Shown one piece after another: positions 1 through 53,055 of a stretch of 53,055 bases of DNA. The stretch comes from a virus (Duplodnaviria > Caudoviricetes). The stretch is from positions 1 to 53,055 of the IMG/VR virus record IMGVR_UViG_3300024231_000017; one strand, written 5' to 3'. The notes under the pieces were generated by a model. It made no database searches. It saw only the letters and a program-made list of their open reading frames with translations, and was not told the origin of the DNA. Numbering within the stretch: position 1 is the first letter of the stretch; every line of letters begins with the position of its first letter. A program made the position numbers and the translations under genes.

Positions 1-161
1 CAGCTGTTCCTGCTGCCGCGCCCGCGGCTCCTGCGGCTCCTGCTGCCGCGCCCGTGGCGCCAGTAGTTCCTGCCAAGCCTATTCCTGTGTTTGCTGCTTG
101 AGCGGCGGTGGCTGCGGTAGCATCTACCACTCCAGCACTTATCGAAGCTGCGTTAGCGTTT
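1..161. repeat. Terminal direct repeat / circular assembly overlap (copy 1)
   Basis: 1-161 matches 52895-53055 except one mismatch (pos 35 G vs T); lies inside a gene that reads through the junction. Confidence 0.95.
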
Positions 162-424
162 GCTGCTGCGGTTCCAGCTGCCGTACCAGTAGCTCCAGTT
201 GCCGCTGTGCCAGCTTTTGCCGCTCTTGCCGCTGCCGCCAGTTTGTTTGCACCAACCATTCCGCCAATGCCTGCACCAGTGCCCATAGTCTGAGCCTCTG
301 CCGCAGCCTTCTGGGCTTCGATTGCCATGCGTTGCTGCTCTTCAACAGACTCCGCCTTGGCTACTGCTGCCATGCCTCTATTGGCAATGCCTCGTAAGCC
401 TTGCCCTACCGCAATCATTGTCAT
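1..424 (-). CDS. 5' part of Ala/Gly-rich internal virion (ejection) protein spanning the genome junction (~211 aa with 52683-52894)
   Basis: ATG at 424 overlaps TGA of upstream ORF (ATGA); open frame MTMIAVGQGLRGIANRG... runs off position 1 and continues in frame to the stop at 52683. Confidence 0.75.
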   Translation of the reverse strand, partial: MTMIAVGQGLRGIANRGMAAVAKAESVEEQQRMAIEAQKAAAEAQTMGTGAGIGGMVGANKLAAAARAAKAGTAATGATGTAAGTAAANANAASISAGVVDATAATAAQAANTGIGLAGTTGATGAAAGAAGAAGAAAGTA

Positions 425-936
425 TGACCTGTACTCCTTGCCTTCTGCGAGATGCCTGACAGAGAACCTGAAAGGATTGACTGGCGACGATCTGCGTCAC
501 GCAATCTAGTATCGTTAAGACCACCCACCAGACCGCCGACAGCAGTCGTTGAGTTGGCTACATTGCCTGTGTTTCGTAGACCCATTCGAGCCATGTCTCT
601 GTTCTGCTGCCCCTGAACATTGGTAACTGCGCTAGCCATGTTTGATCGTGTGTTGGCTATATCGCCAGCAAGGGATCGGGTTCCGGTAGCGGTGATTTGT
701 CCCGCCATAAAGTTTTCTATCGGAGCAAAGCGCTGGTTGTAGTCTCGGGTCTGCGCCCTGATTAGGTCTGCATATAGCTGATCCCCCGGCTGATCTTCGG
801 GCTTCATGCCGCTATACCTGTAAGGGTTGATCTGCGCGTAAGGGTTGCTGTTGTTGTAGGCGGGCATTTGATAGAAGTTGCCAACCGCGCCAGCCACTTC
901 GGGATTCAGCATTGAAAGGTACTGATTAAAATCCAT
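421..936 (-). CDS. Putative internal virion/ejection protein
   Basis: 171-aa ORF translationally coupled to neighbours, in the pilot-protein cluster. Confidence 0.6.
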   Translation of the reverse strand: MDFNQYLSMLNPEVAGAVGNFYQMPAYNNSNPYAQINPYRYSGMKPEDQPGDQLYADLIRAQTRDYNQRFAPIENFMAGQITATGTRSLAGDIANTRSNMASAVTNVQGQQNRDMARMGLRNTGNVANSTTAVGGLVGGLNDTRLRDADRRQSILSGSLSGISQKARSTGQ

Positions 937-1502
937 TAGCCTTTACCTCCTAAGCCGTATGCCGCAGTCATACCGGCACCTGTGCCTGCAATAGAAGCGA
1001 TACTTTGTGAGTTGGCGAAATCTCTTTTCGCCGCTGCTCCAGCTCTATCCAAGCTGTTCTGCATGCGGTCAATGTTTCCTGAGACAGCCTGAGTCTGTAA
1101 GCCCTGACCCATAGCTATGACGTTGCCTAAGTTCTGATAGGCTGCGTCGGTATACCCAAGCCCAGCGTCAGAACCTGCCAAGCCCATACCTCTAGCCTGT
1201 GCGGCTCTTAATGCGCTGGATTCACCCATGGCTCTGCCTGAGTTAGGGTCTAAGCCCTGTGCAAACTGAGCCCCTCGCATATCGTTGAAGCCCTGTTCAT
1301 AGATGGCAGATGTCTGGTTCTGAGCAGCAGCCATAGCATCATCGGCTGCGCCCTGCTCGAACATCGACTTGGTGTCGTTGATGTACATATTCTCGAGCGG
1401 GACAAACACGTCGCCATAACGTCGCAAAGCATTGGCTGCTTGTTCCGCCAAAGCCTGCTTGCTCTCTAATTCTTTTGGATCGCTTCCGCCACCACCACCC
1501 AT
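936..1502 (-). CDS. Putative internal virion/ejection (pilot) protein
   Basis: MGGGGGS N-terminus, Ala/Gly/Gln-rich, directly after a GNAT-like gene, as is typical of podovirus ejection cassettes. Confidence 0.65.
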   Translation of the reverse strand: MGGGGGSDPKELESKQALAEQAANALRRYGDVFVPLENMYINDTKSMFEQGAADDAMAAAQNQTSAIYEQGFNDMRGAQFAQGLDPNSGRAMGESSALRAAQARGMGLAGSDAGLGYTDAAYQNLGNVIAMGQGLQTQAVSGNIDRMQNSLDRAGAAAKRDFANSQSIASIAGTGAGMTAAYGLGGKG

Positions 1503-1509
1503 AAATCAC

Positions 1510-1914
1510 CTATAGTTCTTTGTTTAAGACTGCCCATTGAAGTTGATAGCCACTGGCTTGAGCCAATGACCATAGCCCCTTGTGAGGGGACAAAAATTCT
1601 ATTTGTTTATGCCCCGTGTTTCGGGCAAGGGTTTCTAGCTCATCACAGTAGGTAGCCAGACTATGTTCAACTGGGTCATACGCTATCCAGATGAGTAGTT
1701 TTGCGGCTGATTGGAATGGAATCCTAACCGACTGAAGAATGACAAAACCCGTAGTCGTCCGTGAAGGGTCCATAAGGATGTGAGCCTCTCCGCGTACACA
1801 CTCGGCGTACACATCTTCAAGCCTCCAGTCGGGAGAGGTATCTTTAGATACGTGTTCTAGTCCGACCTTGACGGTGTCCCAGACTTCTCTTATATCGACA
1901 AAATCTAACGACAT
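1510..1914 (-). CDS. GNAT-fold-like virion assembly protein preceding ejection proteins
   Basis: 134 aa; pattern GFVIL...LLIWIAY...LARNTGHKQIEFLSPHKG resembles acetyltransferase-like podophage proteins; position. Confidence 0.5.
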   Translation of the reverse strand: MSLDFVDIREVWDTVKVGLEHVSKDTSPDWRLEDVYAECVRGEAHILMDPSRTTTGFVILQSVRIPFQSAAKLLIWIAYDPVEHSLATYCDELETLARNTGHKQIEFLSPHKGLWSLAQASGYQLQWAVLNKEL

Positions 1915-1970
1915 TCGTTACTCCTATCATACTTGAAAATCAAGTAAATTACTAAAAAAACACACTCTCA

Positions 1971-2303
1971 TTACGACTTAGGGTATTCGTCTTTAACCGC
2001 TTTAATTGCAGTGTAAAACTCGCCCGTCTTATCTAGCGTGCCGCTATCAATGTCGTGCCAAAGTTTGTCTAACTGTTCAGTAATTTTTCCGTAAGCAACA
2101 GACCGTAGCTCACTTGTTGGAGCTTCGTACTCCGCACCTGCCACCTGAACTACAACGCCCACCTCTCCGTCCCAGACTAAAGTTGAGTCTTGCAAAGGCG
2201 CTAGACCCTGTGCAGGAAAAAACGGCACCCATGTGTCGTCGCCAGCTTCAGCCTGTGGACCAGCAGTTAACGTGTTGGTTTCTGTGTCAAATTTACAAAA
2301 CAT
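1971..2303 (-). CDS. Tail fibre assembly chaperone-like protein
   Basis: C-terminal AY..ITEQLDKLWHDID...AIKAVKDEYPK motif typical of small proteins following fibres. Confidence 0.55.
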   Translation of the reverse strand: MFCKFDTETNTLTAGPQAEAGDDTWVPFFPAQGLAPLQDSTLVWDGEVGVVVQVAGAEYEAPTSELRSVAYGKITEQLDKLWHDIDSGTLDKTGEFYTAIKAVKDEYPKS

Positions 2304-2305
2304 AC

Positions 2306-5300
2306 TTACCTCAAACTCATCATTGTTCCGTACAAGCCATAAACTCTGTCATTGGTCTTATCATTTGTACGCAAGGTATATGGAACGCCTTGATAATTAG
2401 GTGCGTAACGCATCATTCGAATCTCAACATCAACGCTGTGAGTAGTAGCACTACCTAAACCACCTGTTATATTAAACGCATGACCATGATAATCTTGCGG
2501 GGAACGGAAATAGTTAAACGCTACCTCTATAAAAGTTGGCGAGTAAGCAGAGTTCGTAGCCGTACCTACAGAAAACGTCTGCCCGCTTGCGGGGGTATAT
2601 TGTACTACCGTGCGATTAGTTGAGGAGTTGTAAGTGTTATTAATTGCATAGCCCTTTGTAGTGCTGCTCTGCTGTAACTCAGCCCCATCAGGGATGGACG
2701 ATCTTTTATCCCCAGAAAATTCAGCGAAATAGTTATAAATAACAACCCCGTTACCTATATGCTGACCCTGCGTGGATTTTGCCATCAGGTTGCCTAAACT
2801 CACAGTGCTGCTACCAGAGTTGACCCTCATTTTCAGCATTACCCTATAGGCATCATCGTTTTCAAAATTTCCCCAACCTGTTGCATTAACAAAAGGTCGC
2901 TTCGGGCTTGTTATCCCATTCACAGTTGAGGGGGCGGGAATAGTCCCCGACCAAATAATGTTGTTGTACCCAATATCTACATACGACTGACCTAAAGTAA
3001 ACGGGACCACCTTGGAAATATCGCCAGAAATGTTTTCAGCCCAAAGGTTGCTTATCGTTACATTTGTAGCGTCGATGGTGCCCGCCTCAATCTTACTAGC
3101 CGATACAGCTTTTACGCTTAACGCCTTAGTTCCGTCCGACAAGGTAGTTTCTTCTAGCGATGTACTATCTAAAAGTAGCTTGCTCGCTTCGATAGCGTTG
3201 GCTTCGATAAGATCCGTGACATTTAAGGTGCCAGTATCAATTGTGTCAGCATCGACAGATCCAATCTGTGCAGAAGTAATAGAAGCGTGCTTGATCATTG
3301 CGTTGTTAATGTACACGCCTGCTGGCACATAAACTCCGTCAGCAGTAGTGGACCCAGAAGAGGTAACCGAGAAAGGGCTGCGACTCAGGTCATCCCAGTA
3401 CGTATCGTTTGGAGGCTGCTGGTTAGAGTGCGCTACTCTTGCCTGATACAACTTGTTTTCACGGGTGACCCTGTTTCCCTCTGCATATGAACTGCTTGAA
3501 GACCACGCTGGATCAGCAGAGGTAACCGCATTAGGTAGAATTGCAAACTTATCAGCGTTTACGTAGAACTCACTTGTGTTAGTACCCGAGGCAGTAGTCG
3601 TGTTCGCTAATCCAAAGCCAGCTACGTGCCCGTTACTATCTATCTTGACGGTGTACTGTGATTCTAGGTCACCAATGTCAGTTGCTTGGGCAGTAAACTT
3701 CTGCTCCATTGTTACGTCACCAACGTTATCGATACGCAGTTCGATTGCGTCTGTTTTATCGACTAACCCTGTGCCGTCAGCATTTACAGTTGCATCCAGC
3801 GTGCTTAACGCACCAGCAAACGCCAGAGTATCAACCTCCCATTTTGCGGAGTTGTTATGCGGAGTAAAGCCGGAGTTATCTTCGAGCGCCTTGTAAACCT
3901 TGCGAGGCGATGTGGCATCTGCTCTATGCACGACTCTATCGCCAACGTCATAAGAGGTGCCAGTCGCCCAATCGTCCAAGCCTGTCGTCTCAGTAAAGAT
4001 CGCGGCGTATGCAGCGTCTACTTCCTCAGTCGTAGCTGTGTCCTGATCGGATGCTGTTCTGTAGTTATTGAACTTTCCAGCAACGGTCAAGTTGCCAAGG
4101 TCACCCAACTTTTCTGTGAACTGCCCACCCACATAACTTGTAGTTGCTGCCTCGGTGTTCACAAACGTGGTTAGCGAATCAACTGCAAGCGCACTAGCCA
4201 GAGTGTCTAATGCCCACTTCGGGTTAGGCTCGCTTATATAGTTGGGCGGCAGAGATCCCGAATTGGCAATCAGAGCCTTGTATAGCTTTTTCACGCCAGT
4301 AGAGGTTGTGTGAACAACCCTGTCTCCCACAGAATAGCTAGCGCTATTGCTCCACTCGTCCACGTCTACCATGTTATCGAACAGGTTGCTCTGTAACACC
4401 GTAACGTCACTGCTTTTTGCGTATGCGGCTTCTACCTGATCAGCCGTGGTTAAAGTGTCTTGTACCCAGTACGTAGTATTCGTAGGTAGAGCATATTCGG
4501 TAGGCTCTCCAGAAACTACTATAGCAGTGCTTTGCAGCGCTCTATAAATCTTCTGGTTATAAGTGACAGTAGCACCAGCAGAGTAAGTGGTTCCATTAGC
4601 CCAGTCGGGAGCGCCGATGACGTTGTTGAAAATTGACGACTCAAGATCCGTCAAGTTAGTTGCCGATGCATAATTCTGATCTGCATAAACTTCCAGTGCC
4701 GACAACGCCGAGGCAGTGGACATCGTATCAACAACCCATTTAGACGAGTCTGTATCTGGTTCTACGTTCGTTGATGAGGCAACAGCACGATAAAGCCCCT
4801 GCTCAAAGATTACTCTATTGCCTTCTACATAGCTCGAGCCTGCATCCCAATTATCTACGCCTGTCAGGTCATTAAAAAGGGCTGCCTCTAAGGTAGTAAC
4901 ATCAGTTGCGGTTGCATAGGTGCTTGCAATCTGCCCAGTCAACACGTTAATTGCGGCTGCTGTTGTACCACTATCTTCTTTGTTTACGACCCCTGTAAAT
5001 ATACCGCTAAGTGTCCAGTCCGAATTGGTGCTGCTTGTGCCTGAATATGTTGGCTCAGAATCAGTGTTCTGTGCGGCTGCGACCCAAACCCTGTCCGAAT
5101 GACGAACTTTGTCACCAACATTAAACTGATCCTCATCGTTCCAGATAGAGGCACCTGCTATCTCAGCTACGGCGTCTGCTATGTCCTGACTCTGAGTAAT
5201 TGCCGCGTTAGCAATGCGAGCATTAACGGACTCGGAAACGTTGATGCCCCCAGAGATCTTATCGATTTCTGTTTGGAGATCAGTCGCTAACTGACTCTCA

Positions 5301-5851
5301 GTTATTTCATCTGTTAACTCATCAAGCAAGAACGCTGTATCTGTTGCGGTCTGACCAAGAGTTCCTGTAGACGAGTTAAATGGTCCCGCAACACCGTTTT
5401 GGTTTACTGCTCTTACCCAGTAATAATAGGTCTGACCACCCCCTACAGGGTCTGAAAATAGACCCGCAAGACCAGACGCCTGACCAACCAATGTCGCGTC
5501 AGCAATAACATTTGATGTATGCCGATGCACCTCCACATAACTTCGCCCGACGTAGTCTGACAACTCCCACGACAAATTAATAGTTTGGAATGCGCCATTC
5601 GCCTCTAGGTTTGTTGGGGCGGGAGGGACGCCGTAAGTCTCGCCAGTCACTATCGGCGCTAGCCCTGTGGATGATCCAGAGAAGGATCGAGATCCAGCGG
5701 TCAGCTTTACTATTCCGCTGTCCAGCAAGTCTCTCGCGGTAAGAGCACGGTCAAGAGGGTCGCCGCTAAAGCCGCACAACACATCAAGATTACTCTTGAC
5801 GGTCTCGCCGAATCGCTTGTCCTGACCTGACCACTTCTGTGGTACTGGCAT
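2306..5851 (-). CDS. Host-specificity/tail tip protein (FN3-like, six CBM5/12-like repeats, DUF1983-like)
   Basis: YYYWVRAVN FN3-like motif; six W..G..Y..GD.V....Y.A repeats; YTVKIDSNGHVAGFGLA...SEFYVNADKFAI; probable ATG at 5851. Confidence 0.8.
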   Translation of the reverse strand: MPVPQKWSGQDKRFGETVKSNLDVLCGFSGDPLDRALTARDLLDSGIVKLTAGSRSFSGSSTGLAPIVTGETYGVPPAPTNLEANGAFQTINLSWELSDYVGRSYVEVHRHTSNVIADATLVGQASGLAGLFSDPVGGGQTYYYWVRAVNQNGVAGPFNSSTGTLGQTATDTAFLLDELTDEITESQLATDLQTEIDKISGGINVSESVNARIANAAITQSQDIADAVAEIAGASIWNDEDQFNVGDKVRHSDRVWVAAAQNTDSEPTYSGTSSTNSDWTLSGIFTGVVNKEDSGTTAAAINVLTGQIASTYATATDVTTLEAALFNDLTGVDNWDAGSSYVEGNRVIFEQGLYRAVASSTNVEPDTDSSKWVVDTMSTASALSALEVYADQNYASATNLTDLESSIFNNVIGAPDWANGTTYSAGATVTYNQKIYRALQSTAIVVSGEPTEYALPTNTTYWVQDTLTTADQVEAAYAKSSDVTVLQSNLFDNMVDVDEWSNSASYSVGDRVVHTTSTGVKKLYKALIANSGSLPPNYISEPNPKWALDTLASALAVDSLTTFVNTEAATTSYVGGQFTEKLGDLGNLTVAGKFNNYRTASDQDTATTEEVDAAYAAIFTETTGLDDWATGTSYDVGDRVVHRADATSPRKVYKALEDNSGFTPHNNSAKWEVDTLAFAGALSTLDATVNADGTGLVDKTDAIELRIDNVGDVTMEQKFTAQATDIGDLESQYTVKIDSNGHVAGFGLANTTTASGTNTSEFYVNADKFAILPNAVTSADPAWSSSSSYAEGNRVTRENKLYQARVAHSNQQPPNDTYWDDLSRSPFSVTSSGSTTADGVYVPAGVYINNAMIKHASITSAQIGSVDADTIDTGTLNVTDLIEANAIEASKLLLDSTSLEETTLSDGTKALSVKAVSASKIEAGTIDATNVTISNLWAENISGDISKVVPFTLGQSYVDIGYNNIIWSGTIPAPSTVNGITSPKRPFVNATGWGNFENDDAYRVMLKMRVNSGSSTVSLGNLMAKSTQGQHIGNGVVIYNYFAEFSGDKRSSIPDGAELQQSSTTKGYAINNTYNSSTNRTVVQYTPASGQTFSVGTATNSAYSPTFIEVAFNYFRSPQDYHGHAFNITGGLGSATTHSVDVEIRMMRYAPNYQGVPYTLRTNDKTNDRVYGLYGTMMSLR

Positions 5852-5861
5852 GTTTCCTTTT

Positions 5862-7499
5862 CTAGCCACCAATTTCCTCCGAGCTTTCATAGACACACAC
5901 TTCATTAATAGGCACAGAGCCGCTTAGCTCTATCTCGAACTCGTTAGCCTTGTAGCCACTAGGCAATCTGAAGGTGTTACTGCTAGTAACGGTTTGGGTA
6001 TGCTTTAAGTCACCGTCAGCGTATAGCTTCATGGTAGGGTTAGGGCTATACCCGTCACACTCTACCTTTGCTACTGCTGGGTTGATTGGTCTGGGGGAGT
6101 AGAATTTCTTTCCCCGCCAAACAAAATTTGATGCGCTGCTGCCTTCGGCAAACCTAACTAAGCTACCACTCACTACCAAGTACAGCTGGTCTGTCTCTAA
6201 ATCGTTAAAGCCTGCTGTGGCGTGAAAGTCCAATTTAACGAATGAGTTCTTTCCGCCTCTAGGATCAAATATAAAGCCTTTACTCTCAGATCCGTTATTG
6301 TAGAAAGCGACATAATGTCCCTCCCATAGGAAGGCAACTATCGAAGACGGGGAGTATTCTTGCCACTGGTCTCGAGTGAAGGTCTGGTCTGTGATTAAAT
6401 TTAAGCCGCTTTCTGTTGCCATTACCAAGCCGTCTGGCGAGGCATACATTACGAAATCACCCATATCCACAACAGAACGCTTAGACACGCAAGATAGAGA
6501 ACTGTCTACTTCCATCATGCTCATTGATGCTGGATCTAGACCTTGAATGATTGCTGGCTTCTCTTTGGTCAAAACCAAAAGACCCGTGTTCAATGGTGCC
6601 AGCGCTACAATGTCAGACTTAACCGTGAGCTTATACTCATCAGGAAATGCGTGCGGCTGGAACGCCTCACTAAAGCATACTGTCTGACCGGCGAACCCCG
6701 CAAGGATACCGTTAGGCATACTTACTAAACCAAGCATTGGTCCTTCAGGGTGGTCCGCGCTAACGTCATCAGCAGGGGCGTCAAAAGTAGATGTTGGAAT
6801 CTCTTCGCCTAGACTCGCTTCTGTGACTGAGTCCTCAAATGTATCTGTTGAAATAGCAACATCTGCGACAAACCTATAAATTCCACCTGCATCGGTTCGG
6901 TAAACACGCTTCTTTAAAAGGTTGTAGCTACCGGACGGGTTTGGTGGGAAGTCTAAGGTTACAGTTTGATCTGTATATACATCGACAACCTGTGCAGCTT
7001 CTGCGTCACAGTTAACACCTTCCTCGCCATAATAACTAACATACGTAAATATGTACGACCTTGACTGCGGCACTTCTGTCTCAACATTAGCTGAGTTAGT
7101 CGGCGACAGTGTTACGGATGTGAGGTCTTCAGGCTTTGGTATTCCCAGCCTGTAGTATGTGTTGTTGCCTACTATTTGTGCTGTAGTCATCTGGGGAAAA
7201 GTAGAGCCAGTAAGATAAAGCCTTTCATGAGGATCTTCGGCTATAGGCGACCTGACAATGTCCAGTTCTGAGTTGCTAGCGATCCACACAGAATCACTGT
7301 ATTTAAATATGCTCTTGGTGCTGGCAGATATAGTCCCTGATGCAAACGACACAGAGCTAGACGCGTTGTTTTTCCAAGGCTCTAAACGCCCAGAATCTAA
7401 GCGACAATTGGTTGCTATCTGAGCCATGTCATCTGGAAGTAAGCGGGCGTAAACCTTTGGTGCCTGACCGCTAAATGTTTGTAGCTTAAACCCTGTCAT
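5862..7499 (-). CDS. Tail tubular/nozzle (stabilisation) protein
   Basis: 545-aa beta-rich ORF (SLSCVSKRSVV...YASPDGLV) in the tail module. Confidence 0.65.
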   Translation of the reverse strand: MTGFKLQTFSGQAPKVYARLLPDDMAQIATNCRLDSGRLEPWKNNASSSVSFASGTISASTKSIFKYSDSVWIASNSELDIVRSPIAEDPHERLYLTGSTFPQMTTAQIVGNNTYYRLGIPKPEDLTSVTLSPTNSANVETEVPQSRSYIFTYVSYYGEEGVNCDAEAAQVVDVYTDQTVTLDFPPNPSGSYNLLKKRVYRTDAGGIYRFVADVAISTDTFEDSVTEASLGEEIPTSTFDAPADDVSADHPEGPMLGLVSMPNGILAGFAGQTVCFSEAFQPHAFPDEYKLTVKSDIVALAPLNTGLLVLTKEKPAIIQGLDPASMSMMEVDSSLSCVSKRSVVDMGDFVMYASPDGLVMATESGLNLITDQTFTRDQWQEYSPSSIVAFLWEGHYVAFYNNGSESKGFIFDPRGGKNSFVKLDFHATAGFNDLETDQLYLVVSGSLVRFAEGSSASNFVWRGKKFYSPRPINPAVAKVECDGYSPNPTMKLYADGDLKHTQTVTSSNTFRLPSGYKANEFEIELSGSVPINEVCVYESSEEIGG

Positions 7500-7861
7500 T
7501 GCTTTTTACCTTTTAAGTTCATGACGCCTTCGAAAGCGCCGCCGCCAAAGTAGAATCCAACAATGGTCAGCATTATCCAGTCGATCTTGAAGGCTGATAC
7601 AAGCTCCTGAACAGGACCGATATCCTTGTCCATGAAGAACAGCGACAAAACCATCAGGTAAGAACCGACAAACGTGAACGCAAATATCAAAGCCAAGTAT
7701 CTTTGCGCCACCTTGAAAGGTGCGTAACTGCTTAGCAGCTGAGTCTTGGCTTTTGTCTTAGCCTCTATAGCCTCAGTATCAGATGTATGCATATCATCAA
7801 TAAGGTCTAAGCCTTTGCTTAGAACGTCTGTACTACCTAGTATTTTAGATAAAATTCCCAT
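7496..7861 (-). CDS. Holin (3TM holin-like)
   Basis: 121 aa; LDLIDDMHTSDTE N-terminus, two hydrophobic segments, IVGFYFGG motif. Confidence 0.7.
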   Translation of the reverse strand: MGILSKILGSTDVLSKGLDLIDDMHTSDTEAIEAKTKAKTQLLSSYAPFKVAQRYLALIFAFTFVGSYLMVLSLFFMDKDIGPVQELVSAFKIDWIMLTIVGFYFGGGAFEGVMNLKGKKQ

Positions 7862-7872
7862 AATAAAATCTC

Positions 7873-8571
7873 TTACCCCATATATCGGGCGTACCCTTTT
7901 ACGGCGCCATACTCAAGGGTTGCTTTGTTAAAAACAAAACCGTAACACCACTTGTACATCCTTGAATCGGCGTCTACGTCATCTGGAATTGGGTATGCCA
8001 AGCCTTTTCTGGTGCAAAACTCTTTGACAGCTTGTGGTGTTGCGGAAATAAAAGCGTCTACCCAGTCAGACATAGTCTCGTCTTGCCTGTGGGTGGTAGC
8101 GAAGAACCAAGCAGGAACAGGTAGCTCAGGCACCTCGAAGTTGACGCGGTTTATGACGCACTTCAGCATCACATCTGTTTGCGTAAGATCAAACTTTAGT
8201 CCGTACCAGCTCTTTAAGTTGTTACGCGGGTAGAAGCAGCCAAACTTTTTTTGCAGCTCCGGAGGTGCGAAGCTAGCAAATTTATAAAAACTGAGGCTAC
8301 TGTTCTGGTATGGCTCTCTATACCCGCCATAGCTTCCTAGTAGGTTATATCTGTTACTAAACCAGTTTTCGTAGTCTGTGTACGCCGCTTGCAACTCAAT
8401 TAAAAGACTCTGTCCTTCAGTAGAAGTCACCGGATAATCTTGCCGAACCATAACGTTATCAACATAAACATCATCGCGCTTAAAGGTCTCTCCCCGCGCA
8501 ATAGATTTATTCAGCCCCAGAATGTCAAGTTCATGGGTTGCCTTAACGTTACGCGGTCCGACTTTGATCAT
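7873..8571 (-). CDS. Hypothetical protein
   Basis: Long ORF, probable ATG at 8571 immediately after upstream stop. Confidence 0.6.
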   Translation of the reverse strand: MIKVGPRNVKATHELDILGLNKSIARGETFKRDDVYVDNVMVRQDYPVTSTEGQSLLIELQAAYTDYENWFSNRYNLLGSYGGYREPYQNSSLSFYKFASFAPPELQKKFGCFYPRNNLKSWYGLKFDLTQTDVMLKCVINRVNFEVPELPVPAWFFATTHRQDETMSDWVDAFISATPQAVKEFCTRKGLAYPIPDDVDADSRMYKWCYGFVFNKATLEYGAVKGYARYMG

Positions 8572-8572
8572 G

Positions 8573-8929
8573 TTACTGCTCCTGAATCTCTGAAATGTCT
8601 TTGTCTTCAAGACCTACACTATTAAACTTACGCAGCAGATGGTCCTCATGATGCTTCAGCAGCTTACCTAAGAATTCGTTGCCGCCGTGATGGTCTAAAG
8701 CCCACTGCAAGATCTGTTGCTGGGTTAGGTCACTGTAGTTAGTGAAGCCCGCGCCCAACTCGTCCGTGTCTAATACCGTTTCCACGGTTCCCACGCTCCA
8801 GACGTCATCGGGGTAGGTAGTATCAAAAAAATTAATCTCCCACCGTACTTCTTTACAAATATCGGTATGACCGTCCTGCTCTGGAATAGTTTTCAGGTCT
8901 ATTAAAGTCGCTTGATAATCAATGTTCAT
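8573..8929 (-). CDS. Conserved fibre-associated small protein
   Basis: 118 aa with FTNYSDLTQQQILQWA motif, of the kind found beside fibre genes. Confidence 0.55.
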   Translation of the reverse strand: MNIDYQATLIDLKTIPEQDGHTDICKEVRWEINFFDTTYPDDVWSVGTVETVLDTDELGAGFTNYSDLTQQQILQWALDHHGGNEFLGKLLKHHEDHLLRKFNSVGLEDKDISEIQEQ

Positions 8930-9638
8930 TTGGTATGTCCTGTAAGGGTATATATTTTGCCAATCCAGTCCTGAGTTTTGCTGCCCGCTTGGCGGTTCTG
9001 GCTGATAGTTTTTCTACTTCTGGCAGCCCTTTAGAAAACGGCAATGCTTTTTCCATAGCGTAAGCAAACATCTCATTACCGTTAGCCTTGCCACTTTCAA
9101 AAACATCGACGTAGTTGAATACCGACGCTTGTTCCGCCAGCATTCCGTAATTCATTGCTTCTCTTGCACTAATCGCCGTTCTTACGATGGCATCACTTTT
9201 GTGATTCATGTGGCGCGGCATCCTTAGCCTTTTTACTTTCCCTAAAACCCCTTCATCCGTTTCCGGTATTCGGACCCAGCGCTTTGGGTTTATGACAAAA
9301 ACTGACAGGTCCATATGTTTTTTATTTGTATCATTCCCAACAAGCCGATATATGTGCCTGTTCTGTGGGCTGTCAGTAAACACTCCAGACCTACTGACAC
9401 AGATGTCATAGCTCTCAAGAAGCGCTCGCTTTGGCAAATCACCATCCTGTATGTCGAGCATAACTCCACTCTTAACGACTAAGCACAACTCGCTAGCATT
9501 ACGTAGCGCAGTCGATATAAAGCCCTTGTCGTAAGGTACTACTTCATAATCCCAGTCAGGCATGTTTGCCTCGATAGACCTAACCGTTAGCGCTTCGAGC
9601 TTGTTGCACTGTACTACCAAAATTTTTAGGCGCGACAT
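8919..9638 (-). CDS. Glycosyltransferase-like protein (GT-A/GT8-like, divergent)
   Basis: LTVRSIEANMPDW N-terminus and DLSVFVINPKRW resembling GT8 NSGV.vinl..W; no clear DxD. Confidence 0.45.
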   Translation of the reverse strand: MSRLKILVVQCNKLEALTVRSIEANMPDWDYEVVPYDKGFISTALRNASELCLVVKSGVMLDIQDGDLPKRALLESYDICVSRSGVFTDSPQNRHIYRLVGNDTNKKHMDLSVFVINPKRWVRIPETDEGVLGKVKRLRMPRHMNHKSDAIVRTAISAREAMNYGMLAEQASVFNYVDVFESGKANGNEMFAYAMEKALPFSKGLPEVEKLSARTAKRAAKLRTGLAKYIPLQDIPNEH

Positions 9639-10500
9639 GTTCATACCTTTTGTACTTCTTGAAAAATTGCATGACTCGGTCATACGGGTTACCAATGGTC
9701 GTGGGTATTAACCCTGAGCTGGGGTCGCTCAAAATAGCCTTAAACCTTTCTGGTCGAAGTTGTCCTTTAACCTCTAACGCCCTGTAGATAGCAGTGTACG
9801 TACACCACTGATCTTTTTTCCCAAACGAGTACACTGTCTTACCTTTCGCTAGCGCTGCCAAACCCATCTCAGAGTTATCACAGAATCCCACAATCGCTGC
9901 CTGCTCCAGAAGCTGATGACCGCTAACTTTCTTTTCTATAACGGCATCGCCATATTTATGCAGCAAATGCTGGAAAGCTGGTGGAGCCGTTAGAGGATGG
10001 CATTTTAGTTTGGCTCCTTGACGCACAGCGTTGTCTATTTTTTTCCAGTCCGTAACTTTGTTTAAGATGTTAGTTCCTGCTAAAAAAACCACAAAATCAT
10101 GCCGATCCCTAGAAGAGCGCAAACGATATTTATCTGTCGTTGAACTCTTTATCGCGTCAAACGCAGCCTCACCCTCATCCGTAATCTCGCTAGTAGCCGC
10201 CTTTGCCATTGCCTCTGATGCAAACTTTTCGCTAGCTACTCGCATATAAAGAAATTGCGTTAACAGGTCTGTATATACATAGCCGTGAATCTTGTCCTCA
10301 TCAAAACTGTACCAAAGGTCGTACTCAACTTTTGTACCCTTATCCCATGTTTTTGGAATAAAGTTTTTCAGATCAATCAAGCCATGCTGGTCAGACGTCC
10401 GTAACACATTCCCGCTTTTAAAGAAGTGGGCTACTGGGTTCCCTAGCTCGTCGTTATCCGCTAACTTCTTCAAGTGCTCTCCTAAGTCTTTCCACCTCAT
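9580..10500 (-). CDS. Glycosyltransferase-like protein (GT-B, capsule biosynthesis KpsS/KpsC-like)
   Basis: LKCHP...LLEQAAIVGFCDNSEMGLAALAKGKTVYSFG matches the HP...LL..a..V...NS..GleAl..GK.V...G pattern; true start probably near 10473. Confidence 0.6.
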   Translation of the reverse strand: MRWKDLGEHLKKLADNDELGNPVAHFFKSGNVLRTSDQHGLIDLKNFIPKTWDKGTKVEYDLWYSFDEDKIHGYVYTDLLTQFLYMRVASEKFASEAMAKAATSEITDEGEAAFDAIKSSTTDKYRLRSSRDRHDFVVFLAGTNILNKVTDWKKIDNAVRQGAKLKCHPLTAPPAFQHLLHKYGDAVIEKKVSGHQLLEQAAIVGFCDNSEMGLAALAKGKTVYSFGKKDQWCTYTAIYRALEVKGQLRPERFKAILSDPSSGLIPTTIGNPYDRVMQFFKKYKRYEHVAPKNFGSTVQQARSANG

Positions 10501-10597
10501 CCTCGAGGTTTGCGATTCGATCTTCTGTTTCGCTGAAATGCTCCATAATCACCTCAAGAGCATTCTCTAGCTTTCCGTTAATATCAGAAAAATTCAT
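10454..10597 (-). CDS. 47-aa coiled-coil protein (possible fibre chaperone), not in ORF track
   Basis: MNFSDINGKLENALEVIMEHFSETEDRIANLEDEVERLRRALEEVSG; ATG overlaps the stop of the Thr-rich gene. Confidence 0.65.
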   Translation of the reverse strand: MNFSDINGKLENALEVIMEHFSETEDRIANLEDEVERLRRALEEVSG

Positions 10598-13008
10598 TAG
10601 TCTTCCGTCCATTGTGAGCCATCCCAATAACGACCGTTATGGGCGCTGCCGCTAGTTACTTCGGTTTGGTTTCCGGTCGCTGTAAGCCGCTCGTAAACAA
10701 CTGTTGATGTATTTCTGTTCGTGGTTGTTGCTCTGCTAGTTCCCGTTAGGTGGTTAGTAGAACGATTAGTCGTTGTGTCAAACGAAGTCGTGAACGCCGT
10801 AGTCGTCGCCTTGCTAGTGCTTGTATCAAACGCAGTCACGTAGCTGGTAGTCGTCGCGTTACTGGTGTCGGTGTTAAACGCAGTGCTAGTAGATTTACTT
10901 GTTCCGTGTGACGTACCAGTCGCATAAGCCGTAGTAGTAGACTTACTTGTTCCTCGCGATGTACCAGTGGCATACGTAGTAGTCGTAGACTTACTTGTGC
11001 CGTGCGATGTGCCAGTGGCGTATGTAGTCGTAGTAGATCTACTTGTGCCGCGAGATGTTCCAGTAGCAGTCAGATACGAAGTAGTCGTTGCCTTACTTGT
11101 GCCTCGACTCGTGTTTGTATTAAACGAGGTGGTGTAGGCAGTAACAGTCGCTTTACTAGTATTTGTATTAAACGAGGTTGTATAAGCAGTAACAGTCGCT
11201 TTACTAGTATTTGTATTAAACGCTGTAGTCGTAGACTTGCTCGTGCCATGAGACGTACCAAACGTAGTTGTATACGAGGTAGTGGTGCCCCTGCTTGTAC
11301 CGTGCGAAGTAGCAAACGTTGTTGTGAACGAGGTGGTCGTAGAATGACCAGTGCCTTTGCTCGTGTTTGTATTGAAGTAAGTAACGAAACTAGTTGTAGT
11401 TGCGTGAGACGTCCCGAACGTAGTCGTTGTATTAAACGAAGTTGTCGTAGCGCGCGAAGTCCCACGCGATGTGTTGTAGCTAGTTGTATAGCTTGTGGTA
11501 GTTGCTCTGCTAGTGCCGCGAGACGTGTTGTAGCTAGTTGTATAGCTTGTGGTAGTTGCTCTGCTAGTGCCTCGACTCGTAGCTGTATTAAACGAGGTGG
11601 TGTAGCTAGTAGTCGTTGCATGTGAAGTACCGCGACTAGTAGACCACGTACTTGAAGAGCTAACAATTCTGTAAATTCGGTACTGGTTAATTATCCCGAT
11701 ATACGAGTTGCCTGTCTGACCGTAGTAATCTCCTCTGTAGTAAGTAGTATTACCAGATGTGATGCTCGTAGTGCCGTTATAGGTGCTGTTGTTGCTAACT
11801 GTCACCCCACCCCAACGCCATACCGCACCCGTAGCCGAAAACTCTTCTATGCGGTTATTGGAGTCGAAGTACCCCCCAGACGATGGTGTCCGCGTTTGAG
11901 ATGTTCCCGATGTGTTGAAGGTCGTCGTGTAGCTAGTAGTAGTTGCATGTGAAGTACCGCGACTAGTAACTGTATTAAACGAGGTGGTGTAGCTCGTAGT
12001 CGTTGCATGTGAAGTTCCGTGACTAGTCCCATAAGTAGTCGTGTAGCTAGTAGTTGTCGATTTACTAGTGCCGTGACTAGTCCCAAAAGTAGTCGTGAAA
12101 CTAGTTGTAGTCGCTCTGGACGTACCAGTTGCCCGACTAGTGTTGTAACTCGTAGTCGTAGCTCGGCTCGTACCACGCGAGGTGCCAGTAGCAAATGTCG
12201 TAGTGTAATTAGTAGTAGTTGCGCGTGAAGTTCCACGACTCGTATTGTACGAAGTTGTGAAGCTCGTAGTCGTTGCATGTGAAGTTCCACGACTCGTATT
12301 GTAAGACGTGGTGTACGCAGTCGTAGTAGCTCTAGACGTGCCCGTTGCAAACGTTGTTGTCGTGGAGTGACTAGTCCCTCTAGAGGTACCAGTAGCAAAA
12401 GTCGTGGTAGTTGAGTGGCTAGTGCCACGAGATGTACCAGTTGCAAACGTTGTCGTGTAGCTCGTAGTAGTCGAGTGCGACGTACCTTTTGTCGTGTTGT
12501 AAGCAGTGACAAAGCTGGTCGTCGTAGCGTGGCTGGTATTCGTATTGTAAGCAGTGACGTAGCTAGTCGTCGTAGCATGGGCTGTGTTCGTATTGAACGC
12601 CGTGGTGTAAGCCGTTGTAGTAGCGTGGCTAGTAGTAGTGTCGTACGCAGTGACATAACTAGTAGTGGTTGCTCTAGAAGTACCAGTCGCAAAAGTCGTA
12701 GTGGTAGAGTGGCTCGTACCACGGGATGTGCCAGTCGCAAATACTGTTGTCGTTGCGCGGCTAGTACCTCGGGAAGTACCTGTTGCAAACGAAGTGGTAT
12801 ATGTAGTCGTTGTGTTAAAAGCGGTTGTAGTAGAGAACGCTGTTGTCGTGCCACGGCTTGTACCGTAGACAGCATTCCAAACTGTGCCAAGCGTGCCGTT
12901 ATTGTTAGCCACTACATAGTTAACGCCATAAAGGGTACCTAAGTCTCCCTTTACAAAAATCTGGGTAGGCTCTTTTAGAGTGCCACTGTCGTTAACTTTT
13001 ATAGACAT
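10597..13008 (-). CDS. Thr/Ser-rich repeat virion fibre protein
   Basis: 803 aa of TSRG/TSHA/TTTSY/TTSFN units flanking a central non-repetitive domain; RBS GGGAAG; in tail module. Confidence 0.8.
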   Translation of the reverse strand: MSIKVNDSGTLKEPTQIFVKGDLGTLYGVNYVVANNNGTLGTVWNAVYGTSRGTTTAFSTTTAFNTTTTYTTSFATGTSRGTSRATTTVFATGTSRGTSHSTTTTFATGTSRATTTSYVTAYDTTTSHATTTAYTTAFNTNTAHATTTSYVTAYNTNTSHATTTSFVTAYNTTKGTSHSTTTSYTTTFATGTSRGTSHSTTTTFATGTSRGTSHSTTTTFATGTSRATTTAYTTSYNTSRGTSHATTTSFTTSYNTSRGTSRATTTNYTTTFATGTSRGTSRATTTSYNTSRATGTSRATTTSFTTTFGTSHGTSKSTTTSYTTTYGTSHGTSHATTTSYTTSFNTVTSRGTSHATTTSYTTTFNTSGTSQTRTPSSGGYFDSNNRIEEFSATGAVWRWGGVTVSNNSTYNGTTSITSGNTTYYRGDYYGQTGNSYIGIINQYRIYRIVSSSSTWSTSRGTSHATTTSYTTSFNTATSRGTSRATTTSYTTSYNTSRGTSRATTTSYTTSYNTSRGTSRATTTSFNTTTTFGTSHATTTSFVTYFNTNTSKGTGHSTTTSFTTTFATSHGTSRGTTTSYTTTFGTSHGTSKSTTTAFNTNTSKATVTAYTTSFNTNTSKATVTAYTTSFNTNTSRGTSKATTTSYLTATGTSRGTSRSTTTTYATGTSHGTSKSTTTTYATGTSRGTSKSTTTAYATGTSHGTSKSTSTAFNTDTSNATTTSYVTAFDTSTSKATTTAFTTSFDTTTNRSTNHLTGTSRATTTNRNTSTVVYERLTATGNQTEVTSGSAHNGRYWDGSQWTED

Positions 13009-13017
13009 GGCTTCCCC

Positions 13018-14634
13018 TTAACCCACTACATACCAAACGTGCCCATTTGCATATCCACTAGCACTTGTAGGAGCTGTAGTGACAACCGATTGTGTGCCTG
13101 CATTATTCAGTTTAGTGTGGTCCGCATCAGTGAACACGTTGGAATCACTGGCGCTTTCTACTAAGGCTCTGATCTCTGCTGCTGTTTGATCCTGTGTCGC
13201 ACCAGACTCAATACCATTGAGTTTAGTGTGATCCGCGTTTGTAAAATTGTTTTGCGATAACTGACCGTCCTGAACTGAGTACGTAGTATCCGTGAACACG
13301 GCACCGGAAGGGACGTCGGTTAAAACTTGAGAGTCATCAACCTTTCCGTCCAGCGCAGTTTGCAGTCCTGTAATAAAACTAATTGAGTGCGCGGATGGGT
13401 GAGAGTAGTTGTTCGCGTTTTCCGCAATGCCGTCCAGCTTTGTACCATCTACGGATACGTCACGACCATCGAACTCCTGCCCTGAAGCAAAGGTAATTGC
13501 TCCGGTCATGGTGCCACCCGCTTTCGGCAGCTTGGTGCCAATGCTGGTGCTTACTGTGGTAGCAAAGTTCGGGTCATCACCCAATGCAGCGGCTAGCTCG
13601 TTAAGGGTATCCATCGTAGCTGGAGATGAATCAACTAGGTTGCTGATCTGCGTTCCGACATATGTCTCGGTAGCGTAGCCAGACAAAGATTGATGACTAG
13701 TTAAATACCCTTCAGTCGAGTGATCACCCCAGCCATAGGCTGTATTCCAGTTAGCAGAGTTATCAGTGAACGGCAGGGAATAGTTGTTCGCGCTTTCGGC
13801 TATACCATCGAGTTTAGTCTTTAGCGTGGCTGTGAAGTTTTTCTGAGTTAAGCCACCGTCACCTACTGAATAGGTGGTATTAGTGTCAGTAGAACTAATG
13901 GTTCCGTCAACAGCTATAGCCACGTTAGTACCAGCGGTCAATGCAGCAACTACATTAGCAGTGTCAGTAACATCAGCGCTAGCCTCTACACCATCCAGTT
14001 TAGTCTTCAGTGCAGCAGTGAAGTTCTTTTCGGTAAGACCACCATCACCTACAGAATAGGTGGTGTTGTTGTCAGTAAAAACTGCATTCTCTGGGACGTT
14101 CGTTAGAACTTGAGAATCGTCTACCTTACCGTCCAGTGCTGACTGCAAGCCAGTTATAAAGCTAATTGGATGAGCCGTTGGATGACTGTACGATGTGCTA
14201 GCGACAGTAAAGTTAGGGTACGTTCCTGTAACACTGGTAGAACCAGATCCAGTTATAGATACAGTTTGATCTGGCGCAGTGTTTGTAAACTCGTTGTCTG
14301 AAACGCTGAGTCCAGAGCCAGCAGTGTAAGTCTGACCAGCATTTCTCAAATCTAGCAAAGCGCCAGCATTAACCCTAAGCGCTATATCAGCTCCAGACGA
14401 ATGACTTACGGCTGTCGTGTCATCTTGACCACGGAGAACTGTAAACGTGGTGCCAGATATCGCAGTAACCTTGACGATCTCAGAACTAGAACCTACTCCT
14501 ATAGTCGCATAGAAGTAATCCCCGCTCTCCAAGGTAGGGAACGAGGCTGCGCTGTTAACACTTATAGACGTTGCCGTATCGGAAACGCCACTAGCCAGCA
14601 ATGAGCTAGCTAGGTTCGAGAACTGAATCGCCAT
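13018..14634 (-). CDS. Tail fibre protein
   Basis: Repeated KTKLDGI.e.A, ITGLQ.ALDGK and APATMDTLNELAAALGDDPNFATT-type fibre motifs. Confidence 0.8.
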   Translation of the reverse strand: MAIQFSNLASSLLASGVSDTATSISVNSAASFPTLESGDYFYATIGVGSSSEIVKVTAISGTTFTVLRGQDDTTAVSHSSGADIALRVNAGALLDLRNAGQTYTAGSGLSVSDNEFTNTAPDQTVSITGSGSTSVTGTYPNFTVASTSYSHPTAHPISFITGLQSALDGKVDDSQVLTNVPENAVFTDNNTTYSVGDGGLTEKNFTAALKTKLDGVEASADVTDTANVVAALTAGTNVAIAVDGTISSTDTNTTYSVGDGGLTQKNFTATLKTKLDGIAESANNYSLPFTDNSANWNTAYGWGDHSTEGYLTSHQSLSGYATETYVGTQISNLVDSSPATMDTLNELAAALGDDPNFATTVSTSIGTKLPKAGGTMTGAITFASGQEFDGRDVSVDGTKLDGIAENANNYSHPSAHSISFITGLQTALDGKVDDSQVLTDVPSGAVFTDTTYSVQDGQLSQNNFTNADHTKLNGIESGATQDQTAAEIRALVESASDSNVFTDADHTKLNNAGTQSVVTTAPTSASGYANGHVWYVVG

Positions 14635-14643
14635 TTATGGCTC

Positions 14644-15090
14644 CTAGCTAGCTGAGACTACCCATGTGATGGAAAGACTATCGGTTGGGGCTTTGTTAAT
14701 GACACTGAATACAGTTCTGCAAAGCATTGTCCCGTTAGAGCTAGCATTTAGGATAGCCGCCTCAACTACACCAGCAGAAGAGGATGGAGTGTTAGCTGGG
14801 AAAGTCGCAACGTAAGTAACGTCATTCGAGCTAGCGGTGGTGCTAGTGAGCGCTACTCGGGCTACTTCTGAACCAAGAGTAGTGTCGCCAGCTGCCGCAG
14901 CAGTGTTCGACGTACCGATTGCCATATGGCTCATTACGCTAGCTGAAGTTCCAGCCATGCGAGATGCAACAAACACCTTGCCAGTAGTAACTACTAGGTT
15001 GGGGATTGATTGTGTTTCTTTGATGGCGCCGTCTTCTGCTATTAAATTAACAGTAAGATGCCCCTTTAGTTTTAGATCATCAACGATCAT
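14644..15090 (-). CDS. Virion structural protein (tail-associated)
   Basis: NLVVTTGK...HMAIGT...LGSEVAR...EAAILNA..GTMLCR pattern common in tail modules. Confidence 0.65.
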   Translation of the reverse strand: MIVDDLKLKGHLTVNLIAEDGAIKETQSIPNLVVTTGKVFVASRMAGTSASVMSHMAIGTSNTAAAAGDTTLGSEVARVALTSTTASSNDVTYVATFPANTPSSSAGVVEAAILNASSNGTMLCRTVFSVINKAPTDSLSITWVVSAS

Positions 15091-15104
15091 GGTATGTCTC
15101 CAGA

Positions 15105-16229
15105 TTAATCAGCATTAAGTATTGCATTACCGATCATTGCTTGATTAAAGAGGGCGCTTGCTACTACGTGCTCAATATCAAGAGAATCGACAATAAGTGT
15201 ACTGTCAGATTTTCCGATCCGTGGGGACAGTGTCGCTGCGTCATTTAGCGCGGTTGTATCTGTAGCTGACTTCGACGCATGGTAAGTCAGCAAATCTTGT
15301 ACCATTATAGAGTCTGTGAGAGGTTTTGACAAAGCAAATAATGATTGATCGGTCAAGCTAAACAGTTGATTTTGAATAGATTTGCCGACATTTGACTCTA
15401 ACGTATCCGTGATAGGTGCGCTGTCGGCTTTTACCTTACCTAAAGACAGTGCAGCCGCGTCACTCAGAGCGGTCTGGTCCGTAGATAATCTCGACGAATG
15501 CAAGCCCAGTGCCTCTGATAATCCTATGGAATCTGTTGCAGGCTTAGAGAAAGACAGTGATGCCTGATCAGTGAGGCTAAGAGATTCATTGTCAATAACT
15601 TTCCCAAAGCTAGCCTCTAGAGATTCGGTAAAGCCGAATACATTTGATTTAACACCCTCAACATCTTTGTTTATCTGTGCGAAATCATCCAAGGTGAAGA
15701 AGTCTTGCAAAGACTTAGACACGGCAAAAGAGTCTATCTGATCCGAAACTGTAAACTCATCATCGAACTCGCCGGTTACGGTAACGGCATTTTCATCTAT
15801 CAAAAAGACCCAGTTGTTTGGCTGTCTAGTTACCGTAAGCTGATCAGTTGTGATCACCTCCGATAGTTTATTGAGATTGATGTCAAGCGTGCTCGATTCA
15901 GAGAGGGTGGTGATGTCAGTCACCGCCTTGTTTGCATGAAGTGAGCTAGAGTCTGAAAGAGAAGTTGTATCTGTAAGCTGCTTGCCCACTGTAAACACGG
16001 CTTGTGATGAGAAGCCTAAGCTATCGCTAAGTCCTTTATCTAAAACAAATACAGCCGAATCGATTACAGCATAAGAATCTTTATACAATTGGATCGTTGA
16101 TTCAGGATTGACATGCACATCGAACATGTACAGATTGCGCCAATTTACAAGCGTAGAAGATGCGTCCATGTTCCGATAAGACACATCTATCTTTAGGGAC
16201 TTGTGGCGGATCAGCGCATATATAGCCAT
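15105..16229 (-). CDS. Repetitive virion structural protein
   Basis: ~19-aa repeats K.L.D....SD; in tail module. Confidence 0.6.
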   Translation of the reverse strand: MAIYALIRHKSLKIDVSYRNMDASSTLVNWRNLYMFDVHVNPESTIQLYKDSYAVIDSAVFVLDKGLSDSLGFSSQAVFTVGKQLTDTTSLSDSSSLHANKAVTDITTLSESSTLDINLNKLSEVITTDQLTVTRQPNNWVFLIDENAVTVTGEFDDEFTVSDQIDSFAVSKSLQDFFTLDDFAQINKDVEGVKSNVFGFTESLEASFGKVIDNESLSLTDQASLSFSKPATDSIGLSEALGLHSSRLSTDQTALSDAAALSLGKVKADSAPITDTLESNVGKSIQNQLFSLTDQSLFALSKPLTDSIMVQDLLTYHASKSATDTTALNDAATLSPRIGKSDSTLIVDSLDIEHVVASALFNQAMIGNAILNAD

Positions 16230-16235
16230 CAGTCG

Positions 16236-16610
16236 TTAACCGAACTGGCTGCGGACTTTAAACTTTATAAGGTCAACCACGGTCTGAGAGCGGTTATTGG
16301 AGTCTGTAACTTCAATCTCTCCTTCGAAAACGCCACTGGATGCCAAGGTGTCTGAATCAAATAAGAAGGTAACCTTACCCTCAGTAGCTGAGGTTATCGT
16401 ACCAATAAGCGTATCTGTAAGATCGGTCTGCCCTATTTGCCGTATGCGTAAGCGTACCGTCCCATCAGTGAGGTTTAATGACGCAAAGGTTTCAGGGTCT
16501 CCCTCATCTAGTATCTGTCCAGCTGCCGCTGTATTACTATCCTTTAGTGTAATCTCGACTTCGGGGAGTTGATCTCCCTGAACAAGATCGATAGTCGTAA
16601 GGTATGCCAT
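16236..16610 (-). CDS. BppU N-terminal-like virion protein
   Basis: LVQGDQLP...LNLT..TVR...G.V.F....DT...G.FEGEIEV pattern. Confidence 0.55.
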   Translation of the reverse strand: MAYLTTIDLVQGDQLPEVEITLKDSNTAAAGQILDEGDPETFASLNLTDGTVRLRIRQIGQTDLTDTLIGTITSATEGKVTFLFDSDTLASSGVFEGEIEVTDSNNRSQTVVDLIKFKVRSQFG

Positions 16611-17233
16611 TAGATAAATGCCCTCGGTTTACAAGTCAACGAGCCACCACTAAAGCCGTACTTAACCTGTCTTATAACTTTACCCACACCTCTTTCAAAG
16701 AGCTGCTTATTAACGCCTGCCGCATTAGGGTTGGACCAAGGCTGCCCTGACATCATCTGCAAGCGGTACAGTGCGCCGTGAGCAATGGTCTCACGATGCT
16801 CTTTGCCTACGCTGTCTGGAATGCTTGAGCTAGATGACGTTGGCTTAACCGAATACAAAACCCTGAACGAATCGTTAGCTGCCGGAATGGGGGCTAGATA
16901 GAAGTCGGCGTTGTCTCTCTGAGCGTAATAAGCGGGAGTTCCCCGAGTATTTTCATCGCCAAGCCGCAAAAGCAGCTGGCTGTAGCTGATAGGGGTCAAC
17001 GCCTTCTTGTCGTTAAATATATCAAGTATGTGATTTAACTCTGTACCAGATGGCAGTGATACTGCGTACTCGTTTACACCGGCAATGACGGTGATGAACT
17101 CAGGCTCAGGAATATAGATATCTGTCCTTGAACAAAAATCAATTGCCGAGTCACGCACTGAGCGCTCTATAAGAAAGTCTGGAGCACCTTGCGCCTCGGG
17201 GCGCACGTACAGAGAAAAATCAGAATACTTCAT
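16610..17233 (-). CDS. Head-tail adaptor/connector protein
   Basis: AIDFC..T, GTPAYY, LAPIP motifs; position after capsid. Confidence 0.6.
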   Translation of the reverse strand: MKYSDFSLYVRPEAQGAPDFLIERSVRDSAIDFCSRTDIYIPEPEFITVIAGVNEYAVSLPSGTELNHILDIFNDKKALTPISYSQLLLRLGDENTRGTPAYYAQRDNADFYLAPIPAANDSFRVLYSVKPTSSSSSIPDSVGKEHRETIAHGALYRLQMMSGQPWSNPNAAGVNKQLFERGVGKVIRQVKYGFSGGSLTCKPRAFI

Positions 17234-17907
17234 TAGGCAACACCAACCATGCCGGAAGAGGCAGGTACTGGGGTTGTAGCTCCATCAGCCTGAGTCTTCA
17301 CACCAAGCGCATTGGCAAAGCTCTGATAGTGCATCATTGCTCGCTGTGCGTTGCCTGCAAACTCAGAGTCTTTCTGATATGAGCGATACAGTACGTAATC
17401 CAGAATGCAGTTAGCGTAAACATCGTCTAGGCTGATTGTAGTTGTATCTGTATCGAAATTAGAAATCGTAATTTCTGACGGAGATGAACTGTAAACAATC
17501 TCTAGAGAATGAGCGCCACTTGCACCCTTGGGGTATACATAAAAATTCTTGGGGTCGGCTGGATCGTAAACAAAGTGTTCAATCTTGTTGGTGCCAGCTG
17601 TGGTCTCGTGCCAGTTAGGTAGCGTCTCATCTAAGATGCGCTTCTGTACTTGGGTAACGGCTCGACCGCCCACGTTTCGTACTACTTCAATCAATCGTAA
17701 CGCCGCACTTGGAAGTGTCTGCTTACTACCGTCAACGCAGTCGTAGGTGGTGTTTACCATCTTTGCGTCGGGTCGGTGTAGCACTACTTCTTTCTGTGCG
17801 TCATTAAAGAACTTTAAAAGTTCACTATTTGGAAACCGGACGTTCGTATTATCCTGAAGAATAATTGCAGCCCGATCTAAAATATCTACTACCTTAGTTG
17901 TCGCCAT
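17233..17907 (-). CDS. Head-tail adaptor protein
   Basis: LQD....RF...ELL.FFNDAQ...RPDA; FYVYP; DYVLYRSYQKDSE; probable ATG 17907. Confidence 0.65.
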   Translation of the reverse strand: MATTKVVDILDRAAIILQDNTNVRFPNSELLKFFNDAQKEVVLHRPDAKMVNTTYDCVDGSKQTLPSAALRLIEVVRNVGGRAVTQVQKRILDETLPNWHETTAGTNKIEHFVYDPADPKNFYVYPKGASGAHSLEIVYSSSPSEITISNFDTDTTTISLDDVYANCILDYVLYRSYQKDSEFAGNAQRAMMHYQSFANALGVKTQADGATTPVPASSGMVGVA

Positions 17908-18169
17908 TGTCAGTCTCCCACTCAATTATTTGTAAATCGGGGTTGTTTTTGAATATCGGGTTGTACTCGAACTCATTTCCGGTAATCACATTCTTAACCC
18001 GTTTTGGGACGAGTTCTTTCTGGGCTGGCTGTGGGTTTGCTTTATTCTTAGCTAGTTGCTGCACCTGCTCTTCGAGCTGCGCGAGCGTTAACCGTCTATC
18101 CAGCTTTACACCAAAGTCTTCTTTGGCTTGAAGGAATACTTCGTCTTTCTTCGTGTTAGCTTTTTTCAT
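17894..18169 (-). CDS. Small hypothetical protein after capsid
   Basis: 91-aa ORF coupled to the next gene. Confidence 0.55.
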   Translation of the reverse strand: MKKANTKKDEVFLQAKEDFGVKLDRRLTLAQLEEQVQQLAKNKANPQPAQKELVPKRVKNVITGNEFEYNPIFKNNPDLQIIEWETDNGDN

Positions 18170-18181
18170 AAGTGTCTCGCC

Positions 18182-18206
18182 AAAAAGGGGGAGGAAAACC
18201 TCCCCC
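18182..18206 (-). terminator. Rho-independent terminator after major capsid gene
   Basis: GGGGGAGG-TTTT-CCTCCCCC stem followed by T5 on the minus strand. Confidence 0.8.
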
Positions 18207-18221
18207 GATCATTGGTCTATC

Positions 18222-19079
18222 TTAGTTCCACTTACCAACTACAAGCGCGTCTGGAGTAACGACCTTAGAGCCGTAAACTTTCAGACCACGTACTTGATCA
18301 CCGAAAGTGCTTTCCATGCGAACAGTTTCAGTGTTAGTGAACTGTGACGCGAAGGACAACGCTTTAGGGTGACCGGCAAGAACGTGGGTGTAACCCGCGT
18401 CGGCGCCAGTAGATGGCTTGTAAATCATGTTGCTTTGGAAAACCTTGAAGCGGTCAACCATTCCAACCAAACCGTTGCGGAGAGGTGAAGTGGCATCGCC
18501 AGTCAGGTAAGCCTGACGCAGCTCTGACTGCTTAAGCATAGAGATGTACTCAGGAGAAAGAACGATAAAACGACCTTCTTCTGGGATGTTCAACTCGTCT
18601 AACTGCTTAGACATGGTCAAGATGTTTTCTAGGATGTTAGAAGTAGTTACGTCAGCTTGTGAACCGATAGTAGTAGCACCAGTTACAGCGCCAGCAAGAA
18701 CTTCAGTCTCAACAGCAATACGCATACCTTCAGAAGCATCGCTAGAAGCGCCTTCCAACATGTTGATATCAGCCTGAGCTGCCAACACATCGTCTACTTT
18801 AAAGCTGTAGTACTTAGCTTTATCGATAAGCATTTCTACTTTAGCAGTAGTCAGCTCTTGAGTAGTGATAGTGCCAGCGTAGTCGTTGATAGTTACAGCC
18901 GGAACTGTACGGATAACAACTTTGTCGCCCTGACCAGAGATTTCACCTTCATAGTCGGTGTTAGAGATTTCGGGTAAAATTGATTTGCTGTAGAACTTAG
19001 CCTGAAGGAGTTTGGAAAACACCTCTGGGATAAAGTTTACTTCAGATGTAGCACCCGTTGAAAATTGTGAAAAAGACAT
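18222..19079 (-). CDS. Major capsid protein (P22 coat-like HK97 fold)
   Basis: FIPEVFS...NTDYEGEI...GDKVVI; LDELNIPEEGRFIV; FGDQVRGLKVYG; follows scaffold, ends at terminator. Confidence 0.88.
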   Translation of the reverse strand: MSFSQFSTGATSEVNFIPEVFSKLLQAKFYSKSILPEISNTDYEGEISGQGDKVVIRTVPAVTINDYAGTITTQELTTAKVEMLIDKAKYYSFKVDDVLAAQADINMLEGASSDASEGMRIAVETEVLAGAVTGATTIGSQADVTTSNILENILTMSKQLDELNIPEEGRFIVLSPEYISMLKQSELRQAYLTGDATSPLRNGLVGMVDRFKVFQSNMIYKPSTGADAGYTHVLAGHPKALSFASQFTNTETVRMESTFGDQVRGLKVYGSKVVTPDALVVGKWN

Positions 19080-19098
19080 TTTATTACCTCACAAGAGA

Positions 19099-20019
19099 TT
19101 AGCGGCGTATCGACCCACTCTCCATCGCTTTGAGTATTTCTGTTTGATGCTTTTCAAACACTTTGTTTGGCATCCTCATAATCTCATCGACGGTCCAGTG
19201 TTTCTTTTCGCCTTTAATTTGTGACTTTCGAGCCTTGGGCATCTTCGGTTCTGCAACCGTCTTAGCCCGCTCAAGAGCCTGCTCTTGCAGCGTGGGAGCT
19301 GGTTGCCCCATATCAGCCTTAAACCTACTAAGGACGGAGTTCACATCATTTGACGAACCTTCTTGTATCCAAGTCTTCGTCTGAGAATCTGCTTCCTCTA
19401 ACCAGTTCAACCAGTCTGCCGTATCAATAAGTTGATCGACATCAGGGTGTACCGCTCGGATTCGCTCAAAGTGCTCGGCTTGCGCCTGCTCCTGAATCTC
19501 TTGATACTTACTCTGTTCTTGCTCGGCTAAAGCATCCTTGGCTCTACCAACTTCATCCTGTGTTCTCTTCAACTCATCCAGCAATGGTCCAGCAAGATCG
19601 GGATAGTCCTCTCTTATCTGTGCCAGCTTGCTTTCATCTTTTGAAGATTCCACAAGTTGACTCTTCAACTCAGTAACGCTTTTGATCAGGTCGGCATTTT
19701 GCCGCTTCAAGTCAGCCGCTTCTTGAGTTGCTTTCGTCATTCTCGCCTGTGCGCCTTTCATCGCTTTCTCGGCTTTTTCTAAAGCCAACCTCAGTTCCGA
19801 GTCCTCGCTGCGTTCTGACTCTTCTACTGTGTCCTCATCCGCTTGAACTTCAGCCGTATCCGTGGGATCGGGGGCTTCTACTTGCAACGCTTCGGGTTCT
19901 TCTGGGGTATCCTCTGGAGGTTGATCTGCCTCTGGGGTCTCAGTCTTACCTTTAGTCATTTGTTCGTACAATTCTTTCGCTTCAGCTTCCAGTCGCGCTG
20001 GGTCATTTCTCTTTGACAT
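19099..20019 (-). CDS. Capsid scaffolding protein
   Basis: Acidic coiled-coil protein with HPD motif and C-terminal EI.KAM.SG.I; between portal and capsid. Confidence 0.75.
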   Translation of the reverse strand: MSKRNDPARLEAEAKELYEQMTKGKTETPEADQPPEDTPEEPEALQVEAPDPTDTAEVQADEDTVEESERSEDSELRLALEKAEKAMKGAQARMTKATQEAADLKRQNADLIKSVTELKSQLVESSKDESKLAQIREDYPDLAGPLLDELKRTQDEVGRAKDALAEQEQSKYQEIQEQAQAEHFERIRAVHPDVDQLIDTADWLNWLEEADSQTKTWIQEGSSNDVNSVLSRFKADMGQPAPTLQEQALERAKTVAEPKMPKARKSQIKGEKKHWTVDEIMRMPNKVFEKHQTEILKAMESGSIRR

Positions 20020-20054
20020 TGTTATTTCCTTCGAGTCCCACAATGGGATATTCG

Positions 20055-20339
20055 TTAGTCTATTGCGGATGTCCTTTTAGGGGTCCGCGCTTTGTCTAGA
20101 ACGGCTTTTGCCGCATCCTCAAGTTCAAGCATAAAACGCAGCTCTAGTAGCCTGCCTTGCTCGAACCTAAAATTTGTCTCGTCTGCTCTTTCTAATGCTG
20201 ACTGGGCGCTGTCGAATCGGGCTTTAATTAAGTCCCGCAGGAGTTCCCATTCCGGCATTGCCTTGAGCCGCAGGATCGCCTGCGACTGCTGCCTGTTGCA
20301 TTTGAGCTTGGAGTAACTGTTGTTGTTGCTGCTGTTCAA
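20055..20339 (-). CDS. Small conserved protein downstream of portal
   Basis: PEWELL...FRFEQGRLLELR pattern; start uncertain (overlaps portal 3' end). Confidence 0.5.
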   Translation of the reverse strand: MNSSNNNSYSKLKCNRQQSQAILRLKAMPEWELLRDLIKARFDSAQSALERADETNFRFEQGRLLELRFMLELEDAAKAVLDKARTPKRTSAID

Positions 20340-22212
20340 GAGCTAATTGCTCCTCAGTCTTAATAATTTCGTCGGGGTCAATATCCATGCTCTGGGCTAT
20401 GTCACGCAGCAACTGAGTACGCTTGACTGCACCGTTGGGGTCTTCACCAACAAGAGATAGGAATTGAAGCAACCGCTGGCTCTGTACTTCTTTCTGTACA
20501 AGTGCAGTACTGCCACGAGCTACGATCCGTAGATCACCCTTGGACTTCTCGTTAGTCCCGAACTCCATATTGAAGTGGAACAGAGCCTCGATCATTGGCT
20601 CAATCAGGAAGTCATCAATGTTTTTGATTGTGCTTTTCAGTGCAATGTTTGCTGCACCCATCAGCATCGACATACCAGTCGCTGTTTTGTTAAGACCTTG
20701 AGTCTGCTCACCATGAGTGTACGAGGGCAGTGATGTGGTCTCGTCAGCAAATCGACGGAATATCTCTACAATCTGGTTCAGTCCATTAGCGTTCGCTACC
20801 GGCTGATACCATCTGACAGCAGGCATAGAACCGTCTCCACCCTCTCGGAGAAATACTCGCCAAGGGTGGATGTCTGTCGGGTCTTCTCCTGCTGCAAGCA
20901 AGTCGGTGTTTACCTCAACCATCGGACCTGACGACAAAGCCATGTTGTCTAGCCAGATACGCGTTGCGGTATTCATAGTTCCCTGAGAGTCACGCATCAT
21001 GCGAGGCACGCCTGTACCCCAGAACTGGTGCGGGCTGCGCTCATACGGGAAGATGTGATAAGGAATCTTGTACCCGTTTATAGGGTTCAACATAACCTTC
21101 AGTACCTTGCCGTCGCAGATCCATACACATGCTGAGTAATCATCAGAAAGATCTGAGCCTTCTTCTAACTCTATGCCGTGCTCTTCAAGGTCGTATCCGT
21201 CAACGGTGCCCCAATACTCCATAACAACGAAGCGATTGGACTCAGAGTTCTCGTGGATACCCGCGATTCGTCGTCGGGTTGTCTCGTGATCTTCTTCAGT
21301 ATGGTTGCCGTTACGGTGAATCTTAAGAAGATACTTAACCATATCGGAGTCAAACTGTGGTAAATCAGCCAGATCGCGCATCTGTCGTCTTGTTAGGACG
21401 TGACGACGGAATAAACCATCGCAATCATCCAGTGTTGTACAGTATGGGTCGGGGTATAGATCGAAAATACTAACGCTTTCTACGTCAGGCGCCACAGTTT
21501 CTACAACGCTCAAGCCAAAGTTCTGCTCACCAGTCTCTGGGTTCAACATTTTAGAGTAGCTTTGCTTCTTATCTATACGCACAGTGCCCGCTTTAACGGC
21601 ACCTGAGCCAAAGATGCAGGCTTCTAGGAATGCTTCCTTCAGCTTCATCTCTGCATTTGTTTCTATTAACTGGTCTTTAATGTCTACAGTCATAGACTCA
21701 GCAGCGTTCCTGGCTATTTCTTTCTCTAGCTCTAAGAACTCTCCCTCTAGCTCCTCCATCCTTGCGGCTACCAAGTCCTGATTCATCATCGGGTCTTGTC
21801 CGCTCGCCATCATGATCTGCTCCATAGCCATCTGGCGCATTTGCATCGCCTTCAGGGGATCGATCTGTGGGATTGGGGTGGGGTCTACAGAGAAGAAAAC
21901 ATCGCCATGCTGAAATAATAGGTCGATTATTCTTGAATATGCCGCCATAACTTTGGTACGTGTTAAGCCGACGTACACTTTAGACCGAGATCCAGAGGCT
22001 GCATTTAGACGTGCGAGTACTTCAGGCTCATATATCCCCTGATATTGACGCAGGTCTTTAAGCCACTCGTTCTCTGTTTCTTTACGAGCGTCTTTATATT
22101 CTTGGAAAGTTCCGGCGAGACGAGTCCCCAGACTCTGCATACTTTGCGCTTGCAGACCATCTGGCTCTTTGTCTAACTCTACTTCCTCGCCTTCATACTC
22201 ATCTTCATGCAT
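20224..22212 (-). CDS. Portal protein
   Basis: 662 aa after terL; FDLYPDP, FWGTGVP, TATGMSML motifs of P22/podovirus-type portals. Confidence 0.88.
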   Translation of the reverse strand: MHEDEYEGEEVELDKEPDGLQAQSMQSLGTRLAGTFQEYKDARKETENEWLKDLRQYQGIYEPEVLARLNAASGSRSKVYVGLTRTKVMAAYSRIIDLLFQHGDVFFSVDPTPIPQIDPLKAMQMRQMAMEQIMMASGQDPMMNQDLVAARMEELEGEFLELEKEIARNAAESMTVDIKDQLIETNAEMKLKEAFLEACIFGSGAVKAGTVRIDKKQSYSKMLNPETGEQNFGLSVVETVAPDVESVSIFDLYPDPYCTTLDDCDGLFRRHVLTRRQMRDLADLPQFDSDMVKYLLKIHRNGNHTEEDHETTRRRIAGIHENSESNRFVVMEYWGTVDGYDLEEHGIELEEGSDLSDDYSACVWICDGKVLKVMLNPINGYKIPYHIFPYERSPHQFWGTGVPRMMRDSQGTMNTATRIWLDNMALSSGPMVEVNTDLLAAGEDPTDIHPWRVFLREGGDGSMPAVRWYQPVANANGLNQIVEIFRRFADETTSLPSYTHGEQTQGLNKTATGMSMLMGAANIALKSTIKNIDDFLIEPMIEALFHFNMEFGTNEKSKGDLRIVARGSTALVQKEVQSQRLLQFLSLVGEDPNGAVKRTQLLRDIAQSMDIDPDEIIKTEEQLALEQQQQQQLLQAQMQQAAVAGDPAAQGNAGMGTPAGLN

Positions 22213-22215
22213 AGA

Positions 22216-23796
22216 TTAATAGCCCGTCACAGGATCTAACGATTTAAAGCGTTTTTGTATAGTCCGGTGCCGAGGTCTCGGCATAGAGGCAAGTCCATGC
22301 AGCGCGATAGCATAAGCCATCACCCTGTCATCATAACATCCATTCTGAGAATTGTAACTCCCTTTATCATCAATGATGTACGTTCGCAACTCATTTAATA
22401 GTTCAATATCCGCTACACCAGATTCACCCTGTCGCATTAAGGTTGCGAGATTGTCAACGATTAATGGTTTTGTTTTTGACGTGGTTAAGAAGCCTCCGCG
22501 TTTTGTCAAGCGATCTCCGTAGGCGCCATCGACAGAACTCTCCACAAATAAATTTGCATATCCTAAATCTTGTATTTTTCGGAGGGTGCCCAGACCATGG
22601 TTGTTTCTCTCTACTACTATATATGCGTTGTTAAACCGCTTACCCAACATGGCAACTAGGGCGCCGTAGTCAAAAGGATCTATGTGTCCGTGCCAGCAGC
22701 CTACCTGATTACCCATAGAGTCTAGGATCTGGGCGCAGCTGTAGTCGCCGTAGGCGAGACCTTCCGCAACATCCACACCGATGACGTAGCTTTCTTCTCG
22801 GAGCGGCGGATACCACTCTTGATAGTTGCCGTGTTCTCGCGGGATCAAGTTGCCATCGATGATGTCACCCTTAAAGTCTGCGGTGTAGCAGTTACTCTCA
22901 CATTGAGATATCGCCGTCTCTTCTACGAAGCATCGACCGGACGTTAAGAAGGCTTCTAGCGGGGTGCTCGGATATTCCTGACGGAATAGATCTGTTCCTC
23001 CCAGCTCGTCTAGCTTGGCGCGTCTAAACGAAAGCTGCTCGTCGTCCAATCCATATTTCTGGGCGAGATCATATTCTTCGGGGGTGGCGACGAAGTAAGG
23101 CGATACCTTTTTTCTATACTCGGGCATCCAGTACCACGGGATAAAGCAGGTTACCCACTCTGACTCGCCGCGAAGCGACTTCATTACCTGATCATAGAAC
23201 CAGCCACCGGCACCATTAGCCGTGCTCTCTAATATCACTTCAGTGTTCTTGCCGCCGACGGTCTGTAGTAGACCTGCGACTATGTCTGATCCTTGTGGGT
23301 AGAAGGCAACCTCTGATCCGTGGACGAATCGGTTTGTTTGTCCTCGTCCAGTCTGGGTAGAGCGTGCGGTTCCCACTCGGTACCGCGAATTGATTTCGTC
23401 AAATACCAGAGTTGACGCCGACTGAGAAGCGAGCGGCGGCTTAAATGCCGGATGCGGGACATTTTCATAGAAATGGCGGACCATATTAAAAATAGCGTTA
23501 GTAGATTCTGCAAGGTGCGACAGCACAAACGCGTTAGCGTTTCGATTTTGCGTGACTTTCCAGAAGTTTCTGCCCTGTGTGTACGTAGATATTCCGGTTT
23601 GGCGGGCTTTCAGGACCAATGCGCGGATGTTTCCTTGATCTTTTAACTGCTGTTCTAACACTTTATGCACGTATAATTGGGCAGAATTCAACACAAAACT
23701 GCGGGTATCCCCCTCTTTTGTGACAATTTTCAGCATGTTCTTTGCGTACAAAGGGAAGTTGCCCTTCAATTTGCGGGCTATCTCTTCAATTTCCAT
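22216..23796 (-). CDS. terL: Terminase large subunit
   Basis: Walker A LKARQTGIST, Walker B VHGSE, ESTANG, nuclease IGVDVAEG and DDRVMA. Confidence 0.95.
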   Translation of the reverse strand: MEIEEIARKLKGNFPLYAKNMLKIVTKEGDTRSFVLNSAQLYVHKVLEQQLKDQGNIRALVLKARQTGISTYTQGRNFWKVTQNRNANAFVLSHLAESTNAIFNMVRHFYENVPHPAFKPPLASQSASTLVFDEINSRYRVGTARSTQTGRGQTNRFVHGSEVAFYPQGSDIVAGLLQTVGGKNTEVILESTANGAGGWFYDQVMKSLRGESEWVTCFIPWYWMPEYRKKVSPYFVATPEEYDLAQKYGLDDEQLSFRRAKLDELGGTDLFRQEYPSTPLEAFLTSGRCFVEETAISQCESNCYTADFKGDIIDGNLIPREHGNYQEWYPPLREESYVIGVDVAEGLAYGDYSCAQILDSMGNQVGCWHGHIDPFDYGALVAMLGKRFNNAYIVVERNNHGLGTLRKIQDLGYANLFVESSVDGAYGDRLTKRGGFLTTSKTKPLIVDNLATLMRQGESGVADIELLNELRTYIIDDKGSYNSQNGCYDDRVMAYAIALHGLASMPRPRHRTIQKRFKSLDPVTGY

Positions 23797-24241
23797 TGCT
23801 ATTCACCACTGCGCGGCACCACCAGACAAAGTCATGGTCGTCTAAAGCGCCTCTCATTAGATTTACGCGGGCACAAACCAATCTTACATTGCCCCCAATG
23901 TAGCCTTTCGTGACATCAATCCGGTCAGGACTGACAGAAAGGTCTGACTGATCCAAGGTTATGTGCATAGGTAGCTGCGAAATAGCGCAAATACCTCTCT
24001 GCTGCTCGTATAACGCCACCAAATACTCGAGTGATATGGGAGTACCCTCGTATTTCTTTTGCTTGTGACGCTGCTTAAGACCCGTTAAACGATATTGCAA
24101 AAATCCCTCTAGACTTGAGTTGCTTCTTTTTTTATTGCTAAGCGACTTACAGGCTTTACACTGATGCCGCCCGTTAGCTTGAAACTCGTCTAGACTTTTG
24201 ACAACGCCGCAAGTGGTGCATTCTTTACGATTAAGCGCCAC
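23786..24241 (-). CDS. Zn-finger HNH-like endonuclease
   Basis: CTTC...CKAC and CAIS...SPDRID...GY..GNVRLVC..VN.MR motifs. Confidence 0.65.
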   Translation of the reverse strand: MALNRKECTTCGVVKSLDEFQANGRHQCKACKSLSNKKRSNSSLEGFLQYRLTGLKQRHKQKKYEGTPISLEYLVALYEQQRGICAISQLPMHITLDQSDLSVSPDRIDVTKGYIGGNVRLVCARVNLMRGALDDHDFVWWCRAVVNSNGN

Positions 24242-24600
24242 GATATGTCCCTCGTTAGCTCCTCAAATCTCGCTACGGCTTTACGGCTGTTACTGACAGC
24301 GACTCGGTCTCCCATTAACCCAGTGCCCAGCCCTATGCATCCCTGTACATCTTTAGGGAAGTTTGCTGCGTGAATCAGAATGTAGGTTCGATCCTCTACA
24401 TCTTGGATGTGATAGGTCTCGCCAAATCGCGGGGATGTCCGCCAAGCAACGTCATAGTTGCCTTCAGGGATACACGACACGTTGGCAGCATTGTCCAGCC
24501 ATGGTCGCTCTATCGTATAAAACCGCTCACCGTAGAACTCTATGACACCTAGTGTGCCGTCAGGGTGATAAGCGAATCGTTTTAGTTCGATATCAATCAT
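24190..24600 (-). CDS. DUF5675-like protein (candidate peptidoglycan-acting lysin)
   Basis: TLG...FYTIERPW...SCIPEGNY...ILIHAAN...GCIGLG; probable ATG 24600. Confidence 0.65.
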   Translation of the reverse strand: MIDIELKRFAYHPDGTLGVIEFYGERFYTIERPWLDNAANVSCIPEGNYDVAWRTSPRFGETYHIQDVEDRTYILIHAANFPKDVQGCIGLGTGLMGDRVAVSNSRKAVARFEELTRDISWRLIVKNAPLAALSKV

Positions 24601-24760
24601 TGGTAGCCGGACCTCTCTTTCTAGCCCGAACATCGTTTCGTTCTTTTCGGCTGGGCTTAGTATTTCCAAAGATTCGATCATAGCCGTCGCTAAACTTTTT
24701 AGTATCTTCAGGACGACGGTTGTCGCCCTTGCTATATAGTGTTTCACGAGAGTTTTTCAT
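24593..24760 (-). CDS. 55-aa basic protein, not in ORF track
   Basis: MKNSRETLYSKGDNRRPEDTKKFSDGYDRIFG...; coupled to both neighbours. Confidence 0.6.
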   Translation of the reverse strand: MKNSRETLYSKGDNRRPEDTKKFSDGYDRIFGNTKPSRKERNDVRARKRGPATND

Positions 24761-25011
24761 TTCCTGTGCCTTGCTGTCTTCTTAGCTATCTTCTTGGGTT
24801 GGGCGCTGTGCTGCTTACCCGCTTTGGTGTCGGCGCGTTTTTTCTTGCTGGTCGCCGCGTATTCCTTCTTACTCAAAGCGTCACGAGCAGACTTAGGCAA
24901 ATATCTTTCGCCGGTCGCCTTCTTGCCCTGAGTAGAGTTCTTGCCGCTCTTAGTGCCCCACTTCTCGCCGGTCCACTTCTTGAGGCTCTTCTGCGATTTT
25001 TTTAGCGCCAT
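24757..25011 (-). CDS. Small Lys-rich protein (DUF5872-like C-part)
   Basis: SQKSLKKWT.EKWGTKSG...GERYLPK.A motif. Confidence 0.65.
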   Translation of the reverse strand: MALKKSQKSLKKWTGEKWGTKSGKNSTQGKKATGERYLPKSARDALSKKEYAATSKKKRADTKAGKQHSAQPKKIAKKTARHRK

Positions 25012-25211
25012 CAGTCTCTATAGCCTCCGCCCGCTGCTTTGTATTCCTTGGCTAGCATCTGCGCTTTACGCGCACTCCACTGCCCCGCTGAACCACCTTT
25101 GCTGCCAGCCTTAATCTTGTTAAACAGTCGCTTACGCATCGCTGGCTTCGTGTAGTTACCGGCGCTGTTAACGGTCGATTTTTTCTTGGGCGCAGCTTTC
25201 TTGGCAGGCAT
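25011..25211 (-). CDS. Small Lys-rich protein (DUF5872-like N-part)
   Basis: NYTKP.MR.RL...IKAG.KGG..GQWSARKAQMLAKEYK.AGGGY motif. Confidence 0.65.
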   Translation of the reverse strand: MPAKKAAPKKKSTVNSAGNYTKPAMRKRLFNKIKAGSKGGSAGQWSARKAQMLAKEYKAAGGGYRD

Positions 25212-25336
25212 TACTTCTTCTTAGCCTTCGGCTTAGCTTTTGGCTTGGCTTTTGGCTTGGCTTTCATTGCAGCAGCTTTGGCTTTTGCGATACCTGCTGG
25301 CGTATATGCGTACTTCTTACCGTTGACGTTTGGCAT
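25211..25336 (-). CDS. Tiny Lys-rich protein
   Basis: MPNVNGKKYAYTPAGIAKAK...(KAKP)n. Confidence 0.5.
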   Translation of the reverse strand: MPNVNGKKYAYTPAGIAKAKAAAMKAKPKAKPKAKPKAKKK

Positions 25337-25338
25337 GA

Positions 25339-25650
25339 TTAGCTTCCTTTTTTCCACTTGGTTGATGATGACTTGGTTTTGGAGGGCGCCCATTTAGTTT
25401 TTGCTGCCCAGTAGGCTGCACTCATCTTGCCCTTGCTTATATTCTTAGCGTGACGGCTCTCAAACGCCTTGCGCTGACCCACCGTCTGGTTGGTCTTAAC
25501 GCCTTGCTGCCCGAATCTAATGGTTTTGACTTTGTCGCCCTCTTTGGCTACGACGACATGTGACTTGGTGGGGTGGCTAGGGGTACGCTTAGGTTTGTTA
25601 TATCCACTGACGCCCGCTTTTTTCAGTCTTGAATCTTTGCTCTCAGCCAT
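25339..25650 (-). CDS. Small basic conserved phage protein
   Basis: GVSGYNKPKRTP.HPTKSHVV.AK.G..VK.IRFGQQGV...F.ARH motif. Confidence 0.65.
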   Translation of the reverse strand: MAESKDSRLKKAGVSGYNKPKRTPSHPTKSHVVVAKEGDKVKTIRFGQQGVKTNQTVGQRKAFESRHAKNISKGKMSAAYWAAKTKWAPSKTKSSSTKWKKGS

Positions 25651-25691
25651 CTCGCAATATTCCTGTGTATATTTGAATGTATATTTGGGTG

Positions 25692-26030
25692 GGTACTCTC
25701 ATAAGGACCGCCCCCCCTTTTAATTATGTATACAGCTTTTCGCCATATTGGTGATTTTTTGTATAGGTACTCTCATAAAGACCCACCCCCCTAATCGACG
25801 AGGGTAAGGTGTACCTCTTCTCCCGCAGAAGCCTCTATAAGCGTGTATACCGCCTCTTCTACTTGGGATGATAAGTAGTACAGCTGATCTCCGAATCGCA
25901 GGGAGGTGACCATTGGGACGATATATGCCTCAAAGGTGAACTCATCCATGTCTAAGTAGTTCAGTGCCGTAACACGATGCATTAATAGTTGTGTCATTTT
26001 TTGCCTCGGTACTCTCATAAGACCCGTGGG
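25692..26030. repeat. Three GGTACTCTCATAA direct repeats with adjacent C/G tracts (candidate packaging/regulatory sites)
   Basis: Copies at 25692-25704, 25766-25778 and 26008-26020, each followed by (A/G)GACC and a C or G run. Confidence 0.7.
25791..26018 (-). CDS. Small Xis/HTH-like protein
   Basis: LMHRVTALNYLDMDEFTF...V.P pattern resembles excisionase-like winged helix; start may be 25997. Confidence 0.4.
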   Translation of the reverse strand: MRVPRQKMTQLLMHRVTALNYLDMDEFTFEAYIVPMVTSLRFGDQLYYLSSQVEEAVYTLIEASAGEEVHLTLVD

Positions 26031-26197
26031 GGGTCAAAATATGCCTATAGGGTCTAATATCACCCACATGGAACCACACACGCGGACGACGCCACCGCCA
26101 GACAACTACCCCCCCCCCTACCTAGCCTATACAGCCCTCAAACCCTCTATATATAGGCATTTTAAGGGGTCAATTGCTCCATGAGCAGATGGTCCAG

Positions 26198-26647
26198 CTA
26201 GTGTAAGTCATTGATATCGCTGGGGTTTACAGCCAATAATTCTTCAATCTCTGGCTCTTCAAGGTCTAAGTCAGCCAAAAAAGCCCCGTTAAACTGCACA
26301 ATCTCCTGCTTCTCTGGGGCAACCCAGCCCTCAGCTTTAAACAATGTCTCGATGGCTCGTAAGCGGTCAGAATCTTTGTCTGCCAGCTTTCCCAATTGCT
26401 CCAGCTGCTCGATCCACTCAGCCCTTCTATCCTCTGATTCCTTGCTCATATTCGCTCTAATAGCCTCTATTTGTGCCTTTACACCAACATTCACTAACAA
26501 ACGCGGTCCCTGTACATTCGGGTGCGTATATCCTGCTAGCTCTGCTGCCCTTGTCGCGTTACCTGTTTCGGTGTAGTACTCGACGAACTTTTGCTGTCTT
26601 AGATTGAGCTTCTTTGCTGTCTCTCTCTCTATGTGCATTTGATACAT
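26198..26647 (-). CDS. terS: Terminase small subunit
   Basis: LNLRQQKFVEYY...GNATRAAELAGY...GPRLL.N..VKAQI Terminase_2 motif. Confidence 0.88.
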   Translation of the reverse strand: MYQMHIERETAKKLNLRQQKFVEYYTETGNATRAAELAGYTHPNVQGPRLLVNVGVKAQIEAIRANMSKESEDRRAEWIEQLEQLGKLADKDSDRLRAIETLFKAEGWVAPEKQEIVQFNGAFLADLDLEEPEIEELLAVNPSDINDLH

Positions 26648-26696
26648 CCCTTATAGGAGAAGTCGGAATTGGGGTGAGGTTTGGTTTTTCCCCGCC

Positions 26697-26969
26697 TCAT
26701 AAAAATTTGGCGATTGCCGTGATACATGCTGCAAAGATGATCCACGCTGCACGCTCTGCAACCATGCCCTTACCGGCTGTCTTGGCTATGTTGGTCTCTA
26801 CCTGCCGGATATCGCCCTCAAGCTGGTTGAGGCGCCCCTCATGCCTATCTAGTCGTTTATGACTGCTTACCAGCCGCTCATCTATTCGAGCCAGCACCGC
26901 CATGGTGTCGGTTAACTGATCCAGCTTCTGCTCGATTCGATCAAATCTCTTTTCAATATCCAATTGCAT
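26697..26969 (-). CDS. Coiled-coil protein with C-terminal TM helix (holin/antiholin-like)
   Basis: RFDRIEQKLDQL...LARIDERL; hydrophobic C-terminus. Confidence 0.55.
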   Translation of the reverse strand: MQLDIEKRFDRIEQKLDQLTDTMAVLARIDERLVSSHKRLDRHEGRLNQLEGDIRQVETNIAKTAGKGMVAERAAWIIFAACITAIAKFL

Positions 26970-27066
26970 ACCGCCGCGCCAGTGTCTGAGAGGATTCATC
27001 CTCGTTTATATGTGCTCAAATTATACCTCAATATGCAAATAAATGAATTATTTTCGTCTAAGGGTG

Positions 27067-27095
27067 TTGACAATGGATTTCCTTGAGATTACAGT
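27067..27095 (+). promoter_or_regulatory. Strong sigma70 early promoter
   Basis: TTGACA-17 nt-TACAGT with AT-rich UP-like tract at ~27030-27055. Confidence 0.85.
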
Positions 27096-27252
27096 GCGAA
27101 CCAAGTCAAGGCAATTTGCCATGACGGATACGGGGTCTCCGTGATCGACCCGCCAGCCAGCAAAGGATTTCTGGTTGCCCTCCCCCAGCGGGTTCAAGGT
27201 CTGGGGTTATCGAGAGTGAAAGCCATTGGCGAGTAGCAAGACGGTAAGAGGA

Positions 27253-27306
27253 AAGTGTCTGCATCTACCTGATGCACTGATGAGGGCAAGCAAGCCCGAA
27301 ACACTT
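27253..27306 (+). ncRNA. Hammerhead ribozyme, type III (HHR1)
   Basis: AAGTG-TC^-TGCATC-tacct-GATGCA-CTGATGA-GGGC-aagcaa-GCCC-GAAA-CACTT: full core, three perfect stems; predicted cleavage after C27259. Confidence 0.93.
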
Positions 27307-27325
27307 AAGCCTGAGGAGGCACATC

Positions 27326-27733
27326 ATGACTACATTTCACCAGCAAAACATACACCCCGTTCTGTCTTTAACGTGGGATCTGTTAGCAGAGCCAGCCATC
27401 AGCCCAAACCGCAAAGCGCGATTGCGGCAGGATGCGCGGAAGTATCAGTTTAGAGACAGACTAGCCTGTCGTGCAGAACTTAAGCAGGACATTGACTACT
27501 GCAAAACCAGTGATGGCTTTGTCTATGTCGAGAACTTCTCGAGGGACTGCGATAACTTCGAGCGCAACTGGATCAGTAAGGTACCTGCTCATATCACAGC
27601 GCTGGAGTTGCACGAGAATCGCTTGCATGACGGCGCCGAGGGTCTCACCTTCTGCAACCTGCTCGATCAGGAAGCAGTAGATTCCTTCCAGTCTATGGCT
27701 CGAGACCGCAATGCCGAGCGCTACGGATACTGA
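27326..27733 (+). CDS. Early protein, unknown function
   Basis: 135 aa; GAGGAGG RBS right after HHR1. Confidence 0.75.
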   Translation: MTTFHQQNIHPVLSLTWDLLAEPAISPNRKARLRQDARKYQFRDRLACRAELKQDIDYCKTSDGFVYVENFSRDCDNFERNWISKVPAHITALELHENRLHDGAEGLTFCNLLDQEAVDSFQSMARDRNAERYGY

Positions 27734-27782
27734 GTAAGCACATCGAAGCCATTCACCGAGTGGCTTCTATTGTATTTATTCA
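27731..27782 (+). promoter_or_regulatory. Long intergenic hairpin, RNase III site-like (copy 1)
   Basis: TGAGTAAGCACA/TGTATTTATTCA lower stem, internal loop, GAAGCCATTC-acc-GAGTGGCTTC upper stem. Confidence 0.6.
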
Positions 27783-27804
27783 ACCCAGCCTGAGGAGGCA
27801 AATC

Positions 27805-27981
27805 ATGACTATTCAAGTCCTAGTAAAAAACCAATACGGAAACCAAGTGATCTACCCAGCATGTGAGATAGGCGAGACCTTCGCCGCTATTGCCGGAACC
27901 AAGACCCTGACCGATGAGACCCGCGCCCTAATGAAGCGACTCGGCTATCAGTTCGAAGCCAAGGTGGAGGTGCAGCTATGA
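27805..27981 (+). CDS. Small early protein
   Basis: MTIQVLVKNQYGNQVIYPAC...AAIAGTKTLT; ATG 27805 after GAGGAGG. Confidence 0.75.
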   Translation: MTIQVLVKNQYGNQVIYPACEIGETFAAIAGTKTLTDETRALMKRLGYQFEAKVEVQL

Positions 27982-28091
27982 GCCGCAATGAAAAGATAGT
28001 CCTCACCATAGCTGTCTGTCTGGGTGTCCTACCCATGACCTTCGTAATGTCAATGATGATCATCTCGCTCAAAACTGGAGTGCCATTATGA
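27978..28091 (+). CDS. 37-aa membrane peptide, not in ORF track
   Basis: MSRNEKIVLTIAVCLGVLPMTFVMSMMIISLKTGVPL; GGAGG RBS; ATGA overlaps at both ends. Confidence 0.6.
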   Translation: MSRNEKIVLTIAVCLGVLPMTFVMSMMIISLKTGVPL

Positions 28092-28300
28092 GATTAGAAA
28101 TACTGCAAGAAATCCAAGAGTACAGCCAATGGCTGTTTGATGACTGGGAAGAGGGCTGCGGTATCAGTAGTTCTGACTTCCACACCCCGATTAGAAGCGT
28201 CTTGTTAGACCACGGGATTAAGTGGGATGACATAGGCGAGACGTGGCAGGAGTTCTGCCGCACAGCAGTCAGCAACGGCATAGCAGACGCAACTGAGTAA
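28088..28300 (+). CDS. Small acidic early protein
   Basis: 70 aa, GGAG RBS, coupled to upstream ORF. Confidence 0.65.
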   Translation: MRLEILQEIQEYSQWLFDDWEEGCGISSSDFHTPIRSVLLDHGIKWDDIGETWQEFCRTAVSNGIADATE

Positions 28301-28344
28301 GCACATCAAAGCCATTCACTGAGTGGCTTTTATTGTATTTATTC
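28294..28344 (+). promoter_or_regulatory. Long intergenic hairpin, RNase III site-like (copy 2)
   Basis: Near-identical to 27731-27782 with a compensatory G-C to A-T change in the upper stem. Confidence 0.6.
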
Positions 28345-28367
28345 CAACGCCTGAGGAGGCACGCATT

Positions 28368-29243
28368 ATGAAGACAGATATTAAAGAAACAATTACCGCT
28401 GAAATTATCACCATGATCGAGAGCGCACAGGCATCCGGTGCAGACTGGACAATGCCCTTCAAGTCACTTGGCGGCAAGCCTACCAATGCCAACACGGGCG
28501 TAGCCTATACCAGACTAAATGCGCTATGGCTTGGGCTGCAAGGCTACCGCACTGTGGCTACTTACAGACAGTGGGAGGATATCGGCTACCAAGTCCAGAA
28601 AGGCTCAAAGGGTGTGGCTATCAGTGCCCCAATGACCGTGAAGGACAAAAAGACCGGCGACTCCAAGATGATCGGATTTCGCACCGTCAAGGTATTTCCT
28701 GCCAGTATGGTGCTCCACGCTGAGACCGGCGAGCCTTGGGTAGAGCCTGAGACCGAAGCGGTGGATCTCACTGAGCGGCTAGAACTGGCTGACCAGTACG
28801 TTAACAATCTAGGCTTTGATATTCGCCACTCTGGCGAGGGCAGGGCTTACTACTCACCCGCTGGTGACTTCATCCACATGCCAGAACGTGCGGCATTCAG
28901 CGCTACCAAGACATCCACAGCGACTGAGAATTACTACTCCACACTGCTGCACGAATCGGCTCACTGTACCGGTCACAAATCGCGCCTAGATCGCTTAGAC
29001 CTTAAGAACAAAAAGGGCTACGCCTTCGAGGAGTTGGTGGCTGAGTTGTCTGCCGCGTTCCTATGTAATCAGCTGGATGTGTCAGGCGCTCCTCGTGATG
29101 ATCACGCTCAGTACTTAGCGTCTTGGCTTGATGCTCTAGGTGGTGACAGTGACTACATCTTTAAGGCGGCTAGCGAAGCGCAGAAAGTGGTTGACTGGAT
29201 GGATGCAATGCAAGTTGCCCTTCCCTTAGAGGAGGCGGCATAG
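28368..29243 (+). CDS. ardC: ArdC-family antirestriction protein (ssDNA-binding + zincin-like domain)
   Basis: W.MP....P.NA.TG..Y...N; ATYRQW...G.QV.KGSKG; YYSTLLHESAHCTGH.SRLDR; YAFEELVAELSAAFLC. Confidence 0.92.
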   Translation: MKTDIKETITAEIITMIESAQASGADWTMPFKSLGGKPTNANTGVAYTRLNALWLGLQGYRTVATYRQWEDIGYQVQKGSKGVAISAPMTVKDKKTGDSKMIGFRTVKVFPASMVLHAETGEPWVEPETEAVDLTERLELADQYVNNLGFDIRHSGEGRAYYSPAGDFIHMPERAAFSATKTSTATENYYSTLLHESAHCTGHKSRLDRLDLKNKKGYAFEELVAELSAAFLCNQLDVSGAPRDDHAQYLASWLDALGGDSDYIFKAASEAQKVVDWMDAMQVALPLEEAA

Positions 29244-29278
29244 GGGTGCGGGGATTTATTTCCCCCGCCCAAATTTTT
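29243..29278 (+). terminator. Terminator-like hairpin after ardC
   Basis: GGG(T)GCGGGGA/TCCCC(C)GCCC stem followed by AAATTTTT. Confidence 0.45.
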
Positions 29279-29341
29279 CTAGCTGATGAGCAGCTGAGTG
29301 GTTCTCAGTCGAAACGCCCAGCGGGGCGTCCTAGATAACCA
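29278..29341 (+). ncRNA. Hammerhead ribozyme, type I (HHR2)
   Basis: TCTAG-CTGATGA-G(ca)GCTGAG-tggtt-CTCAGT-C-GAAA-CGCCC-agcg-GGGCG-TC^-CTAGA; 3' AACCA can pair with loop II TGGTT; cleavage after C29330. Confidence 0.92.
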
Positions 29342-29358
29342 ATGCCGAGGAGGCAACC

Positions 29359-29586
29359 ATGTACTACATCCAGCAAGAGGGATCACCCTTCGCTTACCAA
29401 GCAAAAACATTAACCGAATATGCATCGCGTTTGACCGGCGGGGATACCGGAGAATATAGGGTATACAAAAGCAAGAGCGCATATCACGAGGGCTTCGACT
29501 TTACCGCCTATGATCATATAGACGGCAAGCTAAAAAAATCTAAAGCCCAGCCAGTGGCTGTATTAAATCGCTGGCTTTCTAGCTGA
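29359..29586 (+). CDS. 75-aa early protein bracketed by two hammerheads
   Basis: GAGGAGG RBS; stop codon TGA lies in the CUGA core of HHR3. Confidence 0.75.
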   Translation: MYYIQQEGSPFAYQAKTLTEYASRLTGGDTGEYRVYKSKSAYHEGFDFTAYDHIDGKLKKSKAQPVAVLNRWLSS

Positions 29587-29639
29587 TGAGCAACTGAGTG
29601 GTACTCAGTCGAAACGCCGTGAGGCGTCCTAGATAACCA
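29578..29639 (+). ncRNA. Hammerhead ribozyme, type I (HHR3)
   Basis: TCTAG-CTGATGA-G(ca)ACTGAG-tggta-CTCAGT-C-GAAA-CGCC-gtga-GGCG-TC^-CTAGA; tail ACCA pairs with loop TGGT; cleavage after C29628. Confidence 0.92.
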
Positions 29640-29660
29640 AACTGCCGAGGAGGCAATCAA

Positions 29661-29939
29661 ATGGAAATCAAGCGAAAAATAGTAGCTCGCGCCGCACAGC
29701 GCATTATTGGTCTGCTCACTTTTGATGAGCTAACCGCAATCTACAAAGCCGAACAAAATGCAACACACGCGTGTGCTCAGCTCGGAATGAGCGCCCAGAT
29801 AGCCACCCAAGATACAGCGCGAACAGTGGCGCGAGAAATTATGGAGGGGCTTTCTGATTATCAGATCGACCAGATGGGGCACGAACTAAAACTGTCGGCG
29901 CGAGACCTGACTAAATACACGGCGGAGGTGGCAGCATGA
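29661..29939 (+). CDS. Early protein, unknown function
   Basis: 92 aa, GAGGAGG RBS after HHR3. Confidence 0.72.
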   Translation: MEIKRKIVARAAQRIIGLLTFDELTAIYKAEQNATHACAQLGMSAQIATQDTARTVAREIMEGLSDYQIDQMGHELKLSARDLTKYTAEVAA

Positions 29940-30196
29940 TCACCTTTAGAATGGTAGTAAAAGAATCATTTTACACCGAGTACGCAGTAGAGGCTGAATC
30001 TGAAGTAAAAGCGCGACTCCTTGTCCGGAAGGGTCACGGGAGAGTCGTTAATGACGGCTACACTGACTGGGACATCATAGCAATAGAGCAAGACAATCCG
30101 CCTCCCCCATTTTTGCCTGTAGACCCAGACGACATCGCCGAGATTCAGGCAGCAATGCAGGAAAATGCTGACGACAGAATGACGATGCCCCACTAA
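29936..30196 (+). CDS. Early protein, unknown function
   Basis: 86 aa, GGAGG RBS, ATGA overlap. Confidence 0.68.
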   Translation: MITFRMVVKESFYTEYAVEAESEVKARLLVRKGHGRVVNDGYTDWDIIAIEQDNPPPPFLPVDPDDIAEIQAAMQENADDRMTMPH

Positions 30197-30321
30197 TCCA
30201 ACTGATGATCGCAGCTAGTTACTGCGTGAAACCTAGCGTCCACCTGACGATAAAGAGTCATGCGGGAATATCACCCAGAATCTACACGGGTGCCCCATGG
30301 CTTCTAGGTATTGGAAAACTA
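30197..30321 (+). ncRNA. Hammerhead ribozyme, type I variant with large stem III insertion (HHR4)
   Basis: TCCAA-CTGATGA-t-CGCAG-ctagtta-CTGCG-t-GAAA-CCTAG-[67 nt]-CTAGG-TA^-TTGGA; tail AACTA pairs with loop TAGTT; cleavage after A30310. Confidence 0.8.
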
Positions 30322-30342
30322 AATGCCGAGGAGGCAATTATT

Positions 30343-30516
30343 ATGGGAACTCAATACGAAGACTGCACCCCGACGTGGGAAGAAACCGCTCACCTGCTGG
30401 TTCACACCCTGCAATGCAATCCCGACAACGAAAGTGCTCGGGCAGAACTGTTACGCATGGGCAAGATCATCGACCAGCAACAGGCTTACATCAAGCAATC
30501 TAAGGAGGTGGCTTGA
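30343..30516 (+). CDS. 57-aa early protein
   Basis: MGTQYEDCTPTWEETA...ARAELLRMGKIID; ATG 30343 after GAGGAGG. Confidence 0.7.
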   Translation: MGTQYEDCTPTWEETAHLLVHTLQCNPDNESARAELLRMGKIIDQQQAYIKQSKEVA

Positions 30517-30716
30517 TGCAGGCAGAACTTGAGAGGGTTGCCAATCGATTGCAGCTATTCATCTTGAAACGCAATCGCAGGACTAGGATTCAAAGGCTTT
30601 CGGGCGTCCATATAAACACCATGGCACGCTTCCTAGCCGGTGAAGATATCCGACTGCACACCCTGATCAAGATCGAGAAGGCTTGCCTGCAACTTCAATC
30701 GGAGGATGAATTATGA
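30513..30716 (+). CDS. Cro/XRE-like HTH protein
   Basis: IQRLSGVHINTMARFLAGEDIRLHTLIKIE HTH pattern. Confidence 0.65.
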   Translation: MMQAELERVANRLQLFILKRNRRTRIQRLSGVHINTMARFLAGEDIRLHTLIKIEKACLQLQSEDEL

Positions 30717-30886
30717 GCATGTATAAATGCGGTGACTGCACATTCTGGGGTGAGTATGACGAGGTTCTGATCGTGCGTGAGATTGATCATGAGCCATACG
30801 GCGATCAGACAGTAGAGCGTGAGACCATCTACTGGCATTGCCCCTTATGTGATAGTGAAGATGTAACAGAATGGCTTGAAGCCTGA
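30713..30886 (+). CDS. 57-aa zinc-ribbon protein, not in ORF track
   Basis: MSMYKCGDC...WHCPLCDSEDV; GGAGG RBS; ATGA overlap. Confidence 0.7.
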   Translation: MSMYKCGDCTFWGEYDEVLIVREIDHEPYGDQTVERETIYWHCPLCDSEDVTEWLEA

Positions 30887-30965
30887 AAACACAATAGGTA
30901 AAAAAATAAACCATTTGTGTACTTAGATATTTCCCCCAAATCGTGCTAGGAGATAGCACCGTCTA

Positions 30966-30990
30966 GACGCTACGGATGGCGTCCTTTTTT
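30966..30990 (+). terminator. Rho-independent terminator ending the early operon
   Basis: GACGCTA-cgga-TGGCGTC followed by C and T6. Confidence 0.75.
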
Positions 30991-31077
30991 GTAAGTTTTT
31001 TCGAGGCAACCTGCGGGCAATGTGGAAAACAACCTGCGGGTAATCTGGAATGAACTAACCAAAAAGAGGAAGACCCT

Positions 31078-31389
31078 ATGTTCTTATTTGAACAGAAACT
31101 AAACCAAGCAGGCATTGCTGACACCAGAACCCAGCATATTGCCAAAGCCCTGAGCGACCTTCACTCTGCAATATCGCAGTGCGATATACCCACGCGCAGA
31201 TTGTTTGCGGATATGCACCCTTACGCCGTTCGCGCAGCAGTCGAGTACGCCAAGGTCGAAGACCTCAACACCGATCTCTGGGGCGTCACTCACAACCACG
31301 AATGGCTAGCCGATTACATGGAGTACGAGACAGAGTGCCGGATCAGACCCCTGACCGACAACGTCGTTGATATGGGAGAATACCGATGA
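31078..31389 (+). CDS. Hypothetical protein
   Basis: 103 aa, GAGG RBS. Confidence 0.65.
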   Translation: MFLFEQKLNQAGIADTRTQHIAKALSDLHSAISQCDIPTRRLFADMHPYAVRAAVEYAKVEDLNTDLWGVTHNHEWLADYMEYETECRIRPLTDNVVDMGEYR

Positions 31390-31541
31390 TTTATCTAGAG
31401 TGGTTTATCGCTATTGTCGCTGCGACGATCTTTGCTTTTGCCTTTGCGGGCGCCATACTACACGCCAACGATAGGCAGAGATTCTATGACGAACGACGAA
31501 AAAGAGAGGTCAGCGATGTCAACAAACGACGAGCTGATTGA
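31386..31541 (+). CDS. 51-aa single-pass membrane protein, not in ORF track
   Basis: MIYLEWFIAIVAATIFAFAFAGAILHANDRQRF...; GGAG RBS; ATGA overlap. Confidence 0.6.
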   Translation: MIYLEWFIAIVAATIFAFAFAGAILHANDRQRFYDERRKREVSDVNKRRAD

Positions 31542-31701
31542 GATAATGAAAAAGCATAACCTGAGCAAAAAGCAGGTCGCTGACCTGATTGAGGTAAGCT
31601 ACGAGGCAGTGTCAAATTGGCTCAGGCAGCATCGGTCAGCACCTATGCCTAAGGTTGCCCTGCTAGCGCTGCGTTTGAGTATCGAACTAAAACGCATTTA
31701 G
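31516..31701 (+). CDS. XRE-family HTH protein
   Basis: HNLSKKQVADLIEVSYEAVSNWL; ATG 31516 after GAGG. Confidence 0.75.
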   Translation: MSTNDELIEIMKKHNLSKKQVADLIEVSYEAVSNWLRQHRSAPMPKVALLALRLSIELKRI

Positions 31702-32116
31702 GAATCAGAAACACCCACTTTGGATGCCGGTCTGTAGTACCTGTAAAGCAGACCGGCTCCAACCCTTCACTCAGGATACATTCAAGTATCCCCTGCCTGC
31801 TAAACCAATACTCCCCATTACCTGTAACTATCACCCAGTAGTCCGCAATAGAAACACTAAATGCTGACGGCTTGCGGTGGAAGTACTCGACGACGATATT
31901 GCCAGTCTTCTGGCTCATTGGATCGTACTTAACCTCAACAGTTTTACCTATCTCAGGGATCGTTATGTCCCACTCTGGATGCAATCCTTCTGCTCGCTTG
32001 GCGTTTGGGAATATCAAGCGCAACCGGCGAAGCAAGTCATCCTCGACCGCTACGCCACGCTTGAGATCTTCTTCAAACCCCACGGCGCTCTTTCTTCCAT
32101 AACATCTGAACGCCAA
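31649..32116 (-). CDS. PD-(D/E)XK-like fold phage protein
   Basis: WDI....TVEVKYD....TGNIVVEY...ADYW; start uncertain. Confidence 0.55.
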   Translation of the reverse strand: MAFRCYGRKSAVGFEEDLKRGVAVEDDLLRRLRLIFPNAKRAEGLHPEWDITIPEIGKTVEVKYDPMSQKTGNIVVEYFHRKPSAFSVSIADYWVIVTGNGEYWFSRQGILECILSEGLEPVCFTGTTDRHPKWVFLIPKCVLVRYSNAALAGQP

Positions 32117-32357
32117 TCTTGACTAGGTCTTTACTGTGACTGGGCACTGCATCATCTGGGATGCTATCGATTGCCGCTCGCCTCTCATCCCTACTTGGCA
32201 AGTCCAGTATGTTACTTGGCAGGTAGTAGGGCAGGGTTGCCTTAGCTAGATCATGGAAGTCTGAATCTAGGTTGTCCTCTATGTACTGGAGGCACTGGGG
32301 GTAGTATGTTTTTTTCGCGGCTAATTTTATTTCAGCATTGAACTTTGACGGCTTCAT
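32073..32357 (-). CDS. Hypothetical protein
   Basis: 94-aa ORF in replication operon. Confidence 0.55.
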   Translation of the reverse strand: MKPSKFNAEIKLAAKKTYYPQCLQYIEDNLDSDFHDLAKATLPYYLPSNILDLPSRDERRAAIDSIPDDAVPSHSKDLVKIGVQMLWKKERRGV

Positions 32358-32748
32358 CGGGAACCTCTAGTAACTCTCTCATCAACAAGATGCCTGTCTC
32401 CCAATCAACCGTGACTGTCTCGACAGTTTTGAATGAGTATTCCTTGAATGTCCATAACGGAAATACCATACGTATTGGCTGGCGGTCATACTTATAGATC
32501 AGCACTGGTATGTACTCATCTCCCGCCGATGTCTTAGCCTGCTCCCACCACTCAGGCTTGTACCAGTGACCACTGGCGTATCGCTTGGCTTCAATCATTA
32601 GGTTGTGAAACTCAATGTCAGCCTTGCCGCAGGTCTGGTACTGGTCGAGGTTTCGCTTCAGGTGGCTAGCGCACGAACCGAACTCATCATGAAACATCTT
32701 GATAAGCTCGCGCTCGAACGCATGACCCTTAGCTCGACCGTTTATCAA
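32332..32748 (-). CDS. Holliday junction resolvase-like PD-(D/E)XK nuclease
   Basis: NGRAKGHAFERE...ADI...IEAKR...WWEQA...PVLIYKYDR. Confidence 0.72.
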   Translation of the reverse strand: MINGRAKGHAFERELIKMFHDEFGSCASHLKRNLDQYQTCGKADIEFHNLMIEAKRYASGHWYKPEWWEQAKTSAGDEYIPVLIYKYDRQPIRMVFPLWTFKEYSFKTVETVTVDWETGILLMRELLEVPDEAVKVQC

Positions 32749-33047
32749 CTGTCTACCTTGACGACAGTCGAGATCAGTTTGTCTAAGTACCAGCGGGCTT
32801 TACGCAGGTCGGTTATCTCGCTGCCCTTATGACGATACCTGTGAAGATATTTCTTAACATTCCCCTCAAGGTAGGCTTGAAATCCTTCACCCAGATTGTC
32901 CTCTAGATAATCGATGCACTCGATCTTGCCGTTGTTGTAGTGGGCAGGATGGTTGACGTTGTCTGCTTCAGGCTGTCGCACCTCCACACTCGCTAGCTTA
33001 TCTCTAAGTTCATTCCATTCGGCTGGTGTTGCGTTATCAATACTCAT
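32745..33047 (-). CDS. DUF3310 (SaV-like/T7 gp1.7-like) protein
   Basis: DNVNHPAHY..GKIECIDY...GNVKKYL.RY..KG..ITDLRKARWYL. Confidence 0.88.
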   Translation of the reverse strand: MSIDNATPAEWNELRDKLASVEVRQPEADNVNHPAHYNNGKIECIDYLEDNLGEGFQAYLEGNVKKYLHRYRHKGSEITDLRKARWYLDKLISTVVKVDS

Positions 33048-33220
33048 ATTCTTACTCTCCGTTTGCATATTGGGCAGGGCTTAGTCCAGTCGGTAGTCTC
33101 TGGGCAGCGACAGTGCTTGGTTCTGCCGTAGTAGTCTGCGTCGAGCGGTAACTTGTAACTCCCCGTTGTTTTAATTGGTTTCTTGCTAAATTGTTTCTTC
33201 TCAAATTCCGTAAACTTCAT
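33044..33220 (-). CDS. 58-aa Cys-containing protein, not in ORF track
   Basis: MKFTEFEKK...HCRC...PCPICKRRVRI; fills the gap, overlapping both neighbours. Confidence 0.55.
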   Translation of the reverse strand: MKFTEFEKKQFSKKPIKTTGSYKLPLDADYYGRTKHCRCPETTDWTKPCPICKRRVRI

Positions 33221-33512
33221 TCACCTTTACCTGTGTCCATTCAAGCAGCTCGTACTGAGTGCCGTATCGTTCTTCAAACCTTTTCTTAAAGGGGTGGCGG
33301 CTCGTATAGCTAGCGTTGTCCTCACCCCCTCGATGATGCTTGTAGCAAAGGGGTATAGATTTTAGGTGCGCCCCTTCCTTGGTCTTGCCGTCGATGTGAT
33401 GCACCTCTGCTGGCGTGAACACATTGAACTGGCGGTGGCATACGCAGCAACCAAGCTGCGTAATCCGATCCATCCACTGCTTATCGGCAGCATTAGCACC
33501 GCGACCCTTCAC
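33201..33512 (-). CDS. Ref/DUF968-like HNH nuclease
   Basis: LGCCVC...AEVHHI...IPLCYKHHR...FEERYGTQ.ELL. Confidence 0.78.
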   Translation of the reverse strand: MKGRGANAADKQWMDRITQLGCCVCHRQFNVFTPAEVHHIDGKTKEGAHLKSIPLCYKHHRGGEDNASYTSRHPFKKRFEERYGTQYELLEWTQVKVNEVYGI

Positions 33513-33841
33513 GTTCCGTAAACTCTCCGCTCGGCACGCTCACTGGCTAGCATCGACTGCCAGACTTTGAACTCAACCTCGGCAGCCAGCATCTCTGACT
33601 TGGCGGCAGCCAGCATTCCCTTAGCCCTGCCTCTTGACAGGCGAGCCTCGTACACGTTCCCATCTTCATCTGATGCTCTAAGCTGTGCAGCATTGGTCTT
33701 GGCGCCTTGCGCTTCAGCTACTACCATTGTCTGGGCGACGATCCGCTTCTCATCAGCATCAGCCTTTGATAGCTCGTACTCAGCCTTGCCGACAGCGATG
33801 CCAGCCTCCCTAATCTTCTGTGCAAAATTTTCCTGATCCAT
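33509..33841 (-). CDS. Hypothetical helical protein
   Basis: 110-aa ORF coupled to helicase gene. Confidence 0.6.
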   Translation of the reverse strand: MDQENFAQKIREAGIAVGKAEYELSKADADEKRIVAQTMVVAEAQGAKTNAAQLRASDEDGNVYEARLSRGRAKGMLAAAKSEMLAAEVEFKVWQSMLASERAERRVYGT

Positions 33842-35677
33842 TTAATTTTCCTTTGAATAGTTAATGTAATACCTAGCCTTACTGTTCTTTCTGTCACGGT
33901 ACTGACAGGTCTTGCTATCGAACTCAAAGCCCACTTTGCCTTCGTACATACCGTTCCTGTTCTTCAGGACTTCAAGGTACATATCCCATTGCCTTGTGTA
34001 CTGCTCATCAGGCTCCTCGCCTAACATCTCAGCCTGCTCGATCTGCTCTGCCTTACGCTTGTTTTTCCAGACACTTATAAATCCGTCAGCAAGGTCGGTG
34101 ATCGAGCCTGAACCCTTAACGTCATACTTGTTAGGCGCTGCATACTCTGACTCACCCTTTCGGACGTGCGTCACAATGAATATGGTCACTGGAAAAGCGA
34201 GCTTGAAGTTGACCAGCTTCTCGATGAACCTTTGTTGACCTTCATAGTCATCCTGCCTAACCATATTGGTGAGGGAATCGACCACGAATGTGTTAATGCC
34301 GTAACGTCGATATGCATATTCAAAACAGGACATAAGGTCTTCAGGCTTGGGGGTCAGCTTGTCAACGAACAGCCATAGGTTAGGGCACATCCACTCAAGC
34401 AGTTTCTTTCGGTATGGCTGGGGTGGTTGCTCTGATCCAGCAGCCTGCCTAACCATTCGCCCCATGGTTGCTTTTGGCGTCATCTCCATCGATGCAATCA
34501 ATACTTTCTGCTGTTGTTCAACAGCGTTAAGTGCTAACTGATTTAGCCACATCGACTTGCCGTGACCGTTGATCCCGCACACGCCCCACAGTTCGTTAGG
34601 TCTGAACTTGATGTCCTCTTCATCTAACTTAGCCCAGCCAGAACCGAAGCCTTGCGTGTCATCTAATTTGTTCTCAAAGAAGTCATCGATGTCCGCTTCA
34701 AAGTCCAGTACAGATCGCAAAGTTTCTGGGTCTTTCCAGCGTGCCTCTTGATAGGCGCACTCCAGCATCCAGCGTGCCTGCTCGTAGCCTTCTTTCTGGA
34801 GTAGCTCATTGATATCTTTTGTTGGCAGGTTAACTCTGTAACATCGGTCACCGAGCCTCGACATAATTTCTGCCGCAGCCAACTCTCCCTGTTCATCCAT
34901 ATCTGTGGCTATAAGGATCTCTTCAAAGCGTGCGAGGTTCTCGTACTCGTGCGCTATCCACTTGGTCTGCTTTGCGCCCTTACCACCACCCATCGGCACT
35001 GATAGAGCGGGGAACCCTAACTCACCGCAGGCAATCGCATCCCATTCACCCTCAGTTATCCAAACCTTTCTTGCATCGTCAGGCATTGCTTGCCACCCAA
35101 ACAGGATAGGCTTCAGATCTTTCTGGGTAGATGGGTTGCCGTCATGATTAATCGGCTTGGTCTTTAGGAATGTCTGCTTTCCGTCAGGCTCCATGAAAGG
35201 GAACACTACGTCCTGCCCACCCTTGGTATCAGTCTCGTAGATCTTCCATCTAAAGCAGACTTCCCCCACGTCTTTAAACCCTCTCGTCTCCATGTATCCA
35301 TGCAGATTGGAGCTGGCATTCTTTGCGGGAGGTTGTGGTTTGGTGTAGTTCTTTTTTTCCGCCGGAGCAACTTTTTTGGCAGGCGTATTGTCTCGGATGC
35401 CGTATCGCTTTTTTGCCCACTCCATTGCATCAACCAGTGTGAGTCCTTGGCTGTACATAATCAGGTCAAGCAGGTCACCTCCCTCACCAGTACTAAAGTC
35501 CATCCATTTGCCACACTGATCGCCGCTAAGATAGACGCTCATGCTTCTGCCTTTCTCACCTTGGATAGATCCGATCTTGTAACAGCCGCTCTCAACGCGA
35601 CCGTCGGGGTAAAGTTCGTGGCATATACTGGTAGCGTGCGGTGCTAGGTTCTGCGCTAGCGTTTTAATATCCATCAT
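33842..35677 (-). CDS. Primase-helicase (TOPRIM + DnaB-like SF4, T7 gp4/Twinkle-like)
   Basis: WITEGEWDA, ATDMDEQG, KDINE; Walker A GINGHGKS; VVDSL; IVTHVRK; KGSGSITDLAD; KNRNG. Confidence 0.93.
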   Translation of the reverse strand: MMDIKTLAQNLAPHATSICHELYPDGRVESGCYKIGSIQGEKGRSMSVYLSGDQCGKWMDFSTGEGGDLLDLIMYSQGLTLVDAMEWAKKRYGIRDNTPAKKVAPAEKKNYTKPQPPAKNASSNLHGYMETRGFKDVGEVCFRWKIYETDTKGGQDVVFPFMEPDGKQTFLKTKPINHDGNPSTQKDLKPILFGWQAMPDDARKVWITEGEWDAIACGELGFPALSVPMGGGKGAKQTKWIAHEYENLARFEEILIATDMDEQGELAAAEIMSRLGDRCYRVNLPTKDINELLQKEGYEQARWMLECAYQEARWKDPETLRSVLDFEADIDDFFENKLDDTQGFGSGWAKLDEEDIKFRPNELWGVCGINGHGKSMWLNQLALNAVEQQQKVLIASMEMTPKATMGRMVRQAAGSEQPPQPYRKKLLEWMCPNLWLFVDKLTPKPEDLMSCFEYAYRRYGINTFVVDSLTNMVRQDDYEGQQRFIEKLVNFKLAFPVTIFIVTHVRKGESEYAAPNKYDVKGSGSITDLADGFISVWKNKRKAEQIEQAEMLGEEPDEQYTRQWDMYLEVLKNRNGMYEGKVGFEFDSKTCQYRDRKNSKARYYINYSKEN

Positions 35678-36411
35678 TTGACAGCCCCCAACAGATCATT
35701 GGTTCGTGTCGCATTTTTGTAGCACGAAAGCCCCTGCCAGTCTGGCTTGCCGATAGATTGCCAGCCTCTCGAGATTGCATTGTCCACAACACCTGCGATA
35801 TCAAAGCCCTGCTTTTTGAATACCAAAAAGTCCTGCGAGATCGTGGTGATCATTTTCTTGGCAGGCTTTCTACCTTTACGATCTGCCAGTTTGTATTCCC
35901 ACCATTTAGTCCAAGGCTGTTTTGAAATACCTTCTGGTGGAGTGTTAAGGAGATCAGACCGCCAGCATGTTTGTTCTTTTTGATGTTCGTTAGTAATAAT
36001 ATTTGTTCTTTGGGTCTGATTAGCTTGATCTGGGTTTACTTGATCTGGGTTAGCTTGATCTGGGTTTTGATGATCTAGTGGAAAACGACCCCTAACATCA
36101 GTAACCAGCCAGTCCCATCGGACAACATGACCACTTTCGTTTCGGATTATTTCTCTGCGAATGTATTCAGATTTCTCTAGCTCATCAGTAATGCGAGTCA
36201 TCTTCACATTGCCGACACCGAATACAGTGCAGAGTTGGTTGTTAGTTATTTGCCAGTCATCGACATGGCTAAGAAGGTAGACAAGAACACCCAGAGATTC
36301 TGGGCTTAACCCGTCATCTCTGTATTCGCTGGCGGAGAACCCGCCTCGGAGGAGTAAGTTTGGAATACGGGTGTAATGGTCTTGCTTTAAATTGGCAGGA
36401 CGAAAAATCAT
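35674..36411 (-). CDS. Replication initiator (N-terminal HTH, lambda O-like layout)
   Basis: YTRIPN...LS.ESLGVLVYLLSH.DDW; internal NPDQ repeats; C-terminal I.RGWQ. Confidence 0.75.
   Translation of the reverse strand: MIFRPANLKQDHYTRIPNLLLRGGFSASEYRDDGLSPESLGVLVYLLSHVDDWQITNNQLCTVFGVGNVKMTRITDELEKSEYIRREIIRNESGHVVRWDWLVTDVRGRFPLDHQNPDQANPDQVNPDQANQTQRTNIITNEHQKEQTCWRSDLLNTPPEGISKQPWTKWWEYKLADRKGRKPAKKMITTISQDFLVFKKQGFDIAGVVDNAISRGWQSIGKPDWQGLSCYKNATRTNDLLGAVK
36019..36070. repeat. 15-bp tandem iterons, candidate replication origin
   Basis: Three CTTGATCTGGGTT copies at 15-nt period inside the initiator gene, next to an AT-rich tract (~35970-36010). Confidence 0.65.
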
Positions 36412-36546
36412 TCGTGAGACGGCTCCATGTAATATTCATTTGAGCAGGGATAATAATCTGCAAGTATTGTTTTGGCAAATTTATTTACTCTTGCGTCTTG
36501 TTTAATGATTTAAAATATGGAAGATCGGCTGCGAGGAGAAAAAAAC

Positions 36547-36981
36547 ATGGACGAAAAAACTAAAAAAGAAAAACGTGCGGATATATTTAAAACAGCTCTA
36601 GACAAGGCAGGGGTGCCGGACTGGGGCAGAGGGGCGGCGATAGTTAAACAGACGGGTTGCAGTCCTGCATCCGCGCAAGCGTGGATAAGGGGCAGTCTGC
36701 CATCGGATGGGGAGCGTATAGTTGAACTGTGCGACCTTTACCATATTGACTTATACCTATGGATAACCTTGCAGTCGCGGGGCGAATCAAAGGTATCAGA
36801 ATCTATGACTGAAGCCATCATTTACGTAAAACAATTTGAAGAAAAAACAGCTTTCACCCTTACACCAGACCAGTTTGCTCATATGTGCTTGATGTATTTA
36901 GACACTGAAAAGCGCGAAGGGCTGGCAAGTATGGTGGAAGTGTTAAGTAAAAAAACAGATGCGTCTGCCGCTACAAAATGA
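36547..36981 (+). CDS. Repressor-like HTH protein
   Basis: GRGAAIVKQTGCSPASAQAWIRGSLP HTH; divergent from replication operon; ATG 36547 after GAGGAG. Confidence 0.65.
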   Translation: MDEKTKKEKRADIFKTALDKAGVPDWGRGAAIVKQTGCSPASAQAWIRGSLPSDGERIVELCDLYHIDLYLWITLQSRGESKVSESMTEAIIYVKQFEEKTAFTLTPDQFAHMCLMYLDTEKREGLASMVEVLSKKTDASAATK

Positions 36982-37021
36982 TAATTTGTAATTAAGGATT
37001 TACATATACAAGGAAAGTCAC

Positions 37022-37210
37022 ATGGATAGAGTTGTACCTGACAGCGAGCGAATTAGCTGCGAGGACTTAAAAATATTTTTAGAAAACTTTCCAGAAGTAG
37101 ATTGCTGCTTCAAGGCTGGCGAAGCAAGGTTCATTTATTCAGTAAGAACAATTACAGCTGCTAAAAAGAAACTTAGACTAGCAAATAATAATCTACAGGT
37201 GTTGAAATAA
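37022..37210 (+). CDS. Small hypothetical protein
   Basis: 62 aa, AGGA RBS. Confidence 0.4.
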   Translation: MDRVVPDSERISCEDLKIFLENFPEVDCCFKAGEARFIYSVRTITAAKKKLRLANNNLQVLK

Positions 37211-37229
37211 ATCTACACGGTGCTATGAT
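37202..37229 (+). promoter_or_regulatory. sigma70-like promoter of recombination operon
   Basis: TTGAAA-16 nt-TATGAT with extended TG. Confidence 0.55.
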
Positions 37230-37255
37230 GTCTCTGGAACTAACGGAGACATTAC

Positions 37256-37909
37256 ATGGATACGCTTACACGCGCCCACATCTGGGCGACCTTATCTGAT
37301 ATAGACGTAGCACCTTTTTGCACCGAGACAGAAGTCGTTGGGGATCAAGTCCTCACCTATCTGCCTTGGATGAAAGCGCATTCGATTATGATGGATGTGT
37401 TCCCTGAGTATCATTGGGAATTCACCGAAGACCCTACAGGTCGCGAATGCCACTACTTTGATGATGGCTCTGCCGAAGTACGTTGCCGAATGACTATCGG
37501 CGGGCAGACCAACATCACCTACCTTCCTGTTCATAGATCAGGCAAAGCAATTGACTCCCCCTCTGCTACAGACATCAATACTGCTAAACAGCGGTGTCGT
37601 GTTAAGGCTATGGGTGAGTTTGGTCTGGGCTACACCATGTGGCTGTCATCTCAAATCAAAGAGATTGAAGACCAAAGTGTTTCTAAACCTGAACAAAGTA
37701 CACCTTCAGATACAAATGATGCAGATGCAGAACTCCAAAAGGTTATTGCGATCTGGGATCATCTTAAGTTCGGTGAAGCTAAGACCCTGAGTGAAGCCAC
37801 AAAGCTGTATGACAAGTTTAAACGTGGTCTAACTAATAGAGGCTTAACAGATACCACTGGTAACTGGGAGAAGCTCTGTAAGGACAAAGGGTGGAGGGCT
37901 AGCAAATGA
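37256..37909 (+). CDS. Sak/DUF1071-like single-strand annealing protein
   Basis: LTYLPW..A; YLPV; DINTAKQRCRVKAMGEFGLG. Confidence 0.8.
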   Translation: MDTLTRAHIWATLSDIDVAPFCTETEVVGDQVLTYLPWMKAHSIMMDVFPEYHWEFTEDPTGRECHYFDDGSAEVRCRMTIGGQTNITYLPVHRSGKAIDSPSATDINTAKQRCRVKAMGEFGLGYTMWLSSQIKEIEDQSVSKPEQSTPSDTNDADAELQKVIAIWDHLKFGEAKTLSEATKLYDKFKRGLTNRGLTDTTGNWEKLCKDKGWRASK

Positions 37910-38937
37910 GTTTAGCTGCTCAAGGATCACCCGAATGGCACGCGGCTCGCGCCGGTAAGATCAAAGCGTCTGTCTGTGCCGCACTAGAAGGCAAGCACCC
38001 GTACATGAAAGCTGCTGACTTGGTCAGGCAAGAAGTCAGGGCTTTGGCTGGTGCTGAGTCAGAATTCAAAATGGTTCCTGCTGTTGCCCACGGGCAGATG
38101 ATGGAGGACCACGCACGAATCTTCTTGGAAGATCTGCAAGGCTACACTGTAGAAGAGACGGGTCTTGTTGTTCACCCTAAGTATGACTTTATTGCAGCAT
38201 CTCCAGACGGACTTGTAGGTTTGGACGGTTGCGTTGAGATTAAGTGCCCGTTCCCTCAGTACACCAAGACTCCATACAGCATCTTCGATAAGAAGCGCAG
38301 CATGTACCTGATGCAGGTCTACATGCAGATGGAAGTTCTGGATGCAGAGTGGTGTGACTTTATTTGTTACTTGGCTAAGAACGAAACAGCCGAGCCGCAG
38401 TACACGTTAGAGAGAGTCCACCGTAAAGAGGACTTCCTAACTGAACTACTGAGCCGCAAGTATTTACCGCAGCCTTCTAAGGGGACTATCTCCCGCCTTG
38501 ACCTGTACCAATCTTGGCACAACTGGATACAAGAGCAGCACAGGGATGAAGTTACCCGTGCGGATCACGTTAAATCAATTGAAGTCGACGCCCCAGAGGT
38601 CATTAAGACCGATGAGGAACTGAACCGGCTGACTGCAATGCAAACCAGAATTGCAGACATCAAGTCACGTATCAGTGACGACTTAGAAACCTTGGATGTT
38701 CTGGGTAAGACCTCAGACTCCCTGAAAAAAGATATCGCCGAGCGTTACAAAGGTTCTGTCAGCAATGGCAAGACCACCGTGAAGGTGATTATGAAGACCC
38801 CGCCAATCGATTATAGAAAAGCGTTCGAATTTCTCGGCGGTGAAGATGAAGTGTTAAACAAAGACGAGTCTCTTGATTCTTTCCGAAGAACAACAGGCGC
38901 AATGCAAGTACAAATCCATCATGGAGAGCAACAATGA
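37906..38937 (+). CDS. YqaJ/lambda-type exonuclease
   Basis: QGSPEWHAARAG.I.AS; HG...ED.AR; AASPDGLV...EIKCP; Y..QV..QM. Confidence 0.92.
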   Translation: MSLAAQGSPEWHAARAGKIKASVCAALEGKHPYMKAADLVRQEVRALAGAESEFKMVPAVAHGQMMEDHARIFLEDLQGYTVEETGLVVHPKYDFIAASPDGLVGLDGCVEIKCPFPQYTKTPYSIFDKKRSMYLMQVYMQMEVLDAEWCDFICYLAKNETAEPQYTLERVHRKEDFLTELLSRKYLPQPSKGTISRLDLYQSWHNWIQEQHRDEVTRADHVKSIEVDAPEVIKTDEELNRLTAMQTRIADIKSRISDDLETLDVLGKTSDSLKKDIAERYKGSVSNGKTTVKVIMKTPPIDYRKAFEFLGGEDEVLNKDESLDSFRRTTGAMQVQIHHGEQQ

Positions 38938-39314
38938 ATAGTAAACCAACCGCATTTGAATCCCTTAAAGCAGGCAAAGGGCGTCTGTACCCAATGCCTA
39001 AAGAAAAGCGCATTGAAGAGTGGAACCGCCTTAAGCAATACGACTGGGCAACCAAGGCGCACGTCCCTAAGTTCGACGGCTTTATTAAAGTCAGTCGTGA
39101 GCTAGTCGCAGACCTACAAGCTGCACTTGATGTAAATAACGGCAATGACTTCCGTTACAACATCAAGGTCTGTGAGCAGATGGGTGATGACGGCAACCTC
39201 CAGCAACTGAATGTAGACTACTGGATTCCCAAACCCAATCCAAATGCTCAAGCGTCCGCTCCAGCAGCCGCATCAAACGCGGATGATTTCTTGGACGACG
39301 ACCTACCTTTCTAA
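38934..39314 (+). CDS. Single-stranded DNA-binding protein-like
   Basis: Acidic C-terminal DDDLPF tail; follows SSAP and exonuclease. Confidence 0.65.
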   Translation: MNSKPTAFESLKAGKGRLYPMPKEKRIEEWNRLKQYDWATKAHVPKFDGFIKVSRELVADLQAALDVNNGNDFRYNIKVCEQMGDDGNLQQLNVDYWIPKPNPNAQASAPAAASNADDFLDDDLPF

Positions 39315-39326
39315 GGACATATATAT

Positions 39327-39728
39327 ATGCCATTAAGAATTTCACGATCAGCTAACTCCGTCTTTTATGGCGGAGAAAGCCTCGACCCCAGTGACCTCGA
39401 AGGTACTTTTGACCATCGGATTTGGGTGCGTGCAGTGGTTGACTTGGATGGCAGGCATGAAACCGTGCTCAATGTGCATACTAAGCGCAAGGGACATCAG
39501 GAGCATGTGCTTAAGGCTGGTGAAGATTTACAGCTAACGGAAGAAGTGTTTGTCGAGATGACAGGTATACAACCCTTTTACCACAAACCCCACTTAGCGT
39601 GCTCAGAGTGCGGTCGAACTGGCAGTCAGTCTGAGAAGTCTTTCATGCTTCCTCAAGCAAAACTGCTGGTGGGTGCTCCGCGTAACTACAAAATAGTTCG
39701 CGATGACGCCAGAAAGAAAAAGAGATGA
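39327..39728 (+). CDS. Hypothetical protein with CsrA-like C-terminal pattern and CxxC
   Basis: LKAGEDLQLTEEVFVEMTGI...AKLLVGAPRNYKIVRDD. Confidence 0.45.
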   Translation: MPLRISRSANSVFYGGESLDPSDLEGTFDHRIWVRAVVDLDGRHETVLNVHTKRKGHQEHVLKAGEDLQLTEEVFVEMTGIQPFYHKPHLACSECGRTGSQSEKSFMLPQAKLLVGAPRNYKIVRDDARKKKR

Positions 39729-39865
39729 CTCCCCTAAAGGGCTGGGTGTTCCCTCCTCACACCTTGTAGCAGGCTTGGTCTACCTGCCCCTTGCAACAGA
39801 CCTTTATTAAAGAGATCGATGCGTGGTAATCTGCCAGTGCTGTTGGTCTCTTCACGGAGACGAAT

Positions 39866-40783
39866 ATGAAGTTAACATTTAAAGAAATAGCTGATCGTTA
39901 TTTGGCACAGCCAAGCGCACATAACGATGAGAAACAGAGAACTACGGTGGTAGTGGCTAACAACCTTGTTAAGGTTTTTGGTAGTAAGCCGATTAAAGCA
40001 TTCGAGAAGATCGCTCTTTTTGATAACTTTATTGAGGAACTGCGGAAGCAACCATCAAAGAAAAGAATCGGTAAAAGAGTCAGCAATAGCTGGGTCAATA
40101 AGCACACCATTACTATGCGAGCTATTCTTAACTACGCTCACAGTAAGGAGCACATTGATCGAGTTCCTAAGTTGTCGGTTTTACCTGAGACAAAGAGCAA
40201 GATATTCCTCAAGCCTAATCAGGTTCTGGATCTGATCAACAGCTTGGATGAATTGAGAGCAGACCAAGTCCGTTTTGCAGTGGCAACGGGATTGCGAAAG
40301 ACAAACATAAGGCTTCTGAGGTGGGATCAAATATCGAAAGATTTTTCCTCACTCCTTGTCGATGGAAGTGATGCCAAGATGGGAGAGGATATCCTCATCC
40401 CGTTAAACGCAGATGCTAAAGCAGTTCTGGAGCGTCGTAAGGCTTTAAACGATGCGCTAGTACAGAAGCATATGTATTTAAGTAATGGCATTGATCATGT
40501 GTTTGTTCAGCAAGCCGGTGGCGGATCAAAGGTAGGGAAAGTTCTTAGCGAGATTACGAACAAGACCTACAGGAAGGCTTGCGACAAAGCTGGAGTACCA
40601 GCAGGAACAACCTTCCATACAATGCGTCACACTTTCGCGAGCTGGCACATTGAGAACGGCACGAGCGAGATGGTTCTTATGGAACTAGGGGGGTGGAAAG
40701 ACCGTGTGTCATTGCAGCGGTACGCGCATCTCAATCAAGCTCAGAAACAGGCAGCTTCTTCGAACATTGAAGGAATTTTATAA
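39866..40783 (+). CDS. int: Tyrosine integrase
   Basis: ATGLRKTNI..L.W; AKMG; FHTMRHTFASW; LGGW...RYAH. Confidence 0.93.
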   Translation: MKLTFKEIADRYLAQPSAHNDEKQRTTVVVANNLVKVFGSKPIKAFEKIALFDNFIEELRKQPSKKRIGKRVSNSWVNKHTITMRAILNYAHSKEHIDRVPKLSVLPETKSKIFLKPNQVLDLINSLDELRADQVRFAVATGLRKTNIRLLRWDQISKDFSSLLVDGSDAKMGEDILIPLNADAKAVLERRKALNDALVQKHMYLSNGIDHVFVQQAGGGSKVGKVLSEITNKTYRKACDKAGVPAGTTFHTMRHTFASWHIENGTSEMVLMELGGWKDRVSLQRYAHLNQAQKQAASSNIEGIL

Positions 40784-40803
40784 AAATCAAAATTTAACGC
40801 GCA

Positions 40804-40892
40804 TAAGTCGTTGATATATAAGGGAAAAAACGTAGAGCAGTTGCTTCGTAAGCAATTACCATGTCTTTTTCTTCAATTAAATCAATAACTTA
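40804..40892. other. Putative attP: tRNA-Thr(CGT)-like core between two inverted IHF sites
   Basis: GTAGAGCA-GTTGC-TTCGTAA-GCAAT at 40832-40856; WATCAANNNNTTR matches at 40804-40816 (minus) and 40880-40892 (plus); just after int. Confidence 0.72.
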
Positions 40893-40937
40893 GAGACCAA
40901 CAGCAAAGACTTTTGCGCTAAATTGGAGGCTAAGAAT

Positions 40938-41129
40938 ATGGTAGATGTAAAGCAAGCGATTAAAGAGGCAAACGAGTACGCTGACAAAGCTATTCGTGAA
41001 TCGATAAACGATATACAAGGCGTACGGAAAACGGTACGTACTTGGCTCAGTTCAGGCAACTATCACCTAACCAATGTGCATGTTGTAACTTGGCTTGGGA
41101 TCACTGTGCTTCTGTGTATTGTCTTTTAG
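40938..41129 (+). CDS. Small protein with C-terminal TM helix
   Basis: ATG 40938 after GGAGG; hydrophobic C-terminus. Confidence 0.5.
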   Translation: MVDVKQAIKEANEYADKAIRESINDIQGVRKTVRTWLSSGNYHLTNVHVVTWLGITVLLCIVF

Positions 41130-41311
41130 ACATATCAATTATGATATCTATGTAATTCTAAAGTTGCATTTCACAATTCTCATAAACGACCCTACAATGC
41201 CGCCTCATTTGTTAACTGTGATTAAAGGTATTCTTGATGTTTGTGATGTGTGTATGCGTAGTTCTTGGGTTGTGCTTTGTCGCCAAGGATGATTTGTTTA
41301 TCAGCTAAGGA

Positions 41312-41602
41312 TTAGCTGTCCCCCTTTGTAGCCTCCGCCTTTACTTCTAGTTCCTTCACCTTCAGCTCAAGCTCTCTTACTCGAGCGATGGTGTCCTGAA
41401 CAGATTTAGGAGGCTCAAACTCATCGATCCAAGTATCGTTCTCCTCTATCTCCGCCATCATTACGTCAGCCCTGTACTCAATCGATGTCAGGCGCTCCTC
41501 AACCTTAAAGTACGCCGTGGTCGCAACGGTGGTAAACGCGAGAATACCCAAAAGATTTTTGACTGGGATTGTGACCTCTGTCGTTTCGCTTAGCTTGGGC
41601 AT
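41312..41602 (-). CDS. Membrane-anchored coiled-coil protein
   Basis: LSETTEVTIPVKNLLGIL...AYFKVEERL. Confidence 0.6.
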   Translation of the reverse strand: MPKLSETTEVTIPVKNLLGILAFTTVATTAYFKVEERLTSIEYRADVMMAEIEENDTWIDEFEPPKSVQDTIARVRELELKVKELEVKAEATKGDS

Positions 41603-42052
41603 CTACATCCCCAGCAAGTAATACGAACCAGCAAACATAGCCAGCACCGCGATTGTTGCACCGATGTTCTTCGCCACATCGCCAATCTGACGCTGCTTCT
41701 TGAGCCTCGCCAACCTAGCCTTCTCCAGCTTGTGCTTGTGATCGAGTAAAGACTTGTTCTGGATCATGAGCATGTCACGCCAGACGTGCTTAGGGGTTAT
41801 CTTCTTCAGCTCTTTCTCGTGCTGCCTGATCGCGTCCTTAGCCCATGCCAGCTCCAGCGCTTCTTCCTGAGTGAGCACATGGTCTCCAGCCTTGGTGGCT
41901 TCTTCGATGCTCTCAACCGCCGTCTTGCTCTCGGTCAGACTGGTAAACAATCCGGTCAATCCCTGTAGGTGATCACCCGACTCCTTAACGGTTTTGATGC
42001 CCTCGTTTAAGGCTTTGAGCACCCCAACAACTGCACTGATCTCAGCTATCAT
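41603..42052 (-). CDS. Coiled-coil protein with C-terminal TM segment
   Basis: 149 aa, coupled to giant protein gene. Confidence 0.6.
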   Translation of the reverse strand: MIAEISAVVGVLKALNEGIKTVKESGDHLQGLTGLFTSLTESKTAVESIEEATKAGDHVLTQEEALELAWAKDAIRQHEKELKKITPKHVWRDMLMIQNKSLLDHKHKLEKARLARLKKQRQIGDVAKNIGATIAVLAMFAGSYYLLGM

Positions 42053-45000
42053 TTCATCTCTCTCTCGGCTTTCCTGTAAGCCTTGTTGTATATGTCGAAT
42101 ATCTTGTTCTCATTCTCCAGCAGCTTGTCCAATAGTTCTCTGCGACGCGCCTCAGGAATATCCTGACTCTCTACCAACTTACGGGTCTTGGATATGCTTC
42201 TTAACTCTCGGTTGGACGCCTTGTAGAGACTGTTGCGCCCACCTTCAATCACGGGGATAAAGGATTGGTACTGGTTTCTGAGTCGGTCCAGCTCGGCTTG
42301 ATCTCCTGCCTCGATAGCATCTTTCAGCTTCGCCTCGATCTTTCTGGTCTCATCCCAGTTGGCATAGAACTCAAACCTGTCTTCGTACTCCGAGGGGCTC
42401 TCAAAGAAGGTGCCAACAATCGGTAAGTCTTGTTTCCTGAAATCCTCGTCCGCCATCATTCTTGCCGCAACGTCTGAAGACTGGCTCACAAAGCGCCCTA
42501 CACCCCCCAAGAAGTATTCATACACATACTCCATCTTGTCTGGGTTCATAGAGATGTAACCGTCCTTGTACTTGTCTCCGCCCGTGGCATCGTTGAGGAA
42601 CTCGGCTGCTGCTGTGAAGGCTTTATCAGTAGACCGTCGAGAGTTGTATGCGTTTGATCGCTCAACAATGAACGGGTTTTGCTCAATGTATATATCGCTA
42701 CCAAAGAAGTTCTTATTAGCCAGCATGTCCAAATGAACTTCGAGCAGGTCAGGATAGAATCCTCGCGCTTTCTCTTCCCAGTTATCGCCGCTAGAGGGAG
42801 CAACCGGAACGAAATTCAGTAACGCGTTCTCCCACAGATACACTGCCGACTCTTCTGGGGTGTTGATGTCGAACGCCATTTCAGCACTCAAGCGACCAAT
42901 ATTGGTGAAGAAGTTGTACCCGTAGGGGGCGGGTAGAGCGAACCCTTCTTCGCTGCTGTAATTGATCAGTAGTGCCCGGTTCTTCGCATGCTCAGGAAGA
43001 TCGGCATAGACCTTCTCGTCATCGTCATCATCTTCTGAGTTCAGAATGTTAATCACGGCAAGTGTAGCCCCTAGACCTATAAGTCCCACTGCCGTTTTCT
43101 GTGCGGTTGTGACCTTGCCTTCGCCGCCACCCAAAGCCTGAGCTATGTTGACATTGCCCTGTACTGCGGCGTTAAAGAACAGGTATCCGGCATTGACTAC
43201 GGCTGTGTTCTCACCCTTACGGTTGAAGTTAACGGTAAGGTCTTTCGCTAATGTCGCTGCGGTCTGCCTATCAGTTCCCGCTTTACGTGCCTCGATGTAA
43301 GCAGACAGTCGTATAGCGTTTTCCATGGTGGTGTTGAAGTCTTCCACCCAGTTACCCACAGCTCGCAAAGCCTCACGGGTCATGCCTTTCTTTAGCTTGT
43401 TCTTCATTATGCGTAACTGCTCATCCTGATCGCGGACCAGCATCATGCCTGTTGACGCACCGTCCTCCATAAACTCTGCCGCATACTGATCTAGAGTGCC
43501 TTCTCTTACAGGCTTACCGCGAAGCACGCGATACATAGACCTCATTGAGGGCAGATAGCTCTGAGCCATTTTCCCGATAAGGTTCTCGCCTTGTACTCTG
43601 CTGCCTTTCTTGTCCTTCTCTGCAAGCGAATACATAAGACCCGTCTGAACATCACGCAGCGGGTTAACCAGCCCCCATGAAGGGTTGTAGTTGATCAACA
43701 TGTTTCTGCGGAATGTTTGGAATCGAGTCGCCAGAGTTAGCAGCTTGCTTACGTCGTCGTTAGCCCTGCTCAGCATGGGCACGCTCATGTTCTGTAGCGC
43801 GTGATTTAGGCTGTCACTCTTAAACTCGATAAAGAATGTCTGCCCACCCTTCTTGACCTCTACATACTTGGGGTCACCGTTGGGTCTAACATCTCTAGAC
43901 ATCTGGTCGAGGTCTTGCTGCGTCAGTTCGTCGCTTGGCTTCGGTGGTCTGAACTTATTGTTGTATATGGTATAGGAGTCGCTGTTACCTAACTCACTCA
44001 AAAGCTCTAATAGGGTTTGGGCGGTTTCATTTTTTCTCGCCCGAATAATTTTTCTCTGAACATCTTCGATAGCGGTAAACAGAGGATTCACAGGCAATGT
44101 CTTTCTACCCTTAGCCCTCATGCTCTCGCTGCCTACGATAGAGAAGCCTCTAGACTTATCGCCAGACTTGTAGGCGTCGCCATTTTCTTCAGCAGCAAAA
44201 CCTTTAAGGGGCACATAGAACTCGTAGGTATCTTCCCAGTCTGAGCGAGAGTCTTCGTCAAGCAAGCCTGCCTCTACCATGCGGTCTCGCTGATACTGAA
44301 GCATCTCGTAGACCTTGTCGGCAATACGGTCCATATCAGCCTTGGTGCCTTCCCGTTCCGCCAAAGCTAGAACGCTCTCCGCCTCGGCATACGTCATCCC
44401 TGAGCCTGTATCTTGGAACGCCAGTGGCAGTGTTTGGTATTCGTTAAGTTTTGTGCGCTGAGTCTCGAGGGCGACACTGTGATCGACACCGACATCTGCC
44501 AATAGGCGCTCTATCTCCCGCTCAGCCCTAGCAATGTTTCTCTCGCGCTGAGCCTTAACCTTTTCAGCAATAACGTCATTGCGCTCCGCCGCGTGCTTCG
44601 CAATAAGGTAGGTTCCTACAGCATCTGGATCGACCTGTAGCTCGGCGATTAAATCACCAAGCGGGTCCACATAGTTTTCGTGGAATGCGTCTAGATCGTT
44701 CTGCACTTTACCGTGCGACAGGTTTTCTTGATCTCTAGGTGACAAGCCAGCAGGAAGCCGCCCCATCTCTAGGAAGTCAGCCGCTTGATTCTCAAAATCT
44801 TCTAAGGGTGCGTAACGGTCCACCAAGGAACGGTATACCTTCTTACCCTTCAGCCTTCTGGCAAGATCAGACTGTGCGTCTATCTCATCATTGTAGCTAA
44901 AGGCATTGGTTGATGGGCTTCCGTCGTCTAGAGTTCCTGTCTCTTTGTTGATCTGCTTCTTCTTGATGTACGAATAATTATCAACATCGTCGTAGACAAC

Positions 45001-48000
45001 GTCTTTGGCTATTACTAGATTTCCTACTTGAATCACTTCACTGGCAGATAAGACTGGGGTCTGGGTAGCCAGATCATAGAAGAAAGTGTGACGCTCTGGG
45101 TTCATGGAAACCTGAGTCCAAGCCGGATCATCCATAGCGGCTATAAAGTCTAGCCTGTTCTGCTCATGATCTGCCGCAACGTAATTACCCTCGATAGTCG
45201 CGATGGTATTTTTATCTGCACCCATGGCTATATTAGTTGCACCTTTTTCTGGAGATGCAAATGAAGCGTTCGCTAGACGCAGAGTTGGGTAGTAACCAAG
45301 ACGAGTACCAGACGCGCCCTTGAAGGGAGCGCCCTCTTTACGAGGTCTCGCCGCATGAGCAGTAACAACATCAGCCCGCTCATCTTTTGATAATGTTGGG
45401 TGGCTGTGGGCGGGGATATCTAGCCTTGAGCCAGTTCTCTGCCCGTCTTCAAGCACATCCGCTAACCAGTAAGTTTCTTTACTAGGTGTGTTCGGCTTTT
45501 CTCTGCTCGTCTTTTTCAGCGCATTGATGTAATGAGAGTCCGGCTTTAACGGAGCAATCATATCGGGATGCATGGGCTTAACATAACGACCTTCTTTTCT
45601 GAAGATGTCATTAAGCTCGGCGGCAGTGATCTTGCGATCAATTCGATCCTGCACCGCTTCCTTTAACTTGGGGGATATTCTTTCTTGCTCGGGTCTACGG
45701 GTCTCACGAATAGACCGCATGCCCTCTTCGTAGGTGTCTACGTAGTAGCCTGTGTCTTTGGTGTAGGGACCAAAGTACTTCGGGTCAACAACCATGAATA
45801 CAACGTCAGGCTCGCCCTTGTTGTAAGGCATGAATGTTCTTTTGTCCCAGTCCGCAGGAGCCTGAGAATCATCCCACTTGAGTCGAGAAACAACCTTGAA
45901 CCCGACATGCTGATAGATAATCGGAAGTTGCGTATCAAAGGCGTCAGAGTACAGCCCGCCCTCCTCAACAGCCAATGATGCCAAAGAGTAGGTTACGTTC
46001 TTGTGCCCGCCGTTGTTATAAAGAGACACTATTGTGTCGCCGTTTTCGATAGCTATTCCAGCTGCGCCATCTTCGGTCATGAACATCTGCATCTTTTGAT
46101 ATTCAGATTCAGGATACACATAGACCGCTGCACCATAGAGGTTGGCGTCTTTTCCTTCTTGAATCTTGCTTGCGAACAGCTTGGCGTTGGTTTTGTTTTT
46201 GGCTAGCTCAATGACTGTGCCGTTAAAGGAATCAACGGCAGCGAGCGCGGCTTTGGCTCCAGTCTCAAGCTCCCTCTTTTTGCCTGATACTTTTTTACCC
46301 GCTACGAGTACTTGAGAATATTTGCTAGCTCCTCGTCGGAAGCGTCTGGGTATATTTCCTTCATTTCCTCCACTCCCGCTATCAGATAGTCGGGGACTAC
46401 GAAGCTCTTTGTAGACTCTGTTTCGCTCATCTCGCCGTCCGGCGCCATTGGGGGGGCTGATTTCAACAGCTCTTTCAGAAGCATATTCTCTTTGAGCTGC
46501 CTCTCTTTCTGAGTACGCATCGACGAGTTCGTCGAGCTTTTGTCTGCTAACGCCTTCTGCTTCATACCAAGGTGTCCCTTTATCAAATTCACTGACTTTA
46601 AAGTCTTTGGGCACTATACCATTCTTGGGTTTAGGTATCTCGTCCAAAAACTTTCTAAATGATTCTTTACTAAACTTGTACATCGTGCCGCTAGATTTGG
46701 GGTACACGTAGTAAGGTGTGCCCTTATCGTCTCTTGCATAAATAGCTGCGGAGCGATACATGTCGCCCTTTCCTTCAGGGGCTCCAATGAATGCGTAGGG
46801 GTTGTCCTTACCAAGGATGTCCTTCTCAAGACCCTGCATGGTTGGGTGAGCAACGATCTGCCCCGAATCCCTTACCCAGCTTTCCCAGTGATAGCGACCA
46901 ATAGACGCATCTTCTGGTCTGCCCAGCTTCGTATACAGCTGCTTAAGTTTTGTGTTGAGGGAGTTCTCTATAGCCTCGTATCGGGCTGAGCCTCGAAGAC
47001 CACTAAACTCATCAGCCAAGTCGGCATAAATATTCTTGCCGTAACGGTCAGAATCCCACATTGAGTTCAGCTGAATACGGTCAAGAATTACCACGTCGTC
47101 ACGACCAATCATCAACTGGGCAAATGAGAAGACCTTGTTGTCTATTCCTGATCCCTGAACAATCAATTGGAATTGACGCCGAACCTCCTGAGTGGACATG
47201 TCGCTGTCAGCCATGATGTCGTGGACGCGCTGTAACTTTGACTGACCGCCGCTGTGCGGCTCTGCCAGCTTCTGCATCAGCTTGCCAAAGTCATTGGCGT
47301 TGGAGATTGCACCACGACCAAAAGAGCCATCAGGTATTAGCTTTCCTACCTGCTTAACCCATGCCTTAACGTCGGCATCGGACACATCGCCATCAAGCGC
47401 TTTCTGTGCCAGATCAGATACGGCAGTGCTTCCTGTCATCAGGTCAACAAAACCAGCTTCCTGACCTGAGGCTGTCTGCCGTCGAGACATCAAGCCCCAA
47501 AGCAGCAACTTGGCAGTGGCGTTAGGAGTCGCATCGCCTGACGCATATAAAGCGCCCATTCTTTCAGCGGTAGCCAAGCCGCGATTGGCAGCCTCTAGCT
47601 GCTCCGGTGTCAGCTTGGCATGAGTCTCTACCCATGAGTCCATGTCATTGTAGAGACGGATCAATCCATATGGCGGGGCTAGGGTTTCGGACTTTCCTGT
47701 TAGGTCTCTCTCAAACGCCAGCCATGCCTCTGGGCTCGATAGGGCGTCAGGGTGCTTAGCCACCACATCGACAGCACGCTGAATCTGCACCTCTGGGTCT
47801 TTCGTGGTGGGGGTAATCTTAACCACAGGCAGGGTCTTTTTCTCTCCAACCGAACCCTTAGACTTTTGCAGTAAGTACTCTGCACCCTTCTTAATAAAGC
47901 TAGGGTCATCAAGCAGGTCTTGATAGAGCTCAAACCTGTCTTCGTAGAGCCAGTCATAAGACATGAACTTGCCATCCTGTAGGATGACGATGTCTTCTTC

Positions 48001-51000
48001 TTCTTTGTTCTCGTCTAAAAGTCTCTGCTTGAGGTTCTCAAACTGATTGTCTTCGAGGGCTTTAAATCTGTGTCGCAACTGCTTTTCAGTCACCGACCCC
48101 TTTTCGTCTATATAGCTCCATGCTTTGAACTCGATATCACCCCCTACTTGCGGGTCTAGAGGGAGGTTGTAAGAATTTTCTCCCGCATCCATCAATTTTT
48201 GGCGGTGGGCTATCAGCTCATCAATGGTTTCCTGCTTGGTCTCGCCCAGCAGCCCATCAAGCGCGTCAATCTTCCCGTCGTCCGAGGTGAAGTAAACCTC
48301 ATCGCCAGCTTCCTTAGCGTCATCATCGAAGTACAGGGTGTAGCGATCACCGTCTGGGAAGGTGACAATGTAGTTGCCAGTTTCTTCGTAGTTAGTGGCT
48401 TTCTTAAAGGTAGGTTTTTTATCGGTAGCCTTGAGGACTACCGGTGTGCGTTCTGGGTCTGCCGCCTCTATTGAAGTGGCAGGTGCGGGCTCTACTTCAG
48501 GCTCTTGTACTTCTGGTCGTTCACGTTGTCCAGCTTCTTCTTGGACCTGTCCCTCCACTGAGGTATCGGCTCTCCCATCTCCAAGGCTTGCTTCGCCATC
48601 TGATCCAGTTGGTTCAGGCTGTACGACCTCGACGCTTCCGGGCTCTGGCGGTGCCCGAACTTCTCCTGATATGCCTTCAGGTTGGGTGGTGTCGGGATTC
48701 TCTTGACTTGGACTCGGTTCATTTGCGGTCTCCTGCACTACGGCAGTTTGTAAGTTGCTGTCTCTAATGTCCTTGATGTAATTATACGCTTGCGGAGCCA
48801 GCTCTTGTAGTTGTTTAGGGTTTGAGTGAAACAGTGCGCCAAGCTGAGCGAACACTTCTTCCCTGTAGTTTGCGTTCAAGCCTGCGTTATCTTGCTCAAC
48901 ATCTAAGATGTCATCGGCAAGGTTGTTAAAGGGGTAGTCAAACCTCTCACCAACAGCTGTACCGTCCACCCAGTTGTCGTAGATTTCCTGCATGATGTCA
49001 CCCATAACAACCGTAGGTGCATCAGCAGCCTCATCTATCTCGATGCCGAATCGACTATCTTTGTCACTCAAGCCCATTGCAAAATCTGCGGCGTGATAGA
49101 CCTCGTGAGTCATGGTCCATGCCAGTTCGCTTAACTGCTCCGAATCAGTGAGTGAGCCACTGAGCAAGTCTTCATTGACAGATATACCCCTAGCGTTACG
49201 ACCCGTCAGAGCCGGAGCATCAACCTCAGACTCTTTGTGTACATACACCCCAGTGACTGAATCCATAAATGACGTTGGTACACCATTAGCCGACAGATCA
49301 GCCATCACGCCCGCTACGCTATCTGTTACTTGAGCAGCGTCATCGCCATAAACCTCATCTATCGTCGGCAGGCTCTTGCCCTTAGGCTTATCTGTGGTGG
49401 CAATCTTTAATGATTCATTGCGATCAAAGATTCTGTCTACGTCGTCCTGATCTATAGCCTCAACAATCACATCGGTATTGTTTGGGTCCATTGCCTCAGG
49501 AGTCGCAGCCTTCATAGACAGCTGCATAAGCTGCTCTTGGACTGGCTGATCGACTGGAGATAGCTCACCATCCCATCGGTGTGCTGGACCTGCGTCTCGT
49601 GTACCCTCGGATACAGCTACACCCCCAAATGCTGGGGCTGGCTTGAAGTCATCTACTATGTCTGACTGCGGGGGCTGAGGTGAAGGGGGTAATGTGTTTT
49701 CCCCGAATCCGGTATTTTGCGTATCCGCAGACACGGCAGGCTCTGGAAGATCGCCTTCGGGAAGATCGATAGGCTCTTCGGCGGCATTGAAGTCTAACAG
49801 TCTGGCTTGGTTTAGCTGCTCTTCTGTGTAAGGGCGATTGGTCTCAGGGTCTAGTGCGCCTTCAGCGTTCCATGTTGTGGCTAACTCGCCAGTGATTGGA
49901 TCAATAGGGCGCTCACTTGGGACCATATCGCCAAGGCTTGTGCGACCATTAGCTGCGTTGTCTCTAGCAACCTCGTACATTTGTCTTATTCGACCAGCAA
50001 ACTCAGGATCATTTACAGATCGAGTCCGAACCTCTTTCGCTTCGTCTCCAAGGTCAACGTCGGAATTGTAGCCTCCGGTTGCCGCCTTAGCTCCGGCGCC
50101 GACAACACCCGTAGCGCCGCCAAACAAGAATCCTGCTGCCGCTGACTCAACAAGCGCATTTCTTTTCTGCTGATTGTTGATGTAGTCGAAGTAATCTCTG
50201 GTCTCATTTTCGCTGTAGTTATTGTTAACGAAAGATATAACCTCTTCCTCAACAATGAGCTGCAATGCTTCAGTCCCGCCCTCAACGCCCATCTGAGTGG
50301 TAACGTCCTTAACAAACTCCCCGACCCAAGCAGGCTTGTCGTTTATTGCTCCCGATATAAACTCGCCAGCCTCATCTACCTTGCCTTTAGGGAGGAACTT
50401 GCTTAAAGCACTAAAGGCAGGAATAGCGTTAAGCGACCCTATCGCCAAGCCAGATAGAACTGCTGCCTTTGGAGCCTCTACCCCAGTCTCATCTAACGTC
50501 CTAGCAAACGTGCTTGACGCACCCTGCTGTGTCCCATACGCCAAGGCACCAGCTGTCGCTCCCCTAGTGCTGATCTTTTTGACTTTATCTTTCGCAAACC
50601 GATCTGCCATATTGCGGGCAATCTTTTCCGCAGCTTTATCCTCTATACCCTCTTTAATTAGTCTCTCTGTTGCCTGCTTGGACAGAGTGTCCGCCATCTC
50701 GGTGACGCCTTTCTTTACTGCGGTTTTAGCAAGCAATCCGCCAGCTCCCGCACTAACAGTCATCATGGCTAGGTCAGGCGCGACAGAACCCAGCGTATAG
50801 GCAGCCCATGCCCCAAAGTCAGTGGCACTATCTATGTCCTGAAACGTACTGTCCGGCTGGTATTGTTGGGCTTCGGCAGTTTTATCTTGGTAATACTGCA
50901 TGCCCTCAGAAACCATTTCTTCATCGTCAAGCGCAGAGCCTGCCAGAGCCTTAAGACCTCCGCCGAGAGCTTTAAAGTTAGCAAGTCCGCCCTTAAATCC

Positions 51001-51186
51001 ACGGCTAAAATTACCATCGGCTTCTGGCTCTGTTGAAAGTGCTGCCTCGGGTGCTGGCGGGGTTTCTTCTGTGGGTGCAGGTTGACCCTCAGTAGGCTGA
51101 AGGCTGTTGTTTTCTTCTTCTAATAAAGCATCTCGTGCTGCGTAGTACTCGCCTTTAGAAAACTGAGTTACAGACTTTAACGGCAT
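42049..51186 (-). CDS. Giant polyvalent internal virion protein (3045 aa; zincin HEXXH, HhH-like, GNAT-like, C-terminal LPD38-like)
   Basis: THEVYH...EEVFA; GIDNKVFSF...VVILDR; DAFDTQLP.IY...GF..VSRL.W; LTVNFNRKG...YLFFNAAVQG, LPAPYGY. Confidence 0.85.
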   Translation of the reverse strand: MPLKSVTQFSKGEYYAARDALLEEENNSLQPTEGQPAPTEETPPAPEAALSTEPEADGNFSRGFKGGLANFKALGGGLKALAGSALDDEEMVSEGMQYYQDKTAEAQQYQPDSTFQDIDSATDFGAWAAYTLGSVAPDLAMMTVSAGAGGLLAKTAVKKGVTEMADTLSKQATERLIKEGIEDKAAEKIARNMADRFAKDKVKKISTRGATAGALAYGTQQGASSTFARTLDETGVEAPKAAVLSGLAIGSLNAIPAFSALSKFLPKGKVDEAGEFISGAINDKPAWVGEFVKDVTTQMGVEGGTEALQLIVEEEVISFVNNNYSENETRDYFDYINNQQKRNALVESAAAGFLFGGATGVVGAGAKAATGGYNSDVDLGDEAKEVRTRSVNDPEFAGRIRQMYEVARDNAANGRTSLGDMVPSERPIDPITGELATTWNAEGALDPETNRPYTEEQLNQARLLDFNAAEEPIDLPEGDLPEPAVSADTQNTGFGENTLPPSPQPPQSDIVDDFKPAPAFGGVAVSEGTRDAGPAHRWDGELSPVDQPVQEQLMQLSMKAATPEAMDPNNTDVIVEAIDQDDVDRIFDRNESLKIATTDKPKGKSLPTIDEVYGDDAAQVTDSVAGVMADLSANGVPTSFMDSVTGVYVHKESEVDAPALTGRNARGISVNEDLLSGSLTDSEQLSELAWTMTHEVYHAADFAMGLSDKDSRFGIEIDEAADAPTVVMGDIMQEIYDNWVDGTAVGERFDYPFNNLADDILDVEQDNAGLNANYREEVFAQLGALFHSNPKQLQELAPQAYNYIKDIRDSNLQTAVVQETANEPSPSQENPDTTQPEGISGEVRAPPEPGSVEVVQPEPTGSDGEASLGDGRADTSVEGQVQEEAGQRERPEVQEPEVEPAPATSIEAADPERTPVVLKATDKKPTFKKATNYEETGNYIVTFPDGDRYTLYFDDDAKEAGDEVYFTSDDGKIDALDGLLGETKQETIDELIAHRQKLMDAGENSYNLPLDPQVGGDIEFKAWSYIDEKGSVTEKQLRHRFKALEDNQFENLKQRLLDENKEEEDIVILQDGKFMSYDWLYEDRFELYQDLLDDPSFIKKGAEYLLQKSKGSVGEKKTLPVVKITPTTKDPEVQIQRAVDVVAKHPDALSSPEAWLAFERDLTGKSETLAPPYGLIRLYNDMDSWVETHAKLTPEQLEAANRGLATAERMGALYASGDATPNATAKLLLWGLMSRRQTASGQEAGFVDLMTGSTAVSDLAQKALDGDVSDADVKAWVKQVGKLIPDGSFGRGAISNANDFGKLMQKLAEPHSGGQSKLQRVHDIMADSDMSTQEVRRQFQLIVQGSGIDNKVFSFAQLMIGRDDVVILDRIQLNSMWDSDRYGKNIYADLADEFSGLRGSARYEAIENSLNTKLKQLYTKLGRPEDASIGRYHWESWVRDSGQIVAHPTMQGLEKDILGKDNPYAFIGAPEGKGDMYRSAAIYARDDKGTPYYVYPKSSGTMYKFSKESFRKFLDEIPKPKNGIVPKDFKVSEFDKGTPWYEAEGVSRQKLDELVDAYSEREAAQREYASERAVEISPPNGAGRRDERNRVYKELRSPRLSDSGSGGNEGNIPRRFRRGASKYSQVLVAGKKVSGKKRELETGAKAALAAVDSFNGTVIELAKNKTNAKLFASKIQEGKDANLYGAAVYVYPESEYQKMQMFMTEDGAAGIAIENGDTIVSLYNNGGHKNVTYSLASLAVEEGGLYSDAFDTQLPIIYQHVGFKVVSRLKWDDSQAPADWDKRTFMPYNKGEPDVVFMVVDPKYFGPYTKDTGYYVDTYEEGMRSIRETRRPEQERISPKLKEAVQDRIDRKITAAELNDIFRKEGRYVKPMHPDMIAPLKPDSHYINALKKTSREKPNTPSKETYWLADVLEDGQRTGSRLDIPAHSHPTLSKDERADVVTAHAARPRKEGAPFKGASGTRLGYYPTLRLANASFASPEKGATNIAMGADKNTIATIEGNYVAADHEQNRLDFIAAMDDPAWTQVSMNPERHTFFYDLATQTPVLSASEVIQVGNLVIAKDVVYDDVDNYSYIKKKQINKETGTLDDGSPSTNAFSYNDEIDAQSDLARRLKGKKVYRSLVDRYAPLEDFENQAADFLEMGRLPAGLSPRDQENLSHGKVQNDLDAFHENYVDPLGDLIAELQVDPDAVGTYLIAKHAAERNDVIAEKVKAQRERNIARAEREIERLLADVGVDHSVALETQRTKLNEYQTLPLAFQDTGSGMTYAEAESVLALAEREGTKADMDRIADKVYEMLQYQRDRMVEAGLLDEDSRSDWEDTYEFYVPLKGFAAEENGDAYKSGDKSRGFSIVGSESMRAKGRKTLPVNPLFTAIEDVQRKIIRARKNETAQTLLELLSELGNSDSYTIYNNKFRPPKPSDELTQQDLDQMSRDVRPNGDPKYVEVKKGGQTFFIEFKSDSLNHALQNMSVPMLSRANDDVSKLLTLATRFQTFRRNMLINYNPSWGLVNPLRDVQTGLMYSLAEKDKKGSRVQGENLIGKMAQSYLPSMRSMYRVLRGKPVREGTLDQYAAEFMEDGASTGMMLVRDQDEQLRIMKNKLKKGMTREALRAVGNWVEDFNTTMENAIRLSAYIEARKAGTDRQTAATLAKDLTVNFNRKGENTAVVNAGYLFFNAAVQGNVNIAQALGGGEGKVTTAQKTAVGLIGLGATLAVINILNSEDDDDDEKVYADLPEHAKNRALLINYSSEEGFALPAPYGYNFFTNIGRLSAEMAFDINTPEESAVYLWENALLNFVPVAPSSGDNWEEKARGFYPDLLEVHLDMLANKNFFGSDIYIEQNPFIVERSNAYNSRRSTDKAFTAAAEFLNDATGGDKYKDGYISMNPDKMEYVYEYFLGGVGRFVSQSSDVAARMMADEDFRKQDLPIVGTFFESPSEYEDRFEFYANWDETRKIEAKLKDAIEAGDQAELDRLRNQYQSFIPVIEGGRNSLYKASNRELRSISKTRKLVESQDIPEARRRELLDKLLENENKIFDIYNKAYRKAEREMK

Positions 51187-51200
51187 AAATTCTCACCAAA

Positions 51201-52673
51201 TTATTTCAGTAAATTTAAAAGGTTTAGCTGCTCTATCAGCCCAGCTGAATCTTCGATCTCACCGTCTTCGTTGTAATATCCTTGGAGGATTGATGCGTTC
51301 TGATAATTGAACGAAGCGTTGCTTCTATTCATTAGCTCTCCGAGGTTTGCCGCATCAACTCCCTTAGGAACTGGAGCACCTGCCAGAGCAGAGCTGGTAG
51401 CTTCAAACCATTCCTGAATCTTGAATTGCTCCGACGTGTCGTCTGTAGGTCCGAAAAGCATCTCGTGCTCAATCTCTCTGCGATACCTGTCCGTATCCAC
51501 GAAGGCTAACTTTTCAGACACCGAAGCATTCGCCATTCCAGACTGCTGGAAGAACATGCTTTCGTTGGGTGTTGCCCCGCTCTGTATGCCTTTCCTTACA
51601 GTTTCTAGCTTGGCATTTACTGCTGCATCGAAGTCTTTGGTGCTACCGTAATCTGTATATATTTTTGCTGCCCTAACGTCCCTCTCAATCTTTGGACCAA
51701 TCTCCTGAATCATGTGAGCTGTGCCTGCCATGGCGGTCATAGCATCATCCATTTGCAGGTCTAAAGGTTTGTTGTCCGCAAAATTCCTTTTCGCTGTTAA
51801 CGGTGGGAAATACGGGTACAAATTACCGTCCCCATCCTCCGCCAGAACATAGAGCGTACCGCCAAGAGTCTGTCCATCTACAGTCCCAACTTCATGAAGA
51901 CCTTGGCTTTTAATTCTCAAGCCTTTTCCTTTCATCCAGTCTGGAGCATTTGTAAATGACTCATCTATCTGCCGACCCACAGCAGCCGAGGTGTTTAGTC
52001 CAAGCGCTGCCCCAAAGGCAGATCGAAGCTGGGGCGTCATTTCAGCCGGGTTGCCCGCAGCGACATCACCCATAAAGCTGTTTACCGCCGAAAGCCCCCT
52101 GCGAGTGGCTGGTGATGTGATGTAGCCCACTCCGTGAAACTGGCTAGCCTCAGTCGTCTCGACCAGATCGGCTATGGCTGCCAGCTCGCTCGGACCGTGA
52201 CCGTTTAGGTTTCCCGCCTCAGCGAACTTGGCTAGGTCTTGCAGCGCGAACGCTCCTGCCTCTCTGCTTAACTTCTGATCTCTTTCCGCTTGCTGAGACT
52301 TAAAGTTCTCCGCCTGAGCCTTGTTCTCGGCTATCTGTGACTGACCTATCATGTAATCGATAGATTCAGGGTTGGTTGCATTATTGGCTTTAGTAGATGC
52401 TGTCTGTGCATTTAACAATGCAGCCTCACCGCTTACTCCTGCGTTAATAGCTTGCTGCTGGGCTGTCGAAGCGCGTAGCGCCGCAAGACCGGCATCGCTT
52501 TTTTGGGCGAGGTCTTTGATCCGCAGGTCTTCTTTCCGATACGCTGCAAGATCGTCTGCCTGCCGCTTCTTAAAAGCCGCATCAGCTTCAATCTGTTCGC
52601 GCTTGAGCTCACGATCCTGAACATCACTAATCAGCCCGAAGCCGCTTCTAAAACCGTCTGCAAAACCTGCCAT
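51201..52673 (-). CDS. Internal virion/ejection protein
   Basis: MAGFADGFRSGFGL N-terminus and coiled coil; upstream of giant protein. Confidence 0.7.
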   Translation of the reverse strand: MAGFADGFRSGFGLISDVQDRELKREQIEADAAFKKRQADDLAAYRKEDLRIKDLAQKSDAGLAALRASTAQQQAINAGVSGEAALLNAQTASTKANNATNPESIDYMIGQSQIAENKAQAENFKSQQAERDQKLSREAGAFALQDLAKFAEAGNLNGHGPSELAAIADLVETTEASQFHGVGYITSPATRRGLSAVNSFMGDVAAGNPAEMTPQLRSAFGAALGLNTSAAVGRQIDESFTNAPDWMKGKGLRIKSQGLHEVGTVDGQTLGGTLYVLAEDGDGNLYPYFPPLTAKRNFADNKPLDLQMDDAMTAMAGTAHMIQEIGPKIERDVRAAKIYTDYGSTKDFDAAVNAKLETVRKGIQSGATPNESMFFQQSGMANASVSEKLAFVDTDRYRREIEHEMLFGPTDDTSEQFKIQEWFEATSSALAGAPVPKGVDAANLGELMNRSNASFNYQNASILQGYYNEDGEIEDSAGLIEQLNLLNLLK

Positions 52674-52682
52674 GATGAATAC

Positions 52683-52894
52683 CTAGTCGAATAATTTGTT
52701 AATGAGATAGGCGACGCCTAAGCCAATGGCTATAGGGGCTGCTAATGTGGACAGGGCTGCCATGGGTCCAGCGGCTGCTGCACCCGCTGCGCCAACTGCC
52801 GTAGTACCACCAGCAGCCGTTGCTCCTGCTGCCGTAGCCGTTGCTCCAGCTCCTGCCGCTCCTGCCGCTCCTGCCGCTCCTGCTCCGGCTGCAC
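52683..52894 (-). CDS. 3' part of junction-spanning Ala/Gly-rich ejection protein
   Basis: GAAGAA repeats ending in hydrophobic PIAIGLGVAYLINKLFD. Confidence 0.7.
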
Positions 52895-53055
52895 CAGCTG
52901 TTCCTGCTGCCGCGCCCGCGGCTCCTGCTGCTCCTGCTGCCGCGCCCGTGGCGCCAGTAGTTCCTGCCAAGCCTATTCCTGTGTTTGCTGCTTGAGCGGC
53001 GGTGGCTGCGGTAGCATCTACCACTCCAGCACTTATCGAAGCTGCGTTAGCGTTT
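52895..53055. repeat. Terminal direct repeat / circular assembly overlap (copy 2)
   Basis: Matches 1-161 with one mismatch. Confidence 0.95.

What the first reader, a model, noticed from the sequence alone, without database searches (positions are those of the whole stretch)
10597..13008. 803-aa Thr-rich protein with mirror-complementary arms: a predicted giant beta-hairpin fibre
Seen: a non-repetitive ~87-aa domain (about 11640-11900) sits in the middle, with arms of about 320 aa each side. The arms are built from basic units (B: TSRG, TSHA, TSKS), aromatic units (A: TTTSY, TTSFN) and 2-residue spacers (x). Reading outward from the centre, the N-arm is A A B B x A A B B A A B B A A B x B A B B x A and the C-arm is B B A A x B B A A B B A A B B A x A B A A x B. 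Over this stretch every aromatic unit faces a basic unit and spacers align. Inference: the chain folds back into a two-stranded antiparallel ribbon zipped by cross-strand cation-pi pairs, up to ~100 nm if fully extended (~0.33 nm per residue), with the central domain as a distal tip and both termini at the virion. This is unlike the usual trimeric phage fibres.
Basis: partly seen in the sequence, partly recalled or inferred. Interest (0 to 1): 0.88.

Follow-up and report, generated by a model that had tools for sequence, protein, structure and literature searches.

The report
Mirror-coded fold-back phage fibre protein
A threonine-rich tail-module protein of an uncultured marine phage has two 320-residue halves that match residue for residue when one is read backwards, and its relatives keep that match, so the chain very probably folds back on itself into a long thin fibre with a variable binding domain at its far end.

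Summary
The 803-aa ORF (10597-13008, minus strand) obeys one rule over both arms. Residue i faces residue 823-i, giving 60 aromatic:basic pairs against 31 at the next best register. None of 20,000 shuffles of unit order reached 60.

The rule is not explained by periodicity or by a DNA palindrome. In 44 of 46 full-length family members (301-1062 aa) the best register sits exactly at the conserved N- and C-terminal anchors. Some relatives have an aromatic-rich N arm opposite a basic-rich C arm.

The pairing code is Thr:Thr and aromatic:Arg/Lys/His/Asn/Gln, with His almost only opposite Tyr. One face of each arm is Thr plus these residues. The other face is Ser/Thr/Ala/Gly/Asn. The arms contain no Pro.

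The termini are conserved (82-100% in close relatives) and the central 90 aa are variable (27-43%).

Best reading: an antiparallel fold-back beta fibre with a distal tip domain. AlphaFold2 gave no usable arm model, so the physical form and oligomeric state are unknown. The closest published analogue is the T4 gp37 needle.

This scan has already reported the same kind of mirror-coded fibre in at least eight other phage genomes. This is a podovirus version with a large tip domain.

The parts
12865..13008 (-). N-terminal conserved segment (residues 1-48, ends ...TVWNAVY). Proposed to form half of the proximal attachment domain.
   Evidence: 83-96% identical in close relatives and 44-59% in distant ones. 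AF2 pLDDT 61-75 with short strands. Serves as the anchor for the register.
11911..12864 (-). N arm (residues 49-366). Built of 14-20-aa Thr-rich units. All aromatic and basic residues sit at even positions.
11641..11910 (-). Central non-repetitive all-beta domain (residues 367-456). Proposed distal tip.
   Evidence: AF2 pLDDT 69-90 over residues ~380-450. Only 27-43% identical among relatives whose termini are 82-100% identical. Shared skeleton W.GG...GG.TY.RG...Y.I.R. No clear fold match: best Z 3.6.
10696..11640 (-). C arm (residues 457-771). It is the mirror complement of the N arm (i+j=823). All aromatic and basic residues sit at odd positions.
10600..10695 (-). C-terminal conserved segment (residues 772-803, YERLTATGNQTEV...RYWDGSQWTED). 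Proposed other half of the proximal domain. The stop codon is at 10597-10599.
   Evidence: 82-100% identical in close relatives. Weak DUF2510-like motif, E 0.0026, below Pfam's cut-off.
13009..13017 (-). 9-nt spacer with a GGGGA Shine-Dalgarno-like motif between the stop of the upstream tail-fibre gene and the ATG.
13018..14634 (-). Upstream tail-fibre gene (538 aa). Its last ~37 aa are conserved next to the fibre gene in related loci.
   Evidence: phrog_24456 tail fiber protein, E 1.3e-72. Synteny and 67-88% identity of its 3' end in the 23 loci with DNA upstream of the fibre gene, of 24.
8919..10500 (-). Two downstream genes (306 aa at 9580-10500, 258 aa at 8919-9695). They always follow the fibre gene and carry only weak glycosyltransferase-like leads.
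   Evidence: Synteny. Pfam Capsule_synth E 0.1, below cut-off. ESM Atlas leads: PF05159 in 13% of one cluster; PF00535 in 17% of another; TM ~0.5 to GT2 clusters.

Best explanation
The gene encodes a virion fibre of an uncultured marine podovirus of the HMO-2011 / CRP-9 / HTVC033P type. The polypeptide folds back on itself. The 318-aa N arm and the 315-aa C arm run antiparallel as extended beta strands in one fixed register, with residue i opposite residue 823-i.

One face of the paired strands carries Thr:Thr rungs alternating with aromatic:basic rungs (Phe:Arg, Tyr:His, Tyr:Lys). The other face carries only small polar residues (Ser, Thr, Ala, Gly, Asn).

The variable 90-aa all-beta domain at the turn is the distal tip and probably binds the receptor. 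The conserved first 48 and last 32 residues come together at the base and attach the fibre to the tail, perhaps to the conserved C-terminal end of the neighbouring tail-fibre protein.

Fibre length is tuned in evolution by adding or removing units in both arms at mirrored places.

Shown here: the register, the pairing code, the covariation, and the conserved-ends/variable-centre pattern. Inferred: beta conformation, physical contact, which end is distal, and the length (about 0.33 nm per arm residue, so about 105 nm here and about 21-150 nm across the family). Open: whether the ribbon stands alone or whether three hairpins pack their small-residue faces together as in the T4 gp37 needle.
For: 1. 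One register explains all the arms. 60 aromatic:basic pairs at i+j=823 against 31 at the next best. 0 of 20,000 unit-order shuffles reach 60; their maximum is 40.

2. Family test. In 44 of 46 full-length sequences of 301-1062 aa (window included), the best register equals anchorN + anchorC + 3. With the 40 residues next to each anchor and the central 90 aa left out, this still holds in 33 of 35 non-redundant sequences. Arm lengths therefore change only in matched pairs.

3. Covariation at fixed offsets from the anchors in 35 non-redundant sequences:
- 329 aromatic:basic and 246 basic:aromatic
- 0 aromatic:aromatic and 2 basic:basic
- both orientations seen at 41 of 142 offsets

4. This is not just a self-complementary unit. 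In L005/L006/L018 the N arm is aromatic-rich (TSNATTTAFNTTTTFG) and the C arm is basic-rich (TSRATGTSRATTTSFN), and they still pair.

5. Pairing code:
- opposite an aromatic: R/N/K/H/Q in 699 of 751, and Thr in only 14, although Thr is 58% of that face
- opposite a basic: F/Y/W/V/I in 606 of 625
- opposite Thr: Thr in 2276 of 2342
- His faces Tyr 85 times and Phe 2 times, against 52 expected

6. Strand-like pattern. All units have even length, so the two-residue alternation is never broken. Face A is T/R/F/Y/H/K in 315 of 318 residues and face B is S/T/A/G/N in 299 of 318. There is no Pro in the arms.

7. Topology. In the 18 closer relatives, N-terminal identity is 83-96%, C-terminal 82-100% and centre 27-43%.

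8. Context. The gene sits in the structural module, directly after a tail-fibre gene and with a coupled start. Synteny is kept in related loci.

9. Mirrored recent duplications. Two tandem 16-aa units lie at 191-222 and two at 601-632, and 191+632=823.

10. Published precedent for an out-and-back fibre: the T4 gp37 needle (passages read).
Against: - No structure supports the arms. AlphaFold2 gave the arms pLDDT of about 30 with a 35-row alignment and below 50 in a 333-aa relative with 34 rows.
- The one arm stretch modelled at pLDDT ~50 (630-710) looks solenoid-like. It matches bactofilin at Z 5.1, rmsd 3.3 over 85 residues, and an antifreeze beta-helix at Z 4.8.
- A two-stranded ribbon hundreds of residues long without a hydrophobic core has, to my knowledge (recalled), no solved precedent.
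- Exceptions to the pairing rule exist. L013 needs a 20-residue shift in its distal half.
- In run X16 the only contig over the N arm lacks 48 nt (residues 194-209), while that run's C-arm contigs equal the window. That would be an unpaired unit.
- Covariation cannot tell pairing within a chain from pairing between chains.
- The counts are over related sequences, so they are not independent events.
Confidence: 0.7

Rival explanations
1. The mirror register is real, but the pairing is between chains. The N arm of one subunit zips antiparallel to the C arm of another, as a domain-swapped or head-to-tail dimer or oligomer. The centre would then lie mid-rod rather than at a tip.
For: Covariation cannot tell intra-chain from inter-chain contacts.
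Against: The termini are conserved and the centre is hypervariable. That fits a base and a tip, not a mid-rod domain. The first 48 and last 32 residues are always brought to the same axial level by the register, as expected for one composite base domain. A rod with two identical ends is an odd design for a tail fibre (inference).
Confidence: 0.1
2. Each arm is a beta-solenoid with one 16-18-aa unit per coil, like ice-nucleation or antifreeze proteins or bactofilin. The two solenoids merely lie side by side.
For: The period of 16-18 aa and the Thr-x-Thr patterns fit. The AF2 model of residues 630-710, at pLDDT ~50, resembles solenoids at Z 4.8-5.2.
Against: Unit lengths vary among 14, 16, 18 and 20 aa in irregular order. 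They fall to 10 aa (TSRSTTTSFN) in relatives with the same ends, which is too short and too uneven for stacked coils (inference). The in/out alternation has no turn positions and the arms have no Pro. Side-by-side solenoids would need matched coil numbers, not the residue-exact match that includes 2-aa spacers. The matches are weak (Z about 5) and lie in a low-confidence stretch.
Confidence: 0.08
3. The arms are disordered, mucin-like Ser/Thr spacers that are O-glycosylated by the two neighbouring glycosyltransferase-like proteins. The pattern reflects glycosylation sites rather than strand pairing.
For: 51% of the residues are Ser+Thr. AF2 pLDDT is low.
Against: Disorder cannot explain a residue-exact mirror register with compensatory swaps across 46 sequences. 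About 20% of arm residues are aromatic or basic and there is no Pro, unlike mucin-type linkers (recalled). Glycosylation and a folded ribbon are compatible, so this is more an addition than a rival.
Confidence: 0.05
4. The complementarity is a by-product of tandem periodicity. Any BBAA array read outward from a break looks complementary, so the pattern has no structural meaning.
For: The canonical unit is its own mirror complement. Registers shifted by one unit (k+-16) still give about 30 pairs.
Against: 0 of 20,000 unit-order shuffles reach the observed 60. The register is fixed to the anchors in 44 of 46 sequences with very different arm lengths. Arms with unlike composition still pair.
Confidence: 0.01

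Closest known systems
Needle (domains D10-D11) of the phage T4 long-tail-fibre tip protein gp37 (Bartual et al. 2010, as described in passages of PMC9659904 and PMC6957217)
   Same: Each chain runs out to a receptor-binding tip and returns antiparallel. The proximal 'collar' D10 is made of an N-side segment (811-881) and the C-terminal segment (1010-1026), and the tip lies mid-sequence. The ends are conserved and the tip is variable.
   Different: The gp37 needle is short (D11 is residues 882-1009). It is a trimer held by seven iron ions bound by His. Here the arms are 64-448 aa, there is no HxH motif, and there is no sequence or Pfam similarity. The arms are Thr-rich repeats with a side-chain pairing code and modular paired length changes. 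The oligomeric state is unknown.
Thr-rich C-terminal half of the 'baseplate wedge subunit protein' of Stenotrophomonas phage vB_SmaS-DLP_6 (KU682439.2 151407-155270; P0009)
   Same: This is the only named isolate protein found by sequence (E 4.1e-6, 39% identity over 40% of the query). Its residues ~710-1240 show the same mirror code, with 37 pairs at one register against 20 at the next best.
   Different: It is fused to a ~510-aa baseplate-wedge N-terminal part of a contractile-tailed phage. It has only a short turn instead of a 90-aa tip domain, and different termini. No structure or function is reported in the record.
Mirror-coded fold-back fibres reported earlier by this scan in other phage genomes (notes e1-6182940, e1-6125737, e1-6103141, e1-6170875, e1-6063792, e1-6111377, e1-6134061)
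   Same: They share the Thr-rich arms, the Thr:Thr and aromatic:basic mirror code, and paired changes in relatives.
   Different: Those are baseplate (gp7-like) fusions or T5-like tail-module proteins, mostly with a short turn. This one is a free-standing podovirus gene with a conserved two-part base and a large variable tip domain. These are unchecked AI notes, not publications.
Beta-solenoid repeat proteins (bactofilin 2n3d, Ca-dependent antifreeze 3p4g, pentapeptide repeats)
   Same: Thr-rich short repeats of similar period. There is a weak structural match to a low-confidence stretch of the model (Z 4.8-5.2).
   Different: Solenoids have constant coil length and parallel ladders. Here unit length is irregular and the long-range rule is antiparallel.
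Single-layer beta-sheet of Borrelia OspA (recalled, not checked here)
   Same: A solvent-exposed antiparallel sheet without a hydrophobic core, stabilised by cross-strand side chains and rich in Thr/Lys.
   Different: OspA has a few short strands between two globular domains, not a ribbon of hundreds of residues.

Membership tests
T4 gp37 needle-type receptor-binding tip | Chain goes out to the tip and returns antiparallel; proximal domain built from an N-side and a C-side segment | tested here: met
   Met at sequence level only. There is a fixed mirror register from anchor to anchor, and the two end segments are conserved. No structure is available.
T4 gp37 needle-type receptor-binding tip | His-x-His motifs that bind iron along the needle axis | tested here: not met
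   No H.H motif in the 803 aa. His occurs singly, opposite Tyr.
T4 gp37 needle-type receptor-binding tip | Sequence or profile similarity to gp37-type families | tested here: not met
   Pfam: only DUF2510, E 0.0026, below cut-off. PHROGs: 0 families. PDB sequences: 0 matches at E<=1.
T4 gp37 needle-type receptor-binding tip | Homotrimer | not testable with these tools
   Needs native mass or EM. See Tried and rejected for the one modelling attempt.
Beta-solenoid repeat proteins | Constant coil length with in-register parallel ladders | tested here: not met
   Units of 14, 16, 18 and 20 aa occur in irregular order. Relatives have 10-aa units. The long-range rule is antiparallel.
Beta-solenoid repeat proteins | Solenoid fold | tested here: inconclusive
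   Residues 630-710 of the AF2 model (pLDDT ~50) match solenoids at Z 4.8-5.2. The rest of the arms have pLDDT ~30.
Mucin-like disordered Ser/Thr linkers | Low-complexity Ser/Thr/Pro composition without positional order | tested here: not met
   Strict two-residue alternation, no Pro in the arms, and 39% aromatic or basic residues on one face.
Mirror-coded Thr-rich fold-back fibre module (DLP_6 baseplate-wedge extension and this scan's earlier cases; not a curated family) | Thr:Thr and aromatic:basic pairing at i+j=constant over both arms | tested here: met
   60 pairs here. The same rule holds in P0009, P0005, P0038 and P0043.
Mirror-coded Thr-rich fold-back fibre module (DLP_6 baseplate-wedge extension and this scan's earlier cases; not a curated family) | Relatives change both arms in step | tested here: met
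   44 of 46 sequences keep the anchor-fixed register over arm lengths of 64-448 aa.
Phage tail fibre (virion structural protein) | Encoded in the tail/structural module and present in virions | tested here: inconclusive
   The position after a tail-fibre gene and within the portal-to-tail module is shown. Virion presence was not tested.

The most novel reading that the evidence does not exclude
A single polypeptide forms a free-standing, two-stranded (single-layer) beta ribbon about 100 nm long here, and 20-150 nm across the family. It has no hydrophobic core. It is held in register by a side-chain pairing code: Thr:Thr, Phe:Arg, Tyr:His/Lys, aromatic:Asn/Gln. This would be a protein counterpart of an RNA stem-loop, whose length evolves by compensating unit insertions in both strands. 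It may be decorated by the two glycosyltransferase-like neighbours.
Probability: 0.3. Interest if true: 0.92.

Novelty: new variant of a known kind. Interest (0 to 1): 0.8.

Why it matters
If the fold-back ribbon is real, it is a fibre design principle not described in the papers and libraries I searched. The design is a long, thin, length-adjustable stalk written in a simple residue pairing code that can be read from sequence alone.

- It would explain a large set of Thr-rich 'hypothetical' proteins in marine phage genomes.
- It would give a sequence-only way to find the receptor-binding tip, which is the centre of symmetry.
- It would allow assembly errors in these repeats to be checked, because the register acts as a checksum.
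- It is a natural case where AlphaFold2 fails on a highly regular sequence although strong covariation exists.
- For protein design, it would be a programmable beta-zipper of chosen length.

The family spans arm lengths of 64-448 residues with the same ends. It is therefore a ready-made series for testing how fibre reach affects adsorption.

Tried and rejected
**Structure prediction.**
- AF2 on the full protein with alignment A1 (35 rows) gave mean pLDDT 40.1 and arms of about 30.
- AF2 on the 333-aa relative P0057 with A3 (34 rows) gave mean pLDDT 47.8 and arms below 50.
- Neither gives a usable arm model, and coordinates and contact maps are not available to me.
- Complex prediction with three copies of P0057 (alignment A3) returned 'no answer' with score 0.00 in two runs, and no controls were folded. 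This says nothing about oligomerisation.

**Fold searches.**
- Foldseek against PDB with the full model: nothing at E<=0.001.
- VIA wide with the full model: only the weak solenoid-like rows for 630-710.
- VIA wide with the P0057 model: best Z 3.6, so the central domain has no clear match.
- BFVD: best E 7e-3, TM 0.18, to a 'Gp38 domain-containing protein'. I treat this as noise.

**Sequence libraries.**
- Pfam: nothing above cut-off.
- PHROGs: 0 families.
- PDB sequences: 0 matches for the window protein and 0 for P0009.
- tblastn against isolated phages: no match for the whole protein (the low-complexity filter is on) and none for its first 49 residues.

**DNA-level explanation.** This is rejected. 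No inverted repeat joins the arms. By inspection of codons, the reverse complement of Thr codons (ACN) gives NGT, not Thr.

**Literature.** Six full-text searches found no paper describing Thr-rich mirror-complementary fibres.
- The search 'HMO-2011 + tail fiber + threonine' found 0 papers.
- Tentaclins (PMC10743442, passages) and the CASP13 S16 gp37-gp38 text (PMC6851490, passages) are unrelated.
- RBPseg (PMC12143355, passages) lists needle-type classes but nothing like this.
- PMC3004832 had no relevant passage.
- Supplements were not opened. Subscription journals are not covered.

**Neighbour genes.** Searching the PDB with the 258-aa and 306-aa proteins gave nothing meaningful.

**Rows dropped.**
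- Of 102 fetched proteins, 47 carry neither anchor motif. These are other families, such as the T4-like baseplate proteins and the Hint-type P0092-P0100.
- 29 carry only one anchor and are fragments.
- L015, L016 and L020-L022 are cut genes.
- None of these entered the 46-sequence count.
- The correct count is 44 of 46 (entry 4).

**Reads.** Contigs cannot prove that one molecule spans the whole gene, and no listed piece spans it.
Full report
**What is there**

The window is a complete 53,055-base virus record, 100% complete by CheckV. Its portal is 33-36% identical to portals of Pelagibacter phage HTVC033P, Roseobacter phages CRP-9, CRP-345 and others, and Sinorhizobium phage phiM6. It is therefore a marine podovirus of the HMO-2011 type. 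That group name is recalled and supported by the abstract of PMC6256558 in the listing.

The ORF at 10597-13008 on the minus strand is 803 aa. It follows a 538-aa tail-fibre gene (phrog_24456, E 1.3e-72) after a 9-nt spacer with a GGGGA ribosome-binding motif. It lies in the portal-to-tail structural block. It has 286 Thr, 123 Ser, 2 Pro and no Cys.

Its parts are:
- a 48-aa N-terminal segment
- a 318-aa N arm
- a 90-aa non-repetitive centre
- a 315-aa C arm
- a 32-aa C-terminal segment

**Checking the observation**

I classed residues as aromatic (FYW) or basic (RKH) and counted aromatic:basic pairs for every possible mirror register i+j=k. k=823 gives 60 such pairs with 2 aromatic:aromatic and 1 basic:basic. 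The next best registers (807, 839) give 31 and 29.

The canonical 18-aa unit (TSRG TSHA TTTSY TTSFN) is its own mirror complement, so a perfect tandem array would show the pattern trivially. But the arms are not perfect arrays. They mix units of 14, 16, 18 and 20 aa that lack one basic or one aromatic sub-unit or carry 2-aa spacers, and these irregularities sit in mirrored order.

Shuffling unit order within both arms 20,000 times gave a mean of 23.5 and a maximum of 40 pairs, and none reached 60. There is no DNA inverted repeat between the arms. The reverse complement of Thr codons cannot encode Thr, so the symmetry exists at protein level only.

**Relatives**

Three searches produced relatives:
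- the representative library: 43 hits at E<=0.001, mostly fragments
- the word-indexed search for shorter proteins: 64 hits
- a scan of IMG/VR: 24 loci

Together they gave 45 further full-length family members of 298-1062 aa. All share the N-terminal segment (ending ..TVWNAVY) and the C-terminal segment (VYERLTATG..RYWDGSQWTED). They differ in arm length (64-448 aa per arm) and in the centre.

I used the two conserved motifs as anchors. In 44 of 46 sequences (window included), the best mirror register is exactly anchorN + anchorC + 3. The two exceptions are:
- L013, whose distal half needs a 20-residue shift
- P0072, a tie at 6 pairs

The conserved stretches beside the anchors might have forced this result. 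I therefore left out 40 residues next to each anchor and the central 90 aa. 33 of 35 non-redundant sequences still peak at the anchor register (the exceptions are L013 and a 3-versus-3 tie in P0024).

**Covariation and the code**

Because the register is anchored, positions can be compared across relatives without an alignment. Over 35 non-redundant sequences, one search found:
- 329 aromatic:basic and 246 basic:aromatic cells
- no aromatic:aromatic cells
- 2 basic:basic cells
- 116 aromatic:neutral and 20 basic:neutral cells
- both orientations among relatives at 41 of 142 offsets

On the face that carries these residues:
- an aromatic faces R, N, K, H or Q in 699 of 751 cases, and Thr in only 14, although Thr makes up 58% of that face
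- a basic residue faces F, Y, W, V or I in 606 of 625
- Thr faces Thr in 2276 of 2342

His faces Tyr 85 times and Phe twice, against 52 expected. These counts are over related sequences and are not independent events. The absence of clashes is nevertheless striking.

In L005, L006 and L018 the N arm is aromatic-rich and the C arm basic-rich, and they still pair. This rules out a purely self-complementary unit.

**Strand character**

All unit lengths are even. Aromatic and basic residues therefore sit only at even positions in the N arm and odd positions in the C arm over more than 300 residues. One face is T/R/F/Y/H/K in 315 of 318 residues. The other is S/T/A/G/N in 299 of 318. The arms contain no Pro. 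This is what long uninterrupted beta strands look like (inference).

**Topology**

In the 18 closer relatives, the N-terminal segment is 83-96% identical to the window's and the C-terminal segment 82-100%. The central 90 aa are only 27-43% identical. The centre keeps a common skeleton and is the only confidently modelled part, at pLDDT 69-90 and all-beta. Conserved ends with a variable centre fit a base that docks on the virion and a distal tip that meets the host.

The last ~37 aa of the upstream tail-fibre protein are also conserved beside the gene in the 23 loci with DNA upstream of the fibre gene, of 24. It may be the docking partner (speculation).

**What I could not show**

AlphaFold2 gave no usable arm model in two runs. 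One arm stretch at pLDDT ~50 looks solenoid-like at Z about 5. Fold searches found no relative of the central domain. The physical form therefore remains inferred. It could be a lone two-stranded ribbon, a trimer of hairpins packing their small-residue faces as in the T4 gp37 needle, or an inter-chain zipper.

I rate the solenoid rival low for three reasons:
- unit length is irregular and drops to 10 aa in relatives
- the match between arms is residue-exact, including spacers
- the long-range rule is antiparallel

I rate the disorder/mucin rival low because disorder cannot produce compensatory covariation.

**Natural variation**

The gene's words are held by 20 seawater runs of 2018, six of them RNA libraries. 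Contigs of X11 (DNA) and X12 (RNA library) tile the gene with no differences. No single contig spans it, and an RNA library is not proof of transcription.

In X16 the only contig over the N arm comes from a related strain (10 substitutions). It skips 48 nt in frame at 12382-12429, which removes residues 194-209. These are one of two tandem 16-aa units. That run's C-arm contigs equal the window, and no joint is seen at the mirrored place.

The window itself has two tandem 16-aa units at 191-222 and two at 601-632, exactly mirrored (191+632=823). Their DNA identity is 36 of 48 and 44 of 48. I read this as a paired duplication, with the X16 strain as a possible one-sided intermediate. It is equally a possible counter-example, together with L013. 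The variant still gives 52 pairs at a single shifted register.

**Comparison with what is known**

The closest published design is the T4 gp37 needle. It is a six-stranded antiparallel needle in which three chains run to a head domain and back. Collar D10 is built from residues 811-881 and 1010-1026, and seven irons are bound by His (passages in PMC9659904 and PMC6957217). The present protein works like it in topology but is not a member of the family. It has no HxH, no sequence similarity, arms up to seven times longer, and a repeat-encoded pairing code.

By sequence, the only named relative is the Thr-rich C-terminal half of the 'baseplate wedge subunit protein' of Stenotrophomonas phage DLP_6. 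It shows the same mirror rule, with 37 pairs against 20. So do small proteins such as P0043 (20 against 14).

After I had reached my reading, look-ups of this scan's earlier notes showed that other agents had described the same kind of mirror-coded fibre in at least eight other phage genomes. This is therefore a recurrent, apparently unpublished module. The present case adds a podovirus, free-standing form with a two-part base and a large variable tip.

**Verdict**

I class it as a new variant of a known kind (out-and-back fibre). There is a fair chance (about 0.3) that it is a genuinely new structural principle. Interest 0.8.

Noticed in passing
window 8919-10500 (-), also 7873-8929: Four genes always follow the fibre gene in related loci: 306 aa, 258 aa, 118 aa and 245 aa. 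The 306-aa protein has a faint Capsule_synth hit (E 0.1) and an Atlas lead. The 258-aa protein has GT2-like Atlas leads (TM ~0.5). The 118-aa protein is DUF7936 (E 3e-8). The 245-aa protein has a faint sulfotransferase hit (E 0.089). This may be a fibre-modification or assembly module. None of the enzyme assignments reaches a curated threshold.
   Followed up: partly
window 12382-12429 (N arm, residues 194-209): In RNA-library run X16 the only contig covering this part comes from a related strain. It lacks exactly one 16-aa unit in frame, and no matching deletion is seen at the mirrored C-arm place (about 11122-11169). This is either a one-sided intermediate of a paired length change or a counter-example.
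   Followed up: partly
window 12343-12438 and 11113-11208 (residues 191-222 and 601-632): Two tandem 16-aa units with identical protein sequence in each arm sit at exactly mirrored positions (191+632=823). DNA identity between the copies is 36/48 and 44/48. This looks like a paired duplication.
   Followed up: partly
L013:4001-5131: This is the only full-length relative whose distal half needs a 20-residue register shift. It is either a real unpaired unit or a collapsed repeat in a metagenome assembly.
   Followed up: partly
window 13018-13128 (3' end of the 538-aa tail-fibre gene): The last ~37 codons of the upstream tail-fibre gene are 67-88% conserved next to the fibre gene in the 23 loci with DNA upstream of the fibre gene, of 24, while the rest of that gene varies. 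It may be the docking site for the fold-back fibre or a recombination boundary.
   Followed up: no
proteins P0092-P0100: This is a different family of ~355-366 aa. A Thr-rich aromatic/basic repeat region is followed by a Gly run and a C-terminal part that looks like a Hint/intein-type domain (C..EGT ... HNH), a resemblance recalled and not tested. It has no mirror arms.
   Followed up: no
proteins P0043, P0046: These are small proteins (273-302 aa) with other termini. They show the same arm - ~100-aa centre - arm layout and mirror code (P0043: 20 pairs against 14). The module is therefore used by several unrelated fibre families.
   Followed up: partly
window 10600-10632 (residues 793-803): The C-terminal RYWDGSQWTED resembles the core of Pfam DUF2510 (E 0.0026, 17.9 bits, below the 24-bit cut-off).
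   Followed up: no
window 42049-51186 (-): There is a 3045-aa ORF in this 53-kb podovirus genome. I did not analyse it.
   Followed up: no

What the first reader, a model, noticed from the sequence alone, without database searches (positions are those of the whole stretch)
27067..30990. Early operon segmented by four hammerhead ribozymes and two hairpins, each in front of a GAGGAGGCA RBS
Seen: one sigma70 promoter (27067-27095) and a terminator (30966-30990) enclose about 11 small genes including ardC. All six genes that start after a non-coding gap are preceded by a structured element followed by (CCT/GCC)GAGGAGGCA: HHR1 (27253), hairpin (27731), hairpin (28294), HHR2 (29278), HHR3 (29578), HHR4 (30197). 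The other genes are coupled by start/stop overlaps. Known: CUGANGA/GAAA/NUH with three stems defines hammerheads; cleavage leaves 5'-OH and 2',3'-cyclic phosphate ends; T7 cuts its early polycistron with host RNase III; 5'-OH RNAs are poor substrates for 5'-monophosphate-stimulated RNase E. Inference: the phage dices its host-takeover transcript into separate units with defined leaders (28-32 nt after HHR2-4, 66 nt after HHR1), using ribozymes and RNase III-type sites as interchangeable punctuation. Hammerheads in phage-like DNA are known, but this systematic cassette-like use looks poorly described.
Basis: partly seen in the sequence, partly recalled or inferred. Interest (0 to 1): 0.93.

Follow-up and report, generated by a model that had tools for sequence, protein, structure and literature searches.

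The report
Hammerhead ribozymes punctuating a phage operon
A marine phage places four self-cutting hammerhead RNAs and two conserved hairpins in the gaps of one eleven-gene operon, each just ahead of a ribosome-binding site folded into a tiny hairpin; this is a clean example of an arrangement known in phages since 2011.

Summary
The operon (promoter 27067-27095, terminator 30966-30990, 11 genes including ardC) has six non-coding gaps. All six copies of GAGGAGGCA in the window lie in them.

**Hammerheads.** Infernal scores HHR1 as type III (40 bits, E 6.8e-9). HHR2 and HHR3 score as type I (about 21 bits, E about 5e-4). All are below Rfam's gathering scores. A family model built here finds HHR2, HHR3 and HHR4 (93, 80, 49 bits). 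Stems and a loop II/3'-tail pseudoknot covary. HHR4 is atypical.

**Hairpins.** Both are conserved, covarying modules. Whether they are RNase III sites is untested.

**RNA evidence (weak).** In 4 of 4 metatranscriptome runs no listed contig bridges any of the six elements, and contigs cross all five overlapping gene junctions.

**New details.**
- The Shine-Dalgarno sits in a covarying 4-bp mini-hairpin.
- Ribozyme and hairpin modules replace each other before the same genes in relatives.
- Homology blocks end at these modules.

**Novelty.** Clustered phage hammerheads flanking genes, including ardA, were published in 2011 (PMC3088659). This scan has noted many such arrays on other DNA. Verdict: new member of a known kind.

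The parts
27067..27095 (+). sigma-70-type promoter-like site TTGACA-17-TACAGT
   Evidence: 10 of 12 matches. The same hexamers at the same spacing stand before the homologous leader in L004 and L005; they also occur in L057, L083, L103 and L107, whose context I did not examine.
27253..27306 (+). HHR1, type III hammerhead; predicted cut after 27259
   Evidence: RF00008 scores 40 bits, E 6.8e-9, below the cut-off of 48.5. The minimum-energy fold is the hammerhead fold. The core reads CUGAUGA / GAAA / GUC.
27309..27320 (+). Shine-Dalgarno mini-hairpin GCCU-GAGG-AGGC before gene 1 (27326-27733)
27732..27782 (+). hairpin module 1 (inner 10-bp stem 27745-27767); the stop codon of gene 1 lies in its 5' strand
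   Evidence: Terminator-like. Folds at -21.5 kcal/mol, z -6.0, as 7+3+10 bp. Conserved family in relatives.
27788..27799 (+). Shine-Dalgarno mini-hairpin before genes 2-4 (27805-28300, start/stop overlaps)
28295..28345 (+). hairpin module 2 (inner stem 28308-28330)
   Evidence: Folds at -18.4 kcal/mol, z -6.6. The first inner pair is G-C in copy 1 and A-U in copy 2.
28349..28360 (+). Shine-Dalgarno mini-hairpin before ardC
28368..29243 (+). ardC (ArdC N-terminal domain plus zincin peptidase domain)
29244..29270 (+). G+C-rich hairpin after ardC, followed by AAAUUUUU
   Evidence: Folds at -19.5 kcal/mol. Conserved after ardC in relatives. Bridged by RNA contigs in 4 of 4 runs.
29278..29341 (+). 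HHR2, type I hammerhead with loop II (UGGUU) / 3'-tail (AACCA, 29337-29341) pseudoknot; cut after 29330
   Evidence: RF00163 scores 20.7 bits, E 5.5e-4. R1 scores 93.4 bits, but this copy was used to build R1. Covariation.
29343..29355 (+). Shine-Dalgarno mini-hairpin UGCC-GAGGA-GGCA before gene 6 (29359-29586)
   Evidence: Relatives show the compensatory form GACC...GGUC.
29578..29639 (+). HHR3, type I hammerhead; the stop codon of gene 6 is the UGA inside CUGAUGA; cut after 29628
   Evidence: RF00163 scores 20.9 bits, E 4.5e-4. R1 scores 80.1 bits, but this copy was used to build R1. The fold contains stems I-III.
29643..29655 (+). Shine-Dalgarno mini-hairpin before genes 7-8 (29661-30196)
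30197..30321 (+). HHR4, atypical type I hammerhead: U-U at 10.1-11.1, 67-nt branched insert in stem III, GUA triplet, pseudoknot UAGUU/AACUA; predicted cut after 30310
   Evidence: R1 scores 49.3 bits, E 3.5e-10; this copy was not used to build R1. No Rfam match. The fold is the hammerhead fold. Compensatory changes against the L004-type copies.
30324..30336 (+). Shine-Dalgarno mini-hairpin before genes 9-11 (30344-30886)
30966..30990 (+). intrinsic-terminator-like hairpin plus T run at the end of the operon
   Evidence: RNA contigs end at 30927-30966 in the 4 runs.

Best explanation
**Setting.** Host RNA polymerase starts at one sigma-70-type promoter and makes a transcript of about 3.9 kb covering eleven small genes, including the anti-restriction gene ardC.

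**Ribozymes.** Four hammerhead ribozymes lie in the gaps.
- HHR1 is type III. After the cut it stays on the 5' end of the first mRNA.
- HHR2, HHR3 and HHR4 are type I, held together by a loop II/3'-tail pseudoknot. After the cut they stay on the 3' end of the upstream piece.
- They cut themselves during or soon after transcription.
- Each downstream piece then starts with a 5'-OH leader of 28-33 nt (66 nt after HHR1).
- In each leader the Shine-Dalgarno is held in a 4-bp mini-hairpin.

**Hairpin modules.** Two conserved hairpin modules fill the same slot in the other two gaps. They most likely act as sites for a host endonuclease or as leaky terminators and 3' protectors.

**Outcome.** The operon ends up as six RNA units.

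**Shown here**
- The motifs, their covariation and their family.
- Their positions.
- Their swapping between relatives.

**Weak hint:** RNA discontinuity at all six sites.

**Inferred**
- Cleavage itself.
- Its effect on RNA stability or translation.
- The enzyme acting at the hairpins.
For: **Infernal scores**
- HHR1: 40 bits, E 6.8e-9.
- HHR2 and HHR3: E about 5e-4 within a 53-kb genome.

**Family model R1**, built from 8 type I copies
- It finds 26 matches at E<=1.3e-5 in 276 kb.
- All 26 lie on the + strand of the window and of the nine loci whose ArdC is at least 71% identical.
- None of the 26 lies in the 24 more distant loci.
- HHR4 scores 49.3 bits.

**Covariation**
- 8 sequences: 97.6% of cells are paired. 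13 of 21 pairs change on both sides. 0 of 500 shuffles reach this. Slid controls give 24-42%.
- The pseudoknot covaries as UGGUU/AACCA, UAGUU/AACUA and UGAUU/AAUCA.
- 108 distinct sequences from 77 further viral loci: 99.0% paired, 14 of 16 pairs covary, slid controls 20-45%.

**Metatranscriptome contigs** (4 of 4 runs)
- No listed contig bridges any of the six elements. Run X22 lists all 8 of its laid records.
- In the deepest run the contigs begin 14, 8, 10 and 16 nt after the four predicted cuts (27274, 29339, 29639, 30327).
- Contigs cross all five overlapping gene junctions.
- Contigs also cross the -19.5 kcal/mol G+C hairpin after ardC.
- DNA runs hold 98-100% of the sampled words.
- Sequencing-adapter letters abut 27277 (X22) and 28358 (X20), which points to discrete ends there.

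**Precedent.** Perreault 2011 showed cleavage for three such prophage arrays in vitro, and in E. coli for the array around ardA.
Against: **Scores and membership**
- No copy reaches Rfam's gathering score. cmscan listed none at gathering. At E<=10 it listed none of the four elements, only one match I read as spurious.
- HHR4 lacks the 10.1-11.1 pair. Perreault 2011 used that mispair to reject candidates. Only 3 of 108 family members lack it.
- HHR1 has only near-identical homologues (L004, L005), so it has no covariation support.
- The minimum-energy fold of HHR2 alone is not the hammerhead fold.

**Copies in relatives.** Of the 22 copies listed:
- 4 have broken cores;
- 5 carry the A6a insertion, which Perreault 2011 found to cleave slowly.
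- So cutting at any one junction is dispensable.

**Limits of the RNA evidence**
- It rests on assembled contigs from four runs of one year and habitat, possibly one campaign.
- The tool rates such stops as a weak hint at best.
- 5 of 37 laid records were not listed.
- Two stops carry loose ends that run into unrelated sequence (27254 in X19, 29309 in X20).
- Contig ends lie 8-69 nt from the predicted cuts.

**No assay.** Nothing here measures cleavage.
Confidence: 0.75

Rival explanations
1. The modules (a ribozyme or a hairpin, plus the Shine-Dalgarno mini-hairpin) are mainly portable joints. They are short shared sequences at which small genes are exchanged by recombination. They also give every incoming gene the same leader whatever lies upstream. 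Cleavage serves this insulation and does not serve to tune RNA stability. This reading does not exclude the best explanation.
For: - Genes 1, 4, 6 and 7 have no homologue in 7 related loci, although the modules are conserved there.
- Gene 2 is preceded by a hairpin module in the window and L007, by a type III hammerhead in L004 and L005, and by a type I hammerhead in L008.
- ardC is preceded by a hairpin module (window, L009), by a type I hammerhead (L006, L007, L008) or by another terminator-type hairpin (L004, L005).
- Homology blocks between the window and L004 or L005 end at 27332, 27786, 29358 and 30334. Each of these lies in or within a few bases of a Shine-Dalgarno mini-hairpin.
- The hairpin module starts with stop codons in two frames, and genes 1 and 4 use different ones.
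- Analogous cassettes (PeSLs) are reported for T4-type phages (PMC2839356 and PMC4122927; I saw only the search listing and the start of each abstract).
Against: - Breakpoints were read from blastn blocks against two close relatives only.
- No test against random placement was made.
- Recombination at these repeats has not been observed.
- Strong covariation in the ribozymes shows selection on the RNA fold itself, not only on a DNA repeat.
Confidence: 0.35
2. The two hairpin modules are leaky intrinsic terminators, or 3'-end protectors next to an A/U-rich RNase E site. They are not RNase III sites.
For: - The scan calls both terminator-like: 10-pair stem, then TATTGTATTT.
- Relatives carry U-richer tails. 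A third subtype is a classic 9-bp stem followed by U6.
- The roughly 20-bp extended duplex exists only in subtype 1.
- G-U pairs in the stems place the structure in the + strand RNA.
Against: - No promoter-like site was found on the + strand between 27095 and 31519. The downstream genes are nevertheless present in the RNA contigs. The hairpins therefore cannot be strong terminators.
- In the window the U-rich tail pairs with the 5' flank.
- Nothing here distinguishes RNase III, RNase E and termination.
Confidence: 0.4
3. HHR2 and HHR3 release a 298-nt RNA (29331-29628) carrying gene 6, and this RNA is ligated into a circle.
For: - The twin type I ribozymes have identical stem I sequences and lie 300 nt apart.
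- All of gene 6, with its stop codon, lies inside the released piece.
- An earlier first-reader note raised the idea.
Against: - No back-joined contig was reported in the 4 RNA runs (table 5: no joints).
- Perreault 2011 looked for circular or spliced products from such arrays and found none.
Confidence: 0.05
4. The hammerheads are decaying passengers of duplicated intergenic repeats and have no present function.
For: - 4 of 22 copies in close relatives have broken cores.
- 5 of 22 carry the slow A6a insertion.
Against: - 99% pairing with compensatory changes across 108 distinct copies.
- The pseudoknot covaries.
- All four window copies keep the full core.
Confidence: 0.08

Closest known systems
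Clustered hammerhead ribozymes flanking genes in prophages (Perreault et al. 2011, PMC3088659; passages read)
   Same: - Several cis-acting hammerheads in one orientation lie between single genes or short gene blocks of a phage polycistronic transcript.
- An anti-restriction gene is among the flanked genes (ardA there, ardC here).
- A stem I/II pseudoknot serves as the tertiary contact.
- The proposed role is processing into single-gene mRNAs.
   Different: - Here one type III and three type I ribozymes are mixed with two hairpin modules in equivalent slots.
- Each is followed by a Shine-Dalgarno held in a covarying mini-hairpin.
- One copy has a 67-nt insert in stem III and lacks the 10.1-11.1 pair.
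RNase III processing of the T7 early polycistronic transcript
   Same: - An early phage transcript is cut between cistrons at structured elements.
- Hairpins are left at the 3' ends.
   Different: - The cut there is made by a host protein enzyme on duplexes of about 20 bp.
- Here four of the six sites are self-cleaving RNAs.
- Whether the other two are RNase III sites is untested.
RiboJ-type synthetic ribozyme insulators (recalled from memory; only listed papers that use them)
   Same: A hammerhead is followed by a small hairpin and then the ribosome-binding site, so the leader of the downstream gene does not depend on what lies upstream.
   Different: - RiboJ is an engineered part, and its ribozyme derives from a plant satellite RNA (recalled).
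- Here the layout is natural, and the small hairpin contains the Shine-Dalgarno itself.
PeSL promoter/stem-loop cassettes of T4-type phages (PMC2839356, PMC4122927; only the listing and the start of each abstract were seen)
   Same: Repeated regulatory cassettes lie at the borders of small variable early genes and are linked to modular gene shuffling.
   Different: PeSLs are promoter-terminator composites without ribozymes.

Membership tests
Hammerhead ribozyme (Rfam clan CL00010) | Conserved core: C3 U4 G5 A6 N7 G8 A9, G12 A13 A14, the A15.1-U16.1 pair, and H17 (not G) | tested here: met
   All four window copies keep it: CUGAUGA, GAAA, and GUC (HHR1-3) or GUA (HHR4).
Hammerhead ribozyme (Rfam clan CL00010) | Three helices around the core, supported by covariation | tested here: met
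   Type I copies: 13 of 21 pairs covary and 14 of 16. HHR4 shows compensatory changes against the L004-type copies. HHR1 has only near-identical homologues, so it has no covariation.
Hammerhead ribozyme (Rfam clan CL00010) | Standard pairs next to the core (10.1-11.1, 1.1-2.1, 15.1-16.1) | tested here: inconclusive
   Met in HHR1, HHR2 and HHR3. HHR4 has U-U at 10.1-11.1, as does L005:5272. In the wider family this pair is G-C in 103, G-U in 2 and other in 3 of 108.
Hammerhead ribozyme (Rfam clan CL00010) | [quoted passage not shown] | tested here: met
   The loop II/3'-tail pseudoknot is 90% paired, with 2 covarying pairs, in 8 type I copies. It was not examined for HHR1.
Hammerhead ribozyme (Rfam clan CL00010) | Score at or above Rfam's gathering threshold | tested here: not met
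   HHR1: 40 against 48.5. HHR2 and HHR3: 20.7 and 20.9 against 34. HHR4: no match.
Hammerhead ribozyme (Rfam clan CL00010) | Site-specific self-cleavage that leaves 5'-OH and 2',3'-cyclic phosphate ends | not testable with these tools
   Only a weak hint: no listed RNA-library contig bridges any of the four sites in 4 of 4 runs.
RNase III processing site | A roughly two-turn (about 20 bp) duplex, possibly with an internal loop (definition recalled from memory) | tested here: inconclusive
   The window copies fold as 7+3+10 bp. Subtypes 2 and 3 of the same module in relatives do not.
RNase III processing site | Staggered double-strand cut that depends on RNase III | not testable with these tools
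   No listed RNA contig bridges either hairpin, but the ends are not mapped.
Intrinsic terminator | G+C-rich hairpin followed directly by a U run | tested here: inconclusive
   The scan flags both hairpins, but such sites are no more frequent than in shuffles (7 found, 6.8 expected). The tail is interrupted (UAUUGUAUUU), and downstream genes are present in the RNA contigs.

The most novel reading that the evidence does not exclude
This phage group uses a natural kit of interchangeable insulator joints. Each joint is a self-cleaving ribozyme or a processing hairpin, followed by a Shine-Dalgarno locked in a covarying mini-hairpin. Each joint would cut the message free of its upstream context and present a standard leader. 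It would also be the short shared sequence at which small early genes are swapped between phages. That would make it a natural counterpart of engineered ribozyme insulators and of T4-type regulatory cassettes. It would also explain why unrelated self-cleaving RNAs share the same phage gene neighbourhoods.
Probability: 0.35. Interest if true: 0.6.

Novelty: new member of a known kind. Interest (0 to 1): 0.33.

Why it matters
The biological role of bacterial and phage hammerheads is still called unresolved in a 2019 review (PMC6765202, passages read). This locus offers a compact test bed.
- It holds four ribozymes of two topologies and two non-ribozyme modules in equivalent slots of one operon.
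- Public environmental RNA libraries contain this operon's sequence.
- Relatives carry the alternative module in front of the same gene.

Mapping the RNA ends in those raw reads could show whether cleavage happens in nature. It could also show whether ribozyme and hairpin modules do the same job. The layout itself is not new, and four copies is a modest number. Relatives found here carry up to 9 in 4.2 kb.

Tried and rejected
- **Rfam cmscan.** The whole window at gathering score gave 0 matches. At E<=10 on 26900-31100 it gave 4 matches, none at the four hammerheads as read here. One was a 17.1-bit Hammerhead_II match at 29307-29362 that reads CCGAGGA as the core, which I take as spurious. That call did not list HHR1, although Infernal gives it 40 bits. 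I put this down to the speed filters but did not test that.
- **My own descriptor scan.** It found HHR1, HHR2 and HHR3, and HHR4 only when a mispair at the base of stem II was allowed. It also gives 1.22 hits per shuffled window, so I do not use it as statistics.
- **Phage database.** blastn of 27000-31000 against 50,697 phage records found no match.
- **Gene 1 as a probe.** It found no relatives in viral contigs.
- **Host.** ArdC in genome contigs found only 4 distant relatives (35-38% identity, Rhodobacterales records). None of them has an R1 match. The host is not identified.
- **Known families for the odd parts.** Rfam at E<=10 on hairpin module 1 gave only miRNA-like hairpin noise with E>1. 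On HHR4 with its insert it gave nothing.
- **Hairpins as DNA hairpin promoters for a virion RNA polymerase.** The 3045-aa protein matches only PHROGs of unknown function. No RNA polymerase appeared among the 30 window ORFs scanned against Pfam or PHROGs; most ORFs of the window were not scanned. G-U pairs favour an RNA-level structure. I dropped the idea without excluding it.
- **Hairpin module as a new ribozyme class.** I have no evidence for it beyond its position.
- **RNA depth.** Depth differences between contigs, such as the low depth of the 27102-27259 leader or ardC against genes 2-4, were not used. The tool states that contig depth cannot rank genes. Uncovered stretches by themselves prove nothing.
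- **Unresolved elements in relatives.** The leaders of the first gene in L006, L007 and L008 carry CUGAYGAG followed by a long hairpin. I could not resolve them as hammerheads.
- **Papers.** Supplementary files of papers were not opened. Figures S1-S3 of Perreault 2011 may show how similar the ardA array is. No listed title describes a Shine-Dalgarno mini-hairpin coupled to hammerheads, but I read only listings apart from PMC3088659 and PMC6765202.

Full report
**What the window is.** It is a whole 53,055-bp viral record.
- It encodes terminase, portal, tail fibres, a primase/helicase, a Sak-type annealing protein, a RecE-like exonuclease and a tyrosine integrase.
- It is therefore most likely a temperate tailed phage.
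- Sequencing runs that hold it are labelled seawater metagenomes.
- The region in question is a + strand block that diverges from the packaging and structural genes.

**The observation.**
- The promoter-like site (27067-27095, TTGACA-17-TACAGT) and the terminator-like site (30966-30983 plus a T run) are found by the consensus scans. Those scans are not enriched over shuffles.
- The same promoter hexamers at the same spacing stand about 185 nt before the homologous leader and type III hammerhead in the closest relatives, L004 and L005. They also occur in four further loci that I did not examine.
- Eleven ORFs lie between the two sites. One is ArdC.
- GAGGAGGCA occurs six times in the window. 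All six lie before the six genes that follow a gap. Expected 0.57; 0 of 100 shuffles reach six.
- The other five genes start at ATGA or TGATG overlaps.

**Are the hammerheads real?**
- Rfam's cmscan found nothing at gathering score. At E<=10 it found none of the four elements.
- Direct Infernal scoring of the genome gave 40 bits for Hammerhead_3 at 27252-27307 (E 6.8e-9, cut-off 48.5).
- It gave 20.7 and 20.9 bits for Hammerhead_1 at 29277-29336 and 29577-29634 (E about 5e-4, cut-off 34).
- HHR4 matches no Rfam model.
- My own loose descriptor recovers the sites but also hits shuffled sequence 1.22 times per window. It carries no statistical weight.

**Evidence from relatives.**
- ArdC recovered 33 viral loci. 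The nine with at least 71% identity carry type I hammerheads in the same kind of slot.
- Eight copies align with full cores. Of 21 proposed pairs, 13 change on both sides while 97.6% of cells stay paired. No shuffle out of 500 reaches this, and slid controls give 24-42%.
- Loop II pairs with the tail 3' of stem I in three covarying versions: UGGUU/AACCA, UAGUU/AACUA and UGAUU/AAUCA. This is the pseudoknot contact that Perreault et al. described and tested.
- A covariance model of these eight copies (R1) finds 26 matches at E<=1.3e-5 in 276 kb. All are on the + strand of the window and the nine close loci. None of the 26 is in the 24 distant ones. One further weak match (E 0.4) on the window's - strand I take as noise.
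- HHR4 was not used to build the model and scores 49.3 bits.

**The wider family.**
- A degenerate pattern taken from the family hit 86 stretches of viral contigs.
- R1 finds 157 matches in 77 of those loci, with up to 9 in 4.2 kb of L062.
- Where I tabulated strands (the eight loci with most matches), every match in a locus lies on one strand.
- On 108 distinct copies, 99.0% of cells pair and 14 of 16 pairs covary.
- Caveats: that alignment is fitted to the model. The sample was chosen with a canonical core pattern. Some loci are pieces or near-copies of the same contig.

**HHR4.**
- It has the full core and a GUA triplet. It has U-U at 10.1-11.1 and a 67-nt branched insert in stem III.
- Copies of the same element in L004, L057, L088, L098 and L107 have G-C at 10.1-11.1.
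- They differ from the window by compensatory changes in stem II (4 pairs), stem III (1 pair) and the insert helix (2 pairs, plus a U-G to C-G change).
- These amount to only two lineages.
- The mispair is rare in the family: 3 of 108. Perreault et al. used it to reject candidates.
- HHR4 is a family member by descent, but its activity is open.

**Decay in relatives.** Of the 22 copies listed:
- 11 are canonical;
- 2 have the U-U mispair;
- 5 carry an extra base after A6, which Perreault et al. report as slow;
- 4 are broken (C3U plus G8A twice, U4C once, stem II deleted once).

**The hairpins.**
- Both window copies are flagged as terminator-like.
- Both fold as 7+3+10-bp interrupted duplexes of -21.5 and -18.4 kcal/mol, with z about -6.
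- They belong to a module found 21 times in the window and relatives.
- The module has invariant AGUA (the stop codons of the upstream gene), a CAC, and a hairpin beginning AAGCC whose stem sequence varies while pairing is kept. It ends in a U-rich or UAGUGUUAAC tail.
- Only the first of three subtypes forms the long duplex. Another has two tandem hairpins. The third is a classic stem plus U6.
- G-U pairs put the structure in the + strand RNA.
- RNase III, RNase E next to a protective hairpin, and leaky termination all remain possible.

**The ribosome-site mini-hairpin.**
- In 38 sites (37 distinct) of the form CCUGAGGAGG, the four pairs around a GAGG loop are always formed.
- The outermost of these four pairs is G-C in 22, U-A in 7, A-U in 4, C-G in 3 and G-U in 1, and is never unpaired.
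- The next pair is C-G in 35 and U-A in 2. In those two the Shine-Dalgarno itself changes.
- I left out the six sites of the GCCGAGGAGG class before this count (three of them behind HHR2-4). They pair in another register and show their own compensatory forms (UGCC/GGCA, GACC/GGUC).
- I also left out four sites before overlap-coupled genes (AAGGAGGUG, no hairpin) and exact duplicates.

**RNA in nature.**
- Six metatranscriptome runs hold 76-84% of the sampled words of the operon. Eighteen DNA runs hold 98-100%.
- I laid four RNA runs as assembled contigs.
- In all four, the operon appears as six contigs whose ends flank the six elements. In run X20 these are 27274-27746, 27788-28311, 28358-29309, 29339-29611, 29639-30276 and 30327-30966.
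- No listed contig bridges any element. For X22 all 8 laid records are listed. For the other runs 5 of 29 records are not.
- All five overlapping gene junctions are bridged. So is the -19.5 kcal/mol G+C hairpin after ardC, so structure alone does not explain the gaps.
- Adapter letters abut 27277 (X22) and 28358 (X20).
- Two stops carry unrelated loose ends (27254 in X19, 29309 in X20).
- The tool rates such concordant stops as a weak hint. The four runs share year and habitat and may be one campaign. Contigs cannot place an end to the base.

**Modules and mosaicism.**
- Genes 1, 4, 6 and 7 have no homologue in seven related loci.
- Gene 2 and ardC are each preceded by different modules in different phages.
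- Homology blocks against L004 and L005 end at 27332, 27786, 29358 and 30334. Each lies in or within a few bases of a mini-hairpin.
- This fits the reading that the modules also act as recombination joints. It rests on two relatives and has no permutation test.

**Comparison with what is known.**
- Perreault et al. 2011 (passages read) state that multiple hammerheads often flank single genes or short blocks in prophages.
- They propose that long phage transcripts may be processed into single-gene mRNAs. They show in vitro cleavage for three tandem arrangements, and cleavage in E. coli for the triple array around ardA.
- A 2019 review repeats the processing idea and calls the function unresolved.
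- This scan's notes hold 475 findings in at least 435 genomes with the same key words. They include follow-ups describing arrays of ten to thirty-three hammerheads (not checked by me).

**Verdict.** The finding is a well-formed new member of a known kind. The added details are the mini-hairpin, the module swapping and the metatranscriptome hint. I know of no description of these, but I did not search for them exhaustively.

Noticed in passing
window 30237-30303; L004:6103-6248, L057:2641-2786, L088:10871-11016, L098:12024-12169, L107:4064-4209: The 67-nt insert in stem III of HHR4 is a conserved branched structure with compensatory changes between the window and the L004-type copies. Other family members carry a different insert of about 30 nt (L005:5272, L012:3759) or of about 100 nt (L006:5252) at the same place. 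No Rfam match. It could be a regulatory domain.
   Followed up: partly
window 29244-29280 and after ardC in L004-L009: A G+C-rich hairpin followed by AAAUUUUU directly follows the ardC stop codon and precedes the hammerhead. It is conserved in relatives. RNA contigs read through it in 4 of 4 runs.
   Followed up: partly
L006:3290-3349, L007:1260-1321, L008:2870-2929: The leader of the first gene in these relatives holds CUGAYGAG followed by a long hairpin closed by UUGRUUU/AAAYCAA. I could not resolve it as a complete hammerhead.
   Followed up: no
L062:6682-10880; L097, L101: Related viral contigs carry 7-9 type I hammerheads of this family on one strand within 4-5 kb. That is larger than the triple arrays tested in 2011.
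   Followed up: partly
window 27254 (run X19) and 29309 (run X20): RNA contigs continue from these points into about 30 letters unrelated to the window (table 7). They may be chimeras, another strain or a joined RNA. Unexplained.
   Followed up: no
window 42049-51186 (-): A 3045-aa protein whose C-terminal third matches three PHROG families of giant proteins of unknown function.
   Followed up: no
window 27102-27259: The leader of about 155 nt that HHR1 would release has a homologue in L007 (80% identity over 117 nt, 27124-27240) and in L004 and L005. It may be a conserved non-coding RNA.
   Followed up: no
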